A stretch of 64,000 nt of DNA from Candidatus Krumholzibacteriia bacterium (GTDB lineage: Bacteria; Krumholzibacteriota; Krumholzibacteriia; LZORAL124-64-63). The stretch's first letter is position 1, and each line of letters begins with the position of its first letter. Below the pieces are notes generated by a model. That model saw only the letters and a list, made by a program, of their open reading frames with translations. It did not search any database and was not told where the DNA came from. A program made the position numbers and the translations under genes. Positions 1 through 64,000 of this stretch are shown piece after piece. Location: positions 72,839 to 136,838 of the forward strand of contig CALOFL010000013.1 of the NCBI GenBank assembly GCA_942492615.1, in the 5' to 3' direction.

Positions 1-1138
1 CGACCTCGCCGATGGCGTAAAGACGCGTGATATCTGGTCCGTCCCACCCGGTCGGTCGCCACGCCGCCGCACATGTAGTGGGCCGCCGGCACCACCGGAA
101 CCGGGTCGCCGGCCATGTCGATGCCGAAGCGGGCGCAGGTGCGCCACCAGGTTGGGGAAGCGCTCCTCCACCCTGGTCCCGGTCCAGGTGGCGCAGGTCC
201 AGGTAGGCGCAGGGGTCGCCGCTGGTTTTCATCTCCTGGTCGATGCTGCGGGCCACCACGTCCCGGGGTGCCAGGTCCGCCTGGGGATGGTAGCGCTGCA
301 TGAAGCGTTCTCCCCGGTGGTTGATGAGCACCGCGCCCTCGCCGCGCACGGCCTCGCTGATGAGGAAGCTCTTGGCCTCCGGATGGTACAGGCAGGTGGG
401 GTGGAACTGGACGAACTCCAGATTGCGCAGCTCGGCTCCGGCCCGGTAGGCCATGGCCAGGCCGTCGCCGGTGGCGATGTCGGGATTGCTGGTGTAGCTG
501 TACACCTTGCCGCAGCCGCCGGTGGCCAGCACCACGGCATCGGCCAGGTACGGCCGCAGGGTCAGCTCCGTCCGGTCCAGCACCGTGCAGCCGACGATCC
601 TGTCGCCGGGGACATCGTCCAGCCCCAGGTCGGCCGCCCTGACGAGGTCCAGACCCATGTGGTCCTCCTCCAGCGTGATGTCCGGGTGGGCGGCGCAGGC
701 CGCCAGCAGGCGCGATTCGATTTCCCGACCGGTCAGGTCCTGACAGTGAAGCACCCGTCGCCGGGAGTGGCCGCCCTCCCGGCCGAGGGCGAATTGGACA
801 CCATCCTGTTCACGGCTGAACTGGATGCCGTACGACAGCAGGCGCTCGATCAGATCGGGACCGGCTTCGACCATGCGCCGTACGACGTCCTCTCGGCACA
901 GGCCCGCTCCGGCGGTCAGCGTGTCGGTGATGTGGGACTCGAAATCGTCCAGCGGCGACACCGCCGCGGCGATCCCGCCCTGGGCGTAGTTGGTGTTGCT
1001 TTCCCGGCTTTCCTTCTTCGTCACCAGCCTCACGGTGCCCTGCGCGGCGGCCAGCAGGGCGAACTGGAGCCCGGCGATACCCGTGCCAACGACGAGGCAC
1101 CGGCTGACCACCGGCTCGGCGATGATTTTTGATCCCAC
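1..1138 (-). CDS. nadB: L-aspartate oxidase (3' end runs off the window)
   Basis: My translation of the minus strand from GTG at 1138: FAD-binding [22 protein letters not shown], and [13 protein letters not shown] near position 60-100. The frame is open to the window edge, so it is absent from the ORF track. Confidence 0.93.
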
Positions 1139-1292
1139 GATCTACCATCCTGGTAACAGGTTAGACATTTCCGGGAGGCCCTTCTACCGCCCATGCTAAA
1201 TACGCTAAAGGTCTTCCGCCATCGGTCGATCATAAACCCGTTATGGGAATTATGCATTCCTTGGAAAGTCTGTCCACCGGGAGGGTGATACT

Positions 1293-1886
1293 GTGAAATC
1301 CCGTGCGCTGATTGCGATGCTGGTCCTGCTGGTCGGTTTGACGGCCATGCCGGGCTGCTCCAGCGACAACAACGAACACCAGCGAGTTGTCTGTGAAGTT
1401 CTGTCGATCAATGGTGGGTCCCCCGTGGTCGCTGCGGCGCTGAATATCGGCGCGGACGCATCGAACACTAATGATGATTACGTGCCCATCGATATCGTTC
1501 CGGTGACGTTCCGTGCACGCACGTACAGCAACAGCGTCATCATCCCCGAGGACGACACCTACAGCTGGTTCCACGTCACGAGCTACACGATGACCTGGAC
1601 CCCCGGCGCCGGCGCTCCTCCGGAGCTGACGACCTACAACGTCACCGATGGACCGACGGACGTTCTGGTTCCGGTCGGTGAAGAGGGTGTCGTGGGGATC
1701 CTGGTGGCCGACGCCGGTATGAAGGCCGAGCCCTGGTTCCAGGACCTGCTCACTGGCGCGCGTACCCCCTGGACCGCGAACCTGAGTTTCCAGTTCCGCG
1801 GCCATGAATCCGGCAGCGAACACGAAGTGGTCATCCCCGCCGGGGTTGTCGTCACGTTCGTCGGCGCTGTCAGCGACAAGCAGTAG
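1293..1886 (+). CDS. Hypothetical lipoprotein, 197 aa
   Basis: GTG start after GGAGGG; basic N-terminus, hydrophobic stretch and lipobox-like AMPGC; beta-rich mature part; no family recognised. Confidence 0.75.
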   Translation: MKSRALIAMLVLLVGLTAMPGCSSDNNEHQRVVCEVLSINGGSPVVAAALNIGADASNTNDDYVPIDIVPVTFRARTYSNSVIIPEDDTYSWFHVTSYTMTWTPGAGAPPELTTYNVTDGPTDVLVPVGEEGVVGILVADAGMKAEPWFQDLLTGARTPWTANLSFQFRGHESGSEHEVVIPAGVVVTFVGAVSDKQ

Positions 1887-1889
1887 GGC

Positions 1890-3008
1890 TTACAAGCTCG
1901 CCTTATACGCCGCGTAACGCTCCTCGACCAGGTCGGGGAGCGTTGCGGTGTTTCCTTCCCAGTTGATTTCCAGCTCGGCCACCAGGACCGGCGGGCCGAC
2001 CCGCCAGTGGGCCTGGATCTTGATCCAGTCCTTGGCCGTCGTGATCAGACAGGACGCACCGGCAGCCGTGGCTTCAGCGGCGATGCGCGCCACCAGGCGC
2101 GGACCGTATTGCGCATGATCACCGCAGCGGACCGCCAGGACCGGCGGGGTGCCCGTCAGGTCCGCCGAGTGCCGCTCGAAGGCCTCCGGCCGGGCGATTC
2201 CCGACAGCACGGCCCAGGAGCCGGCAACCCGCGCGGGCTTTCCCGGCGCCCGGGGATCGGTCAGATGCAAGGTCCGGGAAAATCCGGTCACCGCGGCGCC
2301 GCCCTCGCCCGCTGGCGGCAGGTCGGCTTCCGTCTCCAGGATCCACAAAGCGGCACGGCCGGCGCCGGTGGTCGTTTCACGCCACGGGCCGAACGGGAAC
2401 AGAGGGCCGCTACCGGCCCGGACGGTCTCCCGGGATCCCTCCGTCAGGATTTCCCAGCGGTCGAGAATCAGGATGTCGAGGTGCCGCCCCAGGCGGGCCG
2501 TCTGGTGACCGTCCTCGATGACAATGAGATCCAGATCGGACCGCTGCCGCCCCAGTTCGCTCAAGCCGGCGAGGCGGTCGCGGGACTGCATCACGGGCCA
2601 CCGGGAGCCTTCAAGCCGTTGGGCCATCAGACGCGCTTCGTCGCCGGCATTTTGATTGGAAGCAATGACTTCCAACGGACCCTTGAGAGGCGACCCGAAT
2701 CCACGGGTCAGCACGGCGCCCTTCAGGCCGCGGCGCGCCAGCTCCTGGGCCAGAGCCATGACCACCGGGGTCTTGCCCGTACCGCCGAGGGCGAGATTGC
2801 CCACCGATACCAGCCACGGGGAGCCTGTCGGAATCGAACGCGAGGCCAGCCTGGGGAGCATCAGGCGATCCACGATGCGCCCCATCAGGCGCGGGCCCAG
2901 CCCCTGGTTGCGGTTGCCGTAGGCGGGCTCCTGGCGGCCCTTCGGTACGGATTGCCAACGGTTCGTCATGAAACGGACCGTCCAGGGCCTCAGGTCGAGG
3001 ATCTTCAT
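1890..3008 (-). CDS. lpxK: Tetraacyldisaccharide 4'-kinase
   Basis: SVGNLALGGTGKTP P-loop, LTRGFG, GDEA, GDH and TTAKD motifs; lipid A gene context. Confidence 0.9.
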   Translation of the reverse strand: MKILDLRPWTVRFMTNRWQSVPKGRQEPAYGNRNQGLGPRLMGRIVDRLMLPRLASRSIPTGSPWLVSVGNLALGGTGKTPVVMALAQELARRGLKGAVLTRGFGSPLKGPLEVIASNQNAGDEARLMAQRLEGSRWPVMQSRDRLAGLSELGRQRSDLDLIVIEDGHQTARLGRHLDILILDRWEILTEGSRETVRAGSGPLFPFGPWRETTTGAGRAALWILETEADLPPAGEGGAAVTGFSRTLHLTDPRAPGKPARVAGSWAVLSGIARPEAFERHSADLTGTPPVLAVRCGDHAQYGPRLVARIAAEATAAGASCLITTAKDWIKIQAHWRVGPPVLVAELEINWEGNTATLPDLVEERYAAYKASL

Positions 3009-3616
3009 GAATTGACCTCCTCCACGCCGAAGAATGCGGCCATCTGCCTTTTGAGGCCCGCAAAATCAGCGCCGGGATCGTGGCGCTCGGCCCGTAAGAG
3101 CGGCCCCACCTCGATGGCCGCGGATCGGAAGGGCACCGGAATGACCGTACGGTCCCAGGTCTTCAACACCAGCGGCCGGTCCAGGCGGGCCACCAGGGGC
3201 AGGATGACCGCGCCGGTCGCGCGCGCCAGATGGAACACGCCATCCTGAATGCGGCCATACGGACCGTCGGGGCCGTCGACCGCCAGACCGACGCTGTGCC
3301 CTTCCTCCAGCTCCCGCCTCAGTCCCACCAGCGCCCGACTCCCCCCGCTGCCGGTGGCGCCACGGACGTACCGGTAGTTCCGTCGGCCCAGGGTCTTGAC
3401 CAGGATGTCCCCGTCAGCGCTGTCGCTGACCATGAGTGCGGGTGCGGCCGGTTTCACGTAGATGATCGCCGGCAGTATGTCCCGGTGCAGGCAGGCGAAG
3501 ATGAACGGCCCGGCAGATGCGACTGCAGCCGGTTCGAAGGCGGGCAGCCGGGCGGCGGCGCTCACGATTCTCCAGGCGCCCGGGGCAAGCAGCAGTTTCA
3601 GCCCCTGCAGGAACAC
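3005..3616 (-). CDS. DUF374 / lysophospholipid acyltransferase-like protein
   Basis: VSDSADGD, VRGATGSGG, AVDGPDGP and LKTWDRTVIPVPF motifs typical of DUF374; overlaps the lpxK start. Confidence 0.8.
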   Translation of the reverse strand: MFLQGLKLLLAPGAWRIVSAAARLPAFEPAAVASAGPFIFACLHRDILPAIIYVKPAAPALMVSDSADGDILVKTLGRRNYRYVRGATGSGGSRALVGLRRELEEGHSVGLAVDGPDGPYGRIQDGVFHLARATGAVILPLVARLDRPLVLKTWDRTVIPVPFRSAAIEVGPLLRAERHDPGADFAGLKRQMAAFFGVEEVNS

Positions 3617-3617
3617 T

Positions 3618-4790
3618 TCAGGACCCCGCTTCGGGCGCGACCACCATCCGGTTCAGTTCCGCCGCGGTCCTGCTCCAGACCCCCGGACTGCCGCATACCC
3701 TGCGCAGGTTACGGGCGTGGCCGTAGAACTCCTGACGCTCGACCGGACGGGCCAGCCAGCGCAGCAGGGCGCGTGACAGCGGCAGCGGCGAGGCATCGTC
3801 CTGCAGATGTTCCTGGACCATGGCCTGCCCGAGGATGAGATTGCTCAGTCCGATGTGGGGGGTCTTGACCAGGCGTTTGCCGACGAAATGATTGATGGCG
3901 CCGGTCCGGTAGACCAGCTCGTGCGGCACGCCCGCCAGAGCCGCTTCCAGGCTGGCGGTGCCGCTGCACACCATGGCCAGGTCCGCGGTCTCCAGGAGTT
4001 CGGGCAGCCGCTTGCGGGAGAGTTCGAAACCGGAATCGAAAACCGAACTGATCTGGAGCGGGTCGACGCCGGGCGCGACACTGACGATGAACCTCACCTC
4101 CCGGTCGGGCAGGTGGGCTCCGACCGCCTGGGCGGTCACCTTCAACGTGGGCAGCAGGTGGGTCAGTTCCTGGCGGCGGCTCCCGGGCAGGATCGCGATG
4201 CGCAGAGGGCTTTCGCGGTCGTTGAATCGCGCTTCGCGCTCGCCCAGCCGCTCCTCGAACGGAAACGTGTCGGCGTAGTCCTCCATGAGGGGATGGCCCA
4301 TCGGGAAAACATCGAATCCCCGCGAAGAAAAGTACTCGGTTTCGAAGGGCAGGATCGTGCCCAGGCGGTCGACCTTGCGGCGGAAGCCGGGAATCCGCCA
4401 CGCGCCCCAGGCCCACACCTGGGGCGCGATGAGCCAGAATACGGGGATACCCAGCGCCTGGCTGCGCGAAGCCAGCTTACCGTTGAAACCGGGAAAATCG
4501 ATCGGAACGACCAGGTCGACCTTCTCCCGGGCAAGGTGGGACCAGATGCGCTTGCGCACCTTCAGGAACGCGGGGAGCGTGCGGACGACTTCGGAGAAAC
4601 CCATCACTGCCAGTGCGGTCGAATCGGCAACGATCTCGGCGCCCGCCGCGGCCAGCTTCTCGCCGCCGAAGGCCGATATGCGGATCTCCGGCGCCAACGC
4701 ACGCAGAGCGGCCGTCAAGGCCGCTCCGTATCGCTCGCCGCTGGCTTCGCCGCAGGAGATGAATACATGCCGGGCCCGTGAGCGACTCAC
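3618..4790 (-). CDS. lpxB: Lipid-A-disaccharide synthase
   Basis: GEASGE, IDFPGFN, APQVWAW, ILPFE, GHPL, LPGSRRQE and SGTASLE motifs. Confidence 0.96.
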   Translation of the reverse strand: MSRSRARHVFISCGEASGERYGAALTAALRALAPEIRISAFGGEKLAAAGAEIVADSTALAVMGFSEVVRTLPAFLKVRKRIWSHLAREKVDLVVPIDFPGFNGKLASRSQALGIPVFWLIAPQVWAWGAWRIPGFRRKVDRLGTILPFETEYFSSRGFDVFPMGHPLMEDYADTFPFEERLGEREARFNDRESPLRIAILPGSRRQELTHLLPTLKVTAQAVGAHLPDREVRFIVSVAPGVDPLQISSVFDSGFELSRKRLPELLETADLAMVCSGTASLEAALAGVPHELVYRTGAINHFVGKRLVKTPHIGLSNLILGQAMVQEHLQDDASPLPLSRALLRWLARPVERQEFYGHARNLRRVCGSPGVWSRTAAELNRMVVAPEAGS

Positions 4791-4824
4791 GAGTGGTCGC
4801 TCTTCGGGCCCGCAGTGGGAAACC

Positions 4825-5646
4825 TCACCGGACGATACCCCGATCGGACCGGCGGATGAAGGCCATCAGGGCCTCGATATGCCGGGACAGCTTGCAGTCC
4901 GAGGCGATCTTGTCGACCGCCTGGGTCACATTCAAGCCCGAACGGTAGAGCAGACGGTAGGCCTTCTTGACGTTCATCAGGTCCTCGTCGGTGAAGCCGT
5001 TCCGCTTCATGCCGATGCTGTTGACCCCGGCCACCTCGACCGGATTCCCGGCGACCTTGATGAACGGCGGCACGTCCTGGGGCAGGCGGCTGCCACCGCC
5101 GATGAAGGCGAAGGCCCCCACCCTGACGAACTGGTGGACGGGAGTCAGTCCGCCGATGGTCGCGTGGCTCTCCACCTCCACGTGTCCGGCCAGGTTCACC
5201 GCATTGGCGATGACCACCCGGTCGTGAATGTGGCAGTTGTGCGCGATGTGGACATAGGCCATCAGCAGGTTGTCGTCGCCGACGCGGGTCATGTCACCTT
5301 CACCGGTGGCCACGTGCACCGTGCAGTACTCCCGGAAGTCGTTGTTGTCGCCGATCTCGAGGAATGTGGTCTCCCCGTTGAATTTCTTGTCCTGGGGCTC
5401 GCAGCCGATGGCCGCGCCGTGGAAGAACCGGTTGTTGCTGCCGATGGTCGTCTTGCCCTCGATGAGGACGGACGTCCCGACAATGCAGTCCGGACCCAGC
5501 ACGACCTCAGGGCCGATCACCGAATGGGGACCGACCTTGACGTTGTGTCCCAGACGAGCCGTGGGATGCACCACCGCCGAGGGGTGTATCTCCGGTTCGT
5601 TGACGGGACGGGGACCGACAACCTTGTTGATCTTCATCGGATCCAA
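4825..5646 (-). CDS. lpxA: UDP-N-acetylglucosamine acyltransferase
   Basis: Hexapeptide repeats, PQDKKF, HIAHNC, VHQFVRVG, QDVPPF. Confidence 0.96.
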   Translation of the reverse strand: MDPMKINKVVGPRPVNEPEIHPSAVVHPTARLGHNVKVGPHSVIGPEVVLGPDCIVGTSVLIEGKTTIGSNNRFFHGAAIGCEPQDKKFNGETTFLEIGDNNDFREYCTVHVATGEGDMTRVGDDNLLMAYVHIAHNCHIHDRVVIANAVNLAGHVEVESHATIGGLTPVHQFVRVGAFAFIGGGSRLPQDVPPFIKVAGNPVEVAGVNSIGMKRNGFTDEDLMNVKKAYRLLYRSGLNVTQAVDKIASDCKLSRHIEALMAFIRRSDRGIVR

Positions 5647-5671
5647 GATAATCCTCCTTCAAAGCGGTGGG

Positions 5672-6985
5672 TCAACGTTCCACCACCGTGGACATCAAGT
5701 CCGCCTCGGCCACTTTCACGTCGCCGACGTAGGCGGTTCCCTTCATCTTGCAGATCGGACCCCGCAGCTTGCTCATCTCCAGTTCGAACCGGAGTTGATC
5801 ACCGGGGGTGACGGGTTGGCGGAATCGCGCGTTGTCGATGCCGCTGAAATAGACGAGCTTGCCTTCCGGGTCGTCGAAGCTGCTCAGCAGCAGGACGCCG
5901 CCGGTCTGGGCCATCGCCTCGGTGATCAGCACCGCCGGCATGATGGGGTGCCCGGGAAAATGCCCCTGAAAAAACGGTTCATTGATGGTCACGTTCTTGA
6001 TGCCCACCACGCGCTTGCCTGGTTCGAGTTCGATGATGCGATCGACCAGCAGGAACGGGTAGCGGTGGGGCATGATTTCCATGATGGAGCCGATATCCCA
6101 GAAATCCGCGTTCCGGGGCGGATAGATGCGCGGCATCTTCCGCTCGGGCTTGGCCAGCAGCCGGGTGAACTCCACGTTGCCGGCGTGCCCGGACAGCTTG
6201 GCCTGGACGTGGCCCTTGATCGGCATCCCCAGCAGGGTCAGGTCGCCGAGCAGGTCGAGGATCTTGTGGCGCACGCACTCGTCGTGAAAGCGGAGCTCCT
6301 GACCGCCGGCCAGCTTCCCGTCCTCGAAGACCAGGGCGTTCTCGAAGGTGCCCCCCTTGACCAGTCCCATTTCCTGAAGCCGCGCCACATCCTTCATCAT
6401 CGCGAACGTGCGGGCCGGGGCGATTTCCTTGCGGTAGCTAGTTGGGTGGACCTGGTAGGTCATGCTCTGGGTGCCGATGGCCTGGTCGTCGTACTCGATG
6501 ACGAACGAGAGCAGGAAATGATCGGCCGGAACGGCAAGGAGTTCGACATCGCCGCTGCGCCAGCTGACCGGACGGTTGATCTTGTAGTAGAGCGAGGGCA
6601 GGCCCTGATCCTGGATCCCGGCTTCGTCGATCATATCGACGTAGCTGAGGGCGCTGGCGCAGGCCGGTACGGGCGGTTCGCCACCCTGGAGCTTGATGTA
6701 GCAGTTCGTCACACCCATGCCCGCCAGGCCGGACAGGACGTGTTCCACGGTGTGGATCGTCACGCCGTCCTTGGCCAGGGTCGTGGCCCGGATGAGATCG
6801 CGTTCGGTGGTCACGTTTTCGACCAAGGCCGGGATACTGACCTCGCCGTCCGGCCCCGGAACGAGGAAGACCAGCCCGGTGTTGGGCGGCGCCGGGGCGA
6901 AGGTCATCCGTGCAAAAGCACCCGAGTGCAGCCCGACTCCTTCGGTGCTGACTTCCCGTCGCAGGGTTTTCTGGAACCAAAGCAC
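5672..6985 (-). CDS. lpxC/fabZ: Bifunctional LpxC/FabZ (deacetylase plus 3-hydroxyacyl-ACP dehydratase)
   Basis: N-terminal [31 protein letters not shown]; C-terminal [32 protein letters not shown]. Confidence 0.96.
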
Positions 6986-6991
6986 CTGAAA

Positions 6992-8059
6992 CTACTCCTC
7001 TTCCCCGGTCCGGGCGGCCGCGGATCCGGGGGAACTGCCTTCCAAGCGGTCGACCCGCTGCAGCAGGTCCGGCAACTTGCGCAGGAAGGCCTGCAGCCGG
7101 AACGACTCGCCGCGTTCGAGGGCCGGGGTCCCGAACAGCGTCTTGCCGTCCGGAACGTCGCCGATGATCCCTGACTGGCCGCCGATACGTACATCGGCGC
7201 CTATCCTGATATGATCGCCAACCCCCACCTGGCCGCCCGCGATGACGCGGTCACCCAGCTGGGAGCTCCCGGCGATACCCGTCTGGGCGCTGAGGGAGCA
7301 ATGCTTTCCGAGGATCACATTGTGCCCTATCTGAACCTGATTGTCGATCTTCGTTCCGGCGCCGATGACCGTCCTGCCGGTGGTCGCCCGGTCGATGCAG
7401 ACATTCGCCCCCACCTCCACCTGGTCCTGGATCTCCACGATCCCCACCTGGGGCACCTTGCGGATGCCTTCCGGACCGGGAAGATACCCGAAACCGTCGG
7501 AACCGATCACGGCGCCCGAATGAACGATCACCCGGTCGCCGATCAAGGTGCCTTCACGCACGGTCACCCCGCTGTGGATCAGGCAGTCCTCGCCCACGAC
7601 GCTGTCGCAACCGAGGATGACGTGCGCCCCGAGACGGGTGCCAGCACCGATGACGACCCCCGCACCGAGCACGCTGTAAGGTCCGATGGCCACACCCTGT
7701 CCCAGCACGGCGTCGGCAGGGACCACGGCCGTGGCGTGCACCAGCGGCGGAAACAGCCGGTCCGGATCGGTCTGCAGCAACTCCAGCAGGGTGGCGAACG
7801 CCCCGTACGGATCGTCGACCCTCACCGCCGGCAGCTCGACCTCGTGCTCGGGCCCCACCAGCACCGCCGCGGCGCCGCAACCGTCCAGGGCATCGGTCCT
7901 GGAGTGGCGGTTCACGAACGTCAGGTCGCCGGGACCGGCGTCGTCGATGCTGGCCAACCCGGTGATGACCGGATCTTCGCCGCCGACCAGTTTCCCGCCG
8001 ACGCGGGAGGCCACTTCGCTGAGATTGAGCGCCTGCATGTCCATTTCCGTGTTATGCAA
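6992..8059 (-). CDS. lpxD: UDP-3-O-(3-hydroxyacyl)glucosamine N-acyltransferase
   Basis: LpxD N-domain, hexapeptide repeats, DGFGY, PQVGIV, IDRAT, KIDNQVQIGHN. Confidence 0.96.
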   Translation of the reverse strand: MHNTEMDMQALNLSEVASRVGGKLVGGEDPVITGLASIDDAGPGDLTFVNRHSRTDALDGCGAAAVLVGPEHEVELPAVRVDDPYGAFATLLELLQTDPDRLFPPLVHATAVVPADAVLGQGVAIGPYSVLGAGVVIGAGTRLGAHVILGCDSVVGEDCLIHSGVTVREGTLIGDRVIVHSGAVIGSDGFGYLPGPEGIRKVPQVGIVEIQDQVEVGANVCIDRATTGRTVIGAGTKIDNQVQIGHNVILGKHCSLSAQTGIAGSSQLGDRVIAGGQVGVGDHIRIGADVRIGGQSGIIGDVPDGKTLFGTPALERGESFRLQAFLRKLPDLLQRVDRLEGSSPGSAAARTGEEE

Positions 8060-8117
8060 CCGCCCCCCACCCTTTCAGGCGAGGGGCTAAGCGCTGTTTC
8101 TTAAATTACTTGCTTCA

Positions 8118-8145
8118 ATTTCAGTGTCGCCTGCGACCCTGTCAA
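8118..8145 (-). promoter_or_regulatory. Possible sigma70-type promoter for lpxD-lpx genes
   Basis: TTGACA (8145-8140), 16 bp, then TGAAAT (8123-8118) in an AT-rich intergenic gap; the -10 match is weak. Confidence 0.35.
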
Positions 8146-8162
8146 CCAAAATCAGGTTGTCC

Positions 8163-8708
8163 CTACTGGTCGCCGCGGGCCAGGGCGGCGAGGACGTCGT
8201 TGGTCAGATCGTAGTCGGAATCGATATAGAGCACCGCCAGCGCCGCCGAATCGACGATTACGCCGTAGCCCTTTTCCTTGCCGATCCGTTCCACGATGGT
8301 CTTGATCTGGTCCAGAATCGGGCTGATCTTCGCCTTGTACTCGGATTCGGCCTTCTGGTCGATGCCTTCACGGAACTGGAAATAGTCGGCCCTTTTGGCC
8401 TCGAACTGCTGCATCTTGGTGGCCAGGGCATCCTCGCCCAGCAGCATCCGCTGGCTTTCGATCTCTTCCATCATGGACGAGAGTTCCTTCTCCTTCTCGG
8501 ACACCTCGAGCTCCAGCTCCCGGATGTACTTCTGGTACTGCTCCTGGGCGTCGCGGGCGGCTTCGTATTCCTCGGCGATCCGCTGGGAATCGACCACCGC
8601 CAGCGGCCTGTCATCGGCACCCAGCGCGGTCAGCGGGGCGCTCATGGCCACCACGGCGACCAGGGCCAGCGTTCCCGAAACCATGCGGAAATTTCTGTGA
8701 AACGTCAT
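8163..8708 (-). CDS. skp: OmpH/Skp periplasmic chaperone
   Basis: Start reassigned to ATG 8708 behind GGAGGA; signal peptide, AVVDSQRI, coiled coil, IVDSAALAVLY..DLTNDVL; directly after bamA. Confidence 0.9.
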   Translation of the reverse strand: MTFHRNFRMVSGTLALVAVVAMSAPLTALGADDRPLAVVDSQRIAEEYEAARDAQEQYQKYIRELELEVSEKEKELSSMMEEIESQRMLLGEDALATKMQQFEAKRADYFQFREGIDQKAESEYKAKISPILDQIKTIVERIGKEKGYGVIVDSAALAVLYIDSDYDLTNDVLAALARGDQ

Positions 8709-8763
8709 TTTATTCCTCCGGCTCCTTCGGGAACCAGGCTGGGCAGATTTCCTGTCCTTGTGA

Positions 8764-11070
8764 CTAGAAGAAATTGCCGATGGTGAAGTGGGGTTCCCAA
8801 CGCGGTCCGCCCACCCTATCGAATCCATACCCGTAATCGAACCCGATGGTTCCCATCATCGGGACTTCCACCCTGATGCCGAATCCGGCGCCCTTGCGCA
8901 GATTCGACATGTCGGCCTCGCTGAAGCTGTTCCAGACATCACCCATATCCAGAAAGGTGAGTAGCTGGATGGCCCTGGTCAAGGGATACAGGATCTCCGT
9001 GTTGAAGATGGTGAAATACCGGCCACCGATGAAGGTGGGGTTGCCGCGGGGCACCACCTCGAGATCCTTGTAGCCGCGCAGGGGGTACTGTCGGTTGCCC
9101 CCCAGCCGGTAACGTTCCCAGTCCGGCACCGTATCGGCGGACTGCAGCCCGTGCAGCAGACCGAAGAAACCGCGCAGATGCAGGGCGAAGCCACCGGGCA
9201 TGCGCTGGTAGTAGGAATGCGAGAGCACGTGTTCCTGGAACTCGATCTGTCCCCCGAGCGGTCCGCCGGCCAGCTCGAAGCTGTAGCTCGTCTTGGAACC
9301 CTGGGTCGGAAAGAACGGGTTGTCCGTCGAGTTCCGGTTCAGGGAGACGCGGATGCTGCTCTTGAGCTGGGGCCAGTCGATACGGTCCAGGCGCTGCCAG
9401 GGCAGATCGCTGGTGCCGAGCGAGGCTTCCAGATCGTCAAGGTACTTGACGTAGCTCCCGGAGAAGTTGGACAGTCGGGTCTGCGACAGCTCGTACCGCA
9501 AGCCGACGCGGCTGAAACGGGTTCCCGGAATCCGGCGGCCCAGGCGAACGCTGAAGCCGCGGATCCGGCTCTCGTAGAAATCGTCGAAATTGTACTGGTA
9601 CCGGTCGAAGATATCGGCCCCGATCAACGTCGGCGTGCCCATGAACCAGGGTTCGGTGAAGCTGATGTCCACGTAGCGCCGGCGGCTGCCGAACTGCCAG
9701 GTCAGGCCCAGGTTCTGACCCTTGCCGCGGAAGTTGGTCTCGGCCACCTGGATGAAGCCGCTGGCCGAGGATTCGGCGCTGTAGGCCATGCCGAACATGA
9801 ACTGACCGGTCTGCTTCTCCTTGACCTTGAGGATCATGTCCACGTCGCCGTTGGGCACCGGCCGGATGTCCGGCTGGATGTCCTCGAAGAACCCCGTCTG
9901 GAAGATATCGCGGATGGTGGCCTGGATGCGCGTGTTGCTGAACGTGTCGCCCGGGAAGATGCGCATCTCGCGCAGGATCACCTTGTCGTAGGTCTTGGTG
10001 TTGCCGCTGACCTGGATGTCGTGGATCTTGGCCGGCCGGCCCTCGATGAACGTGAAGCCGACGTTGACGACCCGATCGACGATGTCGCGCGCCGGTTCGA
10101 CGGTGATGTAGATGTAGCCCCGGTCCGCATAGATCTGCTGCAGGTTGGCCAGGGTCTCGAGATACACGTCCTCCTTGAAGACCTCGCCCTTTTCCAGCCA
10201 GATCTGGTCGGCGATCAGCAGGTCGTCGAAAACCGTATTGCCCTGCCAGGCGATGTCGCCGATGACGTACTGCTCCCCTTCGGCGATACGGATGACGATA
10301 TCGAGCTTCTCGCGGTCTTCGCTGAAATTGAGGGCGACATCCTCCACCGCGGCATCCAGGTAACCCTCGTTGCGGCAATAGGTGACGATCCGTTCACGGT
10401 CCTCCTCGAACTGCTGCTTCTTGAAGGTGCCGCTCTTCAGGAACCCCTTGGTACCCTGCTTCATGGCGCCCCGCAGGTCGCCCGTGTCGAGATTGACATT
10501 GCCCTCGAAGGTGATGGTCTGGACCTTGACCTTCTTGCCCTCGACGACGTTGATCACGATGTCTTCCATGTTGTTCGCGTCGACCTGCGTGGAATCGGTG
10601 TCGATCTGGACGTTGTAGTAGCCCTTTTCATAGTAGAGCGCACGCAACGGCTTGAGTTCGCGGCGCGTCACCGCCGGATTCGCGAACTGTCCCACATGCA
10701 GGATGAACGCCTCGCGAAGGTCCTTCTCCTTGACCTTCCGGTTGCCCTGGAAACGGATGCTTCTGATCCGGGGGAATTCCTGGAGGTTGACCGTCAGCTT
10801 CACCCCGGCGGGGGTGTCCTGCTCGTAGATGTAGACGTCGGAGAATTTCTTGGTTTCGAACAGCCGGCGGATGGCCAGCGAGGCCAGCTCACGGGTGTAC
10901 ACCGCGCCGGTCTCGAGTTCCGACCAGGCCAGCACCTGGCGCGACCCCACCGTCAGGGCGCCCACGACCTCGATTTCGCTGATGGTGGCCGGTCCGGTCG
11001 ACTGGGCCCGGGCGTCGGTGACGACGACCGCAGCCAGAAGGAGCCAGAGGCAAGCAAGGCGGCGCTTCAT
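8764..11070 (-). CDS. bamA: Outer membrane protein assembly factor BamA
   Basis: Signal peptide, POTRA repeats (GNTKTYDKVILRE), ETNFRGKGQ, PLRGY loop, C-terminal aromatic (GNFF). Confidence 0.96.
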   Translation of the reverse strand: MKRRLACLWLLLAAVVVTDARAQSTGPATISEIEVVGALTVGSRQVLAWSELETGAVYTRELASLAIRRLFETKKFSDVYIYEQDTPAGVKLTVNLQEFPRIRSIRFQGNRKVKEKDLREAFILHVGQFANPAVTRRELKPLRALYYEKGYYNVQIDTDSTQVDANNMEDIVINVVEGKKVKVQTITFEGNVNLDTGDLRGAMKQGTKGFLKSGTFKKQQFEEDRERIVTYCRNEGYLDAAVEDVALNFSEDREKLDIVIRIAEGEQYVIGDIAWQGNTVFDDLLIADQIWLEKGEVFKEDVYLETLANLQQIYADRGYIYITVEPARDIVDRVVNVGFTFIEGRPAKIHDIQVSGNTKTYDKVILREMRIFPGDTFSNTRIQATIRDIFQTGFFEDIQPDIRPVPNGDVDMILKVKEKQTGQFMFGMAYSAESSASGFIQVAETNFRGKGQNLGLTWQFGSRRRYVDISFTEPWFMGTPTLIGADIFDRYQYNFDDFYESRIRGFSVRLGRRIPGTRFSRVGLRYELSQTRLSNFSGSYVKYLDDLEASLGTSDLPWQRLDRIDWPQLKSSIRVSLNRNSTDNPFFPTQGSKTSYSFELAGGPLGGQIEFQEHVLSHSYYQRMPGGFALHLRGFFGLLHGLQSADTVPDWERYRLGGNRQYPLRGYKDLEVVPRGNPTFIGGRYFTIFNTEILYPLTRAIQLLTFLDMGDVWNSFSEADMSNLRKGAGFGIRVEVPMMGTIGFDYGYGFDRVGGPRWEPHFTIGNFF

Positions 11071-11215
11071 ATGAGGAAACGGGCTCCCCCGGGATCGGGT
11101 TCAAGTTCGAAAACGGCGGCATCGTAACACCGAGACGGCACGCTATCAACGGTTGACCCAGTGAAAAAAGAACGGGGATCAGGACCCAGCCCCCGCCGCG
11201 CCGAACTGGTAATCC

Positions 11216-11240
11216 AACCCGCCTCCATGCGGGAAGTTCC
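11216..11240 (-). promoter_or_regulatory. Candidate ECF/sigmaE-type promoter upstream of bamA
   Basis: Minus strand GGAACTT (11240-11234), with GTT (11218-11216) 17 bp after GGAAC. Confidence 0.4.
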
Positions 11241-11323
11241 CGGGACAGATGTTGAACCACCTGCGGCAGGGGTAAAATAGGCCATGAAGGGCCATTAGGG
11301 AAGAAAGGAATAGCGTGGGCCGG

Positions 11324-11361
11324 ACAAAACGAAGCGGCCGGTGCATCGTCGCACCGGCCGC
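11324..11361 (-). terminator. Intrinsic terminator after clpC
   Basis: 11-bp stem GCGGCCGGTGC/GCACCGGCCGC with a 6-nt loop, followed by TTCGTTTTGT on the minus strand. Confidence 0.8.
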
Positions 11362-11392
11362 TGACGGGTCCTGGCGGCATCGCCGCCGCGGA

Positions 11393-13852
11393 TCAGGTCT
11401 TGAGCTCCTTGCTCGGAACCGCCTTGAAGGTCAGTTTGCCCCCCTTGACGCCGATCACCAGGTGGCTCTTGCTGGTCACCTCGCCGCGCAGTAGCTTCTC
11501 GCTGAGCGGATCCTCCACGTGCTTCTGGATCGCCCGGCGCAGGGGCCGCGCTCCCAGGTTCGGATCGAACCCTACGTCGCACAGGAATTCCTTGCACGGC
11601 TTGGTGAAGTCGAAGTCGATCTCCAGGTTTTTCAGACGTCCACTCACGTCAGCGAGCAGGATGTCGACGATCTTGGTGATGTCCTCGCGGTCCAGCGAGT
11701 TGAAGGTGATGATCTCGTCGATCCGATTGAGGAACTCCGGATTGAACGTCTTGCGCAGGTCGATGTCGATGTTGGCCTGGACCCGCTGGGCGGCGTGGTC
11801 CACCTGATCGGACCCGAATCCGACCCCGTGGCCGCCGTGCGTCTTGCGGCTGCCGACGTTGCTGGTCATGATCAGCACCGCGTTTCGGAAATCGACCGTC
11901 CGCCCGAAACTGTCGGTCAGCTGACCGTCGTCCAGGACCTGGAGCAGGATGTTGTAGACGTCTGGATGGGCCTTTTCGATCTCGTCCAGCAGGATGACGC
12001 AGTAGGGCTTGCGCCGGACCTTCTCGGTCAGCATGCCGCCCTCGTCATAGCCGACGTAACCCGGAGGCGCCCCGACCAGGCGGCTGACCGAGTGTTTCTC
12101 CATGTACTCGGACATGTCCACCCGGACCAGCGACGTCTGGTCGCCGAAGAGGAACTCCGTCAGGCGACGGGCCACTTCGGTCTTGCCGACACCGCTGGGG
12201 CCGAGGAAGATGAAGGAACCGATGGGCCGCCGTGGATCCCGCAGACCCGCCCGGTTGCGCCGGATGGACTTGGACACGGCCTCGAGGGCCTGATCCTGGC
12301 CGATGACCCACTTGCCCAGTTCCTCCTCCATGCGCAGCAACTTGTCCGTCTCTTCCTCTTCGACCTCGGAAACCGGAATGCCGGTGATTTCGGCGATGAC
12401 CTCGCACACCAGCTTGGTGTCCACCAGGCTCTGGGGTTCGGCGTTCTCGGAATTCCAGTTCTTCTTCAGGTCCTGGAGCTCCTTCTTGAGCGCCTTCTCC
12501 TCGTCCCGGAAGGCCGCGGCCTTCTCGAATTCCTGTGCCTGGATCGAGGATTCCTTCTCGGTGATGATCTCCTCGATCTTCTTTTCCAGTTCGCGCAGGT
12601 CCGGCGGCACGACCGTCATGCTCAGTCGGGCGCGGCTGCCGGCCTCGTCGATGACGTCGATGGCCTTGTCGGGCAGCGCGCGGCCGGAGATGTAGCGGTT
12701 GGACAGCCACACGGTCGACCGGATGGCGTCATCGTCGAACTTGACGCGGTGGTGCGCTTCGTACTTGTCCCGCAGGCCAAAGAGAATCTCGATGGTCTCC
12801 TCTTCGCTGGGCGGATTGACGGTCACGGGCTGGAATCGCCGTTCCAGGGCGCCGTCCTTCTCGATGAACTTGCGGTACTCGTCCATGGTCGTCGCGCCGA
12901 CGCACTGGATTTCCCCGCGGCTGAGAGCGGGTTTGAGCATGTTGGACGCGTCGATGGCGCCCTCGGCGCCGCCGGCGCCGACGATGGTGTGGAGCTCGTC
13001 GATGAACAGGATGACGTCGGGATTCTCCCGGATCTCCGCCATGATCTGCTTGAGGCGCTCCTCGAACTGCCCGCGGTACTTCGTGCCGGCGACGACGCTG
13101 GCCAGGTCCAGGGTGACGATTTCCTTGTCGCGCAGCAGGGCCGGCACGTTGCCCTCGACGATCTTGCTGGCGAAACCCTCGACGATCGCGGTCTTGCCGA
13201 CGCCCGGTTCGCCGATCAGGACGGGGTTGTTCTTCTTGCGCCGGCTGAGGATCTGGATGCAGCGGTCGATTTCGCTGGTGCGCCCGATGGTCGGGTCCAG
13301 CTTGCCCTCGCGGGCCATGTCGGTCATGTTGCGGCCGAACTGCTCGAGAACCGAGTTTTCCTTCTTCTTGGGCTGTTTGCGTTTGCGGCCGGGCGCGGCC
13401 TTGCCGAACGGATCGCCGCCGCCGAGGGCCTTCATCACCTCGCGCTTGACCGTTTCGTGATCGACATTCATGTCGGTCAGGACACGGGCCGCCACGCCTT
13501 CGCCTTCGCGGATCAGCGCCAGCAGCAGGTGCTCGGTGCCCACGTAGTTGTGGTTGTGCAGGCGGGCTTCGTCGATCGAGAGCTCCAGCACCTTCTTGGC
13601 GCGGGGCGTGAACGGGATCTCCCCGATGCTGACCGGCCCCATGGGCGCGTTGACCGAATCCTCGACGGCCTTCTGGATCCGCTCGAAGTCGATGTTCATG
13701 CGCCGGAGCACGTTGGCCGCGACGCCTTCGCCCTCGCGAATGACGCCGAGCAGGAGGTGTTCGGTCCCGATGTAGTCGTGCTGCAGCCTGCCGGCTTCGT
13801 CACGGGCGAGAAACAGTACCTTGCGAACTCGTTGCGTAAAGCGGTCGTTCAT
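11393..13852 (-). CDS. clpC: ATP-dependent Clp protease ATPase subunit ClpC
   Basis: Start at MNDRFTQR (13852); two Clp-N repeats (GTEHLL), [11 protein letters not shown]-type middle coiled coil, [11 protein letters not shown] ClpP-docking loop. Confidence 0.96.
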
Positions 13853-14091
13853 TCCGTTGCGCCTCCAATGCGTAACCCGGGTCGCGATTCCTGTCGATAC
13901 ACCGATCCGGCCCCCGAGGGCCGCAACCGGGCCAACCACCCTTGCGAAGAATATACTGGTGCGGCCCATCCAACGCTACCATGACCTCGGACGACCGGAG
14001 TGGAGAGGGCCGCACTCGGGTCGCCGCCCCTGCTTAGATTTTCGTCGTAATGGAGTAAAACTTTAACCTGTAAACATATCGAGAGTTCGTT

Positions 14092-15156
14092 TCAGGGACC
14101 CGTGGTCGCAAACACATCCCGCAGAAAGGCCGCGCGCGCGGCGGATTTTTCGCGGCTCGACAGAATCCGGCCCGCCGCCAATTCGAGATGTGCCGTCTGC
14201 TGGCGCACCAGGGCCTCGTTCAGCAGTCCGGCCGCCAACGGCGGCAGGATACCCAGACCGCTCCCCAGACGCACGTTCGACAGACGATCAAAGGCCTCCT
14301 GGGCCGTCAGCAGGCGCGCTCGCCGCAGGACGCCCAGACTGCGTTCGGCCAGATCCTCCACGCCGAGAGGGTCGCGCTGGTAGATCTGATCCCGGGCCAT
14401 CCGCTCGTAGGTGATGATCTTGGCCACGTGGACGCCGAAATCTTCGCCGATCTCCTGCTCGTCACGCCCCAGCGTCACCAGGTTGGAGATGCGAAATATC
14501 GCGCCCTTGACCGTATCGCCGTGGCCGAACAGGCCCCGCACCGAGAACTGGAGCTGCCGCAGCGCGTTGAGGACCTTCTCGATTTCGCCGGCGAGCACCA
14601 GACCCGGCAGATGAAGCAGGGAGGTGAAATGCAGGCCCGTGCCGACATCCGTCGGACACGAAGTCAGGTAGCCCAGATCGTCAACATAGGCCGGCTCGAC
14701 CTCCGCCTCGAGCAAACGGTCCAATTCCAGGACTTTGGCCAGGCAGGCGTCCGGGGCGAAACCGGAGGCGTAGGCGCGTAGCCGAATGTGATCCTGGAGA
14801 TTGACGGCCGCCGCCAGGGTGGAGTCGGGCGCCAGCATCAGGGCGCGGTGACGAATCCCGGTCGGCGTCAGTCGCCCGGTCAACTGCATCTCCTGGAGGG
14901 CCCGCAGCTGGGTGTCCTCCAGCTTGTCCAGCTCCAACAGCCAGCCGTCCGCCAGGGGCGCGAAACGCGACAGCCGGCGGCACAGATCCCCGCAGACGGT
15001 GCCGAGTTCGGCATCCGAAGCATGGTCCGGAAACGGGAACGTGTTCAGGTTGCGCACCAGTTCGGCGCGGGTCGCCAGGACGATATCCGCATGAGGCCCC
15101 TGCTCGTTGAACCAGGCGGGCAGCTGCCGTTGGAAATCCGGGAAGAAGCGGTTCAC
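14092..15156 (-). CDS. mcsB: McsB-family protein arginine kinase homolog with degenerate active site (possible pseudokinase)
   Basis: GPHADIVL, GYLTSCPTDVGTG, HLPGLV, ISNLVTLG and RAAFLRD motifs; lies between mcsA and clpC. The NEEDH motif reads NLQDH. Confidence 0.9.
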   Translation of the reverse strand: MNRFFPDFQRQLPAWFNEQGPHADIVLATRAELVRNLNTFPFPDHASDAELGTVCGDLCRRLSRFAPLADGWLLELDKLEDTQLRALQEMQLTGRLTPTGIRHRALMLAPDSTLAAAVNLQDHIRLRAYASGFAPDACLAKVLELDRLLEAEVEPAYVDDLGYLTSCPTDVGTGLHFTSLLHLPGLVLAGEIEKVLNALRQLQFSVRGLFGHGDTVKGAIFRISNLVTLGRDEQEIGEDFGVHVAKIITYERMARDQIYQRDPLGVEDLAERSLGVLRRARLLTAQEAFDRLSNVRLGSGLGILPPLAAGLLNEALVRQQTAHLELAAGRILSSREKSAARAAFLRDVFATTGP

Positions 15157-15689
15157 GCGTCCTCCTCCCGGGACTCCAGCTGGCGGATACGATCTCGCAG
15201 GCGCGCGGCCTCCTCGAAATCCTCCGCCGCGATGGCCTTTTCGAGCGCCACGCGGATGCGGGCGATTTCGCCCGGCCCGTTGGCCGTACCGGTATCCGGC
15301 CGGGGCGCCTTGCCGAGATGGGAAACGTGACGGTGGAAGCTGGCCAGCATGGGCATCAGCCGGGCACGAAACGACTGGTAGCAGCGGGGACAGCCGAGCC
15401 GGTTGGTGGCCCCGAACTGTTTGAGACTGTAGCCGCAGGAAGTGCAGGTGCGCGCCGCGTCCTCGGCCGCCGGTTCGGCGGGTCCGAAGACCTGGCCCAG
15501 GAAGGATGCCAGAGATTCGGAGTCGACCGGCTCGCTCGTGCCGTCACCTTTGGCCGCGTCGGCGGCACCGTCGGTGCGTTCGTCCTTGCCGGCACAGATG
15601 GGACACAGCCACAGGCTCTTGCGGTCGCCATCGACCAGCTCGATGAGATGGATGGAGGCGTCGCGCTTCCCGCAGCGCTGGCAGGTCAT
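15153..15689 (-). CDS. mcsA: McsA (four CxxC motifs plus UVR domain)
   Basis: CQRC, CPIC, CTSC and CPRC, HLGKAP, and a C-terminal UVR motif EDFEEAARLRDRI. Confidence 0.92.
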   Translation of the reverse strand: MTCQRCGKRDASIHLIELVDGDRKSLWLCPICAGKDERTDGAADAAKGDGTSEPVDSESLASFLGQVFGPAEPAAEDAARTCTSCGYSLKQFGATNRLGCPRCYQSFRARLMPMLASFHRHVSHLGKAPRPDTGTANGPGEIARIRVALEKAIAAEDFEEAARLRDRIRQLESREEDA

Positions 15690-16378
15690 CCGGACACCTC
15701 CCGGTCCGGGACCAGGCGGTGGTCCCGCAGCCGCAGCGTCCGGTCCGCCCGTTGCGCCAGGCGCGGGTCGTGGGTGACGATGACCAGGCTCGTGCCCTCG
15801 CGCCGGCGCAGATCGAAGAGCATGTCCCCCAGCCTCTGGCCGATTTCGTGATCGAGGTTGCCGAAGGGTTCGTCGGCCAGAACGATGCGCGGCCGGTTCA
15901 TGAAGGCCCGGGCCACGGCGACGCGCTGCTGCTCGCCGCCGGATAGTTCGCCGGGCAGATGATCGGCCCGGTCGGTCAGCCCCGTCACCGCGAGGAACTC
16001 GGCGGCGCGTGCGCGATCGGACTCCGTCACTCCACCGCGGCTGCGGGCGGGGATCAGGAGGTTCTCCCGGGCCGTGAAATCCGGCAGCAGGAAGTGGAAC
16101 TGGAAGACGAAGCCGACGCCAGCCGAACGCCAGCGGGTCATGGCGCGATGGCTCTGCTGTTCCAGCACGCGCCCTTCGAACAGCACCTCCCCTGCGGTGG
16201 GATTATCCAGCCCGCCGAGGATGTTCAACAGGGTGCTCTTGCCCGAACCGCTCGGCCCCATGATGGCGACCGCCTCGCCCGCGGCCAGGTTGAAGTCGCA
16301 CGACTGCAGGACATCCACCGTGCTGCCGTGACGGGGGAAAGTCTTGGTCAGGTTGCGGGCTTCCAGGAGACTGGTCAT
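15686..16378 (-). CDS. lolD: Lipoprotein-releasing ABC transporter ATP-binding protein
   Basis: [51 protein letters not shown]. Confidence 0.9.
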
Positions 16379-16418
16379 GTTATCGCAGGCCTTTCCCTTG
16401 CCGTACGCGGGTGCGCGA

Positions 16419-17663
16419 TCAGGTGTAACGGATGATTTCCATCGGCTTGAGGTTCGACGCCTCCCAGCTCGGCCACAGTCCGGCCACCAGCGCCATCACC
16501 AGGGTGATGCCGCCGACCAGCAGAAAATCCGGCCATTGCAGCAGAACCGGCACCCGGTCCACGAAGTAGACGTCCCCCGGCAACGCGATCCCGAACCGGT
16601 CCAGGCTGTAGATCACCAGCAGCCCGACGAGGCTGCCGGAGAACACACCGACGGCGCCGAGCCAGATCCCGTTGATCAGGAAGATGCCCATCACCTGCCC
16701 TCGCCTGACGCCCATGGCCAGCAGGATGCCGATCTCCCGGCGGCGCTCACCGACCATCATGGTCAGGATGCCGACAATGTTGAAACCGGCGATGAGGATG
16801 ATCATGCCCAGCAGCAGGATCATGATGATCTTCTCGAGCTTGATCCACTGGAACAGGTTGGCATTCAGGGCCATCCAGTCGGTGGCGTAGAACTCCCCGC
16901 CCAACCCGTCCTCGAGGCGGTCGGCGACCCGGTCCGCGCGCATGAGATCGACCACCTTCACCCCCAGGAGCGAGGCGCCGCCGGGCCCGTAGCCGAAGAA
17001 TTCCCGCGCCGGCTCCAGATCCACGTAGACGAAGCGGCTGTCGAACTCGAACATCCCCGTCTCGAAAAACCCGGCCACCACGAACTTGCGGCTCTCGGCC
17101 TTGATGTCGTCGAGATCCAGCTCACCGTTGACGGTCGTCAGGACCACCGTATCCCCGATGGCGGTGTAGAGACTGCTGGCCAGGTCCGCCCCGAGGATGG
17201 TCCGCGGGACTCCGGGCACCTTCAGCGAATCGAGGACCGCCGCGGTCGGCAGCAGGAATTTCTTCAGGGGCTGGACGGTATCCACCAGGTCCGGATCGAT
17301 GCCCCAGGCCACGATGTCGCGGATCCGGGGCGGCCCCAGGGTACGCGTGGCGGTTGCCAGACCGACCTGGCGGATGAACGGTGCGACCCCCAGCACCTCA
17401 TCGTCCTCGCCCACCGCATCCATGATCCGACCCAGGTCCGTGAACCCCGCGGGTTCCGAGGTGATGATGGTGATCATCGGCATGTTCTCGACGAAGGTCC
17501 GGCGCATCTCCGAGTGGAAGCCGTTCATGACCGCCAGCGTGATATTCAGGACGGCGACCCCGATGGCGATCCCGACGATGGCCGTGACGCTGCCGCGGCT
17601 GAGGAACCGGCTGTGGCGGCGGCTGCGGAGATAACGTCTGGCGATGTAGCCCGCGAAGTCCAT
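16419..17663 (-). CDS. lolC: Lipoprotein-releasing ABC transporter permease (single LolC/E-type gene)
   Basis: Start MDFAGYIARRYL (17663); AVMNGF, MacB-like periplasmic domain, ERRREIGILLAMG, YFVDRVPV, P.EIIRY C-terminus. Confidence 0.88.
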   Translation of the reverse strand: MDFAGYIARRYLRSRRHSRFLSRGSVTAIVGIAIGVAVLNITLAVMNGFHSEMRRTFVENMPMITIITSEPAGFTDLGRIMDAVGEDDEVLGVAPFIRQVGLATATRTLGPPRIRDIVAWGIDPDLVDTVQPLKKFLLPTAAVLDSLKVPGVPRTILGADLASSLYTAIGDTVVLTTVNGELDLDDIKAESRKFVVAGFFETGMFEFDSRFVYVDLEPAREFFGYGPGGASLLGVKVVDLMRADRVADRLEDGLGGEFYATDWMALNANLFQWIKLEKIIMILLLGMIILIAGFNIVGILTMMVGERRREIGILLAMGVRRGQVMGIFLINGIWLGAVGVFSGSLVGLLVIYSLDRFGIALPGDVYFVDRVPVLLQWPDFLLVGGITLVMALVAGLWPSWEASNLKPMEIIRYT

Positions 17664-17664
17664 A

Positions 17665-19191
17665 TCAGTCCTGGCTTTCGGTGGGCTGCTCGGGACGCAT
17701 GTGGGGGAAGAGCAGGACGTCACGGATGTTGTTCGTGTCGACCAGGAGCATCACCAGGCGGTCGATGCCCAGGCCCATGCCTCCGGTCGGCGGCATGCCC
17801 TGTTCCATCGCCTGCAGGAAATCCTCGTCGATGGGCTGGGCCTCGTCGTCGCCCGCGTCCATCAGGGCCTTCTGGTCCTGGAAACGGCGGCGCTGCTCGC
17901 GGGGGTCGTTGAGCTCGCTGAAACTGTTGGCGACCTCGAAGCCGGCGATGAACAGCTCGAAACGTTCGACCAGTCCGTCGGTTTCGCGGTGGGCCTTCGC
18001 CAGCGGTGACAGTTCCTTGGGGTGGTCCATCACGAACGTGGGCTGGATGAGGTCGGGCTCGACCAGGATGCTGAACAGCTCGTCGAGGATCTTGTCCCGC
18101 CCCATGCCTTTCTTCAGTTCCACCCCGTAACCCTTGGCCAGTCCCGCCAGTTCGTCGTTGTCCAGGACCATGAGATCCCGCCCCGTCTTGTCCGCCAGCG
18201 CGTCCATGAAACGCAGGCGTACGAACGGCCGGGTGAAATCCATCTCGTGTTCGCCGTAGGTCAACTTGCCTTCCTGTCCGAAATCGAGGGCCAACCGGCG
18301 CAGCAGGCGTTCGGTCAGCTCCATCATGCCGTGGTAGTCCCAGTACGCCGCATAACACTCGAGCATGGTGAATTCGGGATTGTGGGTGCGATCCATACCC
18401 TCGTTGCGGAAATCCTTGGCGATCTCGTAGACCTTCTCCAGGCCGCCGATGATCAGCCGTTTGAGGTAGAGTTCGTCGGCGATACGCATGTAGAGGGTCA
18501 TATCCAGGGCGTTGTGGTGCGTGGTGAACGGCCGGGCCGTCGCTCCCCCATAGAGCGGCTGCAGGACCGGCGTTTCGACCTCCAGGAACTCCTCCTCGGC
18601 AAAGAACTGGCGGATCGCCGCGATGATGGCGCTGCGCTTCTTGAACCGCTCGCGGCTGTCCACGTTCATCGCCAGGTCGAGATAGCGGCGGCGGCTCTTG
18701 TTCTCGAGACTCATGTCGTGGAACTTTTCGGGCAGCGGCCGGATGGCCTTGGCCAGGAAGGTGAAGTCCTCCACCTTGATGCTCATCTCGTCGGTCCGCG
18801 TCCGGAAGAGGGTGCCCTCGACGCCGACCCAGTCGCCGATGTCGATCAGCTTCTGGATCCGGTGGAACCGCTCCTCACCCAGATCGTCCTTGCGGAAATA
18901 GGCCTGGACCGGGCCCCACTCGTCCTGGATGGGGATGAAGAGCGTCTTACCGGTGCCCCGTTTGGTCATGATCCTGCCCGGATAACGTACCTTCGTCTCC
19001 GCGGCGGTCAGTTCCGCTTCGTCGCGCCGCAGTTCGGTGCTGGTGTGACTCCGGTCGTAGGCGTACGGGTACAGCGGCACCTCACGTCCCAGTTCCTCCA
19101 TTTTCTCCAGCCGGGCCTCGATCAGCCGGTGGGGGCTCTCGGTTTCGGCGGCTGTATCCGGCTGGCGGGGGGTCTTGTCCGAATTGGTCAC
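17665..19191 (-). CDS. lysS: Lysyl-tRNA synthetase (class II)
   Basis: RRRYLDL, FLEVETP, GGATARPF, FRNEG..HNPEFT, YGMPP-like QGMPPTGGMGLGIDRL, IRDVLLFP. Confidence 0.97.
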   Translation of the reverse strand: MTNSDKTPRQPDTAAETESPHRLIEARLEKMEELGREVPLYPYAYDRSHTSTELRRDEAELTAAETKVRYPGRIMTKRGTGKTLFIPIQDEWGPVQAYFRKDDLGEERFHRIQKLIDIGDWVGVEGTLFRTRTDEMSIKVEDFTFLAKAIRPLPEKFHDMSLENKSRRRYLDLAMNVDSRERFKKRSAIIAAIRQFFAEEEFLEVETPVLQPLYGGATARPFTTHHNALDMTLYMRIADELYLKRLIIGGLEKVYEIAKDFRNEGMDRTHNPEFTMLECYAAYWDYHGMMELTERLLRRLALDFGQEGKLTYGEHEMDFTRPFVRLRFMDALADKTGRDLMVLDNDELAGLAKGYGVELKKGMGRDKILDELFSILVEPDLIQPTFVMDHPKELSPLAKAHRETDGLVERFELFIAGFEVANSFSELNDPREQRRRFQDQKALMDAGDDEAQPIDEDFLQAMEQGMPPTGGMGLGIDRLVMLLVDTNNIRDVLLFPHMRPEQPTESQD

Positions 19192-19239
19192 GTCGCTCTC
19201 CTGGACCCGGACGGCCGGGTCGGTTGGCAGGTGTGGCGC

Positions 19240-20344
19240 CTACTTCGCGCGGGATCCGTTCCACCGCAGGTAGGCGTCGATGAAGTCGTCGAGATCGCCG
19301 TCGAGAACAGCCGAGGCATTGCCCGTCTCGTGGTCCGTCCTATGGTCCTTGACCTTCGTGTAGGGCTGCAGAACGTACGAACGGATCTGGCTGCCCCAGG
19401 CGATCTCCATCTTGTCGGCTTCGATCGCGTCCCGTTCCCGCTGCCTTTCCTCCATGATCCTGTGGTAGAGCTTGGCCCGCAGCATGGTCATCGCGCTTTC
19501 GCGGTTGCGGTGCTGGCTGCGCTCGCTCTGGCACTGGGCCACGACGCCGGTGGGCTCGTGGGTGATGCGAATGGCGCTGTCGGTCTTGTTCACGTGCTGG
19601 CCGCCCGCTCCCTGGGCGCGGTAGGTGTCGATCCGCAGGTCCCCCGGATCGATTTCGACCTCCACATCGTCATCCACCAGCGGATAGACGAAGACCGAGG
19701 CGAACGACGTGTGGCGTCGGCTCTGCGAATCGAAAGGTGAGATCCGCACCAGGCGGTGCACTCCGGATTCGCTCTTGAGGTAGCCGAAAGCAAACGGGTG
19801 GTCGATCTCCAGGACGGCGCTCTTGATGCCCGCCTCGTCGCCGGCCTGCAGGTCCAGGGTGGAAGCCTTCATCCCGTGGCGTTCGAAGTAGCGGGTGTAC
19901 ATGCGCAGCAGCATCTGCGCCCAGTCCTGGCTTTCGGTGCCGCCGGCGCCCGGATGGATCTCGACCACCGCCCCGCGCTCATCCTCTTCACCGCTCAACA
20001 GGAACTGGAAGTCCAGCTTCGCGACTTCCTGCTCGAGTTCACCCACCCCGCCGGCAAGATCGGCGCGGGCGTCCGGGTCGTCTTCCTCCTGGACCATTTC
20101 CGCCATCAGGGAAAGTTCCTCGACCTTCTCCATGGAGTGCTCCAGCGGGACCGTCCACTGTTTCAGGGACTGGACCTTGCGCAGGATCTTCTTCGCGGCC
20201 TCCTGATCGTTCCAGAAATCCGGATCGGCCTGCTGGGTTTCGAGCCCGGCCAGCTGCGCTTGCATGCCGGCGAAGTCAAAGACCCTCCTTCAGGGTCTCA
20301 AGGCGGTCGCGAGCACTGTCGATGCGGTCGAGAATTTCTTTCAC
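19240..20344 (-). CDS. prfB: Peptide chain release factor 2, with programmed +1 frameshift
   Basis: GTG at 20344, 22 codons, then CTT TGA C (20281-20275); the +1 frame continues to SPF and GGQ motifs. Confidence 0.97.
20275..20289 (-). promoter_or_regulatory. RF2 autoregulatory frameshift site
   Basis: Minus strand AGGAGGGTCTTTGAC: an internal Shine-Dalgarno immediately before the CTT-TGA-C slippery stop. Confidence 0.93.
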
Positions 20345-20384
20345 GTCGGCTCTTTTCCTGGCCTGCGGCCGGTGAGGATATCTG

Positions 20385-20981
20385 CTACGCCCCGGTCAGG
20401 TGGCGCTTCCAGAGGTCGTCGGCGGCGCGCGACAGTTCACGTTCGCCGCGGTCGTTGATGATGTGCACGTCGGCGGCCGCCCAGAGGCCGGCCATCGCGT
20501 CCTGCGATCTGACCCTGGCCAGGGCCTGAGCCGGGGTCAGCCCCTTGCCCTCGACGAGGCGGTCCAGCCGGATTGCGGCGGGCGCATCGACGCAGATCAC
20601 CAGGTCCATGAGCGGCGGGTCCGGCAACAGAAAATACACGGCCGCCTCGAGCACGGCAAGCGCGTGCTTTCCCCCGTCGGCCAGCGCCTGCAGCCGGGCC
20701 TCAAAATGCGCGCAAAGGGGTCCGTGAGTCAAGCTGTTCAAACGGACCATCGCTTCCGGGTCGGCGAACACCAGGGCACCGAGACGGCCCCGGTCGATCC
20801 GGTCGTCCACCAGCACGGCCTCACCGAAGTCCTGTACCAGTGCGGTCTTGATCGCGGGGCGGTCCAGAACTTCATGACCGAGGCGATCCCCGTCGAGAAC
20901 CGCGGCGCCCTTGGCGGCCAACAGCCGCGTGAGGGAAGACTTCCCCGCACCGATGGGGCCGGTGACGGTCCACCTCTTCAT
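20385..20981 (-). CDS. coaE: Dephospho-CoA kinase
   Basis: TGPIGAGKS, IDRGRLGALVFADP, LNSLTHG; overlaps the polA stop. Confidence 0.92.
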   Translation of the reverse strand: MKRWTVTGPIGAGKSSLTRLLAAKGAAVLDGDRLGHEVLDRPAIKTALVQDFGEAVLVDDRIDRGRLGALVFADPEAMVRLNSLTHGPLCAHFEARLQALADGGKHALAVLEAAVYFLLPDPPLMDLVICVDAPAAIRLDRLVEGKGLTPAQALARVRSQDAMAGLWAAADVHIINDRGERELSRAADDLWKRHLTGA

Positions 20982-23832
20982 CCGTGGGCCTCGGCCCAGT
21001 TGGCGCCCGCGTGCATGTCCACCACCAGGGGGACTGTCAGTTCCAGGGCTCCCTCCATGCCCGACCGCACGAGCTCGCGCACGGCCTCCAGTTCGCCGGC
21101 GGGCACCTCGAGCACCAGCTCGTCATGGACCTGCAGCAGCAGCAGGGCGCCGGAGTCGGCGTCGTCCAGATCCTTCTGGATCCTCAGCATGGCCAGCTTG
21201 ATGAGGTCCGCCGCCGTGCCCTGAATGGGCGTGTTGACCGCCACCCGCTCCTGGAATGATCGTACCCGATTGTTGGTCGAGTCGATGTCCGGCAACAGCC
21301 GTCTCCTGCCGAGCAGGGTCTTGACCCAGCCGTCGCGGTGCGCTTGCTCGCGGGTCTCCTCGATGAAGACCTTGACCCCGGGGTAGGTCTCGAAATACGT
21401 CTCGATGAACTGCGACGCCTCCTGGACCTTGACGCCGATCTGGCGGGCCAGCGCCCGCGATCCCATGCCGTAGATCACGCCGAAATTGATCGCCTTGGCC
21501 CGGCTGCGCATCTCGGCGGTGACGTCCTCCTCGGGTACTCCGGCGATCAGGGCGGCAGTGCGGCGGTGAACGTCCGCCCCGTCGTTGAAGGCCGCCTGCA
21601 AGCCGGGATCGTCGGCAAGGTGGGCCAGCAACCGGAGTTCGACCTGTGAGTAGTCAGCGGAAAGAAAGACGTTGTCCGCCGAACGGGTGACGAACGCCCG
21701 CCGGATCTGCCGTCCCAGTTCGGTCCGGATGGGAATGTTCTGCAGGTTCGGGTCCGAGCTCGATAGGCGGCCGGTCGCCGCCACCGCCTGGTTGTAGGAA
21801 GTGTGGATCAGACCGGTTGCCGGGTTGGCCAGGCCGGGCAGGGTTTCGACGTACGTGTTCTGCAGCTTGGCGACCTGCCGGTACTCCAGGATCAACGCCG
21901 GCAGTTCGTGTTCGTCGGCCAGGGCCGTCAGCACCGAGACGTCGGTGCTCCAGCCGGTGGCGGTCTTCTTGACGGGTTTCAACCCGAGCTTCTCGAACAG
22001 GATGACCGACAGCTGCTTGGGGCTCTGGATGTTGAAGTCCTCACCGGCGCTGGCGATGATCCGGACCTTGAGATCGGTCATCTCGGCTTCGAACCGCTCG
22101 CGGAGCTCCTCGAGGAAATCCAGGTCGATCTTGATCCCGTTGCGTTCCATCCGCAGCAGCACCGCCGCCACGGGCATCTCCAGGTCGTGGAACAGTCCGG
22201 CCATTCCGCTGTCGGCCAGCAGGGGCTCGATGACTTCGTACAGCTGCAGAGTGTAGTCGGCATCCTCGGCCGCATACAGACCCAGACGATCCGGATCCAC
22301 CGACAGGATGTCCTTCAGGCGGTCCCCCGGTTCGAACAGTTCACCAAACGGCATCATGCGGTGGTCGAGATACCCCAGGACCAGATCGTCGAGGCCGTGG
22401 CTCATCCGCCCGGGATCCAGGACGTAGGATGCGAGCATGGTGTCGAAGCGGGGGCCGTCCAGCGGCAGGTCGTGACGCCCGAGCACCCATTCGTCGAATT
22501 TCAGGTTCTGCCCCACCTTGAGGCAGCCGTTCTGCAGCACGGGCCGCAGCAGGGCCTGGACGCTGGACAGTCGCGACTCCTCCTTCCCGACCGGAAACAG
22601 CGTGCCGCCGTCGCCCGCGTTGCCGTCGGCCTCGCGCCACCGGACCGGAATGTAGGCCGGTGCCAGGCTTCTGTCCGTGGCGGTCCCAGCCGCCCAGGCA
22701 CACGCCCACGAGGCGACAGGTGTCCTGGCGCAGTCCGTCGGTCTCGGTGTCGACCGCCAGGGGAGCCAGCGGATCGAGCGGACGCCAGCCAGGACTCGAG
22801 TTTCTCGTCGTCATCCAGGATGCGGTAGCCGCGCGCGGCCCGGCGCTGCCGCGACCAGTTCGTGGCCACCGGCTCCGGCGCCTTCTGCCTGGCGATCCCG
22901 GGTGCGGCTGCTTTCGCCGGCTTCGCTTGCGGGTCACTGTCGGCCTCCGCAGGACCGTTGCTGGCCAACTTGTCCGTGAGGCCCAGCACCCGTTTCAGGC
23001 CAAGTTCCTCGAGCTGGCCGCGCACTTCCTCACCGGTGGGCAGGATGGTATCCATGGCGTCCCAGTCGAGATCGAGGTCCAGGTCATCATCGATGACGAA
23101 CAGGTTCCGCGACAGGAACACCTGGTCCCGGTTCTCTCCCAGCACCCGCTTCAGCCGCGGTGTCAGTTTGCTGGCCTCGAGGCCGTCGTAGAGCTTCTCA
23201 AGACTGCCGAATTCGCCGATCAACTTCTGGGCGGTCTTGTCCCCCACGCCGGGAGCGCCGGGGATGTTGTCGGCCTTGTCGCCGGCCAGGGCAAAGACGT
23301 CGATCAGATCAGCGGGATCCAGGCCGTAGGTCTTGCGTACGTCCTGGGCGGTCAGGGGCGTCACTTCGTCGCCGCGTCGGCCCGGCTTGAGCATCCCGGT
23401 GCGTTCGTCCAGCAGTTGCATGAAGTCCTTGTCGCCGGTGTAGAACCATACCTGGTCGGTGATGTCGACCGATCGCCGCGCGACCGTCGCCATCACGTCG
23501 TCCGCCTCGACCCCTTGTTCCTGGAGTACGGCGATGCCCCACGCAGCGAGTAGCCGGTGCAGGCGCGGCAGCTGCTCGGCCAGCTCTGCGGGCATGGGTT
23601 TGCGCTGGGCCTTGTACGCCGGATACATTTCGTGCCGGAAGGTGGGCCCCTTGACGTCGAAGACCACGGCGATCTTCTCGGGAGCGTATTTCTCGATGAG
23701 GCGGAGGATGGAGTTGAAGAACCCGAAGGCGACCGAGGTCGTCTCCCCCGAGGGGGCCGTCAGGGGCCGGTTGGCGAAGGCGAAATGGGCCCGGTAGATC
23801 AGGGCCGAGCCGTCGACGAGGATCAGCGACAC
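20978..23832 (-). CDS. polA: DNA polymerase I (two apparent frameshifts near 22770 and 22670)
   Basis: 5'-3' exonuclease (LVDGSALIYRAHFA, EADD, GDKADNIPG), DTET in an intermediate frame, then polymerase motifs TGRLSSSDPNLQNIP, DYSQVELR, AKAINFGVIYG, QVHDE. Confidence 0.93.
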
Positions 23833-23895
23833 TTGGGATACCTTTCGGTGACGATCAACGCAAACGACCCCGCCGGACGACCCCTGCGCGCGGGT

Positions 23896-24486
23896 TCAGT
23901 CCGCATAGAGCCGGCGGGACGTGATGTAGTCGGCGACCCCGCCGGGCAGCAGCCGGTGGGGCACTTGCCCCTCACGCAGCATAGCACGGAGTGCGGTCGA
24001 TGACACCGGGTGGTCGAAGTCCGTCACCGCAATCACCCGCGCCGGGTCCAGGGCACTGTCGGCGATGGCGCTCGCCGACGGGGTCAGGCCGTCCCGTGGA
24101 TAGATGACGATCTCGGCGATCTGCTGGATACGCTTGGGGTGCTTCCAGGCGCTGAAAGCCGCCAGGTTGTCCGCGCCGATAACCAGCCGCAGCAGGTCGC
24201 CGGGATATTCGTCACGCAGCTCCCGCAGGGTGTCGATGGTGTAGCAGACCCGACCGCGATCGATTTCCCGCCGGTCGATGTCGACCGCAGCGGTGCCGGC
24301 AAACGCCAGCTCGACCATCGCCAGGCGGTCGGCCGCCGGAGCGGTGTTGGCTTCCTTGTGGGGGGAGAGCCAGGCGGGCACCACGATCACCCGCGCGGCC
24401 AGACGTTGCTCGACCAGATGGCGGGCCATGGCGACGTGGCCCCGATGGACAGGATCGAACGTGCCGCCCAGGACGGCGCGGATCAT
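23896..24486 (-). CDS. nadD: Nicotinate-nucleotide adenylyltransferase
   Basis: GGTFDPVHRGH, SPHK, YTIDTL, IGADN, WK, VSST. Confidence 0.94.
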   Translation of the reverse strand: MIRAVLGGTFDPVHRGHVAMARHLVEQRLAARVIVVPAWLSPHKEANTAPAADRLAMVELAFAGTAAVDIDRREIDRGRVCYTIDTLRELRDEYPGDLLRLVIGADNLAAFSAWKHPKRIQQIAEIVIYPRDGLTPSASAIADSALDPARVIAVTDFDHPVSSTALRAMLREGQVPHRLLPGGVADYITSRRLYAD

Positions 24487-25277
24487 CAGCCGTCACCCTC
24501 GTCGTCGTCGGCATCCAGCTTGCGGAGAGCCTTCTCCGCGCGTGACGCGTACCGGCTGTCGGGGAAACCGGTGATCAGGGTCTCGTACATGTCCGCCGCG
24601 GTATCCGGATCGTTCAGCCGTTCGGCCGCTAGCGCCCGCTCCCACATGGCCTCGGGTATCAGCGAGCTGCCCGCCTCCTCGGCGATGACGTCATCGAGGG
24701 TGATCGCCACCGCCTCGTAGCGGTGCAGCTGCTTGTAGATCTTGACCTGTTCGAGGCGCTTGCGAACCATCAGGTCCGAGATCTCCCCCATGTACTCCAG
24801 GACCGCGGGCATGTGGGTCGAACCGGGGTATTCCTGGCTGAACTTCAGGAAGTGCAGGCGGGCCTCGTAGGCTCCGGTGATGTCGCGTTCGATGCGGCCG
24901 ACCTGCCACAGGTAGGCGACGCCTTCCTGGAACAGCGCATCCTCGACCCGCGGGCTGGTGGGAAAGTCCTTGCGCAGGATCTGGAATTCCACGGCCGCCA
25001 GGGGGTACTCACCCATTTCGAGATAGGTCTTGCCCTTGAGAAACTGTGCCTCGGCGGCAAGGCTGTCGGTGGGGTTCTGCCGCACGTAGCTCTCGAGGGC
25101 GGCCACGGCCTCGATATCCTTGCCCTTTTCGGCGAAGTAGACGCCGCGTTCGTAACTGCCGGGCGGATGGGGATTCCCGGCCCCGCAACCGGCCACGACG
25201 GCAAGCACCAGTCCCCCGGCCAGCGCAGCCAGCCAGCAGCGGACAATGAGGGGTCTGATGGCGATCGCATGCAACAC
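24486..25277 (-). CDS. bamD: Outer membrane protein assembly factor BamD
   Basis: Lipobox VAGC, TPR repeats, ERDITGAYEA, YPGS, and a YKQLHRYEAV-type motif. Confidence 0.82.
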   Translation of the reverse strand: MLHAIAIRPLIVRCWLAALAGGLVLAVVAGCGAGNPHPPGSYERGVYFAEKGKDIEAVAALESYVRQNPTDSLAAEAQFLKGKTYLEMGEYPLAAVEFQILRKDFPTSPRVEDALFQEGVAYLWQVGRIERDITGAYEARLHFLKFSQEYPGSTHMPAVLEYMGEISDLMVRKRLEQVKIYKQLHRYEAVAITLDDVIAEEAGSSLIPEAMWERALAAERLNDPDTAADMYETLITGFPDSRYASRAEKALRKLDADDDEGDG

Positions 25278-25307
25278 AAAATCCTCCTGGAAGCGCGCGG
25301 AAATGTT

Positions 25308-26015
25308 TCAGTTACCGGTGTTGGCGAAGTAGACCGCAATCAGACCCACCAGGGTCCCCAGCACGACGATCTCCTCGGCCCGGCGCTGCCAGCCGCTCTC
25401 CGATGTCTCGGCGGTCGTGAACGGATAGATCGCCGAGTCGACCCGGCCAAAATCCCCGTCCTCGATACGATCACTGTAACGGCGTTCGAGGCGGTCGTTG
25501 AGATACAGCCGGCCGGAAGCGGTCGCGGCGATCTCGATCACGGCCGACACCGCCAGGTCGCGGGCCACCCACCGTCGCCAGATACCCAGTGTCCGCCCCA
25601 CATCGGGATAGCTGAGTCCGACCTGGTCCACCCGGAAGCGGTAGATATAGTCGCTTTCCGTCTGGGTCGAGTCCTCGGCGGTCGGCAGGAATACCTCGTA
25701 GCCGCGGTCCAGCAGGATCCCGGATGCCACCGTGCCGAAGATGAGGTCGGCGTCCGTACCGCCGTCGTCGACCAGGAGGATACGCCCCGGCGACGGCGGA
25801 AGTTCCCGGCTGGATGCCGTGATGATCTCGGCCATGAGGGCCTCGGTCAGCCACAGGTTGGACCGCAGGGTATCGGCCTGGCCGAGACCCGGCAGCTGCG
25901 CCGGCGCAGCCGTATCGGCAGCAGGCGACTCGACAGCTGCGACCTCAGCCGCGGCCACCGGACCCAGACACAGGCAGAGGCACGCCGCGACCGCCCCGAC
26001 AAGTTTCCGTTTCAT
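25308..26015 (-). CDS. Hypothetical exported protein with C-terminal hydrophobic anchor
   Basis: Start MKRKLVGAV (26015); signal peptide; alpha/beta domain; terminal IVVLGTLVGLIAVYF helix. Confidence 0.75.
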   Translation of the reverse strand: MKRKLVGAVAACLCLCLGPVAAAEVAAVESPAADTAAPAQLPGLGQADTLRSNLWLTEALMAEIITASSRELPPSPGRILLVDDGGTDADLIFGTVASGILLDRGYEVFLPTAEDSTQTESDYIYRFRVDQVGLSYPDVGRTLGIWRRWVARDLAVSAVIEIAATASGRLYLNDRLERRYSDRIEDGDFGRVDSAIYPFTTAETSESGWQRRAEEIVVLGTLVGLIAVYFANTGN

Positions 26016-26043
26016 CAGCACCGTGAACCTTTCTCCACCGCGG

Positions 26044-27504
26044 TCAAACCCGCTGTGCCCAGACATCGTAGGGCGTGACCGCCCTGAATTCGCCCCGGAT
26101 CCACTGACCCGGCTGCAGATCGGCGGCGGGCAGAAGAACGACGCCGTCAAGATCGTAGCCGAAATGATAGCTCCGGGCGACGGCCAGGGAAACTCCCGTT
26201 TCCCTAACCCCGCCCAGCGATTCCCGTTCCTTCTCGTCGAGCCAGTTGCCCCCGTGGAGGGCCTCGACGACTCCCAGGGTCTCCAGGTCCGCGTTCTGAC
26301 CGACGGACACGATCGCGTCGACCACCATGTCAAACGTGCGTCCCAGCCGCGCGGACTGCCTTTCGAGGGAAATATCCGCCTGCAGATCCATGATCAGCGC
26401 TTCCCGGTCGTGGATGACCTCGGGCGGAACCATGTTGTCCATGGTGCCCGACGGCGTGTCCTTTTCCGGCGAGAACCGATAGGTGCCCAGATGGTCGAAC
26501 TTGACCTCGGCGAGGTAATCCGCCAGCAGCGCGACGTCTTCTTCCTCCTCCCCGGGGAACCCCAGCAAGGCGGTCGATCGCAGCACCAGGTCCGGACGCT
26601 CCTCGCGCAGCGCGTGGAAAAATGCCGGCGAGGCCTTGGAACCGCCGGGCCGACGCATCGCCCGCAGGATGCGCGGCGACGCGTGCTGCACCGGAATCTC
26701 CAGGTACGGGGCACCCTTCACGAGCGCCAGCAGCCGCTTGAGATCATCTCCGGACACCAGTCCCGCATAGATGTAGAGCAGGCGCATGCGCCGCAGGCCG
26801 TCGATCCCGTTGAGACCGCTTACCAGATCGAAGAGCTTCTCCCCCGTGTCGCGTCCGTAGTCGCTGGTGTTCTGGGACACGAGCTGGATTTCGGTCACGC
26901 CCCGGTCGACCAGGTGGCGGACCTCCGTGATGATCTCGTCGGTCAGACGGCTGCGCAGCTTGCCCCTGATCAGGGGTATCCGGCAGAAGGTGCAGGCGCA
27001 GTTGCAGCCTTCACCGATCTTGACGAACGCCAGGTGCCCCGGCGTCAGCAGCGGGCGGTCGATCATCCCCGTGTAACTGACGACCATGGGATCCTCGACG
27101 ATGGGCGGCCCCGCCAGGGGAAAGGCAGCCGTGCCGGCCGCTGCCGCGCCCGCCGTCACGCGGGGAGTCTCGAGGCAGGCGGCGACGACCCTGTCGAACT
27201 GGCCCACGCCGGCAATCACGTCGACGGTGGGAAAGCGTTCGCGAATCGAGTCCCCGTGTTCCTGCGACCAGCAGCCGCAGACCACGAGCGTCCGGTCCTC
27301 CTTGGCCTCGACGAAGGACTGCAGCGTGGCTTCGCTGTCGGCGCGGGCGGCGTCGATGAAACCGCAGCTGTTGATCACCCAGATATCCGCGTCTTCGGGA
27401 TCATTGACCGGCTGCACCCCCTTGACGGCGAACTTGCCCAGCAGCGCCTCGGAATCCACCAGGTTCTTGTCGCAGCCCAGGGTGGCGCAGAAAACCTTCT
27501 TCAT
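26044..27504 (-). CDS. rimO: Ribosomal protein S12 methylthiotransferase
   Basis: LGCDKNLVDSE, INSCGFI, radical SAM GCNCACTFCRIP, SQNTSDYG, C-terminal TRAM-like region. Confidence 0.9.
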   Translation of the reverse strand: MKKVFCATLGCDKNLVDSEALLGKFAVKGVQPVNDPEDADIWVINSCGFIDAARADSEATLQSFVEAKEDRTLVVCGCWSQEHGDSIRERFPTVDVIAGVGQFDRVVAACLETPRVTAGAAAAGTAAFPLAGPPIVEDPMVVSYTGMIDRPLLTPGHLAFVKIGEGCNCACTFCRIPLIRGKLRSRLTDEIITEVRHLVDRGVTEIQLVSQNTSDYGRDTGEKLFDLVSGLNGIDGLRRMRLLYIYAGLVSGDDLKRLLALVKGAPYLEIPVQHASPRILRAMRRPGGSKASPAFFHALREERPDLVLRSTALLGFPGEEEEDVALLADYLAEVKFDHLGTYRFSPEKDTPSGTMDNMVPPEVIHDREALIMDLQADISLERQSARLGRTFDMVVDAIVSVGQNADLETLGVVEALHGGNWLDEKERESLGGVRETGVSLAVARSYHFGYDLDGVVLLPAADLQPGQWIRGEFRAVTPYDVWAQRV

Positions 27505-29909
27505 CAGGCCTCTCCCTCCTGCATCTCGGGCAGGTCCTCGGGCTTGATCAGAACATCGCGGGCCTTGCTGCCGGTGAACGGTCCGACGATACCGGCCTCC
27601 TCGAGCATATCCATCAGGCGGCCCGCCCGCGTGTAGCCGATTCGCAGCCGTCTTTGCAGCAGCGAAGTCGAGCCGCTCTGGTGGAGAACCACCACCTCGC
27701 GCGCCTGATCGAAGAGGTCGTCCTCGCCGGTGACCATGCCGCCGCCGGAAGGGCTCTCGTTGAGGCTGATCTCCTCGGTCGTCCCGGTGAACTGCCGCCA
27801 GTGCGCGGCGATGGCTTCACACTCGTCCACGTCGATGAACGACCCGTGCACCCGGACGGGCAGCGCCCGGCCCGGCTGGAGGTAGAGCATGTCCCCGTGA
27901 CCGAGCAGCTGTTCGGCGCCGTTCATGTCCAGCACGGTCCGCGAATCGTTCTTCTGGATCACGCGAAAGGCGATGCGGCAGGGGATGTTGGCCTTGATGA
28001 CACCGGTCAGCACATCGACACTCGGCCGCTGCGTGGCCAGGATCAGATGGATGCCGACCGCCCGGGCCTTCTGCGCCAGCCGCGTGATCGGGCCCTCGAT
28101 ATCATTCCCGAGCTGGAGCATCAGGTCCGCCAGTTCGTCGACGATCGTCAGGTAGTAGGGCATCGGTTCGGTGACCGCGTCCCCGTCGCTGTCGGTGACC
28201 AGTCCCGCCTCGATCTTGGCGTTGTACTGCTGGATGTTGCGCACCGACCACTTGGCCAGCTGCCGGTAGCGGTGTTCCATCTGGGCCACCATCCACTGCA
28301 GGGCCTTGAGGGCTTCGCGCGGGTCGGTGACCACCGGCAGCAGCAGATGCGGAATCCCGTTATAGACGTTCATCTCCAGCATCTTCGGGTCGATCAGGAC
28401 CATGCGCAGACGGGACGGGTCGTTGCGCAGGATCAGGTTCGAGATGATGGCGTTCAGGCAGACCGACTTGCCGCTGCCGGTCGAACCGGCCACCAGCAGA
28501 TGCGGCAGCGAAGCGATGTCGATGCTGACCGGGCGCCCCACCACGTCTTTGCCCAGAACCACCGTCAGCGGCTCACGTTTCTGGACGCCCACGGCCTCGA
28601 GCACCTCCCGCAAGCGCACCATCCGGGCCTTGGGATTGGGGATCTCGATGCCGACGGCCGCCTTGCCGGGGATGGGGGCTTCCATCCGGATCGAGCGCGC
28701 GCGCATCGCCAAAGCGAGGTCGTCGCTGCGCTGGACGATCTGGTTGACCCTGATCCCGGGGCCGGGCTGATACTCGAAGGTCGTCACGACCGGGCCCGGC
28801 CGCACGTCCTTGACCTCGCCTTCGACGCCGAAGGACCGCAGCGTCGTCTCCAGCAGGTCCGCCGAAGCGTCGAGTTCGGCGGAGGAAATCTGCTGGGTTT
28901 CCGGACCGGCAGGCGTCAGCAGATCGAGCGCCGGCAATACCACCGGGCCGGACTTGCGCTTTGGCCTTGCGGACCGCCTTGGCGCGGGACGCGCCAGCGC
29001 CCGGCTCCCCGTCGCCGACATAGGCGCCGGCGGCGCCGGGCAGGACTCTTTCTTCTGGTTGTTGTTCACCTTCCGGCGTCTCCGGTGCGGCGACACCGCC
29101 CGCTGCCGCGGCCAGGTCGTCATCAGCGGTCACGTTGTGCAGCACCCGTTCGCGGGCCGGCAGAAGCTGGCCGGTCGCGGCGTCCGTCTCGCGTTCAGCT
29201 TCGAAGCGGATCTGGCGGGCCTCGGCCTGCTGCGCCTTCCGCTCGGTCAGCTTGGCGCGCAGCCCCTCCACGAATTCGACGGGCAGCACCCAGAGATCCT
29301 TCAGCCCCTCGGCAAAGGCGCCGCCCAGACGGCCGATGCCACCCAGCATGGCGGGCACCCAGCCCAGCCAGGGACGCAGCACCAGGGTCACGGCCACCAG
29401 CAGGAAAAGTGACAGGAAGATCCGCCCGCCCCACAGCCCGAACAGCCCGTGGAAGCCGCGGGCCAGATAGAAGCCGGCCAGACCGCCGAACCGGGCGCCG
29501 CTGTCGGCTGAGAGCGGACCGCCCGGCTGGGCCATCCAGGTGACCGTCACCAGCCACAGCGGGATCGCCCGCAGGATCCAGGGCTTGACCGAGGCCTGAC
29601 GAGAGACGAGGCAGCCGACGCCGGCGACCGCCAACAGGACGGGGAAGGCCCAGCACCAGAACGAACCGAAAACCATGTGCAGCAGCGTGCTGAAAGCGGA
29701 ACCGACCGGCCCACCGGGATTTGCCCAGCCGAACAGGTCGACCGGTCCCTCGCCGGACACCATACCCCACCAGGGCGCGATTTCCCCGGTCAGGGACAGG
29801 CCCAGATAGGCCGCCAGGGCCAGCAGCAGCAGACCGCTCAGCCAGGGCGATTCGTACCAGGGGACTCCGCCCCCGGTTCTTAGCCTTCTTCCGATTTTCG
29901 CCCTGACAC
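27504..29909 (-). CDS. ftsK: DNA translocase FtsK (apparent frameshifts near the start and near 29000)
   Basis: N-terminal TM domain in the 28573-29913 frame; motor domain GPVVT, PHLLVAGSTGSGKS, IDPKMLE, VDELADLM and gamma domain in the 27504-29123 frame. GTG 29909 lies 6 nt after AGGAGG; start approximate. Confidence 0.92.
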
Positions 29910-29931
29910 GCAAACCCTCCTGCAGATGGGA

Positions 29932-31254
29932 TCAATTCCTCTTCCAGGAAGCGTGTCGTGGCCTTGCCGGCGAGGAAGACCGGATTGTTCAGGACCTCGA
30001 GGTGGAACGGGGTGCTGGTGGGCAGTCCTTCGAAAACACATTCGTCGAGGGCCCGCCGCATCCGTGCGACAGCTTCCGCGCGATCCTTCCCATGGGTGAT
30101 GATCTTGGCCAGCAGCGAGTCGTAATGGGGCGGCACCAGGTAGTCCGAGTAGACATGGGTGTCGACCCGCACGCCCGGTCCCCCGGGCGCATGGTAATAG
30201 AAGACGCGGCCAGGGCAGGGCATGAAATCGCGTTCGGGATTCTCGGCGTTGATCCGGCACTCGATCGCGTGCCCGACATCGTGGGCGGTCCGCCGATGCG
30301 CTCGCCGGCCGCGGACCGGATCTGCTCCTTCACCAGGTCGAAGCCGGTGACCATCTCGGTCACCGGGTGCTCGACCTGGATCCGGGTGTTCATCTCCATG
30401 AAGTAGAACGAGCCGTCCTCGTCCAGCAGGAATTCCACGGTGCCGGCGCTGTGGTAGCCCACACGTTTCGCGAGCCGGACGGCGGCGTCTCCCATCCGCG
30501 TGCGCAGGTCGGGCGTCACCGCCGGCGACGGCGCCTCCTCGATCAGCTTCTGGTGGCGGCGCTGGATGGAACAATCCCGCTCGCCGAAATGCAAGACGTT
30601 GCCGTGCTTGTCTCCCAGGAGCTGGATCTCCACGTGCCGCGGATTGACCAGGTACTTCTCGAGGTAGACCGCGTCGTTGCCGAAGGCGGCGCCGGCTTCG
30701 GTGCGGGCCGCGACGTAGTTCTTGCGGAGTTCCTCCTCGTCCCAGGCCACCCGCATGCCCTTGCCGCCACCGCCGGCGGTCGCCTTGACGATGACCGGGT
30801 ACCCGGCTCCGGCGGCGAACTTGACGGCCTCCTCGACATCCTCCACCAGGTCGGTGCCCGGTACGATCGGGACCTTCGCCTTGACCGCCATGGTGCGGGC
30901 GGTGGCCTTGTCGCCCATCTGGCGGATGACATCGGCCGGCGGTCCGATCCAGGTGAAGTCGTTCTCCTCGCAGATCTCGGCGAACTCGGCGTTTTCCGAA
31001 AGGAAGCCGTAGCCGGGGTGGATGGCCTCGGCGCCGGTGATTTCCGCGGCGGCGATGATGTTGGGGATCCGCAGGTAGCTCTCGGCGCTGGTCTTCTTCC
31101 CCACGCAGACCGACTCGTCGGCGTACTTGACGTGCAACGAATTCACGTCGGCGGTGGAGTGGATGGCCACGCTCTGGATTCCCAGTTCACGGCACGCCCT
31201 CATGATTCGCAGGGCGATCTCGCCACGGTTGGCAACGAGAATCTTCTTGAACAT
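29932..31254 (-). CDS. accC: Acetyl-CoA carboxylase biotin carboxylase (frameshift near 30290; stop approximate)
   Basis: [47 protein letters not shown], then [11 protein letters not shown] and YDSLLAK in a second frame. Confidence 0.94.
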
Positions 31255-31393
31255 GCAGAACTTCCTGTCAAAAAGGCGCACGAAACCGCCTCCATCTGTC
31301 AACGGACCCGGCCACTACTTCCGGGAACCGGGCGATGAAGGCTAACAGATCACTAGGTCATATTTTGGGGTTCCGGCGGCCGGGTTGGCAAGA

Positions 31394-31423
31394 GAAAATG
31401 GGCCCGCGGGGAGGGCCATTTTC
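31394..31423 (-). terminator. Probable terminator after the pilT/U gene
   Basis: Inverted repeat GAAAATGG(G)CCC/GGGCCATTTTC, followed by CTCTT on the minus strand. It sits just after a TGA at 31447 in an alternative frame. Confidence 0.55.
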
Positions 31424-31446
31424 GTGATCAGGGGTGCGAGCGGGCG

Positions 31447-32604
31447 TCAGATCCGGGAGATCTCGGCTTTCTCGGGCTCCGGTGCGGCTCTTGCGGCGTC
31501 GGTCCTCGAAACGGTCCCAGGTGGTGTCCGAGCTGGCCTGGATGCCCTTGATCCGCAGCATGAATTCGTGGGGATTGCTGCTGGCCTTGGTGGCGGCCTC
31601 CAGGGTGATCTTCTTCTCCTTGTAGAGCTGCATCAGCGACTGGTCGAAGGTCTGCATCTGGTACTGGATGAATCCCTCCTGGATCGCCTGCCGGATCATG
31701 ACCGTCTTTTCCGGTTCCCGGATGTATTCCTTGATCGTGCTCGTGGCGATCATGATCTCGCAGGCCGGATAGCGGGTCAGGCCGTCGGCGTCGGCCACCA
31801 GACGCTGGGAAATGACCGCGTTCAGGGTCGACGCCAGCAGGTAGCGGATTTCCTGGTGCTGGTGCGGCGGGAAGAACGAGATGATGCGGCTGACGGTCTG
31901 CGTGGCATCGATGGTGTGCATCGTGCTCAGCACGAGATGGCCGGTGTCGGCGGCCGTCAGGGCGATCTTCATGGACTCGGCGTCCCGGATCTCGCCGATG
32001 AGGATCACGTCCGGATCCTGCCTGAGAACATGCCTCAAGGCATCAGAATAAGTACTGGTGTCGCAACCGATTTCCCTCTGGCTGATAATGCTCTTGTTGT
32101 CGCGATGCAGGAATTCGATGGGGTCCTCGATCGTGATCACGTGGCGGGAACACTCCCGGTTGATGATGTCCACGATGGAAGCCAGGGTCGTGGACTTGCC
32201 GCTGCCCACGGTGCCGGTCACCAGGATCAGGCCGCGGGACTTCAGGTCCCAGCTGTTTGACGACTTCCGGCAGGCCCAGGTCGTCCAGGTGCTTGATCTC
32301 GACCGGCACGTGCCGGAAGACCATGGCCACCGTGCCCCGCTGCACGTAGAAGTTCGCGCGGAAACGCGCCACGCCGGGCACGCCGAACGCGAAGTCGATC
32401 TCGCGGGTGGTCTCGAAGATCTCCCGCTGGGCCGGGCGACAGGATCTGCTGGGTCACGGCGGCCATGTCCTGCACCGTCGGCGGCTCATAGTCGGCAAAA
32501 ACCAGCGACCCGTTGATGCGAAACACCGGCGGCGTGGCCACCTTGATATGGAGGTCGCTCGCACCGCGGGCGATCATTTCCTTGAGGATCTTCTTGATTT
32601 CCAT
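31447..32604 (-). CDS. PilT/PilU-family type IV pilus retraction ATPase (frameshifts near 32435, 32255 and probably the 3' end)
   Basis: GASDLHIKV..PPVFRING, RFRANFYVQRG, GTVGSGKSTT, ITIEDPIE, LRQDPDVILIGEIRD, STMHT, QTFDQSL. The ORF track extends to 31358. Confidence 0.9.
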
Positions 32605-32727
32605 GTAAAGGAATCTCCTGTCACGGGTTCCAGAGTCCGCCGGCGGCCGCAAGCGCCGGTCCGGCCTTACCAACTGTCTTTCGGCAGAAAACCGGCACGC
32701 TTGACCCGGTAAACGGGCCAATTGGCC

Positions 32728-32767
32728 AAAATAAGAGCCCGGCGGGTGTGCTGATCCCGCCGGGCTC
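32728..32767 (-). terminator. Intrinsic terminator after accB
   Basis: 12-bp stem GAGCCCGGCGGG/CCCGCCGGGCTC followed by TTATTT on the minus strand. Confidence 0.8.
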
Positions 32768-32792
32768 CTGAAATGTCGCTTTGGGGCCTAAA

Positions 32793-33261
32793 TCAGTCCG
32801 GATCGACCAGGAACAGCACCCCTTCGGCTTCGACCGGCGTACCGTCCTCGACGAGGATCTCCTTGATCGTGCCGCCGAATTCGGCCTCGATCTCGTTCAT
32901 GACCTTCATGGCCTCGACGATGCAGAGAGTCTGACCGACCGCAACACGATCCCCCACCTGGACAAATGCCGGACTGGCGGGCGACGGGGCCGTGTAGAAG
33001 GTCCCCACGATGGGCGAACGGACGTCCGCCACTTGGCCCGGGCCGGATCGCGCGACCTCGGCCGCCGTCCGGCGGTCGCCGGGACCGCGGCGCGGCGGCC
33101 GACCGGGCGGGCGCCGGTGCCGGGGCGACCGACGCGGCGGCCACGGAAATGGGCGCCGATTTCTGGATCCTGATGGTCGTGTCCAGATGGACGATCTCCA
33201 GTTCCTCGATCCCACTGTCCTCGACCAGTTTGACCAGTTCGCGAACCTTGCCGATATCCAT
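32793..33261 (-). CDS. accB: Biotin carboxyl carrier protein (frameshift in the Ala/Pro linker near 33100)
   Basis: [23 protein letters not shown], then [10 protein letters not shown] and [11 protein letters not shown] (biotinylated Lys). Confidence 0.93.
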
Positions 33262-33298
33262 TTCAGCTCCTTCGGTGCGTTGTCGCTTGGCATCCATA

Positions 33299-33856
33299 TC
33301 AAACCCTGCCCAGATATTTCCCGGTACGGGAGTCGATTTTAAGGACTTCACCCTCATCTATGAACAGCGGAACCTGAACGACAAGCCCCGTCTCCATGGT
33401 TGCCGGCTTGGAACCGCCCTGGGCGGTGTCGCCCTTGACGCCGGGATCGGACTGCTTGACGGCCAATTCCACCGTCAGCGGCGCTTCGACGGTCAGCGGC
33501 TTCTCCTCCATCAGCAGCACGCTGCACATGTCGCTCTCCTTGATGTACAGGGGAACGTCCCCCATGGTCTCCTTGTGCAGCTGGATCTGCTCGTAGGTTT
33601 CGGTATTCATGAAAACATAAAATTCCCCGTCGGGATACAAATATTGAAACTCCCGACGTTCCAGACGGACCTCCTCCACCTTCTCGCCGGCGCGGAAGGT
33701 CTCCTCGACGACCTTGCCGTTCTCCACGTTCTTCAGCTTGGTGCGCACGAAGGCCGGGCCCTTGCCGGGCTTGACGTGCTGGAATTCGGCGATGGACCAC
33801 AGGCCGTTCTTGTGGCGCATGGTGAAGCCCGTGCGAAAATTACTTGTATCGGCCAA
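33299..33856 (-). CDS. efp: Elongation factor P
   Basis: Probable TTG start (ADTSNFR); [41 protein letters not shown]. Confidence 0.96.
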
Positions 33857-33949
33857 GGCCTGCCTCGCTTTCACGATCCGCATTCGATGATTGATCTGCC
33901 GTAAACCGGCTCATTGATAACACGCGCCCCTGCCTTGGCAAGGCAATGA

Positions 33950-34410
33950 TCAGGACCGTCCAGGAACTGATTCGCCGCAGCAGCGCGGCCATGCCCTCCA
34001 GGGCCAGGCGGTAGCCCTCGACCCCGAATCCGCGGATACCGGCGACGACCACGTCGGCCAGGAGGTTCTGCCGGCGGAACGCCTCGCGCGCGTCCGGATT
34101 GCTCAAATGCAGTTCCACCACGGGGATATCGATCGCCGCGACGGCGTCCCGGACGGCCACCGAGGTGTGGGTGTAGGCCGCAGCGTTGAGGATCAGGCCG
34201 TGGGCCTCGTCGCCGGCCCGATGGATCATCCGCACCAGTTCCCCCTCGCTGTCGGTCTGGAGCCAGGTCGAGATCCAGACCCAGTTCCTCGGCCCAGCGA
34301 CGACAAAGCGTCTCCAGCTCCGCCCACGAGGTGCGGCCGTAGACCTCCGGATTCCTGGTGCCCAGGCGTCCGAGGTTGGGCCCACCGATCATGACGACCC
34401 GGTACTTCAC
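33950..34410 (-). CDS. aroQ: Type II 3-dehydroquinate dehydratase (frameshift near 34265; end approximate)
   Basis: GPNLGRLGTRNPEVYG, then DSEGELV, LNAAAYTHTSVAVRDA, VELHLSNPDAREAFR. Confidence 0.92.
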
Positions 34411-35201
34411 GACCCTATGCCCCCGTCCTGGCGAATCTTGTCGAGCCAATCCTCGAACTGCTTCTTGTCGCGGTTTCGCTGGCCTTCCAGCAGGCGCCGA
34501 CGCGCCTCGAGCGGATCGCCGCGCATGGGCTGCGGTTCGGTGCGATCTGCGGGCGCCAGCGCCGGTGCACCGTGGCCGGGCGGAACCGCGATACCGTTGC
34601 GACCATCGGCAAAGGCCCCCTTCAACTGTTCCAGTTTCTCCCGGGCGTCGGTCCGGCCCGGATCCCGCTGCAGCATCTCCTCGAGGGCTGCGGCGGCCTT
34701 GTCCCGGTAACCCTGGGCCAGCAGGATGACCACCAGCGTCATGGTGGCGAAACCGCGTTCCCCGGCCGGTTCCACGGGAGCCGCCGCCGGTGCCAGCTGC
34801 TGTCGGGCCTCCGCGATCGCCTCGAGCCAAGCCTGTTCCTGGGTATCCAGGACAGCCAGTTTCTCCATGAGCGGTATCGCCTCCGCCCAGGCCCGCTGCT
34901 GCCGGGCGTCGTCGGCGAGTAGCCTGAGAACCAGGACGTTCTCCGCGTCGTGCCGCAGGACGCTCCGCAGGGACTCGCGGGCCTCGTCGAGCCGGCCGAG
35001 CTCCAGCAGGGTACGCCCGCGGATGACCACCGGGCCGAGATGTACGCCGGATGGGACGCCAAACCGGCATCCACGATCTTCAGCGCTTCCTGCAGGCGCC
35101 CGTCCTGGCGCAGCAGATCCGCCAGGGGCGCAAAGGATCTGGACCGGGGTTCCCGGTCCAGTCGCTCGCGGTAGAGAGTGATGCGATCCGTGCAGCTTCA
35201 T
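34407..35201 (-). CDS. Tetratricopeptide-repeat protein (apparent frameshifts near 35180 and 35035)
   Basis: Joined frames give RSFAPLADLLRQDGRLQEAL..HPAYISA..GRTLLELGRLDEA and ATMTLVVILLAQGYRDKA; stop overlaps the aroQ start. Confidence 0.75.
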   Translation of the reverse strand: MKLHGSHHSLPRATGPGTPVQILCAPGGSAAPGRAPAGSAEDRGCRFGVPSGVHLGPVVIRGRTLLELGRLDEARESLRSVLRHDAENVLVLRLLADDARQQRAWAEAIPLMEKLAVLDTQEQAWLEAIAEARQQLAPAAAPVEPAGERGFATMTLVVILLAQGYRDKAAAALEEMLQRDPGRTDAREKLEQLKGAFADGRNGIAVPPGHGAPALAPADRTEPQPMRGDPLEARRRLLEGQRNRDKKQFEDWLDKIRQDGGIGS

Positions 35202-35216
35202 GCGGAACTCCGGTCC

Positions 35217-36878
35217 TCAGTCCAGTTGCTTGAGCGTTTCGCCCGACGGCCACCATGTCATTCCACAGCCCCGCGGTCAGAGTCAGGGGCAGGCGGCCCT
35301 CGACGGTTGCGAGCAGTTTACGCCCGTTCTCGAGGGCTTCGCTGTCGTCGGCGTCCGCCAGGCCGCCGGCGCAACGCCGTGCGCCCTCGACCACCTGGCT
35401 GACCGCTTTGCGGGCCATCACCCGGCTCATGTCGGCGAAATGGACCGCCTGGGCGTCCCCCTCGGCCGCCAGCCGGCAGGCCTTACGGGACATGGCGGCG
35501 GCGACCTCGCAGACCGTCATCATGTCGGCAAAGGTGAACATCACGATCTGGTTTCGTGTCAGCCGCGCGGCATGCATGTGGAGGATGACGTCGTTGAGGC
35601 CCGCGAGGGCCGCGGCCACCATCGCCGCGCCGACATCCTGCCGCTCGGCGTGCCCAGCGCCGAGATCCTCGGCCATCCCGCGGTAGAAACCACCCTTGCT
35701 GCGCACCGTCTCCTTCCAGCGGTACATGGCGATGATGCTCTGCTGGATCTCGCTGGTCCCCTCGTAGATGGAGGTGATGCGGACATCGCGCCGCATCTTC
35801 TCGACCAGATATTCGCGGGCGTAGCCGTAGCCCCCAAGCGCCTGGATCGCCGCGTCAGCCGCCCGGTTGCCGGCTTCGGTCCCCCAGTACTTGGCGATCG
35901 AGCCTTCGGTCCCCATGTCCTTCGCGCCCTCGTCGATCTGCATCGCCGTCTGCTCCATGTGGGCACGGCCGGCCTCCAGGTCGACCCAGTTGTCGACGAT
36001 CAACTTGAGCAGGTAGCCCTCTTTTTCGACCAGCGGGGCGCCGAACTGCTCCCGGGTCTTGGCATAGTCCAGGGCACGCTGCAGCGGCGCCTGTCCGCCG
36101 CCGATACCGAATGCCCCGACCATCAACCGGGTGTAACCGAACACCGCGTTGGCCTGCTTGAGGCCCTGCCCTTCAACCATGCCGATCAGATGATCGCGAG
36201 GTACGTCCACGTCCTCGAGCAGGACGCCGGTCGTGTTGGAGGCGCGGATGCCGTGCTTGTCCTCGTGCTTGCCGACGGCCAGGCCGCCGGTGCCGCGTTC
36301 GACGACGAAGAAACTGGGCCCGTCGGGGGTCTTGGCCAGGATGGTATAGAGATCCGCCACGCCGCCGTTGGTGATGAACTGCTTGGCGCCGTTGAGGCGG
36401 TAGCCGGTCACGTTGCCCTGGGCGTCGAGCACGCGGTCGGCGGTCGTCTTGAGGGCCGCCACGTTGCTGCCGGCCTCCGGTTCGGTCACGCCGTAGGCGA
36501 CGATCATGCCTTCGGTCGCGATCTTGGCGAGCCACTTCTTCTTCTGATCCGGCGTGCCGCCGACGAGAATGGGATCGGTGCCCAGACAGATGGCCAGAAA
36601 CGCCGTGGCCACGCCGAGGTCCCAGACGGCCATCTCCTCGCTGACGCGGCAGATGTCCCGTGCGCCGCCGCCCAGGCCACCGTGTTCCTCGGGCAGGAAG
36701 ATCAGGTGCAGGCCCACATCCGGCGACAGCAGCTTCTGGATCAGGTCGGTCGGGAAACTCGTCCTTCTCGTCCAGCTCCATGATCTTCGTCGTCGGGCAA
36801 TTCGCGGCCGACGACCTGGCGCAGGGTCTGGATGACCATATCGGTCATCTCGGTGGACAGTCCGGCGGGGACATTCAT
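35217..36878 (-). CDS. Acyl-CoA dehydrogenase with C-terminal extension (frameshifts near both ends)
   Basis: YGVTEPEAGSN, LNGAKQFITNG, KHGIRASNT, REQFG, LGGYGYAREY, IYEGTSEIQ. Start at ATG 36878 and stop at 35217 are inferred across shifts. Confidence 0.88.
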
Positions 36879-37843
36879 GGAGCCTTCCTCTCTTTCGGAC
36901 GGCACCCCGGGCGGCGGACCGCGCTCAGGGAACGTTGATCCGTCCGGACCCGACCAGGACGCACTGGCCGCCGACCTCGATGGAGCTGGCCTGTCCGCCG
37001 GAAGATTTCGGCGTCGGCGATGATGCGGCTGGGACGGCCCATCTCCAGCCCCTGTTCACTGATGATTCTCACCTTGGCGCCGAACTTGACCAGACGGTGT
37101 TTCACGAGGTAGGCCACCAGGGCGCCGGTCGCCGCCCCGCTGGCGGCGTCCTCGGGAATGCCGAAATAGGGTGCGAACATGCGGCAATGCACCGTCGATT
37201 CGGCGTCGACCGTCTCGCAGGTGAAGACGAAAAGGTCCCCGAAACCCAGATCGCCGGCGATGGCGTCGGCTTCGCGGTGCCGCAGATTGATCTTGCCCAT
37301 CGCTCTCGAGCGAAGCGACAGCGGCACGATGTGGATCGGCAGCCCGGTCGAGATGACCTCGCAGGGCAGGCCGGTGATGGCGATGTCGTCCTCCGGCAGA
37401 CCCAGGGTCCGGGCCACCTTGCCCCGGTGGAAGTACTGCCCCATGAACACCGGCGCATCCTGCTCGAGGCTGTAGATCAGGTCGCCCGTCCTCGTGGCGG
37501 GTCACCACCTGGTAGTGTCCGGCTTCCAGTTCCCAGGTGAAGGGGCTCGGCGCCGTCGCCACCGCGCGGCGCCCCAGGTGGTCCAGGGCGAAGGTGGCCC
37601 CGAGCACCGGAATGACCGCCGAACGGAATCTCGGCCGCCGGCGTGAAGACCCGCAGGCCGCCGCGGTCGTCTCCCCGGGCGACGGCCGGCACGATGAAGG
37701 CGGTCTCGCCGGCGCCCAGTTCCATGGCCAGCTCCTGCATCTGCCTCGGCGGAACGTCGGCCCCGTCGGGAAACAGGTACAGGCGACTGCCGCCGAAGGG
37801 GCGGTCGGTGAAAACGTCGATCAGCAGGAAATTCAAGTTCCAT
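36875..37843 (-). CDS. PhzF/DAP-epimerase-fold family protein (about three apparent frameshifts)
   Basis: DVFTDRPFGG, ETAF, RVFTPAAEIPFGGH, RMFAPYFGIPEDAASG, EQGLEMGRPS. Confidence 0.85.
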
Positions 37844-37937
37844 GTCCGGCGACGCCAACCTCTCAGGATGTCCGCGGGGATCCGCCAACGGCGAAACGGC
37901 CATCCGGCCGGACCTGAGGCCGCGACCGGCGAACCGA

Positions 37938-37967
37938 AATCTAGCACAACCGGCCGGGGCCATCCAA
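37938..37967 (-). promoter_or_regulatory. Possible sigma70-type promoter for phzF-like and downstream genes
   Basis: TTGGAT, 18 bp, TAGATT, with an extended -10 TG. Confidence 0.35.
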
Positions 37968-37999
37968 GTCCTTTGGGGAATTCCGGATCGGCGAAGGGG

Positions 38000-38400
38000 A
38001 AACTGGAAAAATGGCCGTCGCCGGGAGGCCTCGATGACCACGGCCACGGCGTATTCCCGCTCGTGACTGATGGTCAGGTGAAGCCGCCCCCTCCGCACCG
38101 GCCAGGGCCCGCGGCCCGGCCGTGCAGGATCAGCCCGGGCGGGCCTCCCTGCGGTCGCCGGACCTCGATGTCACGGTACGGGATTCCCCGTACATCCTGG
38201 CCCAAGGCCTTCAAATAGGCTTCCTTCGCGGCCCAGCGCCCGGCCAGGGAGACCGCCAGCGCCCGGCCCTCGCCGGTCGTCGCCCGCAGGGATTCCCCCT
38301 CGCGAAAACAACGGTTGAGGAAACGCTCCCGGTGCCGTTGCAGCAGGACCTCCAGCCGCGCGACCGCCACGATATCGGTGCCGATGCCCACGATGCTCAA
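38000..38400 (-). CDS. acpS: Holo-[acyl-carrier-protein] synthase (frameshift near 38100; end approximate)
   Basis: TTG start overlapping the upstream stop; GIGTDIV, LAGRWAAKEAYLKALG, DIEV, then HLTISHEREYAVAVV in a second frame. Confidence 0.9.
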
Positions 38401-39086
38401 TAGGCGCCCTTCCGCTCGATGACCGCCGGCAACGTGCGCAGCAGGATGGACACGTCCATCCCGAGTCCGGCGGAACGCACGTATTGCCGGTCCAGTTCCA
38501 TCCATTCGGAGAAATCGAGATGACTGCGTCCGGAGACCTGCCACAAACACGTCAAACCGGGTTTGACCAGCAGCCGGGTCGCCTGCTCGGGCGTGTAGTC
38601 GTTCACCTCGGCGGGGATCTGCGGCCGCGGCCCGACGATGGCCATGTGACCGAGCAGCACATTCAACAGCTGGGGGAATTCGTCGAGGCTGCTGCGGCGC
38701 AGGAAGCGGCCGACGCCGGTGATGCGCGGATCGTCCTTGATCTTGAAGGCGGCGCCGGTGGCCTCGTTGAGGTGTTCGAGATCGTCTTTCTGTTGCTCGG
38801 CGTCGACGGACATCGACCGGAACTTGTAGCAGTCGAAGACGCGTCCCCGGTAGCCGACGCGCTTCTGCTTGAAGAAGATCGGGCCGGGGGTCTCGAGCTT
38901 GATCAGCAGGACGATGAACGGAAACAGCGGCAGCAGCAACAGCAGCCCGAACAGCGACGCCGCCAGATCGAACAGGCGTTTCAGGAAGTGGTACCACCAC
39001 GCCGGTCCGGTCTCCTCCAGGGGGCCACCGCGAGCGATGAATTCGGCAAACTGGCTCGTGCCACCGTAAAAATTCTGCGGACTCAT
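38397..39086 (-). CDS. Bacterial sugar transferase (stand-alone monotopic phosphoglycosyltransferase, WcaJ/WbaP C-domain or PglC-like)
   Basis: KRLFD, GPIFFKQKRVG, YKFRSM, DDPRITGVGRFLRRSSLDEFPQL, VGPRP. Confidence 0.92.
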   Translation of the reverse strand: MSPQNFYGGTSQFAEFIARGGPLEETGPAWWYHFLKRLFDLAASLFGLLLLLPLFPFIVLLIKLETPGPIFFKQKRVGYRGRVFDCYKFRSMSVDAEQQKDDLEHLNEATGAAFKIKDDPRITGVGRFLRRSSLDEFPQLLNVLLGHMAIVGPRPQIPAEVNDYTPEQATRLLVKPGLTCLWQVSGRSHLDFSEWMELDRQYVRSAGLGMDVSILLRTLPAVIERKGAY

Positions 39087-39098
39087 TTCCAACCTTGG

Positions 39099-40658
39099 TC
39101 AGGGTTCGCGGGACCAGACATAGACTTCCACGCCGGGTGCGCGGTCGGCCACCCGCAGGTGGCCCCGTCGCGCCAGGGCCGTGGGCAGAAATCCTTCGGG
39201 ATCGAAAAACCACATCCGGGACGCCACGACCCAGCACCGCTGGCGACCGGCCAGCAGGCTGTCGCAGAAGGCGTCGGCGGCCGCCGCGCTGTCCAGGGCC
39301 GGGCGGCCATAGGTGTCGATGATTTCTCCCGGGCCACTATAATAGTAAGCGAAACTGGACGTGACCACTGGTACGAGGATCGGCGCTCCGGCGGCGTTTC
39401 CGGCCGTGACGATCGCCGCCGCCTGGCGGATGTCCTCTTTGACGTAACGGGAATCGGTGTAGTAGCCGTACAGCGACCACAGGGTCAAGCACGTCAATAG
39501 CACGCTGAGGCCCACGCCGACCGGCTTCTTGAGCCGCACCAGCCCCATGCACACGAGCAGCAGTACGAACGGGGACACCATCGCCGCGTAACGCGGGTTC
39601 CAGGGTTTGACGTTGCGCACGGCCAGCAGGATCAGGATGACCACCGGTATGACGATCCATAGCAGGATCGCGAAGCGGCGTGGCCGACCGCGCACAACCC
39701 CGACGGCGCCGCCGAGGAGAACCGGCAACGCGCCCGCCACCAGCAGCGGCAGGGAAGCGACGAGGATCGACACCCGGTCGACGGCGTGGAGTTCCCGCAG
39801 GGACGGTCCCAGACTGTAGCCGTAGAAAAAAGTATGCAGGGTGTACGGCAAGGCCATCCACGAGAAGGTGGTTTCACCACGCAGGGCTTCGCCGGTCCCG
39901 CCGCCGGGGACGATGCGGTCGACCGCCCAGATGCCCGAAGCCTTCAGCAGCCACGGCAGCGCCAGCGCCAGCGCCAGGCCGAAGGCAATGGTCCACAGCA
40001 ACCAGGCACGGCCCGATCGGGGCCGATGGAACAGCACCAGGCCGGCCCCGAGCGCGACCAGGAGAAAAAGCCCGGTCATGTTGCTGAGAATCGCAGCCGC
40101 GCCCAACAGCCCGAAAGCCAGCGCCGACTGCCAGCGCGGGCCGCGCTCGGTCATCTTCAGATAGACCGTCACGGCCAGCAGCGAGAACAGCACCAGGAAG
40201 GCGTACCCGCGCCCCTCCTGGCTGTACCAGATCTGGAAGGGACTCAACGCGAACAGCAGGGTCGCCAGGCGAGCGGCCATGGCTCCTGACAGCCGGTGGG
40301 CCAGCAGGCCGAAGACGGGAATGGCGGCCAGACCGGCGACCGCCGAGGGCAGCCGCAGCATGAATTCCGATTCGCGCAGGGCCACCAGAGGCCACAGCAC
40401 CGCCACGTGCAATGGGCCCTGGATGGTGTCGGTGAACTGCTCCCAGAAACCGGGATTGCTGTCCGGGCGCAGGGCCTGCCACGTCAGCATCTCGTCGACC
40501 CAGAACGAAGGTTCCGCCAGCTGCAGAAAGCGCAGAGCGCCGCCCAGCAGCGTGGCCAGCAGCAGAAACCGGAGCGGGGCTCCGGTCTCGGCTGCCGGCA
40601 GATCCTCCAGCCATCCCGCGGGCGGCACGAAAGAGCGGTGGGATTCCGGCTGGGGCAT
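39099..40658 (-). CDS. GT-C fold membrane glycosyltransferase (GT39/GT83 ArnT/PMT-like)
   Basis: SFWVDEML, LRLPS, SPFQIWYSQEGRGY, about 10 or more TM segments, periplasmic tail KEDIRQAA. Confidence 0.82.
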   Translation of the reverse strand: MPQPESHRSFVPPAGWLEDLPAAETGAPLRFLLLATLLGGALRFLQLAEPSFWVDEMLTWQALRPDSNPGFWEQFTDTIQGPLHVAVLWPLVALRESEFMLRLPSAVAGLAAIPVFGLLAHRLSGAMAARLATLLFALSPFQIWYSQEGRGYAFLVLFSLLAVTVYLKMTERGPRWQSALAFGLLGAAAILSNMTGLFLLVALGAGLVLFHRPRSGRAWLLWTIAFGLALALALPWLLKASGIWAVDRIVPGGGTGEALRGETTFSWMALPYTLHTFFYGYSLGPSLRELHAVDRVSILVASLPLLVAGALPVLLGGAVGVVRGRPRRFAILLWIVIPVVILILLAVRNVKPWNPRYAAMVSPFVLLLVCMGLVRLKKPVGVGLSVLLTCLTLWSLYGYYTDSRYVKEDIRQAAAIVTAGNAAGAPILVPVVTSSFAYYYSGPGEIIDTYGRPALDSAAAADAFCDSLLAGRQRCWVVASRMWFFDPEGFLPTALARRGHLRVADRAPGVEVYVWSREP

Positions 40659-40676
40659 GGACGGATCCTTCCGTGA

Positions 40677-41519
40677 TCAGTTCCCGGCGGCGACCAGCGG
40701 CACCAGGGGCGTTCCGGGACGGTATTCTTTCAGTTCGACGTCGATGGAGCCGACCGGAACCTTCGTCTTGATCAACACCGGAATCCGATGCTCGTCATCG
40801 GTGATGTACAGCGTCAGCTTGCCTTCGTGCTTGAACAGGCCTTCACCCTCGATGACCGGCTCGACCACGAAGCAGTCCCAGGTCCCGGCCTCGACTTTGA
40901 CCCGCTCACGCCCGTGAACGATGACCTTCAGGTCGTAGGTCTTGCGGGAACTGTGGGCCGGTACATTGTAGACCGCGCCGACGGCCAGGTCCAGGTTCCG
41001 GACGTAATAGAAAGCGGAGAGGACGTCCTGCACGCCGGTCGTGATCTCAAACGATTCACCATCGTTGTAGCGTGCGGACTCCTCCAGGTGGTCGAAATTG
41101 ACCTCGACGGTCTTCTTGTAATCACCCTCGCGCAGCCGTTTGTAGAAATAGTGGCTGTAGAGACCTTCCACGTCGATGTAGCTGGTGATCTTGTCCCGGA
41201 CCTTGTAGATCGAGGAGAAGAAGCGGTTGCTGTTGGCCTTGCTCTGGATGTGATAGCACGTGAATCCACGGTATTCCGTGACGCCCAGGACCTCCAGAAT
41301 GCCTTCACCGGCGTTGACCGGACCGTAGCCGATCGAGAACACCATGCGTTCTCCCGGACCATAAACGGTCGGCGCGGGATTGGCCGCCACGGGCTCTTCG
41401 TCTTCTGCCCGCACGGGCGCCGCCGCCAGCAGCCAGATGACCGGTAGAGCAATTAAGAGCCCTAGAACTGGCTTTCCAGCCCCGACAGCGGCCCTGATAG
41501 CGAGAAATATGGAGCTCAC
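40677..41519 (-). CDS. DUF3108-family exported protein
   Basis: Signal peptide, GERMVFSIGYG, FFSSIYKVRD, DVLSAFYYVR, VEAGTWDC, IPVLIKTKVPVGSI. Confidence 0.8.
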   Translation of the reverse strand: MSSIFLAIRAAVGAGKPVLGLLIALPVIWLLAAAPVRAEDEEPVAANPAPTVYGPGERMVFSIGYGPVNAGEGILEVLGVTEYRGFTCYHIQSKANSNRFFSSIYKVRDKITSYIDVEGLYSHYFYKRLREGDYKKTVEVNFDHLEESARYNDGESFEITTGVQDVLSAFYYVRNLDLAVGAVYNVPAHSSRKTYDLKVIVHGRERVKVEAGTWDCFVVEPVIEGEGLFKHEGKLTLYITDDEHRIPVLIKTKVPVGSIDVELKEYRPGTPLVPLVAAGN

Positions 41520-42574
41520 GATATCACCTTTCGATCGGACATTCGGCCGAGCATCTTCTCGATCGCTGCAAGCACCATGCCGGGGGTCAGTTCATCCAGG
41601 CAGGGATGGCCGTCCACGGGGCACTCGGTCAGGTCGCACGGCGAGCAAGCGACACCTGTTCTGACTGCAACATGGCGGGGGCTCGCCGGGTTCCAGCCCT
41701 GCGGGTCCGTGGGTCCGAAAAGGGTCACCGTGGGAACGCCCAGACTGGCGGCCAGATGCCTGGCACCGCAATCGGTACCGACAAAAAGGTCCGCCTCCCG
41801 CAGCAGATCCGCCAGTTCCAGCAGATTGGTTGGCGGAGCGAAGGCATCGCCGGGCAATCGCCGTCGCAGAGCGGTCTCGAGATCCTCATCACCAGGACCG
41901 GTGACCAGCAGGGGATTCAGCCCACGCTCGCGCAGACGCAGCAGCAGGTCCGCGCCGTGGTGATCGGGCCAGGCCTTGGCCGGCCAGGTCGCGCTGAGCA
42001 TCACCACCACACGCCGGCCCGACGCCGCGGTCCATTGCGGCAACCAGCGCCGATAGGTCTGTCCGAGACCGGCGGTCGCCGGTTCCCGAACGCTCCCGGA
42101 AGCGAAACCATCACCCCACGGTTCAGGATCCAGCCCGAGCAGGCGCAGGGGATCGAGGAAGGCCTCGCCGGCGAAGCCGCGCAGCGGCCGCTCGGCAAGC
42201 CGGTTGCGGGGAACTTTGATGTTGTAGGCCCACGAGCGGCGTGGCAGATCATAGCCGACCCTGACGGACGCTCCGGTCAGGGCCGTCCACATCGCCGTCC
42301 GCGGATTGCCGAGCCAGTCGATGACCAGGTCGTAGCGGCGGCTGCGCAGATCACGGATCCACGACCAAGCCGAAGGCCCGGGCCAGGTCAGGATGCGGAT
42401 GCCCGGCGCCAGTCCCGCGAGCAGGGAGGCAAACGGGCGATCGACCACGAGATCGATTTCGGCCGTCGGCCAGGCGCTGGCCACCTTGAGCACCGCCGGC
42501 ATGGTGACCAGGGCGTCGCCCAGGGCCTTGCGCCGGATCAGGAGGATACGCCGGAATCGTCGCCCTTCAATCAT
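41516..42574 (-). CDS. GT9 family (heptosyltransferase-like) glycosyltransferase
   Basis: Start MIEGRRF (42574); KALGDALV, YDLVID, PAKAWP, FVGTDCGARHLAASLGVPTVTLFGPT. Confidence 0.9.
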   Translation of the reverse strand: MIEGRRFRRILLIRRKALGDALVTMPAVLKVASAWPTAEIDLVVDRPFASLLAGLAPGIRILTWPGPSAWSWIRDLRSRRYDLVIDWLGNPRTAMWTALTGASVRVGYDLPRRSWAYNIKVPRNRLAERPLRGFAGEAFLDPLRLLGLDPEPWGDGFASGSVREPATAGLGQTYRRWLPQWTAASGRRVVVMLSATWPAKAWPDHHGADLLLRLRERGLNPLLVTGPGDEDLETALRRRLPGDAFAPPTNLLELADLLREADLFVGTDCGARHLAASLGVPTVTLFGPTDPQGWNPASPRHVAVRTGVACSPCDLTECPVDGHPCLDELTPGMVLAAIEKMLGRMSDRKVIS

Positions 42575-43754
42575 GGGGCCTCCCGCCGGCGACGGAGCGT
42601 GACAAGACGCTGGCGAGCGCTTCGACGACAGGATCGCCTGCCAGGTCCGGCAAGCAGATGAATCGAGGGCAGTCGTGAAGGTCACACGGATGGCACCAGG
42701 GAGCGGTCGCCAGCACCGCATACGGGCCGGCCCCCACGTATGGGAACCAGATCGCCGGGTCCGTGGGCCCGAACAGAGCCACCGTCGGCACCGACATCCC
42801 CACCGCCGCGTGCATGATTCCCCCGTCGACGGTCACCAACGCGCGTGCGGCGCCCACCACCGCCAGGACATCGGCCAGACCCATGGTCGGCAGCAGTCCG
42901 CCGCGACCGCGGGGTACGACCGATGCGAGGTCGGACCACCGGTCACGTCCGCCCGGAGGGGTCAGGATCGCCAGCTGATCAGGCACCGCGGCCGCCAGTC
43001 GGGGCACGAGGTCGCGCCACGATTCGACCGGCCATTCCTTGCTCCGCCAGGTGGCGCCCGGGGCCAGCAACAGGAAGGGGCGCTCGGGGTCCACGCCGGC
43101 GGCGGCGCAACGGCCCTTGAGGGCTGATGACAATACCGGGACGGTCAGCTGGGGCTTGAGCCGCCTCTGTCCCACGGCAGCCTCCAACCACCCGGCGAAC
43201 GGCGAGCCGGTCTCGCGATGGACCAGCGGAACCAGACGGGACAGGTGGTCACCCAGGCCGCCGGGGGCCAGCCGCGTCAGCGTCTCCTGAGCGTCCGCGA
43301 AATCCGAAGGGAAACCTGCGTGGGTGTAGAGATGTCGCCGCACGCGCCGGGTGCCGCCGATCCGGTGCCGGATACCCGCCAGCCGGAGCAACCACGCGCT
43401 GCGCGGATTGAAAAAAAGGTCCACGGCCAGATCGTACCGCTGCCGGCGCAGTTCGCGGATCATCCCGAAGGTCCCGTGCCCGGTGTGCGGCGCGTCGGCA
43501 CCGGTCCGGCGGACCGCGGCGTCGGCGCCTTGGCGGCCGGGATCCAGCGCGTGGATCCGGTCGAGGGCCGGATGTCCAGCCAGAACCGGAGCGTGAATGC
43601 TTTCGCACAGGTAGCCGAGCGACAGATCCGGATCCCCCATCTTCAGGATCTCGAGCACGACGGTCGACATGACGATGTCCCCGAGATACCGCAGCCGGGT
43701 CACCAAAACCGAACCGACCGGATTGCCGTCCAGGACCCAGGTCACGTGCTGCAC
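42567..43754 (-). CDS. GT9 family glycosyltransferase
   Basis: RYLGDIVM, YDLAVDL, PGATWRSKEWP, VTVDGGIMHAA..PTVALFGPT. Confidence 0.9.
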   Translation of the reverse strand: MQHVTWVLDGNPVGSVLVTRLRYLGDIVMSTVVLEILKMGDPDLSLGYLCESIHAPVLAGHPALDRIHALDPGRQGADAAVRRTGADAPHTGHGTFGMIRELRRQRYDLAVDLFFNPRSAWLLRLAGIRHRIGGTRRVRRHLYTHAGFPSDFADAQETLTRLAPGGLGDHLSRLVPLVHRETGSPFAGWLEAAVGQRRLKPQLTVPVLSSALKGRCAAAGVDPERPFLLLAPGATWRSKEWPVESWRDLVPRLAAAVPDQLAILTPPGGRDRWSDLASVVPRGRGGLLPTMGLADVLAVVGAARALVTVDGGIMHAAVGMSVPTVALFGPTDPAIWFPYVGAGPYAVLATAPWCHPCDLHDCPRFICLPDLAGDPVVEALASVLSRSVAGGRPHD

Positions 43755-44353
43755 CCCTCGGGTCCGCGCGCCAGGATTCGCCCGACCGCCGCGGCGAGAT
43801 CCACGGCCTGATGGACGCGGGGATCAGCGGACCAGCGGCGTTCGGTTTCGTCACGCTGTTCGGTACCGTGACCGGTCATCACCAGGATCGCATTCAGGTC
43901 CGCTGCCCGACCGAAGGCGATGTCACTGGCCTTGTCGCCGACCATCCATGACCGGGCGGTCAGGCAGGGGAACCGGGCCGTCGCCTCGGTGAACAGACCC
44001 AGCTGCGGCTTGCGGCAGTCACACCGGTCTGCGGGAGCGTGAGGACAGTAGAAGAAGGCGTCGAAACCCGTTCCCTCCTGTTCCAGCAGGTCCTCCAGGC
44101 GCTCCATGACGGCGGCAAAGTCGTCCGGGCCGAATAGGCCGCGTCCGAGGCCCGACTGATTGGATACGCCGATCAGGCTGAAGCCCGCCCGTCGGGCAGC
44201 CGCCATGGCCGCCGCGGCGCCCGGCAGAAGCTCCACGCCGTCGGCATCCTGCAGGTAGTCCCGGTCGGCGATCACGACGCCATCCCGATCGAGGAAGAGG
44301 ATCGGTCCGGGCTCGGCTGTGCCCGCGGAACGGGACGTTTTCCAGATGGCCAT
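43742..44353 (-). CDS. gmhB: D,D-heptose 1,7-bisphosphate phosphatase (HAD IIIA)
   Basis: FLDRDGV, SNQSGLGRG, CPH..CDCRKP, MVGDKASD. Confidence 0.9.
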   Translation of the reverse strand: MAIWKTSRSAGTAEPGPILFLDRDGVVIADRDYLQDADGVELLPGAAAAMAAARRAGFSLIGVSNQSGLGRGLFGPDDFAAVMERLEDLLEQEGTGFDAFFYCPHAPADRCDCRKPQLGLFTEATARFPCLTARSWMVGDKASDIAFGRAADLNAILVMTGHGTEQRDETERRWSADPRVHQAVDLAAAVGRILARGPEGCST

Positions 44354-45465
44354 CAGGACACCTCACCGGTTCGGGACGCTCCGCCGAGGAGATCGTCCAC
44401 GGCAGTCAGGACGCTGGCGGCTCCGATCGTCTCGAGGCAGAATTGCGCCTGGTTGCAGGTCGGGCGGTAGCAGGGACGGCAATCGAAACCGTCGGCGGCC
44501 AACCAGGCGGTCGACCGTCCCCGCGGCGCGGTCCACTCCGGATTGGATGAACCGAAGATACCGACGCTGGGCGTCCCGAGGGCCGCCGCCAGATGCATCA
44601 GGCCGCTGTCGTTGCCCACGAAGGCCTGGCAGCCTTTCAGCAGGCCGACCGCGTCGAGCAGATCGGTCCGCCCGGTCATGTCGATCACCTGCGATGACGG
44701 CTCGTTGCCGGGGCCCCAGCGGAGCGCGGACCGGGCCTGCAGAGCTTCGGCGAATGCGGTGGCGCCGCCGTCCCCGAGCAGGAGCACCCGGCGCCGGCCG
44801 CCGCCGGCCGCCAGGGCGACAAATTCGGCGACACGTTCGAGCGGCCAGGTCTTGGCTTCACCGTAGGTTGTGCCGGGAGCCAGCGCCAGCACCGGCGGTC
44901 CGGGTGCAAACGTGCGCGCCGGGATCACATCCAGTCCGGGCAGCCGTGGCTCCGGGATGGCGGCGGATCCTGCAGCCAACCCGAACACCGACAGGGCCCG
45001 CTTGCCGAGCTCCACCAGTTCGGCGCTGTAGTGCACCGATCCGCGAGCCGCGACGGGCAGGCCATCGGTCAACAGCAGCGTGCGGCCGTCGCTGCGGTAG
45101 CCGATCCGGCGCGGGATTCCGGCCAGACCGGCGGCCAGCCCCGCCCGCAGCGAAGGAGGACCGAGGATCACGGCGTCGAAGTTTCCCTGCCGAAGCATAT
45201 GGGCCATCCGGATCAGCCCGAGGACCCCGCGGTGGCGTCCCTGGCGCTCGATGACATGGATCCCGGCCAGGCGGTTGTCACGGGTGAAGAGAGGCGCCCA
45301 AGCGCGCCGGACCGCCAGGTGGACCGCCAGCGGGGGCGCATCCCCTGCGTGGGCGACCGCAGCGAGCCAGGTCAGCAGCGGTGTCGTCATCACCGCATCC
45401 CCCAGCCAGTTGGGGGCCAGGACCAGCACCCGCCGGGCGGCGCCGCTCATCCCGGAATCAGTCAT
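44353..45465 (-). CDS. waaF: LPS heptosyltransferase II-like GT9
   Basis: PNWLGDAVM, RIGY, APGTTYGEAKTWP, FVGNDSGLMHLAAALG, IFGSS. Confidence 0.8.
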   Translation of the reverse strand: MTDSGMSGAARRVLVLAPNWLGDAVMTTPLLTWLAAVAHAGDAPPLAVHLAVRRAWAPLFTRDNRLAGIHVIERQGRHRGVLGLIRMAHMLRQGNFDAVILGPPSLRAGLAAGLAGIPRRIGYRSDGRTLLLTDGLPVAARGSVHYSAELVELGKRALSVFGLAAGSAAIPEPRLPGLDVIPARTFAPGPPVLALAPGTTYGEAKTWPLERVAEFVALAAGGGRRRVLLLGDGGATAFAEALQARSALRWGPGNEPSSQVIDMTGRTDLLDAVGLLKGCQAFVGNDSGLMHLAAALGTPSVGIFGSSNPEWTAPRGRSTAWLAADGFDCRPCYRPTCNQAQFCLETIGAASVLTAVDDLLGGASRTGEVS

Positions 45466-46642
45466 GACGGGATTGGTCTGTAGACGACGGAGGTGTGGCG
45501 ACGGTCGCTTCGTCCTTCACGGGATGCGTCCGGCCGGATCCGGAGATGACGGTCGAGGCCGTGCTCGTACGCCCTTCGGTCACCGCTTCGACCGCCTCCA
45601 TCAGGGTTTCGATATCGACCTTCTCCCCCTTGGTCACCCGCAGGACACGCGCACGTTTGCGGTCGCGGGGAACCCAGGTGGGCCCGTCATTCTTTGCAAA
45701 GAGTCCGATCGTCGGCACGCCCAGGGCCACGGAGAAATGGAAAAAATCGGTGTTGCCCGCTACGAACAGGTCACACTGGGCCAGCAGGAGCACCATCTCC
45801 AGCAGCGTATCGCGGGCCAGCCCCACCGGCACGTCCGACAGCTGGGTTTCGAGCTTGATCAGCCGCGGATCATCCGGGAATCCGAGTGGCAGGATCTTGC
45901 AGACGAGCTGGCTGGACAGTTGCCGCACGAGGAACTGGATGTTGTCCAGGGCAAACGAGTGGCCGGTCTTGCTGGTACCCGGATCGATCCCGATGAGCAT
46001 CTGGTCCGGGTTCGGCTTGTGGAAATGCACCTGTTGCGCCATCTGCCGGACCTTGTCCATCGGCAGCGGCCAGCGGGAGTGGAGATCCTCCGGTTCGAAG
46101 CCGAGAAACGGTACGGTCATCTTCAGCCGGTCGCCCAGATAACTGTCGTCGCCCGCGGAGGTGCGCATCTCGAAATTGATGCCGGGCCAGGAGTCCTTGT
46201 GCGACGGGCCGTAACGCAGGGCCGCGCCGCTGGCCAGGGCGGCCAGTTCCAGGCGCGGTTGCGGCGTGTGGGCCATGACCAGCGCCACATCGTACTGCCC
46301 GGTGCCCAGTTTGCGCAGCAGCGTCCCGAAGGCGGGCCGCCACGGATTCATCTGCCCTTCCTTGTAGATCATGCACTGACGGGCCAGACCGCTGGGGAGG
46401 ATGAGCGCGGCGTGCTTCTCGGGCACCAGGAAATCCATCTTCGACCCCGGATAGCGCCGCCGGATGGCCGTCAGCAGGGGCATGTGGAACAGGAACTCGG
46501 AGAGGTCGCCGCAATCGATGCAGAGGATGCGCGAATTGTCCGACATGGCGCCCGGTATCGTGAACGAGGACGTCTTGCCCTTGTTGAAGAAGGGACGCAT
46601 CAGGGAACTGATGATCTTGTGCTCAGCCAATTCCTGCCTCAC
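45458..46642 (-). CDS. Divergent GT9-fold protein (start may be M at 46547)
   Basis: ILCID..LFHMPLLTAIRRRYPGSKMD, YDVAL, DLFVAGNTDFFHFSVALGVPTIGLF; canonical GD and DSG motifs altered. Confidence 0.75.
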   Translation of the reverse strand: MRQELAEHKIISSLMRPFFNKGKTSSFTIPGAMSDNSRILCIDCGDLSEFLFHMPLLTAIRRRYPGSKMDFLVPEKHAALILPSGLARQCMIYKEGQMNPWRPAFGTLLRKLGTGQYDVALVMAHTPQPRLELAALASGAALRYGPSHKDSWPGINFEMRTSAGDDSYLGDRLKMTVPFLGFEPEDLHSRWPLPMDKVRQMAQQVHFHKPNPDQMLIGIDPGTSKTGHSFALDNIQFLVRQLSSQLVCKILPLGFPDDPRLIKLETQLSDVPVGLARDTLLEMVLLLAQCDLFVAGNTDFFHFSVALGVPTIGLFAKNDGPTWVPRDRKRARVLRVTKGEKVDIETLMEAVEAVTEGRTSTASTVISGSGRTHPVKDEATVATPPSSTDQSRHD

Positions 46643-46690
46643 TGTCCTCGGGCTCCGGCATCCCGGGGCCGATCTACCTGTGATTGCCGC

Positions 46691-49069
46691 CTACAATACG
46701 CCCGGAAAAATCGTCTCCCAAACCTCGTCCACATGGCTTACGGGAACGAACTCGATCGCTTCGCGCACCTCGTCGGGAATGACGTCCAGGTCGGTCTCGT
46801 TGACCGCCGGGATGATGATCCGGCGGACCCCCACCCGGTGGGCGGCCAGGACCTTCTCCTGCAGACCACCGATCGGCAGCACCGCGCCGGTCAGGGTGAT
46901 TTCGCCGGTCATGGCCGTGCGGCGATCGACCGACTTGTCCAACAGCAGCGACAGCAGCACCGAAGCCATGGCGATCCCCGCGCTCGGTCCGTCCTTGGGC
47001 ACCGCACCGGCCGGCAGATGGATGTGGACGTCGCGGGACTGGAAAAACTCCTGGTACTCTTCCCGGCCGCCGAAACGATGCTGCAGATAGCTGAAGGCGG
47101 CGCTTGCCGATTCCTGCATCACGCTGCCCAGCTGCCCGGTCAGTTTCAGGTTGCCCCGCCCGCCGGGAAGCGAAAGGCCTTCGATGTAGAGAATCCGGCC
47201 CCCGACCTGGGTCCAGGCCAGGCCCGTGACGACGCCGGCCTTGACGTAGGTCCGCAAGCGGTCCCCGGAGTAGCTCGGCGGTCCCAGGTATTTCTCCAGA
47301 TTGTTTGCCCCGACGGTCTGGCGCTTCTTCTTCCCCTTGGCCACCGCCGTGGCGACCTTCCGGCACACCGACCCGATCGTGCGCTCCAGGTTCCGGACCC
47401 CCGCCTCGCGGGTGTAGCACTCGATCACCTTCATCAGGCCGGCGTCCGTGAAACGGATGTACTTGCCGGTCAGGCCGTTGGCGTCGATCTGCCGGGGCAG
47501 CAGGTACCGCTTGGCGATCTGCAGCTTCTCCAGATTGGTGTAGCCGGCCAGCTGGATGACTTCCATCCGGTCCAGCAGCGGCCGCGGAATCGTGTCCAGC
47601 ATGTTTGCCGTCGTGATGAACATCACGTTGGACAGGTCGAACGGCAGCGTCAGATAGTGGTCGGTGAAATCGCTGTTCTGCTCGGGGTCGAGAACCTCGA
47701 GCAGGGCGCTGGCCGGATCCCCGCGAAAATCCTGGCCCAGCTTGTCGATTTCATCGAGCATGAACACGGGATTGTTCGTGCCGCATTCCTTGAGGCCGGT
47801 GATGATCCGGCCGGGCATCGAACCGACGTAGGTGCGCCGGTGACCGCGGATCTCGGCCTCGTCGCGCATGCCCCCGAGGGAGAACCGGAAGAACTCCCGC
47901 CCCACGGCCTCGGCGATACTGCGGCCGAGCGAGGTCTTGCCGACCCCCGGCGGGCCGGCCAGGCAGAGAATCGGCCCCCGGTGGTTGTCCTTCAGCTTGC
48001 GGACGGCCAGGTACTCGATGATCCGTTCCTTGACGTCCTCCAGGCCGAAGTGGTCGCGTTCGAGAATCTCCTCGGCCCGCTTGAGGTTCAGCTTGTCGTC
48101 GCTGCTCTGGCTCCAGGGCAGGTCCAGGAGCCAGTCCAGATAGGTCTTGCTGACGGTGTATTCGCTCGCGCCGGGGGACATGCGGCTCAGACGGTCGAAC
48201 TCGCGATCGGCCGCCGCCTGGACCTTCTCCGGGAAGTCGGCCGCTTCGATCCGCTCCCGCAGTTCATCCAGCTCGACGGAACCTTCAGCCTCTTCCCCCA
48301 GCTCCCGCTGGATCGCCTTGAGCTGCTGCCGCAGATAGTATTCCCGCTGGTCCTTGTCGATCGACTTGCGCACCCGGGTCTGGAGCTTCTGCCCGAGCTC
48401 GAGCACATCGAGTTCGTTCATCACCGTCTTAGAGAGGATCTGCAACCGCTTGCGCGGCGATTTTTCCTCGAGCATCTTCTGCTTCTCGGACACCTCCACG
48501 TCCAGGTTGGAGGCGATCAGGTCGGCCAGCCGGCCGGGGTCATCGATGTTCATCACGACGACCTTCAGCTCGTCCGAAAGAGTCTCGCTCGCGTCGATGA
48601 TCTTCAGGAAATTGTTGGCCACGCCGCGCATGTAGGCCAGGGTCCGCGAATCGTCCTGGGCCTCCTCCTCGATCAATTCGACAGCGGCCAGCATGTACGG
48701 CTCGTCGCGGATGAATTTCTTGATCCGGCAGCGGGCGATGCCCTGACCGAGCAGGCGCATGCTGCCGTCGGGAAAGCGCAGCATCTTCTGGATCTTCACC
48801 GCCGTGCCGACCCGGTAGATGAGATCGCGGTCGTCGACCTCGTCCTCTTCCCCCTCGGCGAGTTCCTTCTGGGAGAATGCGCCGAGGATCTTGTCCCCGG
48901 CCAGGCAGTCGTCGGCAAGTTTCACCAGGTTGGTGTCGCTCAGCACCAGGGGTACCATCATGGCCGGGAAAATGACGGCCTCGCTGATGGGCAGGATTGG
49001 CATTTCCTTGGGCAGGAGGATCTCCCCGCTGTAATCCAGGCCCAGAAGATCCTGACCGTTGTCCGCCAT
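46691..49069 (-). CDS. lon: Lon protease
   Basis: LON N-domain, DHFGLEDVKERI, GPPGVGKTS, RTYVGSMPG, PKDGPSAG (catalytic Ser), AMTGEITLTG..GGLQEK (catalytic Lys). Confidence 0.97.
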   Translation of the reverse strand: MADNGQDLLGLDYSGEILLPKEMPILPISEAVIFPAMMVPLVLSDTNLVKLADDCLAGDKILGAFSQKELAEGEEDEVDDRDLIYRVGTAVKIQKMLRFPDGSMRLLGQGIARCRIKKFIRDEPYMLAAVELIEEEAQDDSRTLAYMRGVANNFLKIIDASETLSDELKVVVMNIDDPGRLADLIASNLDVEVSEKQKMLEEKSPRKRLQILSKTVMNELDVLELGQKLQTRVRKSIDKDQREYYLRQQLKAIQRELGEEAEGSVELDELRERIEAADFPEKVQAAADREFDRLSRMSPGASEYTVSKTYLDWLLDLPWSQSSDDKLNLKRAEEILERDHFGLEDVKERIIEYLAVRKLKDNHRGPILCLAGPPGVGKTSLGRSIAEAVGREFFRFSLGGMRDEAEIRGHRRTYVGSMPGRIITGLKECGTNNPVFMLDEIDKLGQDFRGDPASALLEVLDPEQNSDFTDHYLTLPFDLSNVMFITTANMLDTIPRPLLDRMEVIQLAGYTNLEKLQIAKRYLLPRQIDANGLTGKYIRFTDAGLMKVIECYTREAGVRNLERTIGSVCRKVATAVAKGKKKRQTVGANNLEKYLGPPSYSGDRLRTYVKAGVVTGLAWTQVGGRILYIEGLSLPGGRGNLKLTGQLGSVMQESASAAFSYLQHRFGGREEYQEFFQSRDVHIHLPAGAVPKDGPSAGIAMASVLLSLLLDKSVDRRTAMTGEITLTGAVLPIGGLQEKVLAAHRVGVRRIIIPAVNETDLDVIPDEVREAIEFVPVSHVDEVWETIFPGVL

Positions 49070-49141
49070 GGTGCCCAGCTCCTTCCGATTCTTGGCGTCA
49101 CACGCCGTTAGCGGTAATTCCCTCGCGGGACGATGTGGCCA

Positions 49142-49576
49142 TCATTGGTCGATGGTGATTTGGCGACGGTCGTTGATCCCGCCGGGGCCCTTCACGAACG
49201 TCACGACCAGGAAGCCGCTGCGGTAGCGGGCTCGGGCGCTGGCCGGATCAACATCCACCGTGATCGGGATGCTGCGGCTGAAAGGTCCCACGTCGATTTC
49301 CATCTTGTGGAAATGCTTCTTGCCCGGCACGCTGGAATCCCTGCGGATGCCCCGGACCACCAGGCTGTTCTCGTCGGCCAGAACCTCGATCTGGGTCGGA
49401 TCCATGCCGGCCAGGTCCACCTGGACGATAAAGGAGTCTTCGGTTTCGTAGGCATCGGTCGCCGGTCGCCAGCAGAGATCCCTTTCCCCCGGGATCACCC
49501 CGCCTTTCTGGGCGTAGGAGGTCACCAGGATTTCGAAGATCTCTTCCAGCTCACCTGGTTTGTCCCGTTTGCTCAT
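49142..49576 (-). CDS. Hsp20/alpha-crystallin small heat-shock protein
   Basis: Start MSKRDK (49576); RPATDAYET, VDLAGM, GPFSRSI, ARYRSGFL. Confidence 0.88.
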   Translation of the reverse strand: MSKRDKPGELEEIFEILVTSYAQKGGVIPGERDLCWRPATDAYETEDSFIVQVDLAGMDPTQIEVLADENSLVVRGIRRDSSVPGKKHFHKMEIDVGPFSRSIPITVDVDPASARARYRSGFLVVTFVKGPGGINDRRQITIDQ

Positions 49577-49629
49577 CGGCGACCATTCTCCCTGGGTGTC
49601 GACCGAACGGTAATACGCGGCCGAACAAT

Positions 49630-49658
49630 ATGCTACCTTGCCCACCCCGGACCGTCAA
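49630..49658 (-). promoter_or_regulatory. sigma70-type promoter for hsp20-lon
   Basis: TTGACG (49658-49653), 17 bp, TAGCAT (49635-49630). Confidence 0.65.
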
Positions 49659-49752
49659 CCAAACCCATGACCGGTCGCCGATACTCGCAGCCGCGCACGC
49701 GCACCGGTGCCGGGACTTCATTGCCGGCAGAGCTTCCGATCGCACCGGCGGG

Positions 49753-49783
49753 AAAAAAAACCACCGCCCCGACACGGGCGGTG
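49753..49783 (-). terminator. Intrinsic terminator after lexA
   Basis: 8-bp stem CACCGCCC/GGGCGGTG followed by G and T8 on the minus strand. Confidence 0.88.
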
Positions 49784-49869
49784 ATTGCGCAGAACCGTCG
49801 TCAAATTGCCGCAGCGAAACCGCCGGGCCAAACGCCAAATCGGCGGTTAAGGGCCGCCAGCGCTTCCGG

Positions 49870-50481
49870 TCAGGAAAAACGGCGCAGCACCCCGATCACG
49901 ACGCCTTGGACCCGCACGCGTTCCTCGGGAAAGATCATGACCGGCACCGCGGAGTTGGCCGGCTGCAGACGGATCTGGGCGCCTTCCCGGTAATACTGTT
50001 TGACGGTCACCGAATCGCCGTCCACCAGCGCGATCACGGTTTCGCCGTTGCGCGCCATCTCGCGGGCCTCCACCACGACGGTATCACCGTCCCTGATCTG
50101 TTCTTCGATCATCGAATCGCCCCGCACCCGCAACGCGAACGTCCGCCCCTTGCCCAGCCACTCTTCCGGCAGGTTGATCTCTTCCTGGTCGGCCAGGGCT
50201 TCGATGGGCAGACCGGCGGCCACCGTGCCCAGCAAAGGGATGCTGGCCATGTTTCCGTGCCGACCATCGCGCCCGACGACCTCGAGGTCGCGGCTTGCGT
50301 TCGGTCGATCACGGCGGAGATAGCCCTTCTCCACCAGCTGGCTGACATGCTTGTGTACCGTCGCCACCGAAGACAGCCCGAACTTCTGGCCGATCTCCTG
50401 CAGGGTAGGAGCATAGCCCTTGATCTCACTGTATTCGTCGATGAAAGTCAGGATATCCGCTTGGCGTGGCGTCAGCCCCAT
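49870..50481 (-). CDS. lexA: SOS repressor LexA
   Basis: LTPRQ..GYAPTLQEI wHTH, VAAGLP cleavage site, GDSM (Ser), VTVK (Lys); AGGAGG RBS. Confidence 0.95.
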   Translation of the reverse strand: MGLTPRQADILTFIDEYSEIKGYAPTLQEIGQKFGLSSVATVHKHVSQLVEKGYLRRDRPNASRDLEVVGRDGRHGNMASIPLLGTVAAGLPIEALADQEEINLPEEWLGKGRTFALRVRGDSMIEEQIRDGDTVVVEAREMARNGETVIALVDGDSVTVKQYYREGAQIRLQPANSAVPVMIFPEERVRVQGVVIGVLRRFS

Positions 50482-50544
50482 GATCGCCTCCTGGCACGGG
50501 TTTCGGGAACGCCGCTCGTCGGCTTCCCGGCAACTACAGGCGCG

Positions 50545-50589
50545 ACATTAGACGAAAGGGCAGCGAAAGTCCAGCGAAAATTTACGAAA
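50545..50589 (-). promoter_or_regulatory. lexA promoter overlapped by four TTTCG/CGAAA direct repeats (candidate operator)
   Basis: TGGACT (50573-50568), 17 bp, TAATGT (50550-50545); CGAAA starts at 50553, 50564, 50575 and 50585. Confidence 0.6.
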
Positions 50590-51550
50590 AGTCGGTGGTT
50601 GCAGAATCCTCGCCCGGCCCCCACTGCTGGAGGTCGACGCCAAGCGGTCGGCGGGGTCCTGTCGTACGGAACGCCTCGACCTCCGCCAGGTCCGGCAGCG
50701 TCTGCCGCCCTCCCCACCCACGGCACTTGAGGGCCGCGACGGCGGCCCCGAATTCCAGGCAGGCGCCAAAACTGCGGCCCTGTCCACGCGCGAACGCATA
50801 GCCGGCGTGAAATGCGTCTCCGGCTCCGGTCGTGTCGCGGACGGTCACCGCGAAAGCTGGAACGACCACCGGTTCGTCGTCCTCCAGGCCGAGCACACCC
50901 TGTTCGCCGAAGGTCATGGCCACGCGGGCTGGGCCCCGGTTGCGGAGCCACGCCAGGGCCCGGACGGGATCACGGTTGCCGGACAGGTCGGGCGCGAAGT
51001 CTCGGGACGAAACCACGTCGGTGCACAGCGCCACCAGTTCGGCGGACCCCGCGCGAACCGAACCGGCGTCCATGACGACGGGCAAGCCGCGCTCGCGGGC
51101 CAGGGTGGCCGCCGCGCTCGCTGCGGGCACGTCATGACCGTCGGTGTAGACCAGATCGATCCCGCTGAGCATCTCGGCGGTCACCACAGCCGGGTCCATG
51201 AGCGACAATCGGCCGCGGGACCAGAAAATCGTGCGGGTTGCCGCTACCTCGTCGACGAGGATCACGGCTTTCGGACTGACGCTGCCGGAAGGTCGGGGGC
51301 ACCAGGTCAGATCGACGCCCGCGTCGCGGAGTTCACGGGTCTGCAGTCGGCCGGGTTCGTCGTCGGTCAACGGCGTGAGCAGCCGGACGTCGGCGCCCAG
51401 GCGGGCCAGCGCCACCGCAGCGGTGGCCGCCGGACCGCCGCCGCCGATCCTGATCGACGGCACCTCCACCTTGGCGTCCGGAGCGGGCCATCGCGGCCCG
51501 ACCTGGACCGTCACATCGAAAGCGTTGTAGCCGACCACCAGGATTTTCAT
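50582..51550 (-). CDS. PfkB-family carbohydrate kinase (YihV-like)
   Basis: GGGPAATAAVALARLG, DTTGAGDAFHAG, AALKC..GGR. Confidence 0.88.
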   Translation of the reverse strand: MKILVVGYNAFDVTVQVGPRWPAPDAKVEVPSIRIGGGGPAATAAVALARLGADVRLLTPLTDDEPGRLQTRELRDAGVDLTWCPRPSGSVSPKAVILVDEVAATRTIFWSRGRLSLMDPAVVTAEMLSGIDLVYTDGHDVPAASAAATLARERGLPVVMDAGSVRAGSAELVALCTDVVSSRDFAPDLSGNRDPVRALAWLRNRGPARVAMTFGEQGVLGLEDDEPVVVPAFAVTVRDTTGAGDAFHAGYAFARGQGRSFGACLEFGAAVAALKCRGWGGRQTLPDLAEVEAFRTTGPRRPLGVDLQQWGPGEDSATTDFS

Positions 51551-51664
51551 ACGAACACCTCTGCCGGTACACCGACGACTGCCTTGTCCCGGGCCGCAGA
51601 ACCGTGATACGTTCGCGGCGGCGCAGTTCCCATCCTAGCACGGCCGTCTACCGAAAGGTCCACC

Positions 51665-52009
51665 ATGGGTTCCTGTCTATTCTGCGACATCGTCGCGGGG
51701 AAGATTCCCTGTGAGGAAGTCTATACCGATCCCGACTATCTGGCCTTCCGGGACATCGGGCCCCAGGCCCCGACCCACATCCTGGTGATTCCCCGTCGCC
51801 ACATCGCCAGCCTGACCGACCTCGGCGCAGACGACCGCGACCTCGCCGGCGGCCTCCTGATCGTGGCGACCGGTATCGCCCGGGCCGAGGGCCTGGACGA
51901 GGCCGGCTACCGGTTCGTCATCAACTGCGGCAAGGACGGAGGTCAGAGCGTGGGCCACCTGCATCTGCACGTCCTCGGCGGACGCGCCTTGGCTTGGCCG
52001 CCTGGTTGA
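51665..52009 (+). CDS. hinT: Histidine triad nucleotide-binding protein
   Basis: CLFCDIV, AFRDIGPQAPTHILVIP, GGQSVGHLHLHVLGGR. Confidence 0.93.
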   Translation: MGSCLFCDIVAGKIPCEEVYTDPDYLAFRDIGPQAPTHILVIPRRHIASLTDLGADDRDLAGGLLIVATGIARAEGLDEAGYRFVINCGKDGGQSVGHLHLHVLGGRALAWPPG

Positions 52010-52021
52010 CGGCGCCCCGGT

Positions 52022-53671
52022 TCAATTCAGGCGATAGTTGTTCATGTCGACGGCCTGCGGCAGGCGCCGGATGACGTTGACGAGACGGCGCTCGTCGATG
52101 TGGATGGGATCGAGATTGTCCAGCGCCCCGGTGCCTCCCCCGGTGAACATCAGGAAGTCGGCCAGCCCGCAGGGGTTGTGCGCGACATGACCGAGCGCGT
52201 GCCCCAGTTCGTGAAGCGTGACCTCGGTCACGAGCTTGGGTGTGCTCAGGACCGTGTTGATGAACACCTGCATCTTCTGCGGAACCACGCGGCCGAACTC
52301 GATATCCGGTCCGCTCGGCAGCAGCAGCGTGACCTCGCCGTAGTCCGTCTGCTCGTTGTTGAAGAGGAAATTCAGATCGGCGGCCTCGGCGTCCGCGGTG
52401 CGAACGAAATACTCCTCCCCCATGGCGATGTTCCAGAATTCCAGCGCCGCGTCGACCGCGAGGTCCATCCGCACCAGATCCTGGTTGGTCACTTCCGGCA
52501 CGTAAACCGTCAGGGGGTAGGTGTCCCACCGGTAGAGGATGGAACGGTTTTCATCCAGGGGGTCGTCGTCGGTCCGCGTCATGGACCGTAGGAAAGGCAG
52601 GAACAGTCCGGCCGGATTCGTGGACCAGCAGATCTCGTCGGTCACGTAGCGGCTGATCAGCACGATATCCTGTCCGGGAGCTTCGTAGGTCAGCGGTTCC
52701 GACTGGAAATCGTACCACGAGGTCAACGGTTCGCCGGGCAGATCCTCGTTGCGGGAGGTGGTGTAGACCCGGACCGTGTCGATGTTGCGGAACGGGCCCA
52801 GGCGGTAGAATCCCGTGCCGTCGGTGTTGTCGGAGATCTCTGGCGACACCGAAGCGACGATGATACCCAGCAGATTGTTGTCGCGATCGTCGCTCACGGT
52901 CCCTTCGATGAACCACGGGTACGTGATCTCGTGGGAAACCGAGTAATCCAGGGACGACATCTGGTCGAACGTATCGATGGCGCGCACCGCGAACCAGCCC
53001 GTCTGCCCGGGCAGCATGCCGTCGTCGCTTTCGGTGTAAAGCTTGCCGTAACCGACCTGCCCCGGGACCGCTGCGTAAGTGCCCAGGATGCGGGCCGCGT
53101 CCCAGTTGGCCTCGCTGATGGGCCCGGCGAAACTGACGGCCACCACGTAGGCGACAATGGGGAAGGCCGAGGTCGGTACCCGGTTCCAGACCACCTCCAC
53201 ATCCGCCGGTTGCGGACCGGGGCCGGCGTTCACGCTCGGAACCTGCGGCGGGATCAGGCTCGGATCCTCCCGGACCTGCACGACCCAGTAGGTGGAGTCG
53301 TCGTAGGCCCCCGACAAGGCCTTGACCGAGACGGTGTCCGGGCCCACGGCCTGCGGCCGGTAGCGGTAGTCCGGCGTGTTGCTGACGATGTCACCCCGAC
53401 GCCGCCAGGTCACGTCCAGGGAGCCCGCCGGGTCGACAACGGCCCTGAAGTCGAGGGAGTCGCTGAGAAAAATCTGCTGGGCCCTCGCCGACGGTGTGAA
53501 AACGAATTCGGGCTCGGTTCCGCCGCCGCCGCCGCCGCCGGGATCGGTGCTGCTCGAACAACCGACCCAACCCAGGACTGCGGCCAGGAACAGCGGAAGG
53601 ATCACAATCCCTAGCTGCTGGCCGTGTTTCCTGCGCGGCGTGTCCTTGTATTTCCAGGAGGTGTTCTTCAT
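52022..53671 (-). CDS. Lipoprotein with Ig/FN3-like domains and C-terminal matrixin-like zinc metalloprotease
   Basis: Lipobox WVGC; FN3-like segment (VVW..YVVAVS..WFAVRAID); carboxypeptidase-regulatory-like strand pattern; HELGHALGHVAH followed by FLMF. Confidence 0.78.
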   Translation of the reverse strand: MKNTSWKYKDTPRRKHGQQLGIVILPLFLAAVLGWVGCSSSTDPGGGGGGGTEPEFVFTPSARAQQIFLSDSLDFRAVVDPAGSLDVTWRRRGDIVSNTPDYRYRPQAVGPDTVSVKALSGAYDDSTYWVVQVREDPSLIPPQVPSVNAGPGPQPADVEVVWNRVPTSAFPIVAYVVAVSFAGPISEANWDAARILGTYAAVPGQVGYGKLYTESDDGMLPGQTGWFAVRAIDTFDQMSSLDYSVSHEITYPWFIEGTVSDDRDNNLLGIIVASVSPEISDNTDGTGFYRLGPFRNIDTVRVYTTSRNEDLPGEPLTSWYDFQSEPLTYEAPGQDIVLISRYVTDEICWSTNPAGLFLPFLRSMTRTDDDPLDENRSILYRWDTYPLTVYVPEVTNQDLVRMDLAVDAALEFWNIAMGEEYFVRTADAEAADLNFLFNNEQTDYGEVTLLLPSGPDIEFGRVVPQKMQVFINTVLSTPKLVTEVTLHELGHALGHVAHNPCGLADFLMFTGGGTGALDNLDPIHIDERRLVNVIRRLPQAVDMNNYRLN

Positions 53672-53750
53672 GGTTGCCTCAATCTACGAAGACCGGCTCC
53701 GACCCACAATAGACGGCCGCCGATTGATCCCGGCTGATCCCGGCTACCGG

Positions 53751-55403
53751 CTATTCGGAGCGATATTTCCTGTCTGCCGGCAGAATCCACCACTCGGCCA
53801 GGTTATTGATCGGCGACAGCAGGTGGGGCTGGACGTTCTGCAGGCGGCGGCTGATCCCCACCAGGGTTCGCCGGTAGAAGAGGTAGGCCGCCGGGGGGTC
53901 GGCCGCCAGGACTTCCTGGAGCTCGAACCACACCGGTAGCGCCTGTTCCGCAGCGGTCATGCCGAGCGCCAGTTCGAGCAGCGAATCGACCTGGGCGTTG
54001 GCGTAGTGCCCGCTGTTGAATTCCCCGACGGCAGCGGAATGCACGTAACCGGAGGGATCGCCGTGGAGGTTGGCGTTCAACAGGCCGAAATAGGCGTCGA
54101 ACTCCCCGGACCGCAGCCGCTCGAGGCCCGTGGCGAGTTCGAGTACCCTCAGGTCGACCGCCACGCCGACCGCTCTGAGATTCTCACGGATGATGACCGC
54201 ACCGTTTTCACGGATGGGATCGCCCTGGCGGGTGAGGATCTCGAAACGGAAATCACGGCCGTCCCTTTCCAGCACGCCGTCGCCGTCCGAGTCGCGCCAG
54301 CCCGCGGCGGCCAGCAGCGTCCGCGCGTGTTCGGGGTCGAAGTCGTCGGCGGCCAGTTCACCGTGGAAATTCCACAGGGCCGGCGGTATCGGGCCCACGC
54401 CGGCACGTCCGAATCCCAGCAGGAGCGTGTCGATCATCCGCGCGCGGTCCAGGGCGTGCGACAGCGCCTTGCGGGTGGCCTGATCGGCGAACAACGGATT
54501 GGCAAAATTCCATTGGAGATAGTAGAAGCTGCGGCTGCCGACCGCTTCGATCCGGATGTCCTGACGCTTTTCCAGCCGCCTGGCCGTATCCGGGGACAAA
54601 CCGAAGACGAGGTCGACCTCGCCGGTTTCCAGGGCCACGGTCCTGGCGCCCTCTTCCGGCAGGATCCGAAAGACCACCCTGTCGAGCAACGCGGGCCGGC
54701 CCGAATAGAACCCGTTGCGCGCCAGGGACAGTGACCGATTGTGCGCCCAGTCCTCGAGCACGAACTCCCCGGAAGAAAGCGGCGCGCGATTCAGGGGCCA
54801 GTTCCTGACCTCCCCCGGCGCCAACAAAGTCGTCAGGTGGCGCGGCAGGATATGGTGCCAGGTGCGCCGCAATGGATCGGGCAGGGGGCGGGCCAGGGTG
54901 TACTTCACCGTCACCGAGTCCAGGGCCGTCGCGTCCAGGACATCGCGGTAGGTGCCCCGCCGGGGGCTGGCGACGCGTTCATCCTTGAAGAGGGCGAACG
55001 ACGATACCACGTCGTAGGCCGTCAACGGCTCACCGTCGGACCAGAGCCAGTCTTGCAGGTGGTAGGTGATCGAGAGCCGGTCGGGGGCCAGATCCCAGGA
55101 CGCGGCGATTCTGGGCTCGTAGCTCAGCTCATTGGACATCTCGGTCAGACCGTCATGAAGTTCGGCGTAGATATATCCGGCGTTCGACGAGGTGCTGATC
55201 AGCGGATTGAGCGCGTCGGGCTCCGAGTTGAGCGCCACGACAGCAGTACCGCCCTGCCGGGGCACACCCGCCTCCCCCACACCGGCCTCCTGCTGCTCAC
55301 CGCAGGCATTCGCCAGGAACAACAGCGGCAGCAGCACCGACAACCGGTTGCAGCGGTACAGTGGCGAGCGGGCAATCCGAACCGACACAGGCAGCTCCTT
55401 CAT
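53751..55403 (-). CDS. ABC transporter solute-binding protein family 5 (OppA/DppA-like lipoprotein), no permeases adjacent
   Basis: Start reassigned to ATG 55403 downstream of the terminator; lipobox LANAC; EPDALNP, LAASW-like, WSDGEPLTAYDV, GEFVLEDW, GEVDL, GWRDSDGDGVLERDG. Confidence 0.9.
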   Translation of the reverse strand: MKELPVSVRIARSPLYRCNRLSVLLPLLFLANACGEQQEAGVGEAGVPRQGGTAVVALNSEPDALNPLISTSSNAGYIYAELHDGLTEMSNELSYEPRIAASWDLAPDRLSITYHLQDWLWSDGEPLTAYDVVSSFALFKDERVASPRRGTYRDVLDATALDSVTVKYTLARPLPDPLRRTWHHILPRHLTTLLAPGEVRNWPLNRAPLSSGEFVLEDWAHNRSLSLARNGFYSGRPALLDRVVFRILPEEGARTVALETGEVDLVFGLSPDTARRLEKRQDIRIEAVGSRSFYYLQWNFANPLFADQATRKALSHALDRARMIDTLLLGFGRAGVGPIPPALWNFHGELAADDFDPEHARTLLAAAGWRDSDGDGVLERDGRDFRFEILTRQGDPIRENGAVIIRENLRAVGVAVDLRVLELATGLERLRSGEFDAYFGLLNANLHGDPSGYVHSAAVGEFNSGHYANAQVDSLLELALGMTAAEQALPVWFELQEVLAADPPAAYLFYRRTLVGISRRLQNVQPHLLSPINNLAEWWILPADRKYRSE

Positions 55404-55435
55404 GGCCGAAGGACAATCGGCCGTCACTGCGGCCA

Positions 55436-55477
55436 CAACAAAAACCAGGGGTGCGGATATCTCGATCCGCACCCCTG
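55436..55477 (-). terminator. Intrinsic terminator after the C25 peptidase gene
   Basis: 13-bp stem CAGGGGTGCGGAT/ATCCGCACCCCTG followed by GTTTTTGTTGT on the minus strand. Confidence 0.85.
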
Positions 55478-55512
55478 CAAGGTACCGTCAGGCCCGAAAG
55501 CCGTCAATCCTG

Positions 55513-58500
55513 CTACTTCACCAGGGTCATCTTGCGGGTCAGCACCTCGCCCGAATGTACCGCCTGCATGAAGTAGACGCCGCTGGCCGAGCCGCGACCG
55601 CTATCGTCGCGGCCGTCCCACACCAGCGTATGCCAGCCCGCCGAGATCCGACCCGTGTAGAGGGTCCTGATCTTGCGCCCCTTGATGTCGAAAACCGCCA
55701 GGCCCAGATCCCCGTCGCGGGGAATGTTCAGCCGGATGGCCGTCGAGGGGTTGAACGGGTTGGGGTACGGCTGCTGCACCAGGAAATCCCGGACAGGCAG
55801 ATCGCGCGGGTCTTCGACCGGCACGAGATCCATGGAGAAGTACACGCCGTCCCGCTTGGTGCCGCCGCCGAAGGTGGGCCACGGCACGTTGGTCCGGTCG
55901 TACGCGAACGGCATGTCCCAGACGTGGGTCAGGAAGTCCCAGCCGCCGTAGACGATGTCGACGTCCGAGTCGGCGTCGATATCGGTGATGACGACCGACG
56001 GCATCAGCGGTCCGGTCAAGGTGATGGGGAAGCCGTCGACGGGGTCGCCGTCGGCCTCGTAGGCATAGAGGTTGTAGGGCGAACTCTCGTCGCCGCCACC
56101 GATCCCGTGCAGAATGTCGGGCACCGTGTCGCCATTGATGTCGCCCACCACGGGACTGCCTTCGGAGCTGCCGGGCAGGGTCACCGGGAAGCCGGCCAGG
56201 ACCTGGCCGGAGGTCCCGCCTGCCGTAGTCGGTGTCGACGACCACGATCTTGCTCTGCAGACCCGAAAGGCTCGGCGCGTAGATGATCTCCAGGAACGGA
56301 TCACCGTCCATATTGCCGACCGCGGGGCTGCCCACCCAGTTGAGATCCGTCGTGATGTTCATATAGACCGGGAACCCGGGATAGTTGGTCCCGTCCTCCT
56401 GGACGGCATACAGCCACTTCGCCGAGGAAAAGAAGACGATCTCCATGACCCCGTTGTTGTCCAGATCAGCCACGGCCGGATCGCAGGCGATCGCCCCGGT
56501 GGCCGTATACGGGAATCCGGGCACGTCGGTGCCGTCGTACCGGATCGCCATCAGGCGCTTCAGCCCGGTGGCGTCGTTCCGCGTGCCGAAGATGATGTCC
56601 TTGGCCCCGTCGCCATCCAGGTCGTAGAGGGCCGGACCGCTGCGGGACCATTCGAATTCGGCTCCGGGGCGGAAGAAGAAGGGTCCGATGGTCGACGGCG
56701 TGCCGTCGCCGTCAGCCAGCTCGGTGCCGTCGTGATGCCAGACATGCACCCACCCGTTCAGGCCGTTGACCACGATTTCCATGTCCCCGTCACCGTCGAC
56801 ATCACCGACCGCGGGCGAGGCCCAGTTCCAGTCGGTGCCGGCCTTGTTGGCGATCGTCTGCGGCCACCCGGCCATTTCCGTTCCGTCCTTCTTGAAGACG
56901 TGGATCTTGATGCCCGGGGCCCGCTCGCTGACGATCATCTCCTGACCGCCGAGACCGTCGAGGTTGGCCAGGGTGATGCCCGCCGGCTGCAGGATGTAAC
57001 CCTCGGGGAAATCGGTGAAGTTGCCGAGGGTCTGCGAATCGCCGTCGCCGTCCAGCAGCTCCGAGCCGTCGTGATGCCAGACGTAGACCTGACCACTGGC
57101 CAGGACCACTTCCTTGTCACCGTCACCGTCGACATCGCCGACGGCGAGGTGGCCGCTCGTCTCGTTCTGGAAGGGCACGGGAAATCCTTCGCGCTCGGCC
57201 GGAGCGGTCGCCTGCTCCACCACCAGCGACTGGGGACTGGAAACCCGCGAGGAGTCCACCGCCGCCACCTTGTAGTAGTAGCGGGTCAGCTGGTTCAGCC
57301 CTTCATCGCGGAAGTACGCCGTTCCGGCTATGACATCCGCGTTGACCTTCACGTAGGTCCCGAATTCCGCGTCACTGCGGTAGACATTGTAACCGTAGAT
57401 GTTCGTGCCGAAGGGCGGTTCCCAGCTCAGTGCGATGACATCCGCGCCCAGCGACGTGTCGGTCGAGATGTTCAGTGGTGCGGTCGGCCGCGTCAGCGCA
57501 AACGTGTGCAAGGTCTCGCGCCCCATGCCGTCAACCACGTTCAGGTAGCTGGAAAAGTGCTTGGTCACGTCGTTGATCGACAGGGAAACCACCGCCGTGC
57601 TGGCGCCGGTTTCGAGGAACGCCAGATCCGGCAGGGCCGTCAGCGAATCATAGAGAACGACGTTGCCGTTGAAGGTCCGCAGCCTGCCGGCCAGGGTATT
57701 GGCCTCACCGACGCCGAAGTTCTTCACCTCGAACGTCACGTTGATACGTTCGCCGTTGCTGACGATCCCGTTGCCGTCGCCGTAGGTGTCATCTTCCCAG
57801 TCGAGGGCAAACACCTCGAGTTCGGGAGCGTTGACGGTCAGCGTCCACTCCGAGAGATAATTCGCCGGCCCGTCGGCCACGTCGACCTGGAATTCGACCT
57901 TGGCGTGCCGTCGGCAACCGTCGGATCGAATGCTGACCAGGAAGGGAGTCTGGGCCGCGGTGGAAACCGCCGGCGCACGTCGCCGGGAAGCTGGCCGTGC
58001 CGGTCACGATGGTCACGCCGGGGGTCGTCGTGGTCAGGACGCCGGTCCGCGTCGGGGTGCCGGCGCCGCCGGTCTCCTCGAGCACCGCCGTCAGGGCAAT
58101 CGTCTCGCCGGCCTCGACGGCCCCATTGCCGTTGCCGCTGCTGCCGGCGGTGCCGTCGTCCTCGGCGGACATGGCATAGTCCAGGGCCAGGTAGGCCGAA
58201 CCGGCCGTGACCGGAAGATTCACGGTCGTGAGCGCCAGATTCTTGCCGGTCACCGTCAGGACCGCGTTGCCGGTCGTGACGGGCAGGAAATCCAGCGTGA
58301 TCTGGCCCATGATATTCGGTGGTCCCGTAGACGTAGTCCTCGCCGTCCTTGGCCAGGCAGACCAGGGCTCTGACCACCGGACTGCCGACTGTCGGTGATG
58401 GTGAAGTTCACTGTCTGCGGTCCGATATTCAGGCCCGACGGCCCGGCGATGTTCATGGCCCGCGGCGAAGCGGTCCAGATCGCCAGTGTCGGGTCGCCGA

Positions 58501-60393
58501 GCAGCGTGTAGTTCTCGAAGGTCCAGCGATCCACGTAGTTGTATATGGTCGCGCCCAGGAAGGGCAAACGGCTGAGGGCCACCAGGCGGCCCACCCGGGT
58601 TTCACCCTGGCAGTAAAGCTGCTCGAAAAATTCCTGCTGGTAGTTGTTGGAGTTGTTGGGGAAGGCCGCCCGCGCCGAACCGATCGAGCAGACGGACCCG
58701 CCGTTGGGGTTCTGCACGAAGCGCTCGAGCAGGCACGAGTTGTCGAACGCACCGGACGCGCAATTCAGCGCGTAGATCATGAACAGGTTGTCGCCGTTGG
58801 TCAGCTGGTCAGCGTCGGTGGTCATGAAGTTGGCGTCGCCGACCGACATGTTGAAGTAGTAGCCGTGCCCGATCTGGTTGAACATCCCGTAGTTGCCGGT
58901 GTTCAGGGTGTCGATCAGGGCACTCAGGTTCAACGGGGCGTCCCAGGGGAACAGGTCGTCGGTCTGGTACATCCGCGTGTACTCCATGTCCGTGCAGGGG
59001 ATCATGAAGTCGTTGACCTGCTGGTCGGCGTACTGGGCGCCGTCCAGGATTATGTAGTTACCATCCGGGTAATCGGAAGGGAACAGGACCTCGGCCGCGA
59101 ACAGGGCGCGGTTGGGCCATTCGGCCCCCGCAGCGGTCGTCTCGTAGGTCATGACCTTGTCGACGAAAACCGTCGGCCGCGGCCGGAGTGCTCACCGTGG
59201 CCCGGCCGATGTAGACCTCTTCGGCGAAATCGGCCATCGTCACCGGGATCGCCGGAGATGGCCGGTTCGCCGAAATTGGCGTTGCCGTTGGCGTTCCAGT
59301 TGCCGTCCAGGCAGGCGAAATACAGATCGACCGGGAATGGAGGTGTAACCGTTGGTCGGGTAGAAGGTGTTGTCGACGTAGCGCGGCGGCAGGATGTCCG
59401 AGTCGCCGCCCAGCAGCACGTACTCCATCCCCCACTTCTCGTAGGCGTCCCGGATGAACATCCGGATGGTTTCCTGGATGTCGGCCCCGTTGCGGTAGTT
59501 GGCCTGGATGAACTCCGTGGTGGCCACGACGGTGGGCAAACCCTGGGCCGTCTTGTAGTCGGCCAGGACCTGGAACTCGGCCGTCATGTCCTCGTTGGTG
59601 ATGATCAGGTACTCGACGGCGCTGCCGGTCAGGCTGGGCGCCGAGGTGGGCTGGAAGCCCCGATGGACTCGCCATGGATCGGCTGACCGTTCTCGCGCGG
59701 GTAACCGGACAGCATCTCCGGATTGTCCACCAGGCTCTGCAGCGTCGCCATGTTTTCGCCGATCTCACCGGCGACCAGCCGCTGCCGAACGGCATAATCC
59801 GCCGCCGGCGCCGCGGCGCCGTACTCGACGCGCACGGCAAAATCATTCAGGTATTCCAGACGCACGCCGGCGTCGGTCTGGATCTCGCGGACCGGATAGA
59901 CATCCACCGCCAGCAGGCGGTAACCGCGCCACACGTGGGTCCCGCCGAAGCGCCCCCAGGTCGTGGGAAAGGCCGGGCCGTCGCTCGGCAGGGACGTTGT
60001 CAGGACCCTCTCGCCGCCGTCGGTGAGATGGGCCGGTGAAACCGCCAGCGGTCCGGGGAGAATCTCCGTGCGAACGCCCAGGGGTTCGACCGTGATGCCG
60101 GTGACGGTACGATCCATGGGGATCAGAAAAATCATGGGATGGACCGGCAGCTTCGGCAGCCCCGGTTCCTCGAGATGACGTCCGCCGTTGAGAACCGGGA
60201 AGAGCTTCCCGTTCGTCGCGGCGTCCCAGGTCAGGTCCGCCGGATCGAACGAACCTTCGAAGATGACCTGTCCGTCCGCCGCTGAAGCGGTTGCTGAGAT
60301 TCCGGCGACACCGGCAACGGACAACATCAGGGTAACAAGAAGAATGGATCGGGAAGCAATATTGAGAACGGGGCGAATTCCGAACGCTTGCAT
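55513..60393 (-). CDS. Gingipain-like C25 cysteine peptidase with propeptide, Ig/FN3, eight FG-GAP/VCBS-like repeats and FlgD-Ig/T9SS-like C-terminal domain (~1620 aa; about eight or more apparent frameshifts)
   Basis: Six ORF-track fragments chain into one gene: signal plus propeptide; YLIIT, YVLLGGD, RATV; catalytic IGHG and LNCASG; YTLLGDP; DxDGDG repeats; PYPNPFNPST..VWDGRDDSG..SGVYF..KMTLVK. Confidence 0.85.
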
Positions 60394-60653
60394 GCAGGGC
60401 CTCCAGAACGACCGGTCGCTAGGCGGACGACACAGTCCGCAGTCACAACCGATGACAAGATTGGCGAGGATCTGAACTGCTCTGAACCTCAGGATCGTCT
60501 TCTCTAAAGCTGTCTAATCTGCCCGTTAACCGGCGTGAACGCGGTCAACGGTTCTGCTGCTCGTTAGCGGTGGGTGTCTGCGACGACCTCCCGGTAGCGC
60601 GTTGGATGATCCTGAAAAGTGCAAACTGGTTCGACGGCCAGCATTGACGGGTT

Positions 60654-60681
60654 ACTATACCACAAACCCTCCAAGGGTCAA
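60654..60681 (-). promoter_or_regulatory. sigma70-type promoter upstream of the C25 gene
   Basis: TTGACC (60681-60676), 16 bp, TATAGT (60659-60654) with extended TG; implies a ~255-nt leader. Confidence 0.65.
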
Positions 60682-60761
60682 TGCAGCAAAAGTGGACCTT
60701 ATATGGTGGAAATTGATACGTACGCGCCAAAATACCCATCCAAGCACAAACCGACAATGGC

Positions 60762-62126
60762 TTATCTTTTGATCTTCTGAATACCAACCTCTTGTCCGGG
60801 AACAAGATCGATCGAACCGCCGGGCGCCAGGGCCAGCAGCAGGGGCGCCGTCGCGCGCGCGTCGGAGCCGGCCAAGGCCGCGGCCAGATTGAAAGCGGCG
60901 ACCGGAACGGCCACGACTTTTCTCGAGCGGCTGTGGTTGCGCAGGACGATCCGCCCGCCCCGGACGCTCCAGCTCGCCCCGCCCCGGTCCAGCTGGGCGA
61001 TCTCATGGTCGGTCAGATACAGCGGTCCGTCGCCCGGCAGCTCCCCCACCTGCGTCAGCAGCAGGGCGAACGCCTCACGCCCGGCGCGGACCACTGCCGG
61101 GTCGGTGTGGACGAAGTTGATCCGGTGGGTCTCGACGATGGCCGGACGGCCCGATCGCCAGGCGTGCCGGATCTCCGCCAGGCAGGATGCCACCGGCTCC
61201 CGGGGATCATCGAACTGGACCGGCTCGAAACGACAGTTGCGTTCGAGGTAGGTCCGGCCGGGATGCGTCAGGCGTGACAGCTGACGCGCGAGAAATTTCT
61301 GGGCCCGCCCCGGTCGTCCCGGCAGCCAGTCCGGATTGATCTGTTCGCGCTTGCCCTGGATTACGTTCAGTCCACGCGATTGCCAGATATCTTCGATCCT
61401 GCCGTTCCAGGTGTAGTCCGGGGCGATGACCGAACCCGGGCTCCTGCCGAAGACGCGGCGAAAGACACCGAGGGCCTGGTCCAGCTCGTCCTCGAGTTCG
61501 CCCGTGGAACGCCAGCTTCCCAGTTCACGCGCACGCTCACTTCCGGGAAACAGCATGATCCCCCTGAGAGTCGCGGCCGCGGCCAGGGAATCGGCAAAGG
61601 CGTCGGCCAGCCTCCGGGCGGGATCGTAGTGATAGCGGCCGTGGAATTCGGGGTACCAGCACCCCGTGGCGATGGCGGACTTCACGGCTTCGTCCAAACC
61701 CGGGCGGCGGTACTCCGGCGGCACCTGCGGCCAGTCGAAACTGATCCAGCGGCCCTGGGGAGGGCGCCCTCGGTAGCCCAGCGAGGAGACGACATAGTTC
61801 GGCTGCAGCACGGCACCACGACCATCGCGTCCCACGTGGGCACGCAGCAGGCCGCACAGGTCGGCGACCATGGCGCTGTCCTCCAGGGTCGACTGCCAGT
61901 AGACCTCCGGGAACCGACCGGTCCCCAGCGCCTGCCGTTCCAGCCCCTCCCAGGCGCCCGCGTCCGGGACAAATCCCGCCAGCCCCCAGTCGTCACTCTC
62001 GAAGGCCACGGCCCGCAAGTCCGACCAATCGACGGCCCCACGCTGGCCGCCGGCGACCACGAACGCGAACAGGAGCAACGCCAGGGCGCTCCCGCCCATC
62101 CACCGGATCCATTTCCCCTGGCTCAT
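60762..62126 (-). CDS. Polysaccharide deacetylase-like (NodB/CE4-related fold) membrane-anchored protein
   Basis: N-terminal TM helix; FESDDWG, PEFHGRYH, IAPDYTWN, ETHRINFV. Confidence 0.6.
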   Translation of the reverse strand: MSQGKWIRWMGGSALALLLFAFVVAGGQRGAVDWSDLRAVAFESDDWGLAGFVPDAGAWEGLERQALGTGRFPEVYWQSTLEDSAMVADLCGLLRAHVGRDGRGAVLQPNYVVSSLGYRGRPPQGRWISFDWPQVPPEYRRPGLDEAVKSAIATGCWYPEFHGRYHYDPARRLADAFADSLAAAATLRGIMLFPGSERARELGSWRSTGELEDELDQALGVFRRVFGRSPGSVIAPDYTWNGRIEDIWQSRGLNVIQGKREQINPDWLPGRPGRAQKFLARQLSRLTHPGRTYLERNCRFEPVQFDDPREPVASCLAEIRHAWRSGRPAIVETHRINFVHTDPAVVRAGREAFALLLTQVGELPGDGPLYLTDHEIAQLDRGGASWSVRGGRIVLRNHSRSRKVVAVPVAAFNLAAALAGSDARATAPLLLALAPGGSIDLVPGQEVGIQKIKR

Positions 62127-62139
62127 CGTTCCATCCTCT

Positions 62140-62802
62140 TCATGGGCGAATCGCCCTGGCCCACCAGTACCAACCCGCGTCGAGGCCCCGGCGGCCGATG
62201 GCGCGGATGAGCCGGGACGCCTCGCCCTGCGGGGTCGCGCCCTGGCCGCGCAGCATGCGCATCGCCGCGCCGGCGTCCAGCTGGTACTCGTTCTTCACGC
62301 GCCCGTAGTCCCAGCAGGCCGGACACGCCGAACGGTCCACGGCGGCCCGGAACTTGTCCAGCGGCAGGAGCGGCCCCCGGGTGACGGGCATCAACCGCGC
62401 GAGAAAGGCGTGTAGATCCCGGAAGTTCGCCGTGCCGGCGGGTGAGTCTCCCGGTTCGTCCTCGAAAATGTACAGGGAACCGCCGGGCTGAAGCAAGCCC
62501 AGCCAGGTGTCCAAAAAGGGCAGGCCTTCGTGGCGGACGGCCAGGTGGCGGACCAGGTTGGAGGCCACCACCAGATCCAGGGAACCGGCGGCCAAAGGAG
62601 GACTCAGGGCGTCGGCGACGATATCGGCCGCCGAGCCGCCGGCCGGCGGAATCCGGTCCAGCCCCCAGACCGTGAATCCGCTATCGCGGAGGATATTCAG
62701 GAAACGTCCGTCACCGCACCCCAGCTCCACGGAGCGGGACGGCTCGAACTGACCGGAAGTACAAAGATCAGTGAAGTTTTTCGGTAGAGGGATGAACGGC
62801 AT
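62140..62802 (-). CDS. Class I SAM-dependent methyltransferase
   Basis: Start MPFIPLP (62802); VELGCGDG, WGLDR, ADALSPPL..SLDLVVASN, LQPGG. Confidence 0.8.
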   Translation of the reverse strand: MPFIPLPKNFTDLCTSGQFEPSRSVELGCGDGRFLNILRDSGFTVWGLDRIPPAGGSAADIVADALSPPLAAGSLDLVVASNLVRHLAVRHEGLPFLDTWLGLLQPGGSLYIFEDEPGDSPAGTANFRDLHAFLARLMPVTRGPLLPLDKFRAAVDRSACPACWDYGRVKNEYQLDAGAAMRMLRGQGATPQGEASRLIRAIGRRGLDAGWYWWARAIRP

Positions 62803-64000
62803 CGGTAGCCTCCTCCACCTCGGCTTCTTCCCCGGTGGTACCGTCGAGGAGAATTTTCCGGGCTTGGGCGACCTTCTGGCGTTCGGCCTGCAGGTCGATG
62901 ATGTCGGCCACATCCTGCCCCGCATGGTCGGCCAGCTTGTCCAGGCGGTCGTCGAAGCCCAACGCGTAGAAGAGCTCCGTGAACAGGTCCAGGCCATGAC
63001 GCCGGTTCTCGAGGTGGCGCATGGCTCCCAGCTGGGCCGCCCACATCCAGGTGCCCATGGCCGGCAGTCCCAGCCAGGCCAGGTCGAGAAAATCGCTGAG
63101 GGCGAACAGGGTCGTGCCCACGGTCACCAGCAGCAGGCACGCCACGGCCCCCGCCGGCGAGAAGCCCAGACGGAGCAAGCGGTGGTGCAGATGGAAATCG
63201 TCGGCCAGGAAGATCGAGGAGCGCCGCCGATAGCGACGGACGATGGTGGTGCCGGTGTCCCAGATCGGGACGATCATCGGCGCGATCATCACCGGCAGCG
63301 GAATCGGAACCTTCTGGCTGAGGTTCAGCAGAAGGCTGGCCAGCACCAGGCCCATCCACATGCTGCCGGAATCGCCGAGGAAGATCTTCCGTTTGCTGAC
63401 ATTCCAGTAGAAGAAAGCCACCGTGGCGCCGCACAGGGTCGCCGCAAACAGGGTCGAATACATCTCGCCAACGGCCCACGAGATGGCCACGAGCGTCAGC
63501 GAGGCGAGAATGCTGATGCCGCTGGCCAGGCCGTCCAGGCCGTCGATCAGGTTCATGGAATTGATGAACCCCAGATACCAGAACATGGTAAACGGCCAGG
63601 CCCATCCGCCCAGCTCGATCGTACCGACCAGGGGCAGGGTCACCAGGTCGAGGCGCTGGCCGAAGAGCATGAGGCCCATGATGACCACGAGCTGACCGTA
63701 GAGCTTCTTTTCGGCATGGATACCGAAACGATCGTCGCCGACGCCAAGGGCCAGGATCGCCACTCCGGCTCCGATGAGGATCCCCAGCCAGGACCACGGC
63801 AGGGGCGTGCGCAGAATCACGTTTTCAAGGAAGAACAGCGCGCAGAAGAAAGAAATGAAAATCGCCATGCCCCCAGTGCGGGGCACGGGCTCGCGGTGCG
63901 GACGCCGGTAGCCGGGATGATCCACGATCTCGGTCAGAAAACCGAGATTGCGGAAATGGGGCTGGACCAGCCACGACATGAGGAACGCGGCCACAAATCC
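62768..64000 (-). CDS. wecA: WecA/TagO-like polyprenyl-phosphate GlcNAc-1-phosphate transferase (GT4/MraY family; 5' end beyond the window)
   Basis: PVPRTGGMAI, GVGDDRF, NSMNLIDGLDGLA, IFLGDSGSM, DDFHLHHRL. Confidence 0.88.
   Translation of the reverse strand, partial: GFVAAFLMSWLVQPHFRNLGFLTEIVDHPGYRRPHREPVPRTGGMAIFISFFCALFFLENVILRTPLPWSWLGILIGAGVAILALGVGDDRFGIHAEKKLYGQLVVIMGLMLFGQRLDLVTLPLVGTIELGGWAWPFTMFWYLGFINSMNLIDGLDGLASGISILASLTLVAISWAVGEMYSTLFAATLCGATVAFFYWNVSKRKIFLGDSGSMWMGLVLASLLLNLSQKVPIPLPVMIAPMIVPIWDTGTTIVRRYRRRSSIFLADDFHLHHRLLRLGFSPAGAVACLLLVTVGTTLFALSDFLDLAWLGLPAMGTWMWAAQLGAMRHLENRRHGLDLFTELFYALGFDDRLDKLADHAGQDVADIIDLQAERQKVAQARKILLDGTTGEEAEVEEATDAVHPSTEKLH

What the first reader, a model, noticed from the sequence alone, without database searches (positions are those of the whole stretch)
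14092..15156. McsB looks like a pseudokinase while McsA and ClpC remain intact
Seen in sequence: an uninterrupted 354-aa ORF with normal codons in which hallmark phosphagen-kinase residues are replaced. Compared from memory with B. subtilis McsB: SSRIRLARN becomes ATRAELVRN (ATP-binding Arg to Glu); EKH becomes EMQ; NEEDH becomes NLQDH (14802-14788; both Glu lost); CPTNVGTGLRAS becomes CPTDVGTGLHFT (Arg to His); RGIYGEGSE becomes RGLFGHGDT (second catalytic Glu lost). The C-terminal pArg pocket ERDIRRA becomes EKSAARA. Established: these Glu and Arg residues coordinate the guanidinium and ATP in arginine/creatine kinases and McsB, and McsB is also a ClpC adaptor activated by McsA. Inference: a catalytically dead McsB kept under selection, so McsA-McsB*-ClpC may deliver substrates or regulate ClpC without arginine phosphorylation. 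I know of no description of such a system.
Basis: partly seen in the sequence, partly recalled or inferred. Interest (0 to 1): 0.78.

Follow-up and report, generated by a model that had tools for sequence, protein, structure and literature searches.

The report
McsB arginine kinase turned pseudokinase
An uncultured Krumholzibacteriota bacterium keeps a well-folded copy of the protein-tagging enzyme McsB whose catalytic residues are dismantled, still under purifying selection beside its partners McsA and ClpC, so the trio probably works without arginine phosphorylation.

Summary
ORF 14092-15156 (-) is a full-length McsB homologue (PF00217 plus the McsB C-terminal domain). The AF2 model has pLDDT 92 and TM 0.9 to solved McsB.

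- **Residues replaced (B. subtilis numbering):** R31E, K90M/H91Q, E120L, E121Q, N170D, R176H, E212H and R337K/D338S.
- **Baseline:** all these positions except 90/91 are invariant or nearly so in 71 McsB representatives from other phyla.
- **Not an artefact or decay:** the same protein occurs in seven other assemblies. An 85%-identical lineage shares the changes, with dN/dS 0.125 at dS 0.68.
- **Context:** lolD-mcsA-mcsB-clpC synteny holds in all ~50 Krumholzibacteriota loci. McsA and ClpC are intact.
- **Within the phylum:** basal lineages keep the full catalytic set. About 42 representatives carry N170D plus loss of R176. In them, E121, R176 and E212 are the only canonically invariant positions that have changed or become variable.
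- **Elsewhere:** several other lineages in the phylum, and a candidate Actinomycetota group, degenerated independently.

I found no published description. The most likely function is a non-catalytic McsA-bound partner or regulator of ClpC. That function is inferred, not shown. I class it as a new variant of a known family.

The parts
14092..15156 (-). mcsB* : 354-aa McsB-family protein with a dismantled phosphotransfer site (pseudokinase candidate)
   Evidence: ORF. PF00217 at 1e-38. NCBIfam McsB equivalogs score 258 bits, below the 385-500 cut-offs. PDB McsB hits at 1e-60. AF2 pLDDT 92.2. Foldseek TM 0.89-0.93 to 6tv6/6fh1. dN/dS 0.125.
15049..15075 (-). ATRAELVRN: nucleotide-phosphate Arg motif (Bs SSRIRLARN). 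R30 and R35 are kept; Bs R31 (= arginine kinase R126) is replaced by E32.
   Evidence: R31 is 71/71 in the baseline. The change is shared only with P0002/L001.
14788..14802 (-). NLQDH in place of NEEDH: E120L and E121Q (E121 = arginine kinase E225, a guanidinium-positioning Glu). D122, H123 and R125 are kept.
   Evidence: In the degenerate set E121 is K21/R8/Q6/E3/M2/V/N.
14629..14658 (-). CPTDVGTGLH in place of CPTNVGTGLR: C167 is kept. N170D (AK N274) and R176H (AK R280).
   Evidence: D170 is fixed and position 176 is H28/D9/N5 in the degenerate set.
14518..14538 (-). RGLFGHG in place of RGIYGEG: R207 is kept; E212H (AK E314, the second guanidinium-positioning Glu).
   Evidence: Role of E314/R309: PMC11492440.
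14131..14151 (-). EKSAARA in place of ERDIRRA: the pArg receptor site (Bs R337/D338) is absent. This is a phylum-wide trait.
   Evidence: Receptor site defined in PMC8370763.
15153..15689 (-). mcsA: 178-aa activator homologue with four CxxC motifs, the Z2-L3 McsB-binding segment and a UVR coiled coil. Its ATG overlaps the lolD stop (ATGA) and its stop overlaps the mcsB* start (GTGA).
   Evidence: dN/dS 0.13. McsA-McsB interface from PMC11046695.
11393..13852 (-). clpC: 819-aa class I AAA+ unfoldase with two Clp_N repeats, AAA1, a UVR/M-domain, AAA2 and D2-small. A VGF ClpP-loop tripeptide is present. All NTD pArg-pocket residues are conserved.
   Evidence: It is 89-92% identical to the ClpC of main-group genomes whose McsB is about 60% identical.
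13853..14091 (-). 239-nt mcsB*-clpC spacer with an AT-rich island (about 14030-14085) and a GGAGG 9 nt upstream of the clpC ATG. clpC is therefore not translationally coupled to mcsB*.
   Evidence: No sigma-70 consensus, CtsR box or CIRCE was found.
15686..16378 (-). lolD-like ABC ATPase immediately upstream, translationally coupled to mcsA. The order prfB-lysS-lolE-lolD-mcsA-mcsB-clpC-bamA-ompH-lpxD is conserved in the phylum.

Best explanation
mcsB* encodes a folded, dimerisation-competent McsB-family protein that has lost the machinery for transferring phosphate from ATP to arginine. It is maintained as a non-catalytic partner of McsA and ClpC.

**Shown:**
- The fold and the C-terminal domain are intact.
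- Two of the nucleotide-phosphate-binding Arg (R31, R176) are replaced (R31E, R176H; N170D sits beside the transferred phosphoryl).
- Both guanidinium-positioning Glu are replaced (E121Q, E212H).
- The gene is under purifying selection, as strong as in catalytically canonical relatives.
- It keeps its place, translationally coupled to mcsA and next to clpC.
- Its McsA-contact loops are conserved, as is McsA's McsB-binding Z2-L3 segment.

**Inferred:**
- McsA still binds McsB*.
- The complex acts on ClpC by direct binding, as an adaptor, activator or inhibitor in the manner of MecA. It does not work by writing pArg degrons.
- R30, R35, D122, H123, R125, H182 and R207 stay conserved. The pocket may therefore still bind a nucleotide or another anionic ligand as a conformational signal.
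For: - **Family and fold:**
- **Substitutions against an invariant baseline:** (71/71 canonical in other phyla).
- **Not an artefact:** identical protein in L056-L062 from JGI, ENA and Logan samples.
- **Selection:** window vs L001 gives dS 0.68, dN 0.085, omega 0.125, and mcsA gives 0.13. Omega is 0.08-0.20 within degenerate lineages and 0.10-0.34 within canonical ones.
- **Site-specific relaxation:** E121, R176 and E212 are the only positions that are invariant in canonical sequences yet changed or variable in the 42-member degenerate set. Another 54 positions, including the McsA-contact loops, stay invariant in both (interface from PMC11046695).
- **McsA:** conserved across both kinds of lineage.
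- **Synteny:** holds in all ~50 phylum loci, with one copy per genome.
- **ClpC:** intact.
- **Residue roles:** PMC11075012 and PMC11492440.
Against: - No activity was measured. From memory, single E225/E314 mutants of arginine kinase keep a small residual activity, and Q121, H176 and H212 are polar, so weak or altered catalysis cannot be excluded.
- C167 and four phosphate-binding Arg are retained.
- In B. subtilis the adaptor role of McsB depends on its kinase activity (PMC5506225). A kinase-independent ClpC role therefore has no precedent.
- Only 64 kb of the genome was visible, so a second unrelated arginine kinase elsewhere cannot be excluded.
- The pattern scan of GTDB genomes would miss a Firmicutes-type paralogue.
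- Conservation of the ClpC NTD pArg pockets says nothing either way, because those residues also hold the resting state (PMC12583610).
Confidence: 0.6

Rival explanations
1. It is still a protein arginine kinase. The active site is rewired, with H176 and Q222R substituting for R176 and with Q121/H212 positioning the guanidinium. Activity is reduced or differently regulated, but not lost.
For: C167, R30, R35, D122, H123, R125, H182 and R207 are kept. N170D and Q222R are fixed and not random, and Q222R recurs in the Actinomycetota degenerate group. From memory, single Glu mutants of arginine kinase keep residual activity; structures 1p50/1p52 exist.
Against: Positions 121, 176 and 212 are not fixed to new residues. 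They drift: K/R/Q/E/M/V/N at 121, H/D/N at 176, and E/D/G/Q/H/A at 212. That pattern indicates lost constraint, not a new catalytic solution. R31E and N170D place negative charge where the ATP phosphates and the transferred phosphoryl sit. All 71 presumed-active homologues elsewhere keep every residue.
Confidence: 0.1
2. It has a new enzymatic activity. The remodelled pocket (D170, H176, H212, Q121, E32 and the retained Arg cluster) catalyses a different reaction, such as another phospho-acceptor, nucleotide hydrolysis or dephosphorylation.
For: The Arg cluster and the adenine-side His182 stay under selection. New fixed residues D170 and R222 line the pocket. The pocket gains His and Asp, which are typical catalytic or metal-binding residues.
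Against: The new residues other than D170 and R222 are not conserved across the clade, or even between the window and its 85% relative (H212 vs Q212). No motif of a known hydrolase or phosphatase was detected. No precedent exists in the phosphagen-kinase superfamily as far as the literature searches reached.
Confidence: 0.12
3. It is a decaying gene or an assembly artefact. The window shows frameshifted genes elsewhere, so the substitutions could be errors or recent neutral decay.
For: polA, a T2SSE-type ATPase and a C25 peptidase look split in the window, which suggests indel errors in this assembly.
Against: The ORF is intact with normal GC3. The protein is identical in seven independent assemblies, with 0-1 synonymous differences. 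The substitutions are shared with an 85% relative across dS 0.68 at omega 0.125. The AF2 model is confident.
Confidence: 0.02

Closest known systems
McsB protein-arginine kinase of Bacillus subtilis / Geobacillus stearothermophilus (PDB 6tv6, 6fh1-3)
   Same: Same two-domain architecture: a phosphagen-kinase-like domain plus a C-terminal dimerisation domain. Identity is 33-35% and TM 0.89-0.93. It is encoded between mcsA and clpC.
   Different: R31E, K90M, H91Q, E120L, E121Q, N170D, R176H and E212H. It has no R337/D338 pArg receptor and no R194, so no pArg-linked octamer switch. It scores below all NCBIfam McsB cut-offs. No ctsR gene or CtsR box lies upstream; the operon continues from lolE-lolD instead. 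The host is a diderm.
McsA-McsB holoenzyme (S. aureus 8gqd; B. subtilis 8wtb/8wtc; PMC11046695)
   Same: McsA's second zinc finger and L3 loop (LGCPxCY..FR...H..H.GK) are conserved, as are the McsB loops they contact (F42, D146, E150, G162-P168, L229-E233).
   Different: In the known complex, McsA binding rearranges the catalytic loop to activate the kinase. Here there is no competent catalytic site to activate, so the interaction must serve assembly or substrate/ClpC binding (inference).
Catalytically canonical McsB orthologues of basal Krumholzibacteriota (e.g. P0084, P0091, P0108; loci L017, L018, L034)
   Same: Same phylum, same gene order, 46-50% identity, and the same lack of D338/R340.
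   Different: They keep R31, E120, E121, C167, N170, R176, R207 and E212. They are the natural positive controls.
MecA-type ClpC adaptors
   Same: The proposed mode of action is the same: binding to the ClpC NTD or M-domain releases the resting state and delivers substrates without any covalent mark (PMC12583610).
   Different: There is no sequence or fold relationship. Binding of McsB* to ClpC has not been tested.
Eukaryotic-like and bacterial Ser/Thr pseudokinases (reviewed in PMC12599244)
   Same: The concept is the same: the kinase fold is retained under selection, catalytic residues are lost, and the nucleotide pocket is often kept as a switch.
   Different: This is a different superfamily (phosphagen/guanidino kinase fold). 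That review cites McsB only in its reference list, as the arginine-kinase papers.

Membership tests
McsB protein-arginine kinase (EC 2.7.14.1; NCBIfam NF002194 / NF053707) | ATP:guanido phosphotransferase catalytic-domain fold (PF00217) | tested here: met
   PF00217 at 1.1e-38, 133 bits. Foldseek TM 0.89-0.93 to 6tv6/6fh1.
McsB protein-arginine kinase (EC 2.7.14.1; NCBIfam NF002194 / NF053707) | C-terminal McsB dimerisation domain (PF27454 McsB_C) | tested here: met
   Precomputed PF27454. The full-length alignment to solved McsB covers residues 9-347. pLDDT is above 90 over 233-350.
McsB protein-arginine kinase (EC 2.7.14.1; NCBIfam NF002194 / NF053707) | Score at or above the curated equivalog cut-off | tested here: not met
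   Best scores are 258.3 bits against a cut-off of 385 (NF002194) and 256.6 against 500 (NF053707). Canonical Krumholzibacteriota L017 also falls short, at 334.
McsB protein-arginine kinase (EC 2.7.14.1; NCBIfam NF002194 / NF053707) | Complete catalytic set R29, R31, E121, R125, C167, N170, R176, R207, E212 (71/71 in other phyla) | tested here: not met
   R31E, E121Q, N170D, R176H and E212H, plus E120L.
McsB protein-arginine kinase (EC 2.7.14.1; NCBIfam NF002194 / NF053707) | pArg receptor site R337/D338 in the dimerisation domain | tested here: not met
   K337/S338 in the window. The baseline is R337 71/71 and D338 69/71. Site defined in PMC8370763.
McsB protein-arginine kinase (EC 2.7.14.1; NCBIfam NF002194 / NF053707) | Encoded with mcsA and clpC | tested here: met
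   mcsA-mcsB-clpC in the window and in all related loci.
McsB protein-arginine kinase (EC 2.7.14.1; NCBIfam NF002194 / NF053707) | Phosphorylates protein arginine | not testable with these tools
   Needs an in vitro assay.
Pseudokinase (functional class) | Kinase fold retained while residues essential for phosphotransfer are lost | tested here: met
Pseudokinase (functional class) | Maintained by purifying selection (not a pseudogene) | tested here: met
   omega 0.125 at dS 0.68. omega is 0.08-0.20 across the degenerate lineages.
Pseudokinase (functional class) | No catalytic activity | not testable with these tools
   Inferred from residues only.
ClpC adaptor / regulator | Physical binding to ClpC and modulation of its ATPase or proteolysis | not testable with these tools
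   Only conserved adjacency and an intact ClpC NTD support it.

The most novel reading that the evidence does not exclude
McsA-McsB is at root a phosphorylation-independent ClpC partner, and the kinase activity is dispensable. At least two phyla, Krumholzibacteriota and a candidate Actinomycetota class, have repeatedly discarded catalysis while keeping the McsA-McsB-ClpC module. The surviving Arg cluster and His182 pocket, with the convergent Q222R change, have become a ligand-sensing 'reader' or switch (for a nucleotide or other phospho-ligand) that gates ClpC. This would be a new class of bacterial pseudokinase in the phosphagen-kinase fold.
Probability: 0.25. Interest if true: 0.8.

Novelty: new variant of a known kind. 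Interest (0 to 1): 0.66.

Why it matters
McsB is the only known writer of the phospho-arginine degradation tag. In the model organisms its adaptor function has never been separated from its kinase activity (PMC5506225).

A natural series is now available within one phylum and one conserved gene context. It runs from fully canonical, through partly degenerate, to the window's heavily degenerate protein. Biochemists can use it to ask what McsA-McsB does for ClpC when no pArg is made.

The series also shows that database names such as 'protein arginine kinase' are probably wrong for a whole clade. It extends the pseudokinase concept to the guanidino-kinase fold in bacteria.

If the module works without phosphorylation, models of ClpC activation and of the origin of the pArg system would need revising.

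Tried and rejected
- **Sequencing error or recent decay:** rejected. The protein is identical in seven assemblies and omega is 0.125.
- **Paralogue hypothesis (a dead copy beside a live one):** no second PF00217 or McsB hit in the 64-kb window. Among ~50 GTDB genomes only one gave two hits, on contigs of 6x and 51x coverage, which probably reflects bin contamination. The scan patterns were clade-specific, though, so a Firmicutes-type copy would be missed.
- **YwlE, CtsR and ClpP:** none in the window. With 64 kb this says little.
- **CtsR operator and CIRCE searches:** nothing above chance. No sigma-70 consensus promoter and no Rfam family.
- **ClpC NTD pArg-pocket conservation as a test of pArg use:** uninformative. 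The residues are identical everywhere and also serve the resting state.
- **Single origin of the N170D/R176-loss state:** not resolved. Once the diagnostic columns are removed, the three robust sub-lineages (each 200/200) group together in only 61/200 NJ bootstraps. The window lineage is sister to a degenerate group in 139/200.
- **Papers not held:** Suskiewicz 2019 and Trentini 2016. Residue roles were taken from other papers and from alignment coordinates to arginine kinase structures.

Full report
**What is there.**
- The region holds four tightly packed genes on the minus strand: a lolD-like ABC ATPase (15686-16378), mcsA (15153-15689), the McsB homologue (14092-15156) and clpC (11393-13852).
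- The lolD/mcsA and mcsA/mcsB junctions overlap by 4 nt (ATGA and GTGA), which suggests translational coupling.
- clpC follows after a 239-nt spacer that carries an AT-rich island and its own GGAGG.
- bamA, ompH and the lpx genes lie downstream. lolE, lysS and prfB lie upstream.
- Homologue names and contig titles place the organism in Candidatus Krumholzibacteriota, a diderm phylum.

**Checking the observation.**
- The 354-aa ORF is uninterrupted and has the GC3 of its neighbours (0.82).
- It hits PF00217 (1e-38) and carries the McsB C-terminal domain.
- It aligns end to end with solved McsB structures at about 35% identity (E 1e-60).
- It falls below every NCBIfam McsB equivalog cut-off: 258 bits against 385 or more.
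One more, N170D, was not listed.
- Alignment coordinates to arginine kinase structures (query 110-252 = 1m15 214-354; query 20-250 = 9fhn 114-352) give these equivalences:

| Window residue | Arginine kinase residue |
|---|---|
| E32 | R126 |
| Q121 | E225 |
| C167 | C271 |
| D170 | N274 |
| H176 | R280 |
| R207 | R309 |
| H212 | E314 |

- Published work treats E225, E314 and C271 as the essential guanidinium ligands. It has N274, R229 and R309 contacting the transferred phosphoryl or the ATP phosphates (PMC11075012; PMC11492440).

**Is it more than chance?**
- A second database search happened to return a broad sample of the family. It gave 71 representatives from Bacillota, Verrucomicrobiota, Omnitrophota and others.
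- In all 71, R29, R31, R34, E120, E121, D122, H123, R125, C167, N170, R176, R207, E212, Q222 and R337 are invariant. D338 is 69/71.
- Against that background the window protein has lost R31, E120, E121, N170, R176, E212, Q222, R337 and D338.

**Is it real and under selection?**
- Exactly the same protein is encoded on seven other contigs from JGI, ENA and Logan samples. They differ from the window by 0-1 synonymous changes.
- The nearest distinct lineage (L001/P0002, 85% identity) shares R32E, E120L, E121Q, N170D and R176H, and has Q at 212.
- Nei-Gojobori estimates for that pair are dS 0.68, dN 0.085 and omega 0.125 for mcsB*, and 0.13 for mcsA.
- Pairs within other degenerate lineages give omega 0.08-0.20. 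Catalytically canonical lineages of the phylum give 0.10-0.34. There is no global relaxation.
- AlphaFold2 with a 117-sequence alignment gives pLDDT 92.2 and pTM 0.89.
- Foldseek matches B. subtilis and G. stearothermophilus McsB over the full length, with TM 0.89-0.93 and rmsd about 2 Å.

**The pattern across relatives.**
- Among 120 homologues, basal Krumholzibacteriota lineages keep the complete catalytic set.
- A set of 42 representatives, including the window, has N170D together with loss of R176.
- I compared these 42 with 28 fully canonical sequences. Only three positions are invariant in the canonical set yet changed or variable in the degenerate set:
  - E121 becomes K21/R8/Q6/E3/M2/V/N.
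  - R176 becomes H28/D9/N5.
  - E212 becomes E16/D14/G6/Q4/H/A.
- Four new states are fixed or nearly so: N170D, Q222R, K90M and C167S. The window lineage itself keeps C167.
- Fifty-four positions stay invariant in both sets. They include residues in the three loops that contact McsA in the crystal structure (PMC11046695).
- This is what loss of one function in an otherwise constrained protein looks like.
- The window lineage is the most extreme, adding R31E, E120L and E212H/Q.
- At least five further lineages in the phylum carry other combinations of three to six losses.
- When the diagnostic columns are excluded, three degenerate sub-lineages are each recovered in 200/200 NJ bootstraps, but they unite in only 61/200. 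Whether N170D/R176 loss arose once or two to three times is unresolved.

**Partners.**
- mcsA-mcsB-clpC adjacency holds in every one of about 50 Krumholzibacteriota loci. There is one copy per genome, apart from one probable bin contaminant. Degenerate and canonical forms are therefore orthologues at the same locus, not paralogues.
- McsA keeps its four CxxC motifs, its C-terminal UVR coil and its Z2-L3 segment. In B. subtilis that segment binds and activates the McsB kinase domain. All three features are conserved in degenerate and canonical lineages alike.
- ClpC is 89-92% identical between genomes whose McsB is about 60% identical.
- ClpC keeps all NTD pArg-pocket residues. Those residues also stabilise the ClpC resting state (PMC12583610), so they do not show that pArg is used.

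**Mechanism.**
- What is shown is a folded McsB with a dismantled phosphotransfer site, under purifying selection, in a conserved module.
- My best inference (confidence about 0.6) is that McsA still binds McsB*. On this view the complex acts on ClpC by direct binding as an adaptor, activator or brake, without writing pArg.
- R30, R35, D122, H123, R125, H182 and R207 remain conserved. Nucleotide or other anion binding may therefore persist as a conformational signal, as in many pseudokinases.
- Evidence against: in B. subtilis the adaptor function requires kinase activity (PMC5506225); residual or altered catalysis is not excluded; and the rest of the genome was not visible.

**Comparison and novelty.**
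- The protein belongs to the McsB family by fold, domain architecture and gene context.
- It fails the features that define the enzyme: the catalytic set, the pArg receptor and the curated score.
- Full-text searches for McsB with 'pseudokinase', with structure terms and with Gram-negative contexts found no description of catalytically degenerate McsB. Chlamydial McsAB is discussed only as a putative kinase.
- I class this as a new variant of a known kind.
- A second independent radiation exists in candidate Actinomycetota ('Humimicrobium'/'Hydromicrobium'-type MAGs), also flanked by mcsA and clpC.
  - Its changes are R29S/C/Y, R31S/Y, E121D, D122E, R125K, C167N, N170L/V, R176K, R207S and R337I.
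  - Q222R appears convergently in part of that group.

Noticed in passing
L051-L055 (mcsB-like at about 6001-7040); proteins P0122-P0170: There is a second, independent radiation of degenerate McsB homologues in candidate Actinomycetota MAGs, also flanked by mcsA and clpC. It has NEDEH for NEEDH, NPSLIGTGLK for CPTNVGTGLR, and R29, R31 and R207 lost, with R337I. Some relatives in the same group (P0145, P0146, P0148, P0152, P0153) are fully canonical.
   Followed up: partly
window position 222 of McsB* (codon 14491-14493) and the same column in P0122-P0144: Q222 is invariant in 71/71 canonical McsB. It is R in about 98% of the Krumholzibacteriota degenerate set and in 9 of 23 Actinomycetota degenerate sequences. 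This convergent change next to the nucleotide pocket may fill or re-use the site.
   Followed up: partly
window 22667-22840 (polA): Relative to the near-identical contig L059 (99.8% over 21 kb), the window has two single-base insertions (22779, 22667) and a 3-nt indel (22838-22840) inside polA. polA is therefore split into two ORFs here (20978-22540 and 22501-23832) but is a single 949-aa gene in L059.
   Followed up: yes
window 31358-33357; 58256-59587; 36875-37450; 33840-34385: Several other genes look truncated or split across frames: a T2SSE/PilB-like ATPase, peptidase C25, PhzF-like and dehydroquinase II. This suggests indel errors in this assembly, or real pseudogenes. mcsA, mcsB* and clpC are not affected.
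   Followed up: partly
window 4092-25161 and loci L002, L003, L056, L059: mcsA-mcsB-clpC sits inside a conserved envelope-biogenesis supercluster: bamD/yfiO-like, nadD-like, polA, coaE, prfB, lysS, lolE, lolD, mcsA, mcsB, clpC, bamA, ompH, lpxD, fabZ-lpxC, lpxA, lpxB. mcsA is translationally coupled to lolD. A link between this ClpC module and outer-membrane or lipoprotein quality control is conceivable but untested.
   Followed up: no
window 14030-14085: An AT-rich island (TTTACAGGTTAAAGTTTTACTCCATTACGACGAAAATCTAAG) lies just after the mcsB* stop in a 65% GC genome, followed by a leader of about 170 nt before clpC. It is probably a clpC promoter of non-sigma-70-consensus type. No CtsR box, CIRCE or Rfam element was found.
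   Followed up: partly
window 46691-50481: A stress/proteostasis cluster lies about 30 kb away: Lon protease (46691-49069), an Hsp20 small heat-shock protein (49142-49645) and LexA (49870-50481).
   Followed up: no
L027 (dolphin-oral MAG DOLZORAL124_64_63), mcsB at 547-1569: A homologue only 47% identical to the window also carries NNQDH, SPVDTGTGLH and KGLFGRG, so it too has the N170D + R176H pair. These two changes tend to travel together.
   Followed up: no

Follow-up and report, generated by a model that had tools for sequence, protein, structure and literature searches.

Autoregulation is a general property of LexA. The protein is unusual among global regulators in that its binding motif has changed many times, and the SOS network of a lineage becomes readable from its genome only once the LexA motif is known. 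The direct repeat GTTC-N7-GTTC, the box of the Alphaproteobacteria, is reportedly bound by the LexA of Acidobacterium capsulatum as well, according to work of Mazon et al. from 2006. By 2021, 17 LexA motifs had been reported (PMC8565304). The alphaproteobacterial box is a direct repeat which occludes SOS promoters (PMC8565304, PMC9578287), and the Gram-positive (Cheo) box, CGAAC-N4-GTTCG, is that of Bacillus, Staphylococcus and the Actinobacteria (PMC9578287). For the Balneolaeota, a poorly studied phylum of the FCB group, the direct repeat TTACACATATTTTWTACATA was obtained by motif discovery on lexA promoters and then confirmed by EMSA, and a LexA regulon comprising recA, Pol IV and Pol V was shown (PMC7739468).

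The locus described here belongs to a 64-kb stretch of DNA, referred to as the window, which has a G+C content of about 65% and carries nearly all of its genes on the minus strand. Judging by the nearest named LexA proteins and by 29 named genome loci, the DNA comes from a member of the Krumholzibacteriota. Both domains of its LexA are recognised by Pfam (PF01726 LexA_DNA_bind, 1e-17, residues 2-64; PF00717 Peptidase_S24, 1.6e-30, residues 82-196), and the protein aligns over its full length with the solved structures 3k2z, 8s7g and 3jso. The self-cleavage site is kept (VAAG aligned to Ala84-Gly85 of E. coli LexA) and so is the catalytic dyad (GDSM aligned to Ser119 and VTVK to Lys156 of the same protein). 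Judged by its sequence, the window protein is a complete LexA. Its recognition helix, SSVATVHKH, is one that we take to be of the Gram-positive and not of the alphaproteobacterial type; the helix of Bacillus subtilis LexA, presumably SSSTVHGH, is similar. The elements of the locus, ordered by coordinate, are:

49759 to 49786, minus strand: intrinsic terminator after lexA, with an 11-bp stem, 7 GC pairs and a T-run
49870 to 50481, minus strand: lexA, 203 aa, winged-HTH domain and S24 self-cleaving peptidase domain
50486 to 50491, minus strand: Shine-Dalgarno sequence AGGAGG, 4 nt before the lexA ATG; CAGGAGG in most orthologs
50545 to 50550, minus strand: -10 hexamer TAATGT, 17 bp from the -35; its T, A and final T are kept in 85, 98 and 98% at a fixed distance from TGGAC
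50552 to 50557, minus strand: repeat R1, TTTCGT, putative core half-site (the CGAAA at 50553), separated from the -10 by one base (C 50551)
50563 to 50568, minus strand: repeat R2, TTTCGC, putative core half-site (the CGAAA at 50564), 11 bp from R1
50568 to 50573, minus strand: -35 hexamer TGGACT; TGGAC is 91-100% conserved in 46 orthologous promoters
50574 to 50579, minus strand: repeat R3, TTTCGC, putative accessory half-site (the CGAAA at 50575), adjoining the 5' end of the -35, at 11 bp from R2
50584 to 50589, minus strand: repeat R4, TTTCGT (the CGAAA at 50585), 10 bp from R3
50582 to 51550, minus strand: pfkB-family sugar kinase gene (PF00294, 1.8e-35), upstream of lexA, its 3' end overlapping R4

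An earlier reading made from the sequence alone (the sequence-only reading) had described four phased copies of CGAAA over the lexA promoter. The copies are borne out on the plus strand at 50553, 50564, 50575 and 50585, at intervals of 11, 11 and 10 bp, and the -35 TGGACT, the 17-bp spacer and the -10 TAATGT are also found where that reading had placed them. On the lexA strand the repeats read TTTCG(Y) and the promoter reads TTTTCG-TAAA-TTTTCG-C-TGGACT-TTCGCTGCCCTTTCGTC-TAATGT. R2 and R1 occupy both ends of the 17-bp spacer between the -35 and the -10 and R3 flanks the -35, while R2 abuts the -35 hexamer with a base that is also the last base of the -35. R4 runs into the 3' end of the pfkB-family kinase gene, where it overlaps the two final codons and the stop TAA (50584-50582), a point absent from the sequence-only reading; this gene ends (50582) about 100 bp upstream of lexA.

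The array is not what the composition of the window would yield by chance: CGAAA-N6-CGAAA has two matches in the 64 kb, both at the lexA promoter, where 0.12 are expected, and the triple CGAAA-N6-CGAAA-N6-CGAAA occurs once in the window and in none of 100 dinucleotide shuffles. Tandem Repeats Finder likewise reports a period-11 array at 50553-50579. No Rfam family matched at the repeat site. A generic promoter scan did not flag the lexA promoter, which matches 7 of 12 consensus bases; the promoter was assigned because TGGAC-N18-TAnnnT is kept in the 46 orthologous promoters, and not from that scan. A reading as an ECF-sigma promoter (GGAAC...CGT) was ruled out by inspection, the spacing being too short.

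Set beside the alphaproteobacterial box GTTC-N7-GTTC, these repeats have the same head-to-tail layout, the same 11-bp period and the same TTC core. However, the GTTC unit itself is not found: the unit here is TTCG(C/T), with a conserved G after TTC and a T or A before it, and the lineages are different ones, namely Krumholzibacteriota, Vicinamibacteria, Myxococcota-like MAGs and Gemmatimonadota. With the Cheo box they have in common the core of the half-site, CGAA(C), which is TTCG on the other strand, and many of the second-site copies described below are GCGAAC; yet the half-sites stand in tandem 11 bp apart and are not inverted around a 4-bp spacer. The Balneolaeota box TTACACATATTTTWTACATA is a direct repeat as well, but its half-site is unrelated and its context AT-rich, and the putative Krumholzibacteriota operator was found at lexA alone. 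Direct-repeat LexA boxes are thus already established in Alphaproteobacteria, Acidobacterium and Balneolaeota, while the TTCGY repeats, as read from the promoters, differ from the alphaproteobacterial box in sequence and from the Gram-positive one in arrangement. Our search for a published account of a TTCGY tandem operator of LexA in Krumholzibacteria, Gemmatimonadetes/Gemmatimonadota or Acidobacteriota found none, although it did not include most subscription journals and an earlier description is possible.

The conservation of the repeats was followed in 160 loci (1.63 Mb) collected by a metagenome scan and a genome scan with the LexA protein as the query. For the footprint, lexA promoters of Krumholzibacteriota, 46 distinct ones with LexA proteins 66-89% identical to that of the window, were aligned by their -35. 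In this alignment, which is biased in that its -35 anchoring chose among candidates by TTCG counts (the 11-bp phasing statistic given below is free of that bias), the TTCG of R1 is kept in 43 of the 46 promoters and that of R2 in 41, the columns +16 to +20 at R1 carrying 1.5-2.2 bits and the columns between R2 and R1 (+12 to +15) less than 0.5 bit each. Immediately before TTC, T stands in 83% of the copies at R2, with A in most of the others, and in 80% at R1. Two conserved elements with near-random bases between them make up the footprint of a binding site and not of a promoter spacer, which by itself would not be held to such bases.

The outer repeats are kept less widely. The TTCG of R3 is found in 26 of the 46 promoters, among the closer relatives, and that of R4 in 9 at -15/-16, or 10 if the range -17 to -14 is allowed; the latter include the close relatives L002 and L005. 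Five loci (L014, L017, L093, L095 and L097) keep the R3+R2 pair and lack R1, and some other relatives carry R2+R1 alone; therefore the unit appears to be the pair and not the array. The sequence-only reading had named the occurrence of its motif in orthologous lexA promoters as one of the points on which it would stand or fall, and in these promoters no other feature is as well conserved as the motif. What is conserved is the tandem arrangement, built from TTCG(C/T), or RCGAA on the other strand, in place of the CGAAA first proposed; likewise, the four-repeat array holds in its near-universal R1 and R2 and gives way at R3 and R4.

The weak conservation of R4 also bears on the second operator that the sequence-only reading had offered, the near-palindrome CGAAAATTTACG. 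It does exist at 50575-50586, with 9-nt arms that are 89% complementary and no spacer, and it could be viewed as a compacted inverted repeat of the Gram-positive type to which the other CGAAA copies are incidental; LexA usually binds palindromes, and the helix of the window LexA resembles the Gram-positive type. Nevertheless, the palindrome needs R4, which only about 10 of the 46 orthologous promoters possess, at 10 bp in some and at 11 bp in others; the orthologs keep no palindrome at 50575-50586, and CGAAAATTTACG is situated upstream of the -35 whereas the conserved elements sit in the spacer. A conserved CGAAC-N4-GTTCG was not found in any of the lexA promoters read. With no conserved palindrome and R4 weakly kept, the Gram-positive palindrome reading was ruled out, and we find it scarcely credible that CGAAAATTTACG is the operator.

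The TTCGN 11-bp direct repeat is not confined to Krumholzibacteriota. It also marks the lexA promoters of Vicinamibacteria (Acidobacteriota), of Myxococcota-like MAGs and of Gemmatimonadota, so that promoters whose LexA is only 50-59% identical to that of the window have the architecture in common. The lexA promoters of Vicinamibacteria and other Acidobacteriota carry TTGACTTTCGCC-N4-yTTCGCCTA. The same TTGACTTTCGCC-N4-yTTCGCCTA is found in MAGs of Myxococcota/'Deltaproteobacteria', together with an inverted GCGAAC-N5-TCGAA pair downstream of the -10. Gemmatimonadota have two TTCGG-N6-TTCGG pairs, the second one downstream of the -10 and in the same orientation, and directly downstream of the -10 in one Krumholzibacteriota subclade (L018-L023, L102-L104) stands another pair, GCGAA-N6-GCGAA, which runs opposite to the first. 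Since second pairs lie downstream of the -10 in either orientation, the repeats are independent of the promoter elements.

Across all of these lineages, TTCG recurs on the same strand at exactly 11 bp 207 times in 142 distinct lexA upstream regions (37 kb), where 1.4 would be expected from the other 1.24 Mb of these loci. Outside genes, TTCG[CTG]-N6-TTCG[CTG] has 136 matches in the 1.63 Mb, about 130 of which are at lexA promoters.

One would argue that such repeats are an intrinsic feature of the promoter, namely spacer or extended -35 contacts of RNA polymerase, or that the sequence has simply not diverged. Indeed, R1 ends 1 bp before the -10 and R2 abuts the -35, so that part of the conservation of R2 could be promoter-related; the R4 region, which is merely T-rich in many other relatives, could belong to an UP element, as could T-rich DNA upstream of the -35 in general. 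However, the bases between the repeats are randomised, which means that divergence was ample, the additional pairs downstream of the -10 are inverted in some clades, all four half-sites in Gemmatimonadota have switched from C to G together, and other promoters in the same 1.6 Mb are without the motif. We consider an intrinsic promoter feature very improbable.

The switch from C to G occurs alongside a change in LexA itself. Krumholzibacteriota, Vicinamibacteria and the Myxococcota-like group have ..ATVHKH.. in the recognition helix where Gemmatimonadota have ..ATVHEH.., and the position of this Lys or Glu aligns with Glu45 of E. coli LexA, one of the five DNA-contacting residues of its helix III (PMC3091678). 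The fifth base of the half-site co-varies with this residue in the counts below, which amount essentially to one evolutionary switch and are not statistically independent, Gemmatimonadota being one clade:

Lys at the Glu45 position, 101 distinct loci: fifth base C 196, T 45, A 9, G 6; 86 loci with a C/T majority, 1 with a G majority and 14 without an exact pair
Glu at the Glu45 position, 37 distinct loci: fifth base G 146, C 2; 37 of 37 loci with a G majority

One further LexA, with the helix NAVYKH, has TTCAC-N6-TTCAC. A preference of Lys for G and of Glu for C on the complementary strand would be chemically sensible, to our mind. The co-variation of the half-site with the recognition helix speaks for the assignment of the repeats to LexA which the sequence-only reading had made.

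It also weighs on the remaining alternative, according to which the repeats are bound by another factor that controls lexA, for example a response regulator of the OmpR/PhoB type. Regulators of this type recognise, near the -35, direct repeats with a period close to one helical turn, so that repeats of 10-11 bp around the -35 would be typical of the class, and the presence of the motif only at lexA in all of the sequence examined would agree with such a factor. Contrastingly, a DNA-contacting position in LexA itself varies together with the fifth base of the half-site, the motif accompanies lexA over four phyla regardless of the neighbouring genes, and pairs in the spacer or downstream of the -10 are in the positions of a repressor and not of an activator. 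Thus another factor is unlikely, if somewhat less so than an intrinsic promoter feature. The 207 phased pairs, their conservation, their orientations and their co-variation with the helix lead us to the reading as a LexA operator: the repeats are probably the operator, of the direct-repeat type, by which LexA represses its own gene.

From the promoters and the protein we infer both that LexA is what binds the repeats and that binding represses. The functional unit would be a head-to-tail TTCG(C/T) pair (RCGAA on the other strand), 11 bp from start to start, a spacing which would put both half-sites on one face of the helix. A LexA dimer would then bind two tandem RCGAA half-sites one helical turn apart, presumably reaching both of them via its flexible linker, by analogy with what is assumed for the alphaproteobacterial direct repeat. 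The core pair R2+R1 would fill the -35/-10 spacer, and R3, and possibly R4, would carry the array over the -35 and further upstream, so that one or two LexA dimers could cover the whole core promoter and exclude RNA polymerase. Upon DNA damage, the self-cleavage of LexA stimulated by RecA would free the promoter.

A wider reading, which we find nearly as easy to believe as to doubt, is that the TTCGN 11-bp repeats constitute an old class of LexA operator common to several phyla (Krumholzibacteriota, Vicinamibacteria, the Myxococcota-like group and Gemmatimonadota), in which the fifth base is read by the Glu45-equivalent residue (C/T by Lys, G by Glu), and possibly a missing intermediate between the Gram-positive CGAAC palindrome and GTTC-N7-GTTC. 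If this were true, the reading of the fifth base by Lys or Glu would be a natural specificity swap; the co-variation of Lys/Glu with C/G offers a testable specificity rule of one residue. The combination of a half-site of the Gram-positive type with the tandem geometry of Alphaproteobacteria bears on how the LexA dimer switches between inverted and direct repeats. A candidate LexA motif is now defined for Krumholzibacteriota, a phylum without a cultured member, and the same class of motif is present in Vicinamibacteria and Gemmatimonadota, abundant lineages of soil and sediment for neither of which we found a published LexA box. Given the motif, the MAGs already available can be used to reconstruct the SOS regulons of these phyla, error-prone polymerases relevant to mutagenesis among them.

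Genes of Y-family polymerases or their homologs follow lexA in several of the lineages. In at least 28 loci of the Vicinamibacteria type, dinB (Pol IV) comes about 1 kb after lexA in the same orientation, and in about 24 loci of this type a small gene directly follows lexA. This gene encodes about 102 aa with a weak match to DUF3467 (6e-5, below the Pfam cut-off; L029:2510-2830, and for example L038, L057, L113 and L123) and is a candidate for an uncharacterised SOS gene; in L029 it stands between lexA and dinB with short gaps. Several sublineages of Krumholzibacteriota have instead a gene of 340-394 aa (14 clusters at 90% identity) which overlaps lexA or begins 12-15 bp after it (L020:2391-3536; L025:1088-2161; L011:4620-5705; L023:1662-2693; L106-L108:10563-11636; L170:3001-4074; L172:3001-4185; L173:3001-4074). 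Compared with E. coli Pol IV structures, a profile of this family gives a match at 6e-11. Each of the eight members also matches NCBIfam Pol IV models, though below the cut-offs, and the next relatives in the databases belong to PF00817 and have the length and the annotation of ImuB. The members of the family have other residues in place of the catalytic Asp-Glu (LDLTGTGRLYG), as we take to be the case in ImuB. They are probably divergent, ImuB-like homologs of the Y-family polymerases. Neither imuA nor a dnaE2 partner was found near these genes, and no ImuB-like copy with a promoter of its own was found away from lexA: every recovered copy sits in a lexA operon. The promoter type described here heads lexA-dinB or lexA-imuB-like operons in the relatives, an indirect link to SOS functions, while in the lineage of the window, which has no ImuB-like gene, lexA is monocistronic and hsp20 and lon lie downstream of its terminator.

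Further members of a regulon were sought around lexA with signature motifs and with phmmer, the queries for the latter being E. coli RecA, UvrA, UvrB, RuvB, RecN, SSB, DnaE and DinB. No recA, uvrA, ssb, dnaE2 or similar gene was found in the window, in the 8 kb beyond one of its sides or, for 29 named relatives, at distances of up to 10 kb from lexA; apart from the many dinB genes in Vicinamibacteria, the search gave recA in two loci, L145 and L062, neither of which is from Krumholzibacteriota. Neither the 64-kb window nor 689 kb of lexA surroundings in relatives yielded a second operator site, and the window together with the 160 lexA loci (1.63 Mb) contained no convincing site outside lexA promoters. 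The matches in the recA promoters of Acidobacteriota MAGs are ambiguous: one plausible site is common to two close relatives, CGAA repeats with a 10-11 bp spacing precede the -35 in two other promoters, and the rest have none. The plausible site is TTTCGCCGCACTTTTGTTC, just downstream of the -10 of recA (L145:15500-15560, minus strand; L161:7880-7930); it resembles the lexA site of the same organism, TTTCGCCGGTTGTTTGCTA, and is present only in that MAG and its close relative. Upstream of recA, this group of Acidobacteriota (L145, L161-L169) also keeps a further element, CGAATATAGG-N9-TCCCGGAnCGTCAAC, distinct from that site.

Several other elements were seen in and around the lexA leaders. The window has one single, unpaired and inverted half-site at 50501-50505 (CGAAA on the minus strand, CCCGAAACC) in the 5' leader of lexA, about 20 bp before the ribosome-binding site, and similar CGAAA(C) copies stand just before the Shine-Dalgarno sequence in L004 and L006. 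In several relatives, short tandem-repeat arrays unrelated to the TTCG repeats lie between the lexA promoter and the ribosome-binding site (L005:329-380; L008:3890-3961, which is the same as in L087; L173:2273-2305; also L098 and L070); they are lineage-specific, with for example 4.7 copies of period 11, 3.9 of period 18 or 2.5 of period 13, and the window has none. The Myxococcota MAG locus L115 contains a perfect palindrome with 12-bp arms, GGAACTATGTAC-CT-GTACATAGTTCC, which is likewise unrelated to the TTCG repeats and lies about 70-45 bp upstream of the -35 of lexA (positions about 630-660), between a divergent groES-like gene and lexA.

The neighbourhood of lexA is itself conserved: the gene order HIT-pfkB-lexA-hsp20-lon (46691-50481 in the window, minus strand; L081-L108) is kept across Krumholzibacteriota down to a LexA identity of 66%, and hsp20 has a promoter-like site of its own at 49658-49630. 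Elsewhere in the window, DNA polymerase I (20978-23832, minus strand) is represented by two overlapping open reading frames, one of which (22501-23832) encodes the 5'-3' exonuclease and the other (20978-22540) the second half of the 3'-5' exonuclease domain and the polymerase; the split points to a frameshift near 22501-22540, whether genuine or introduced by the assembly.
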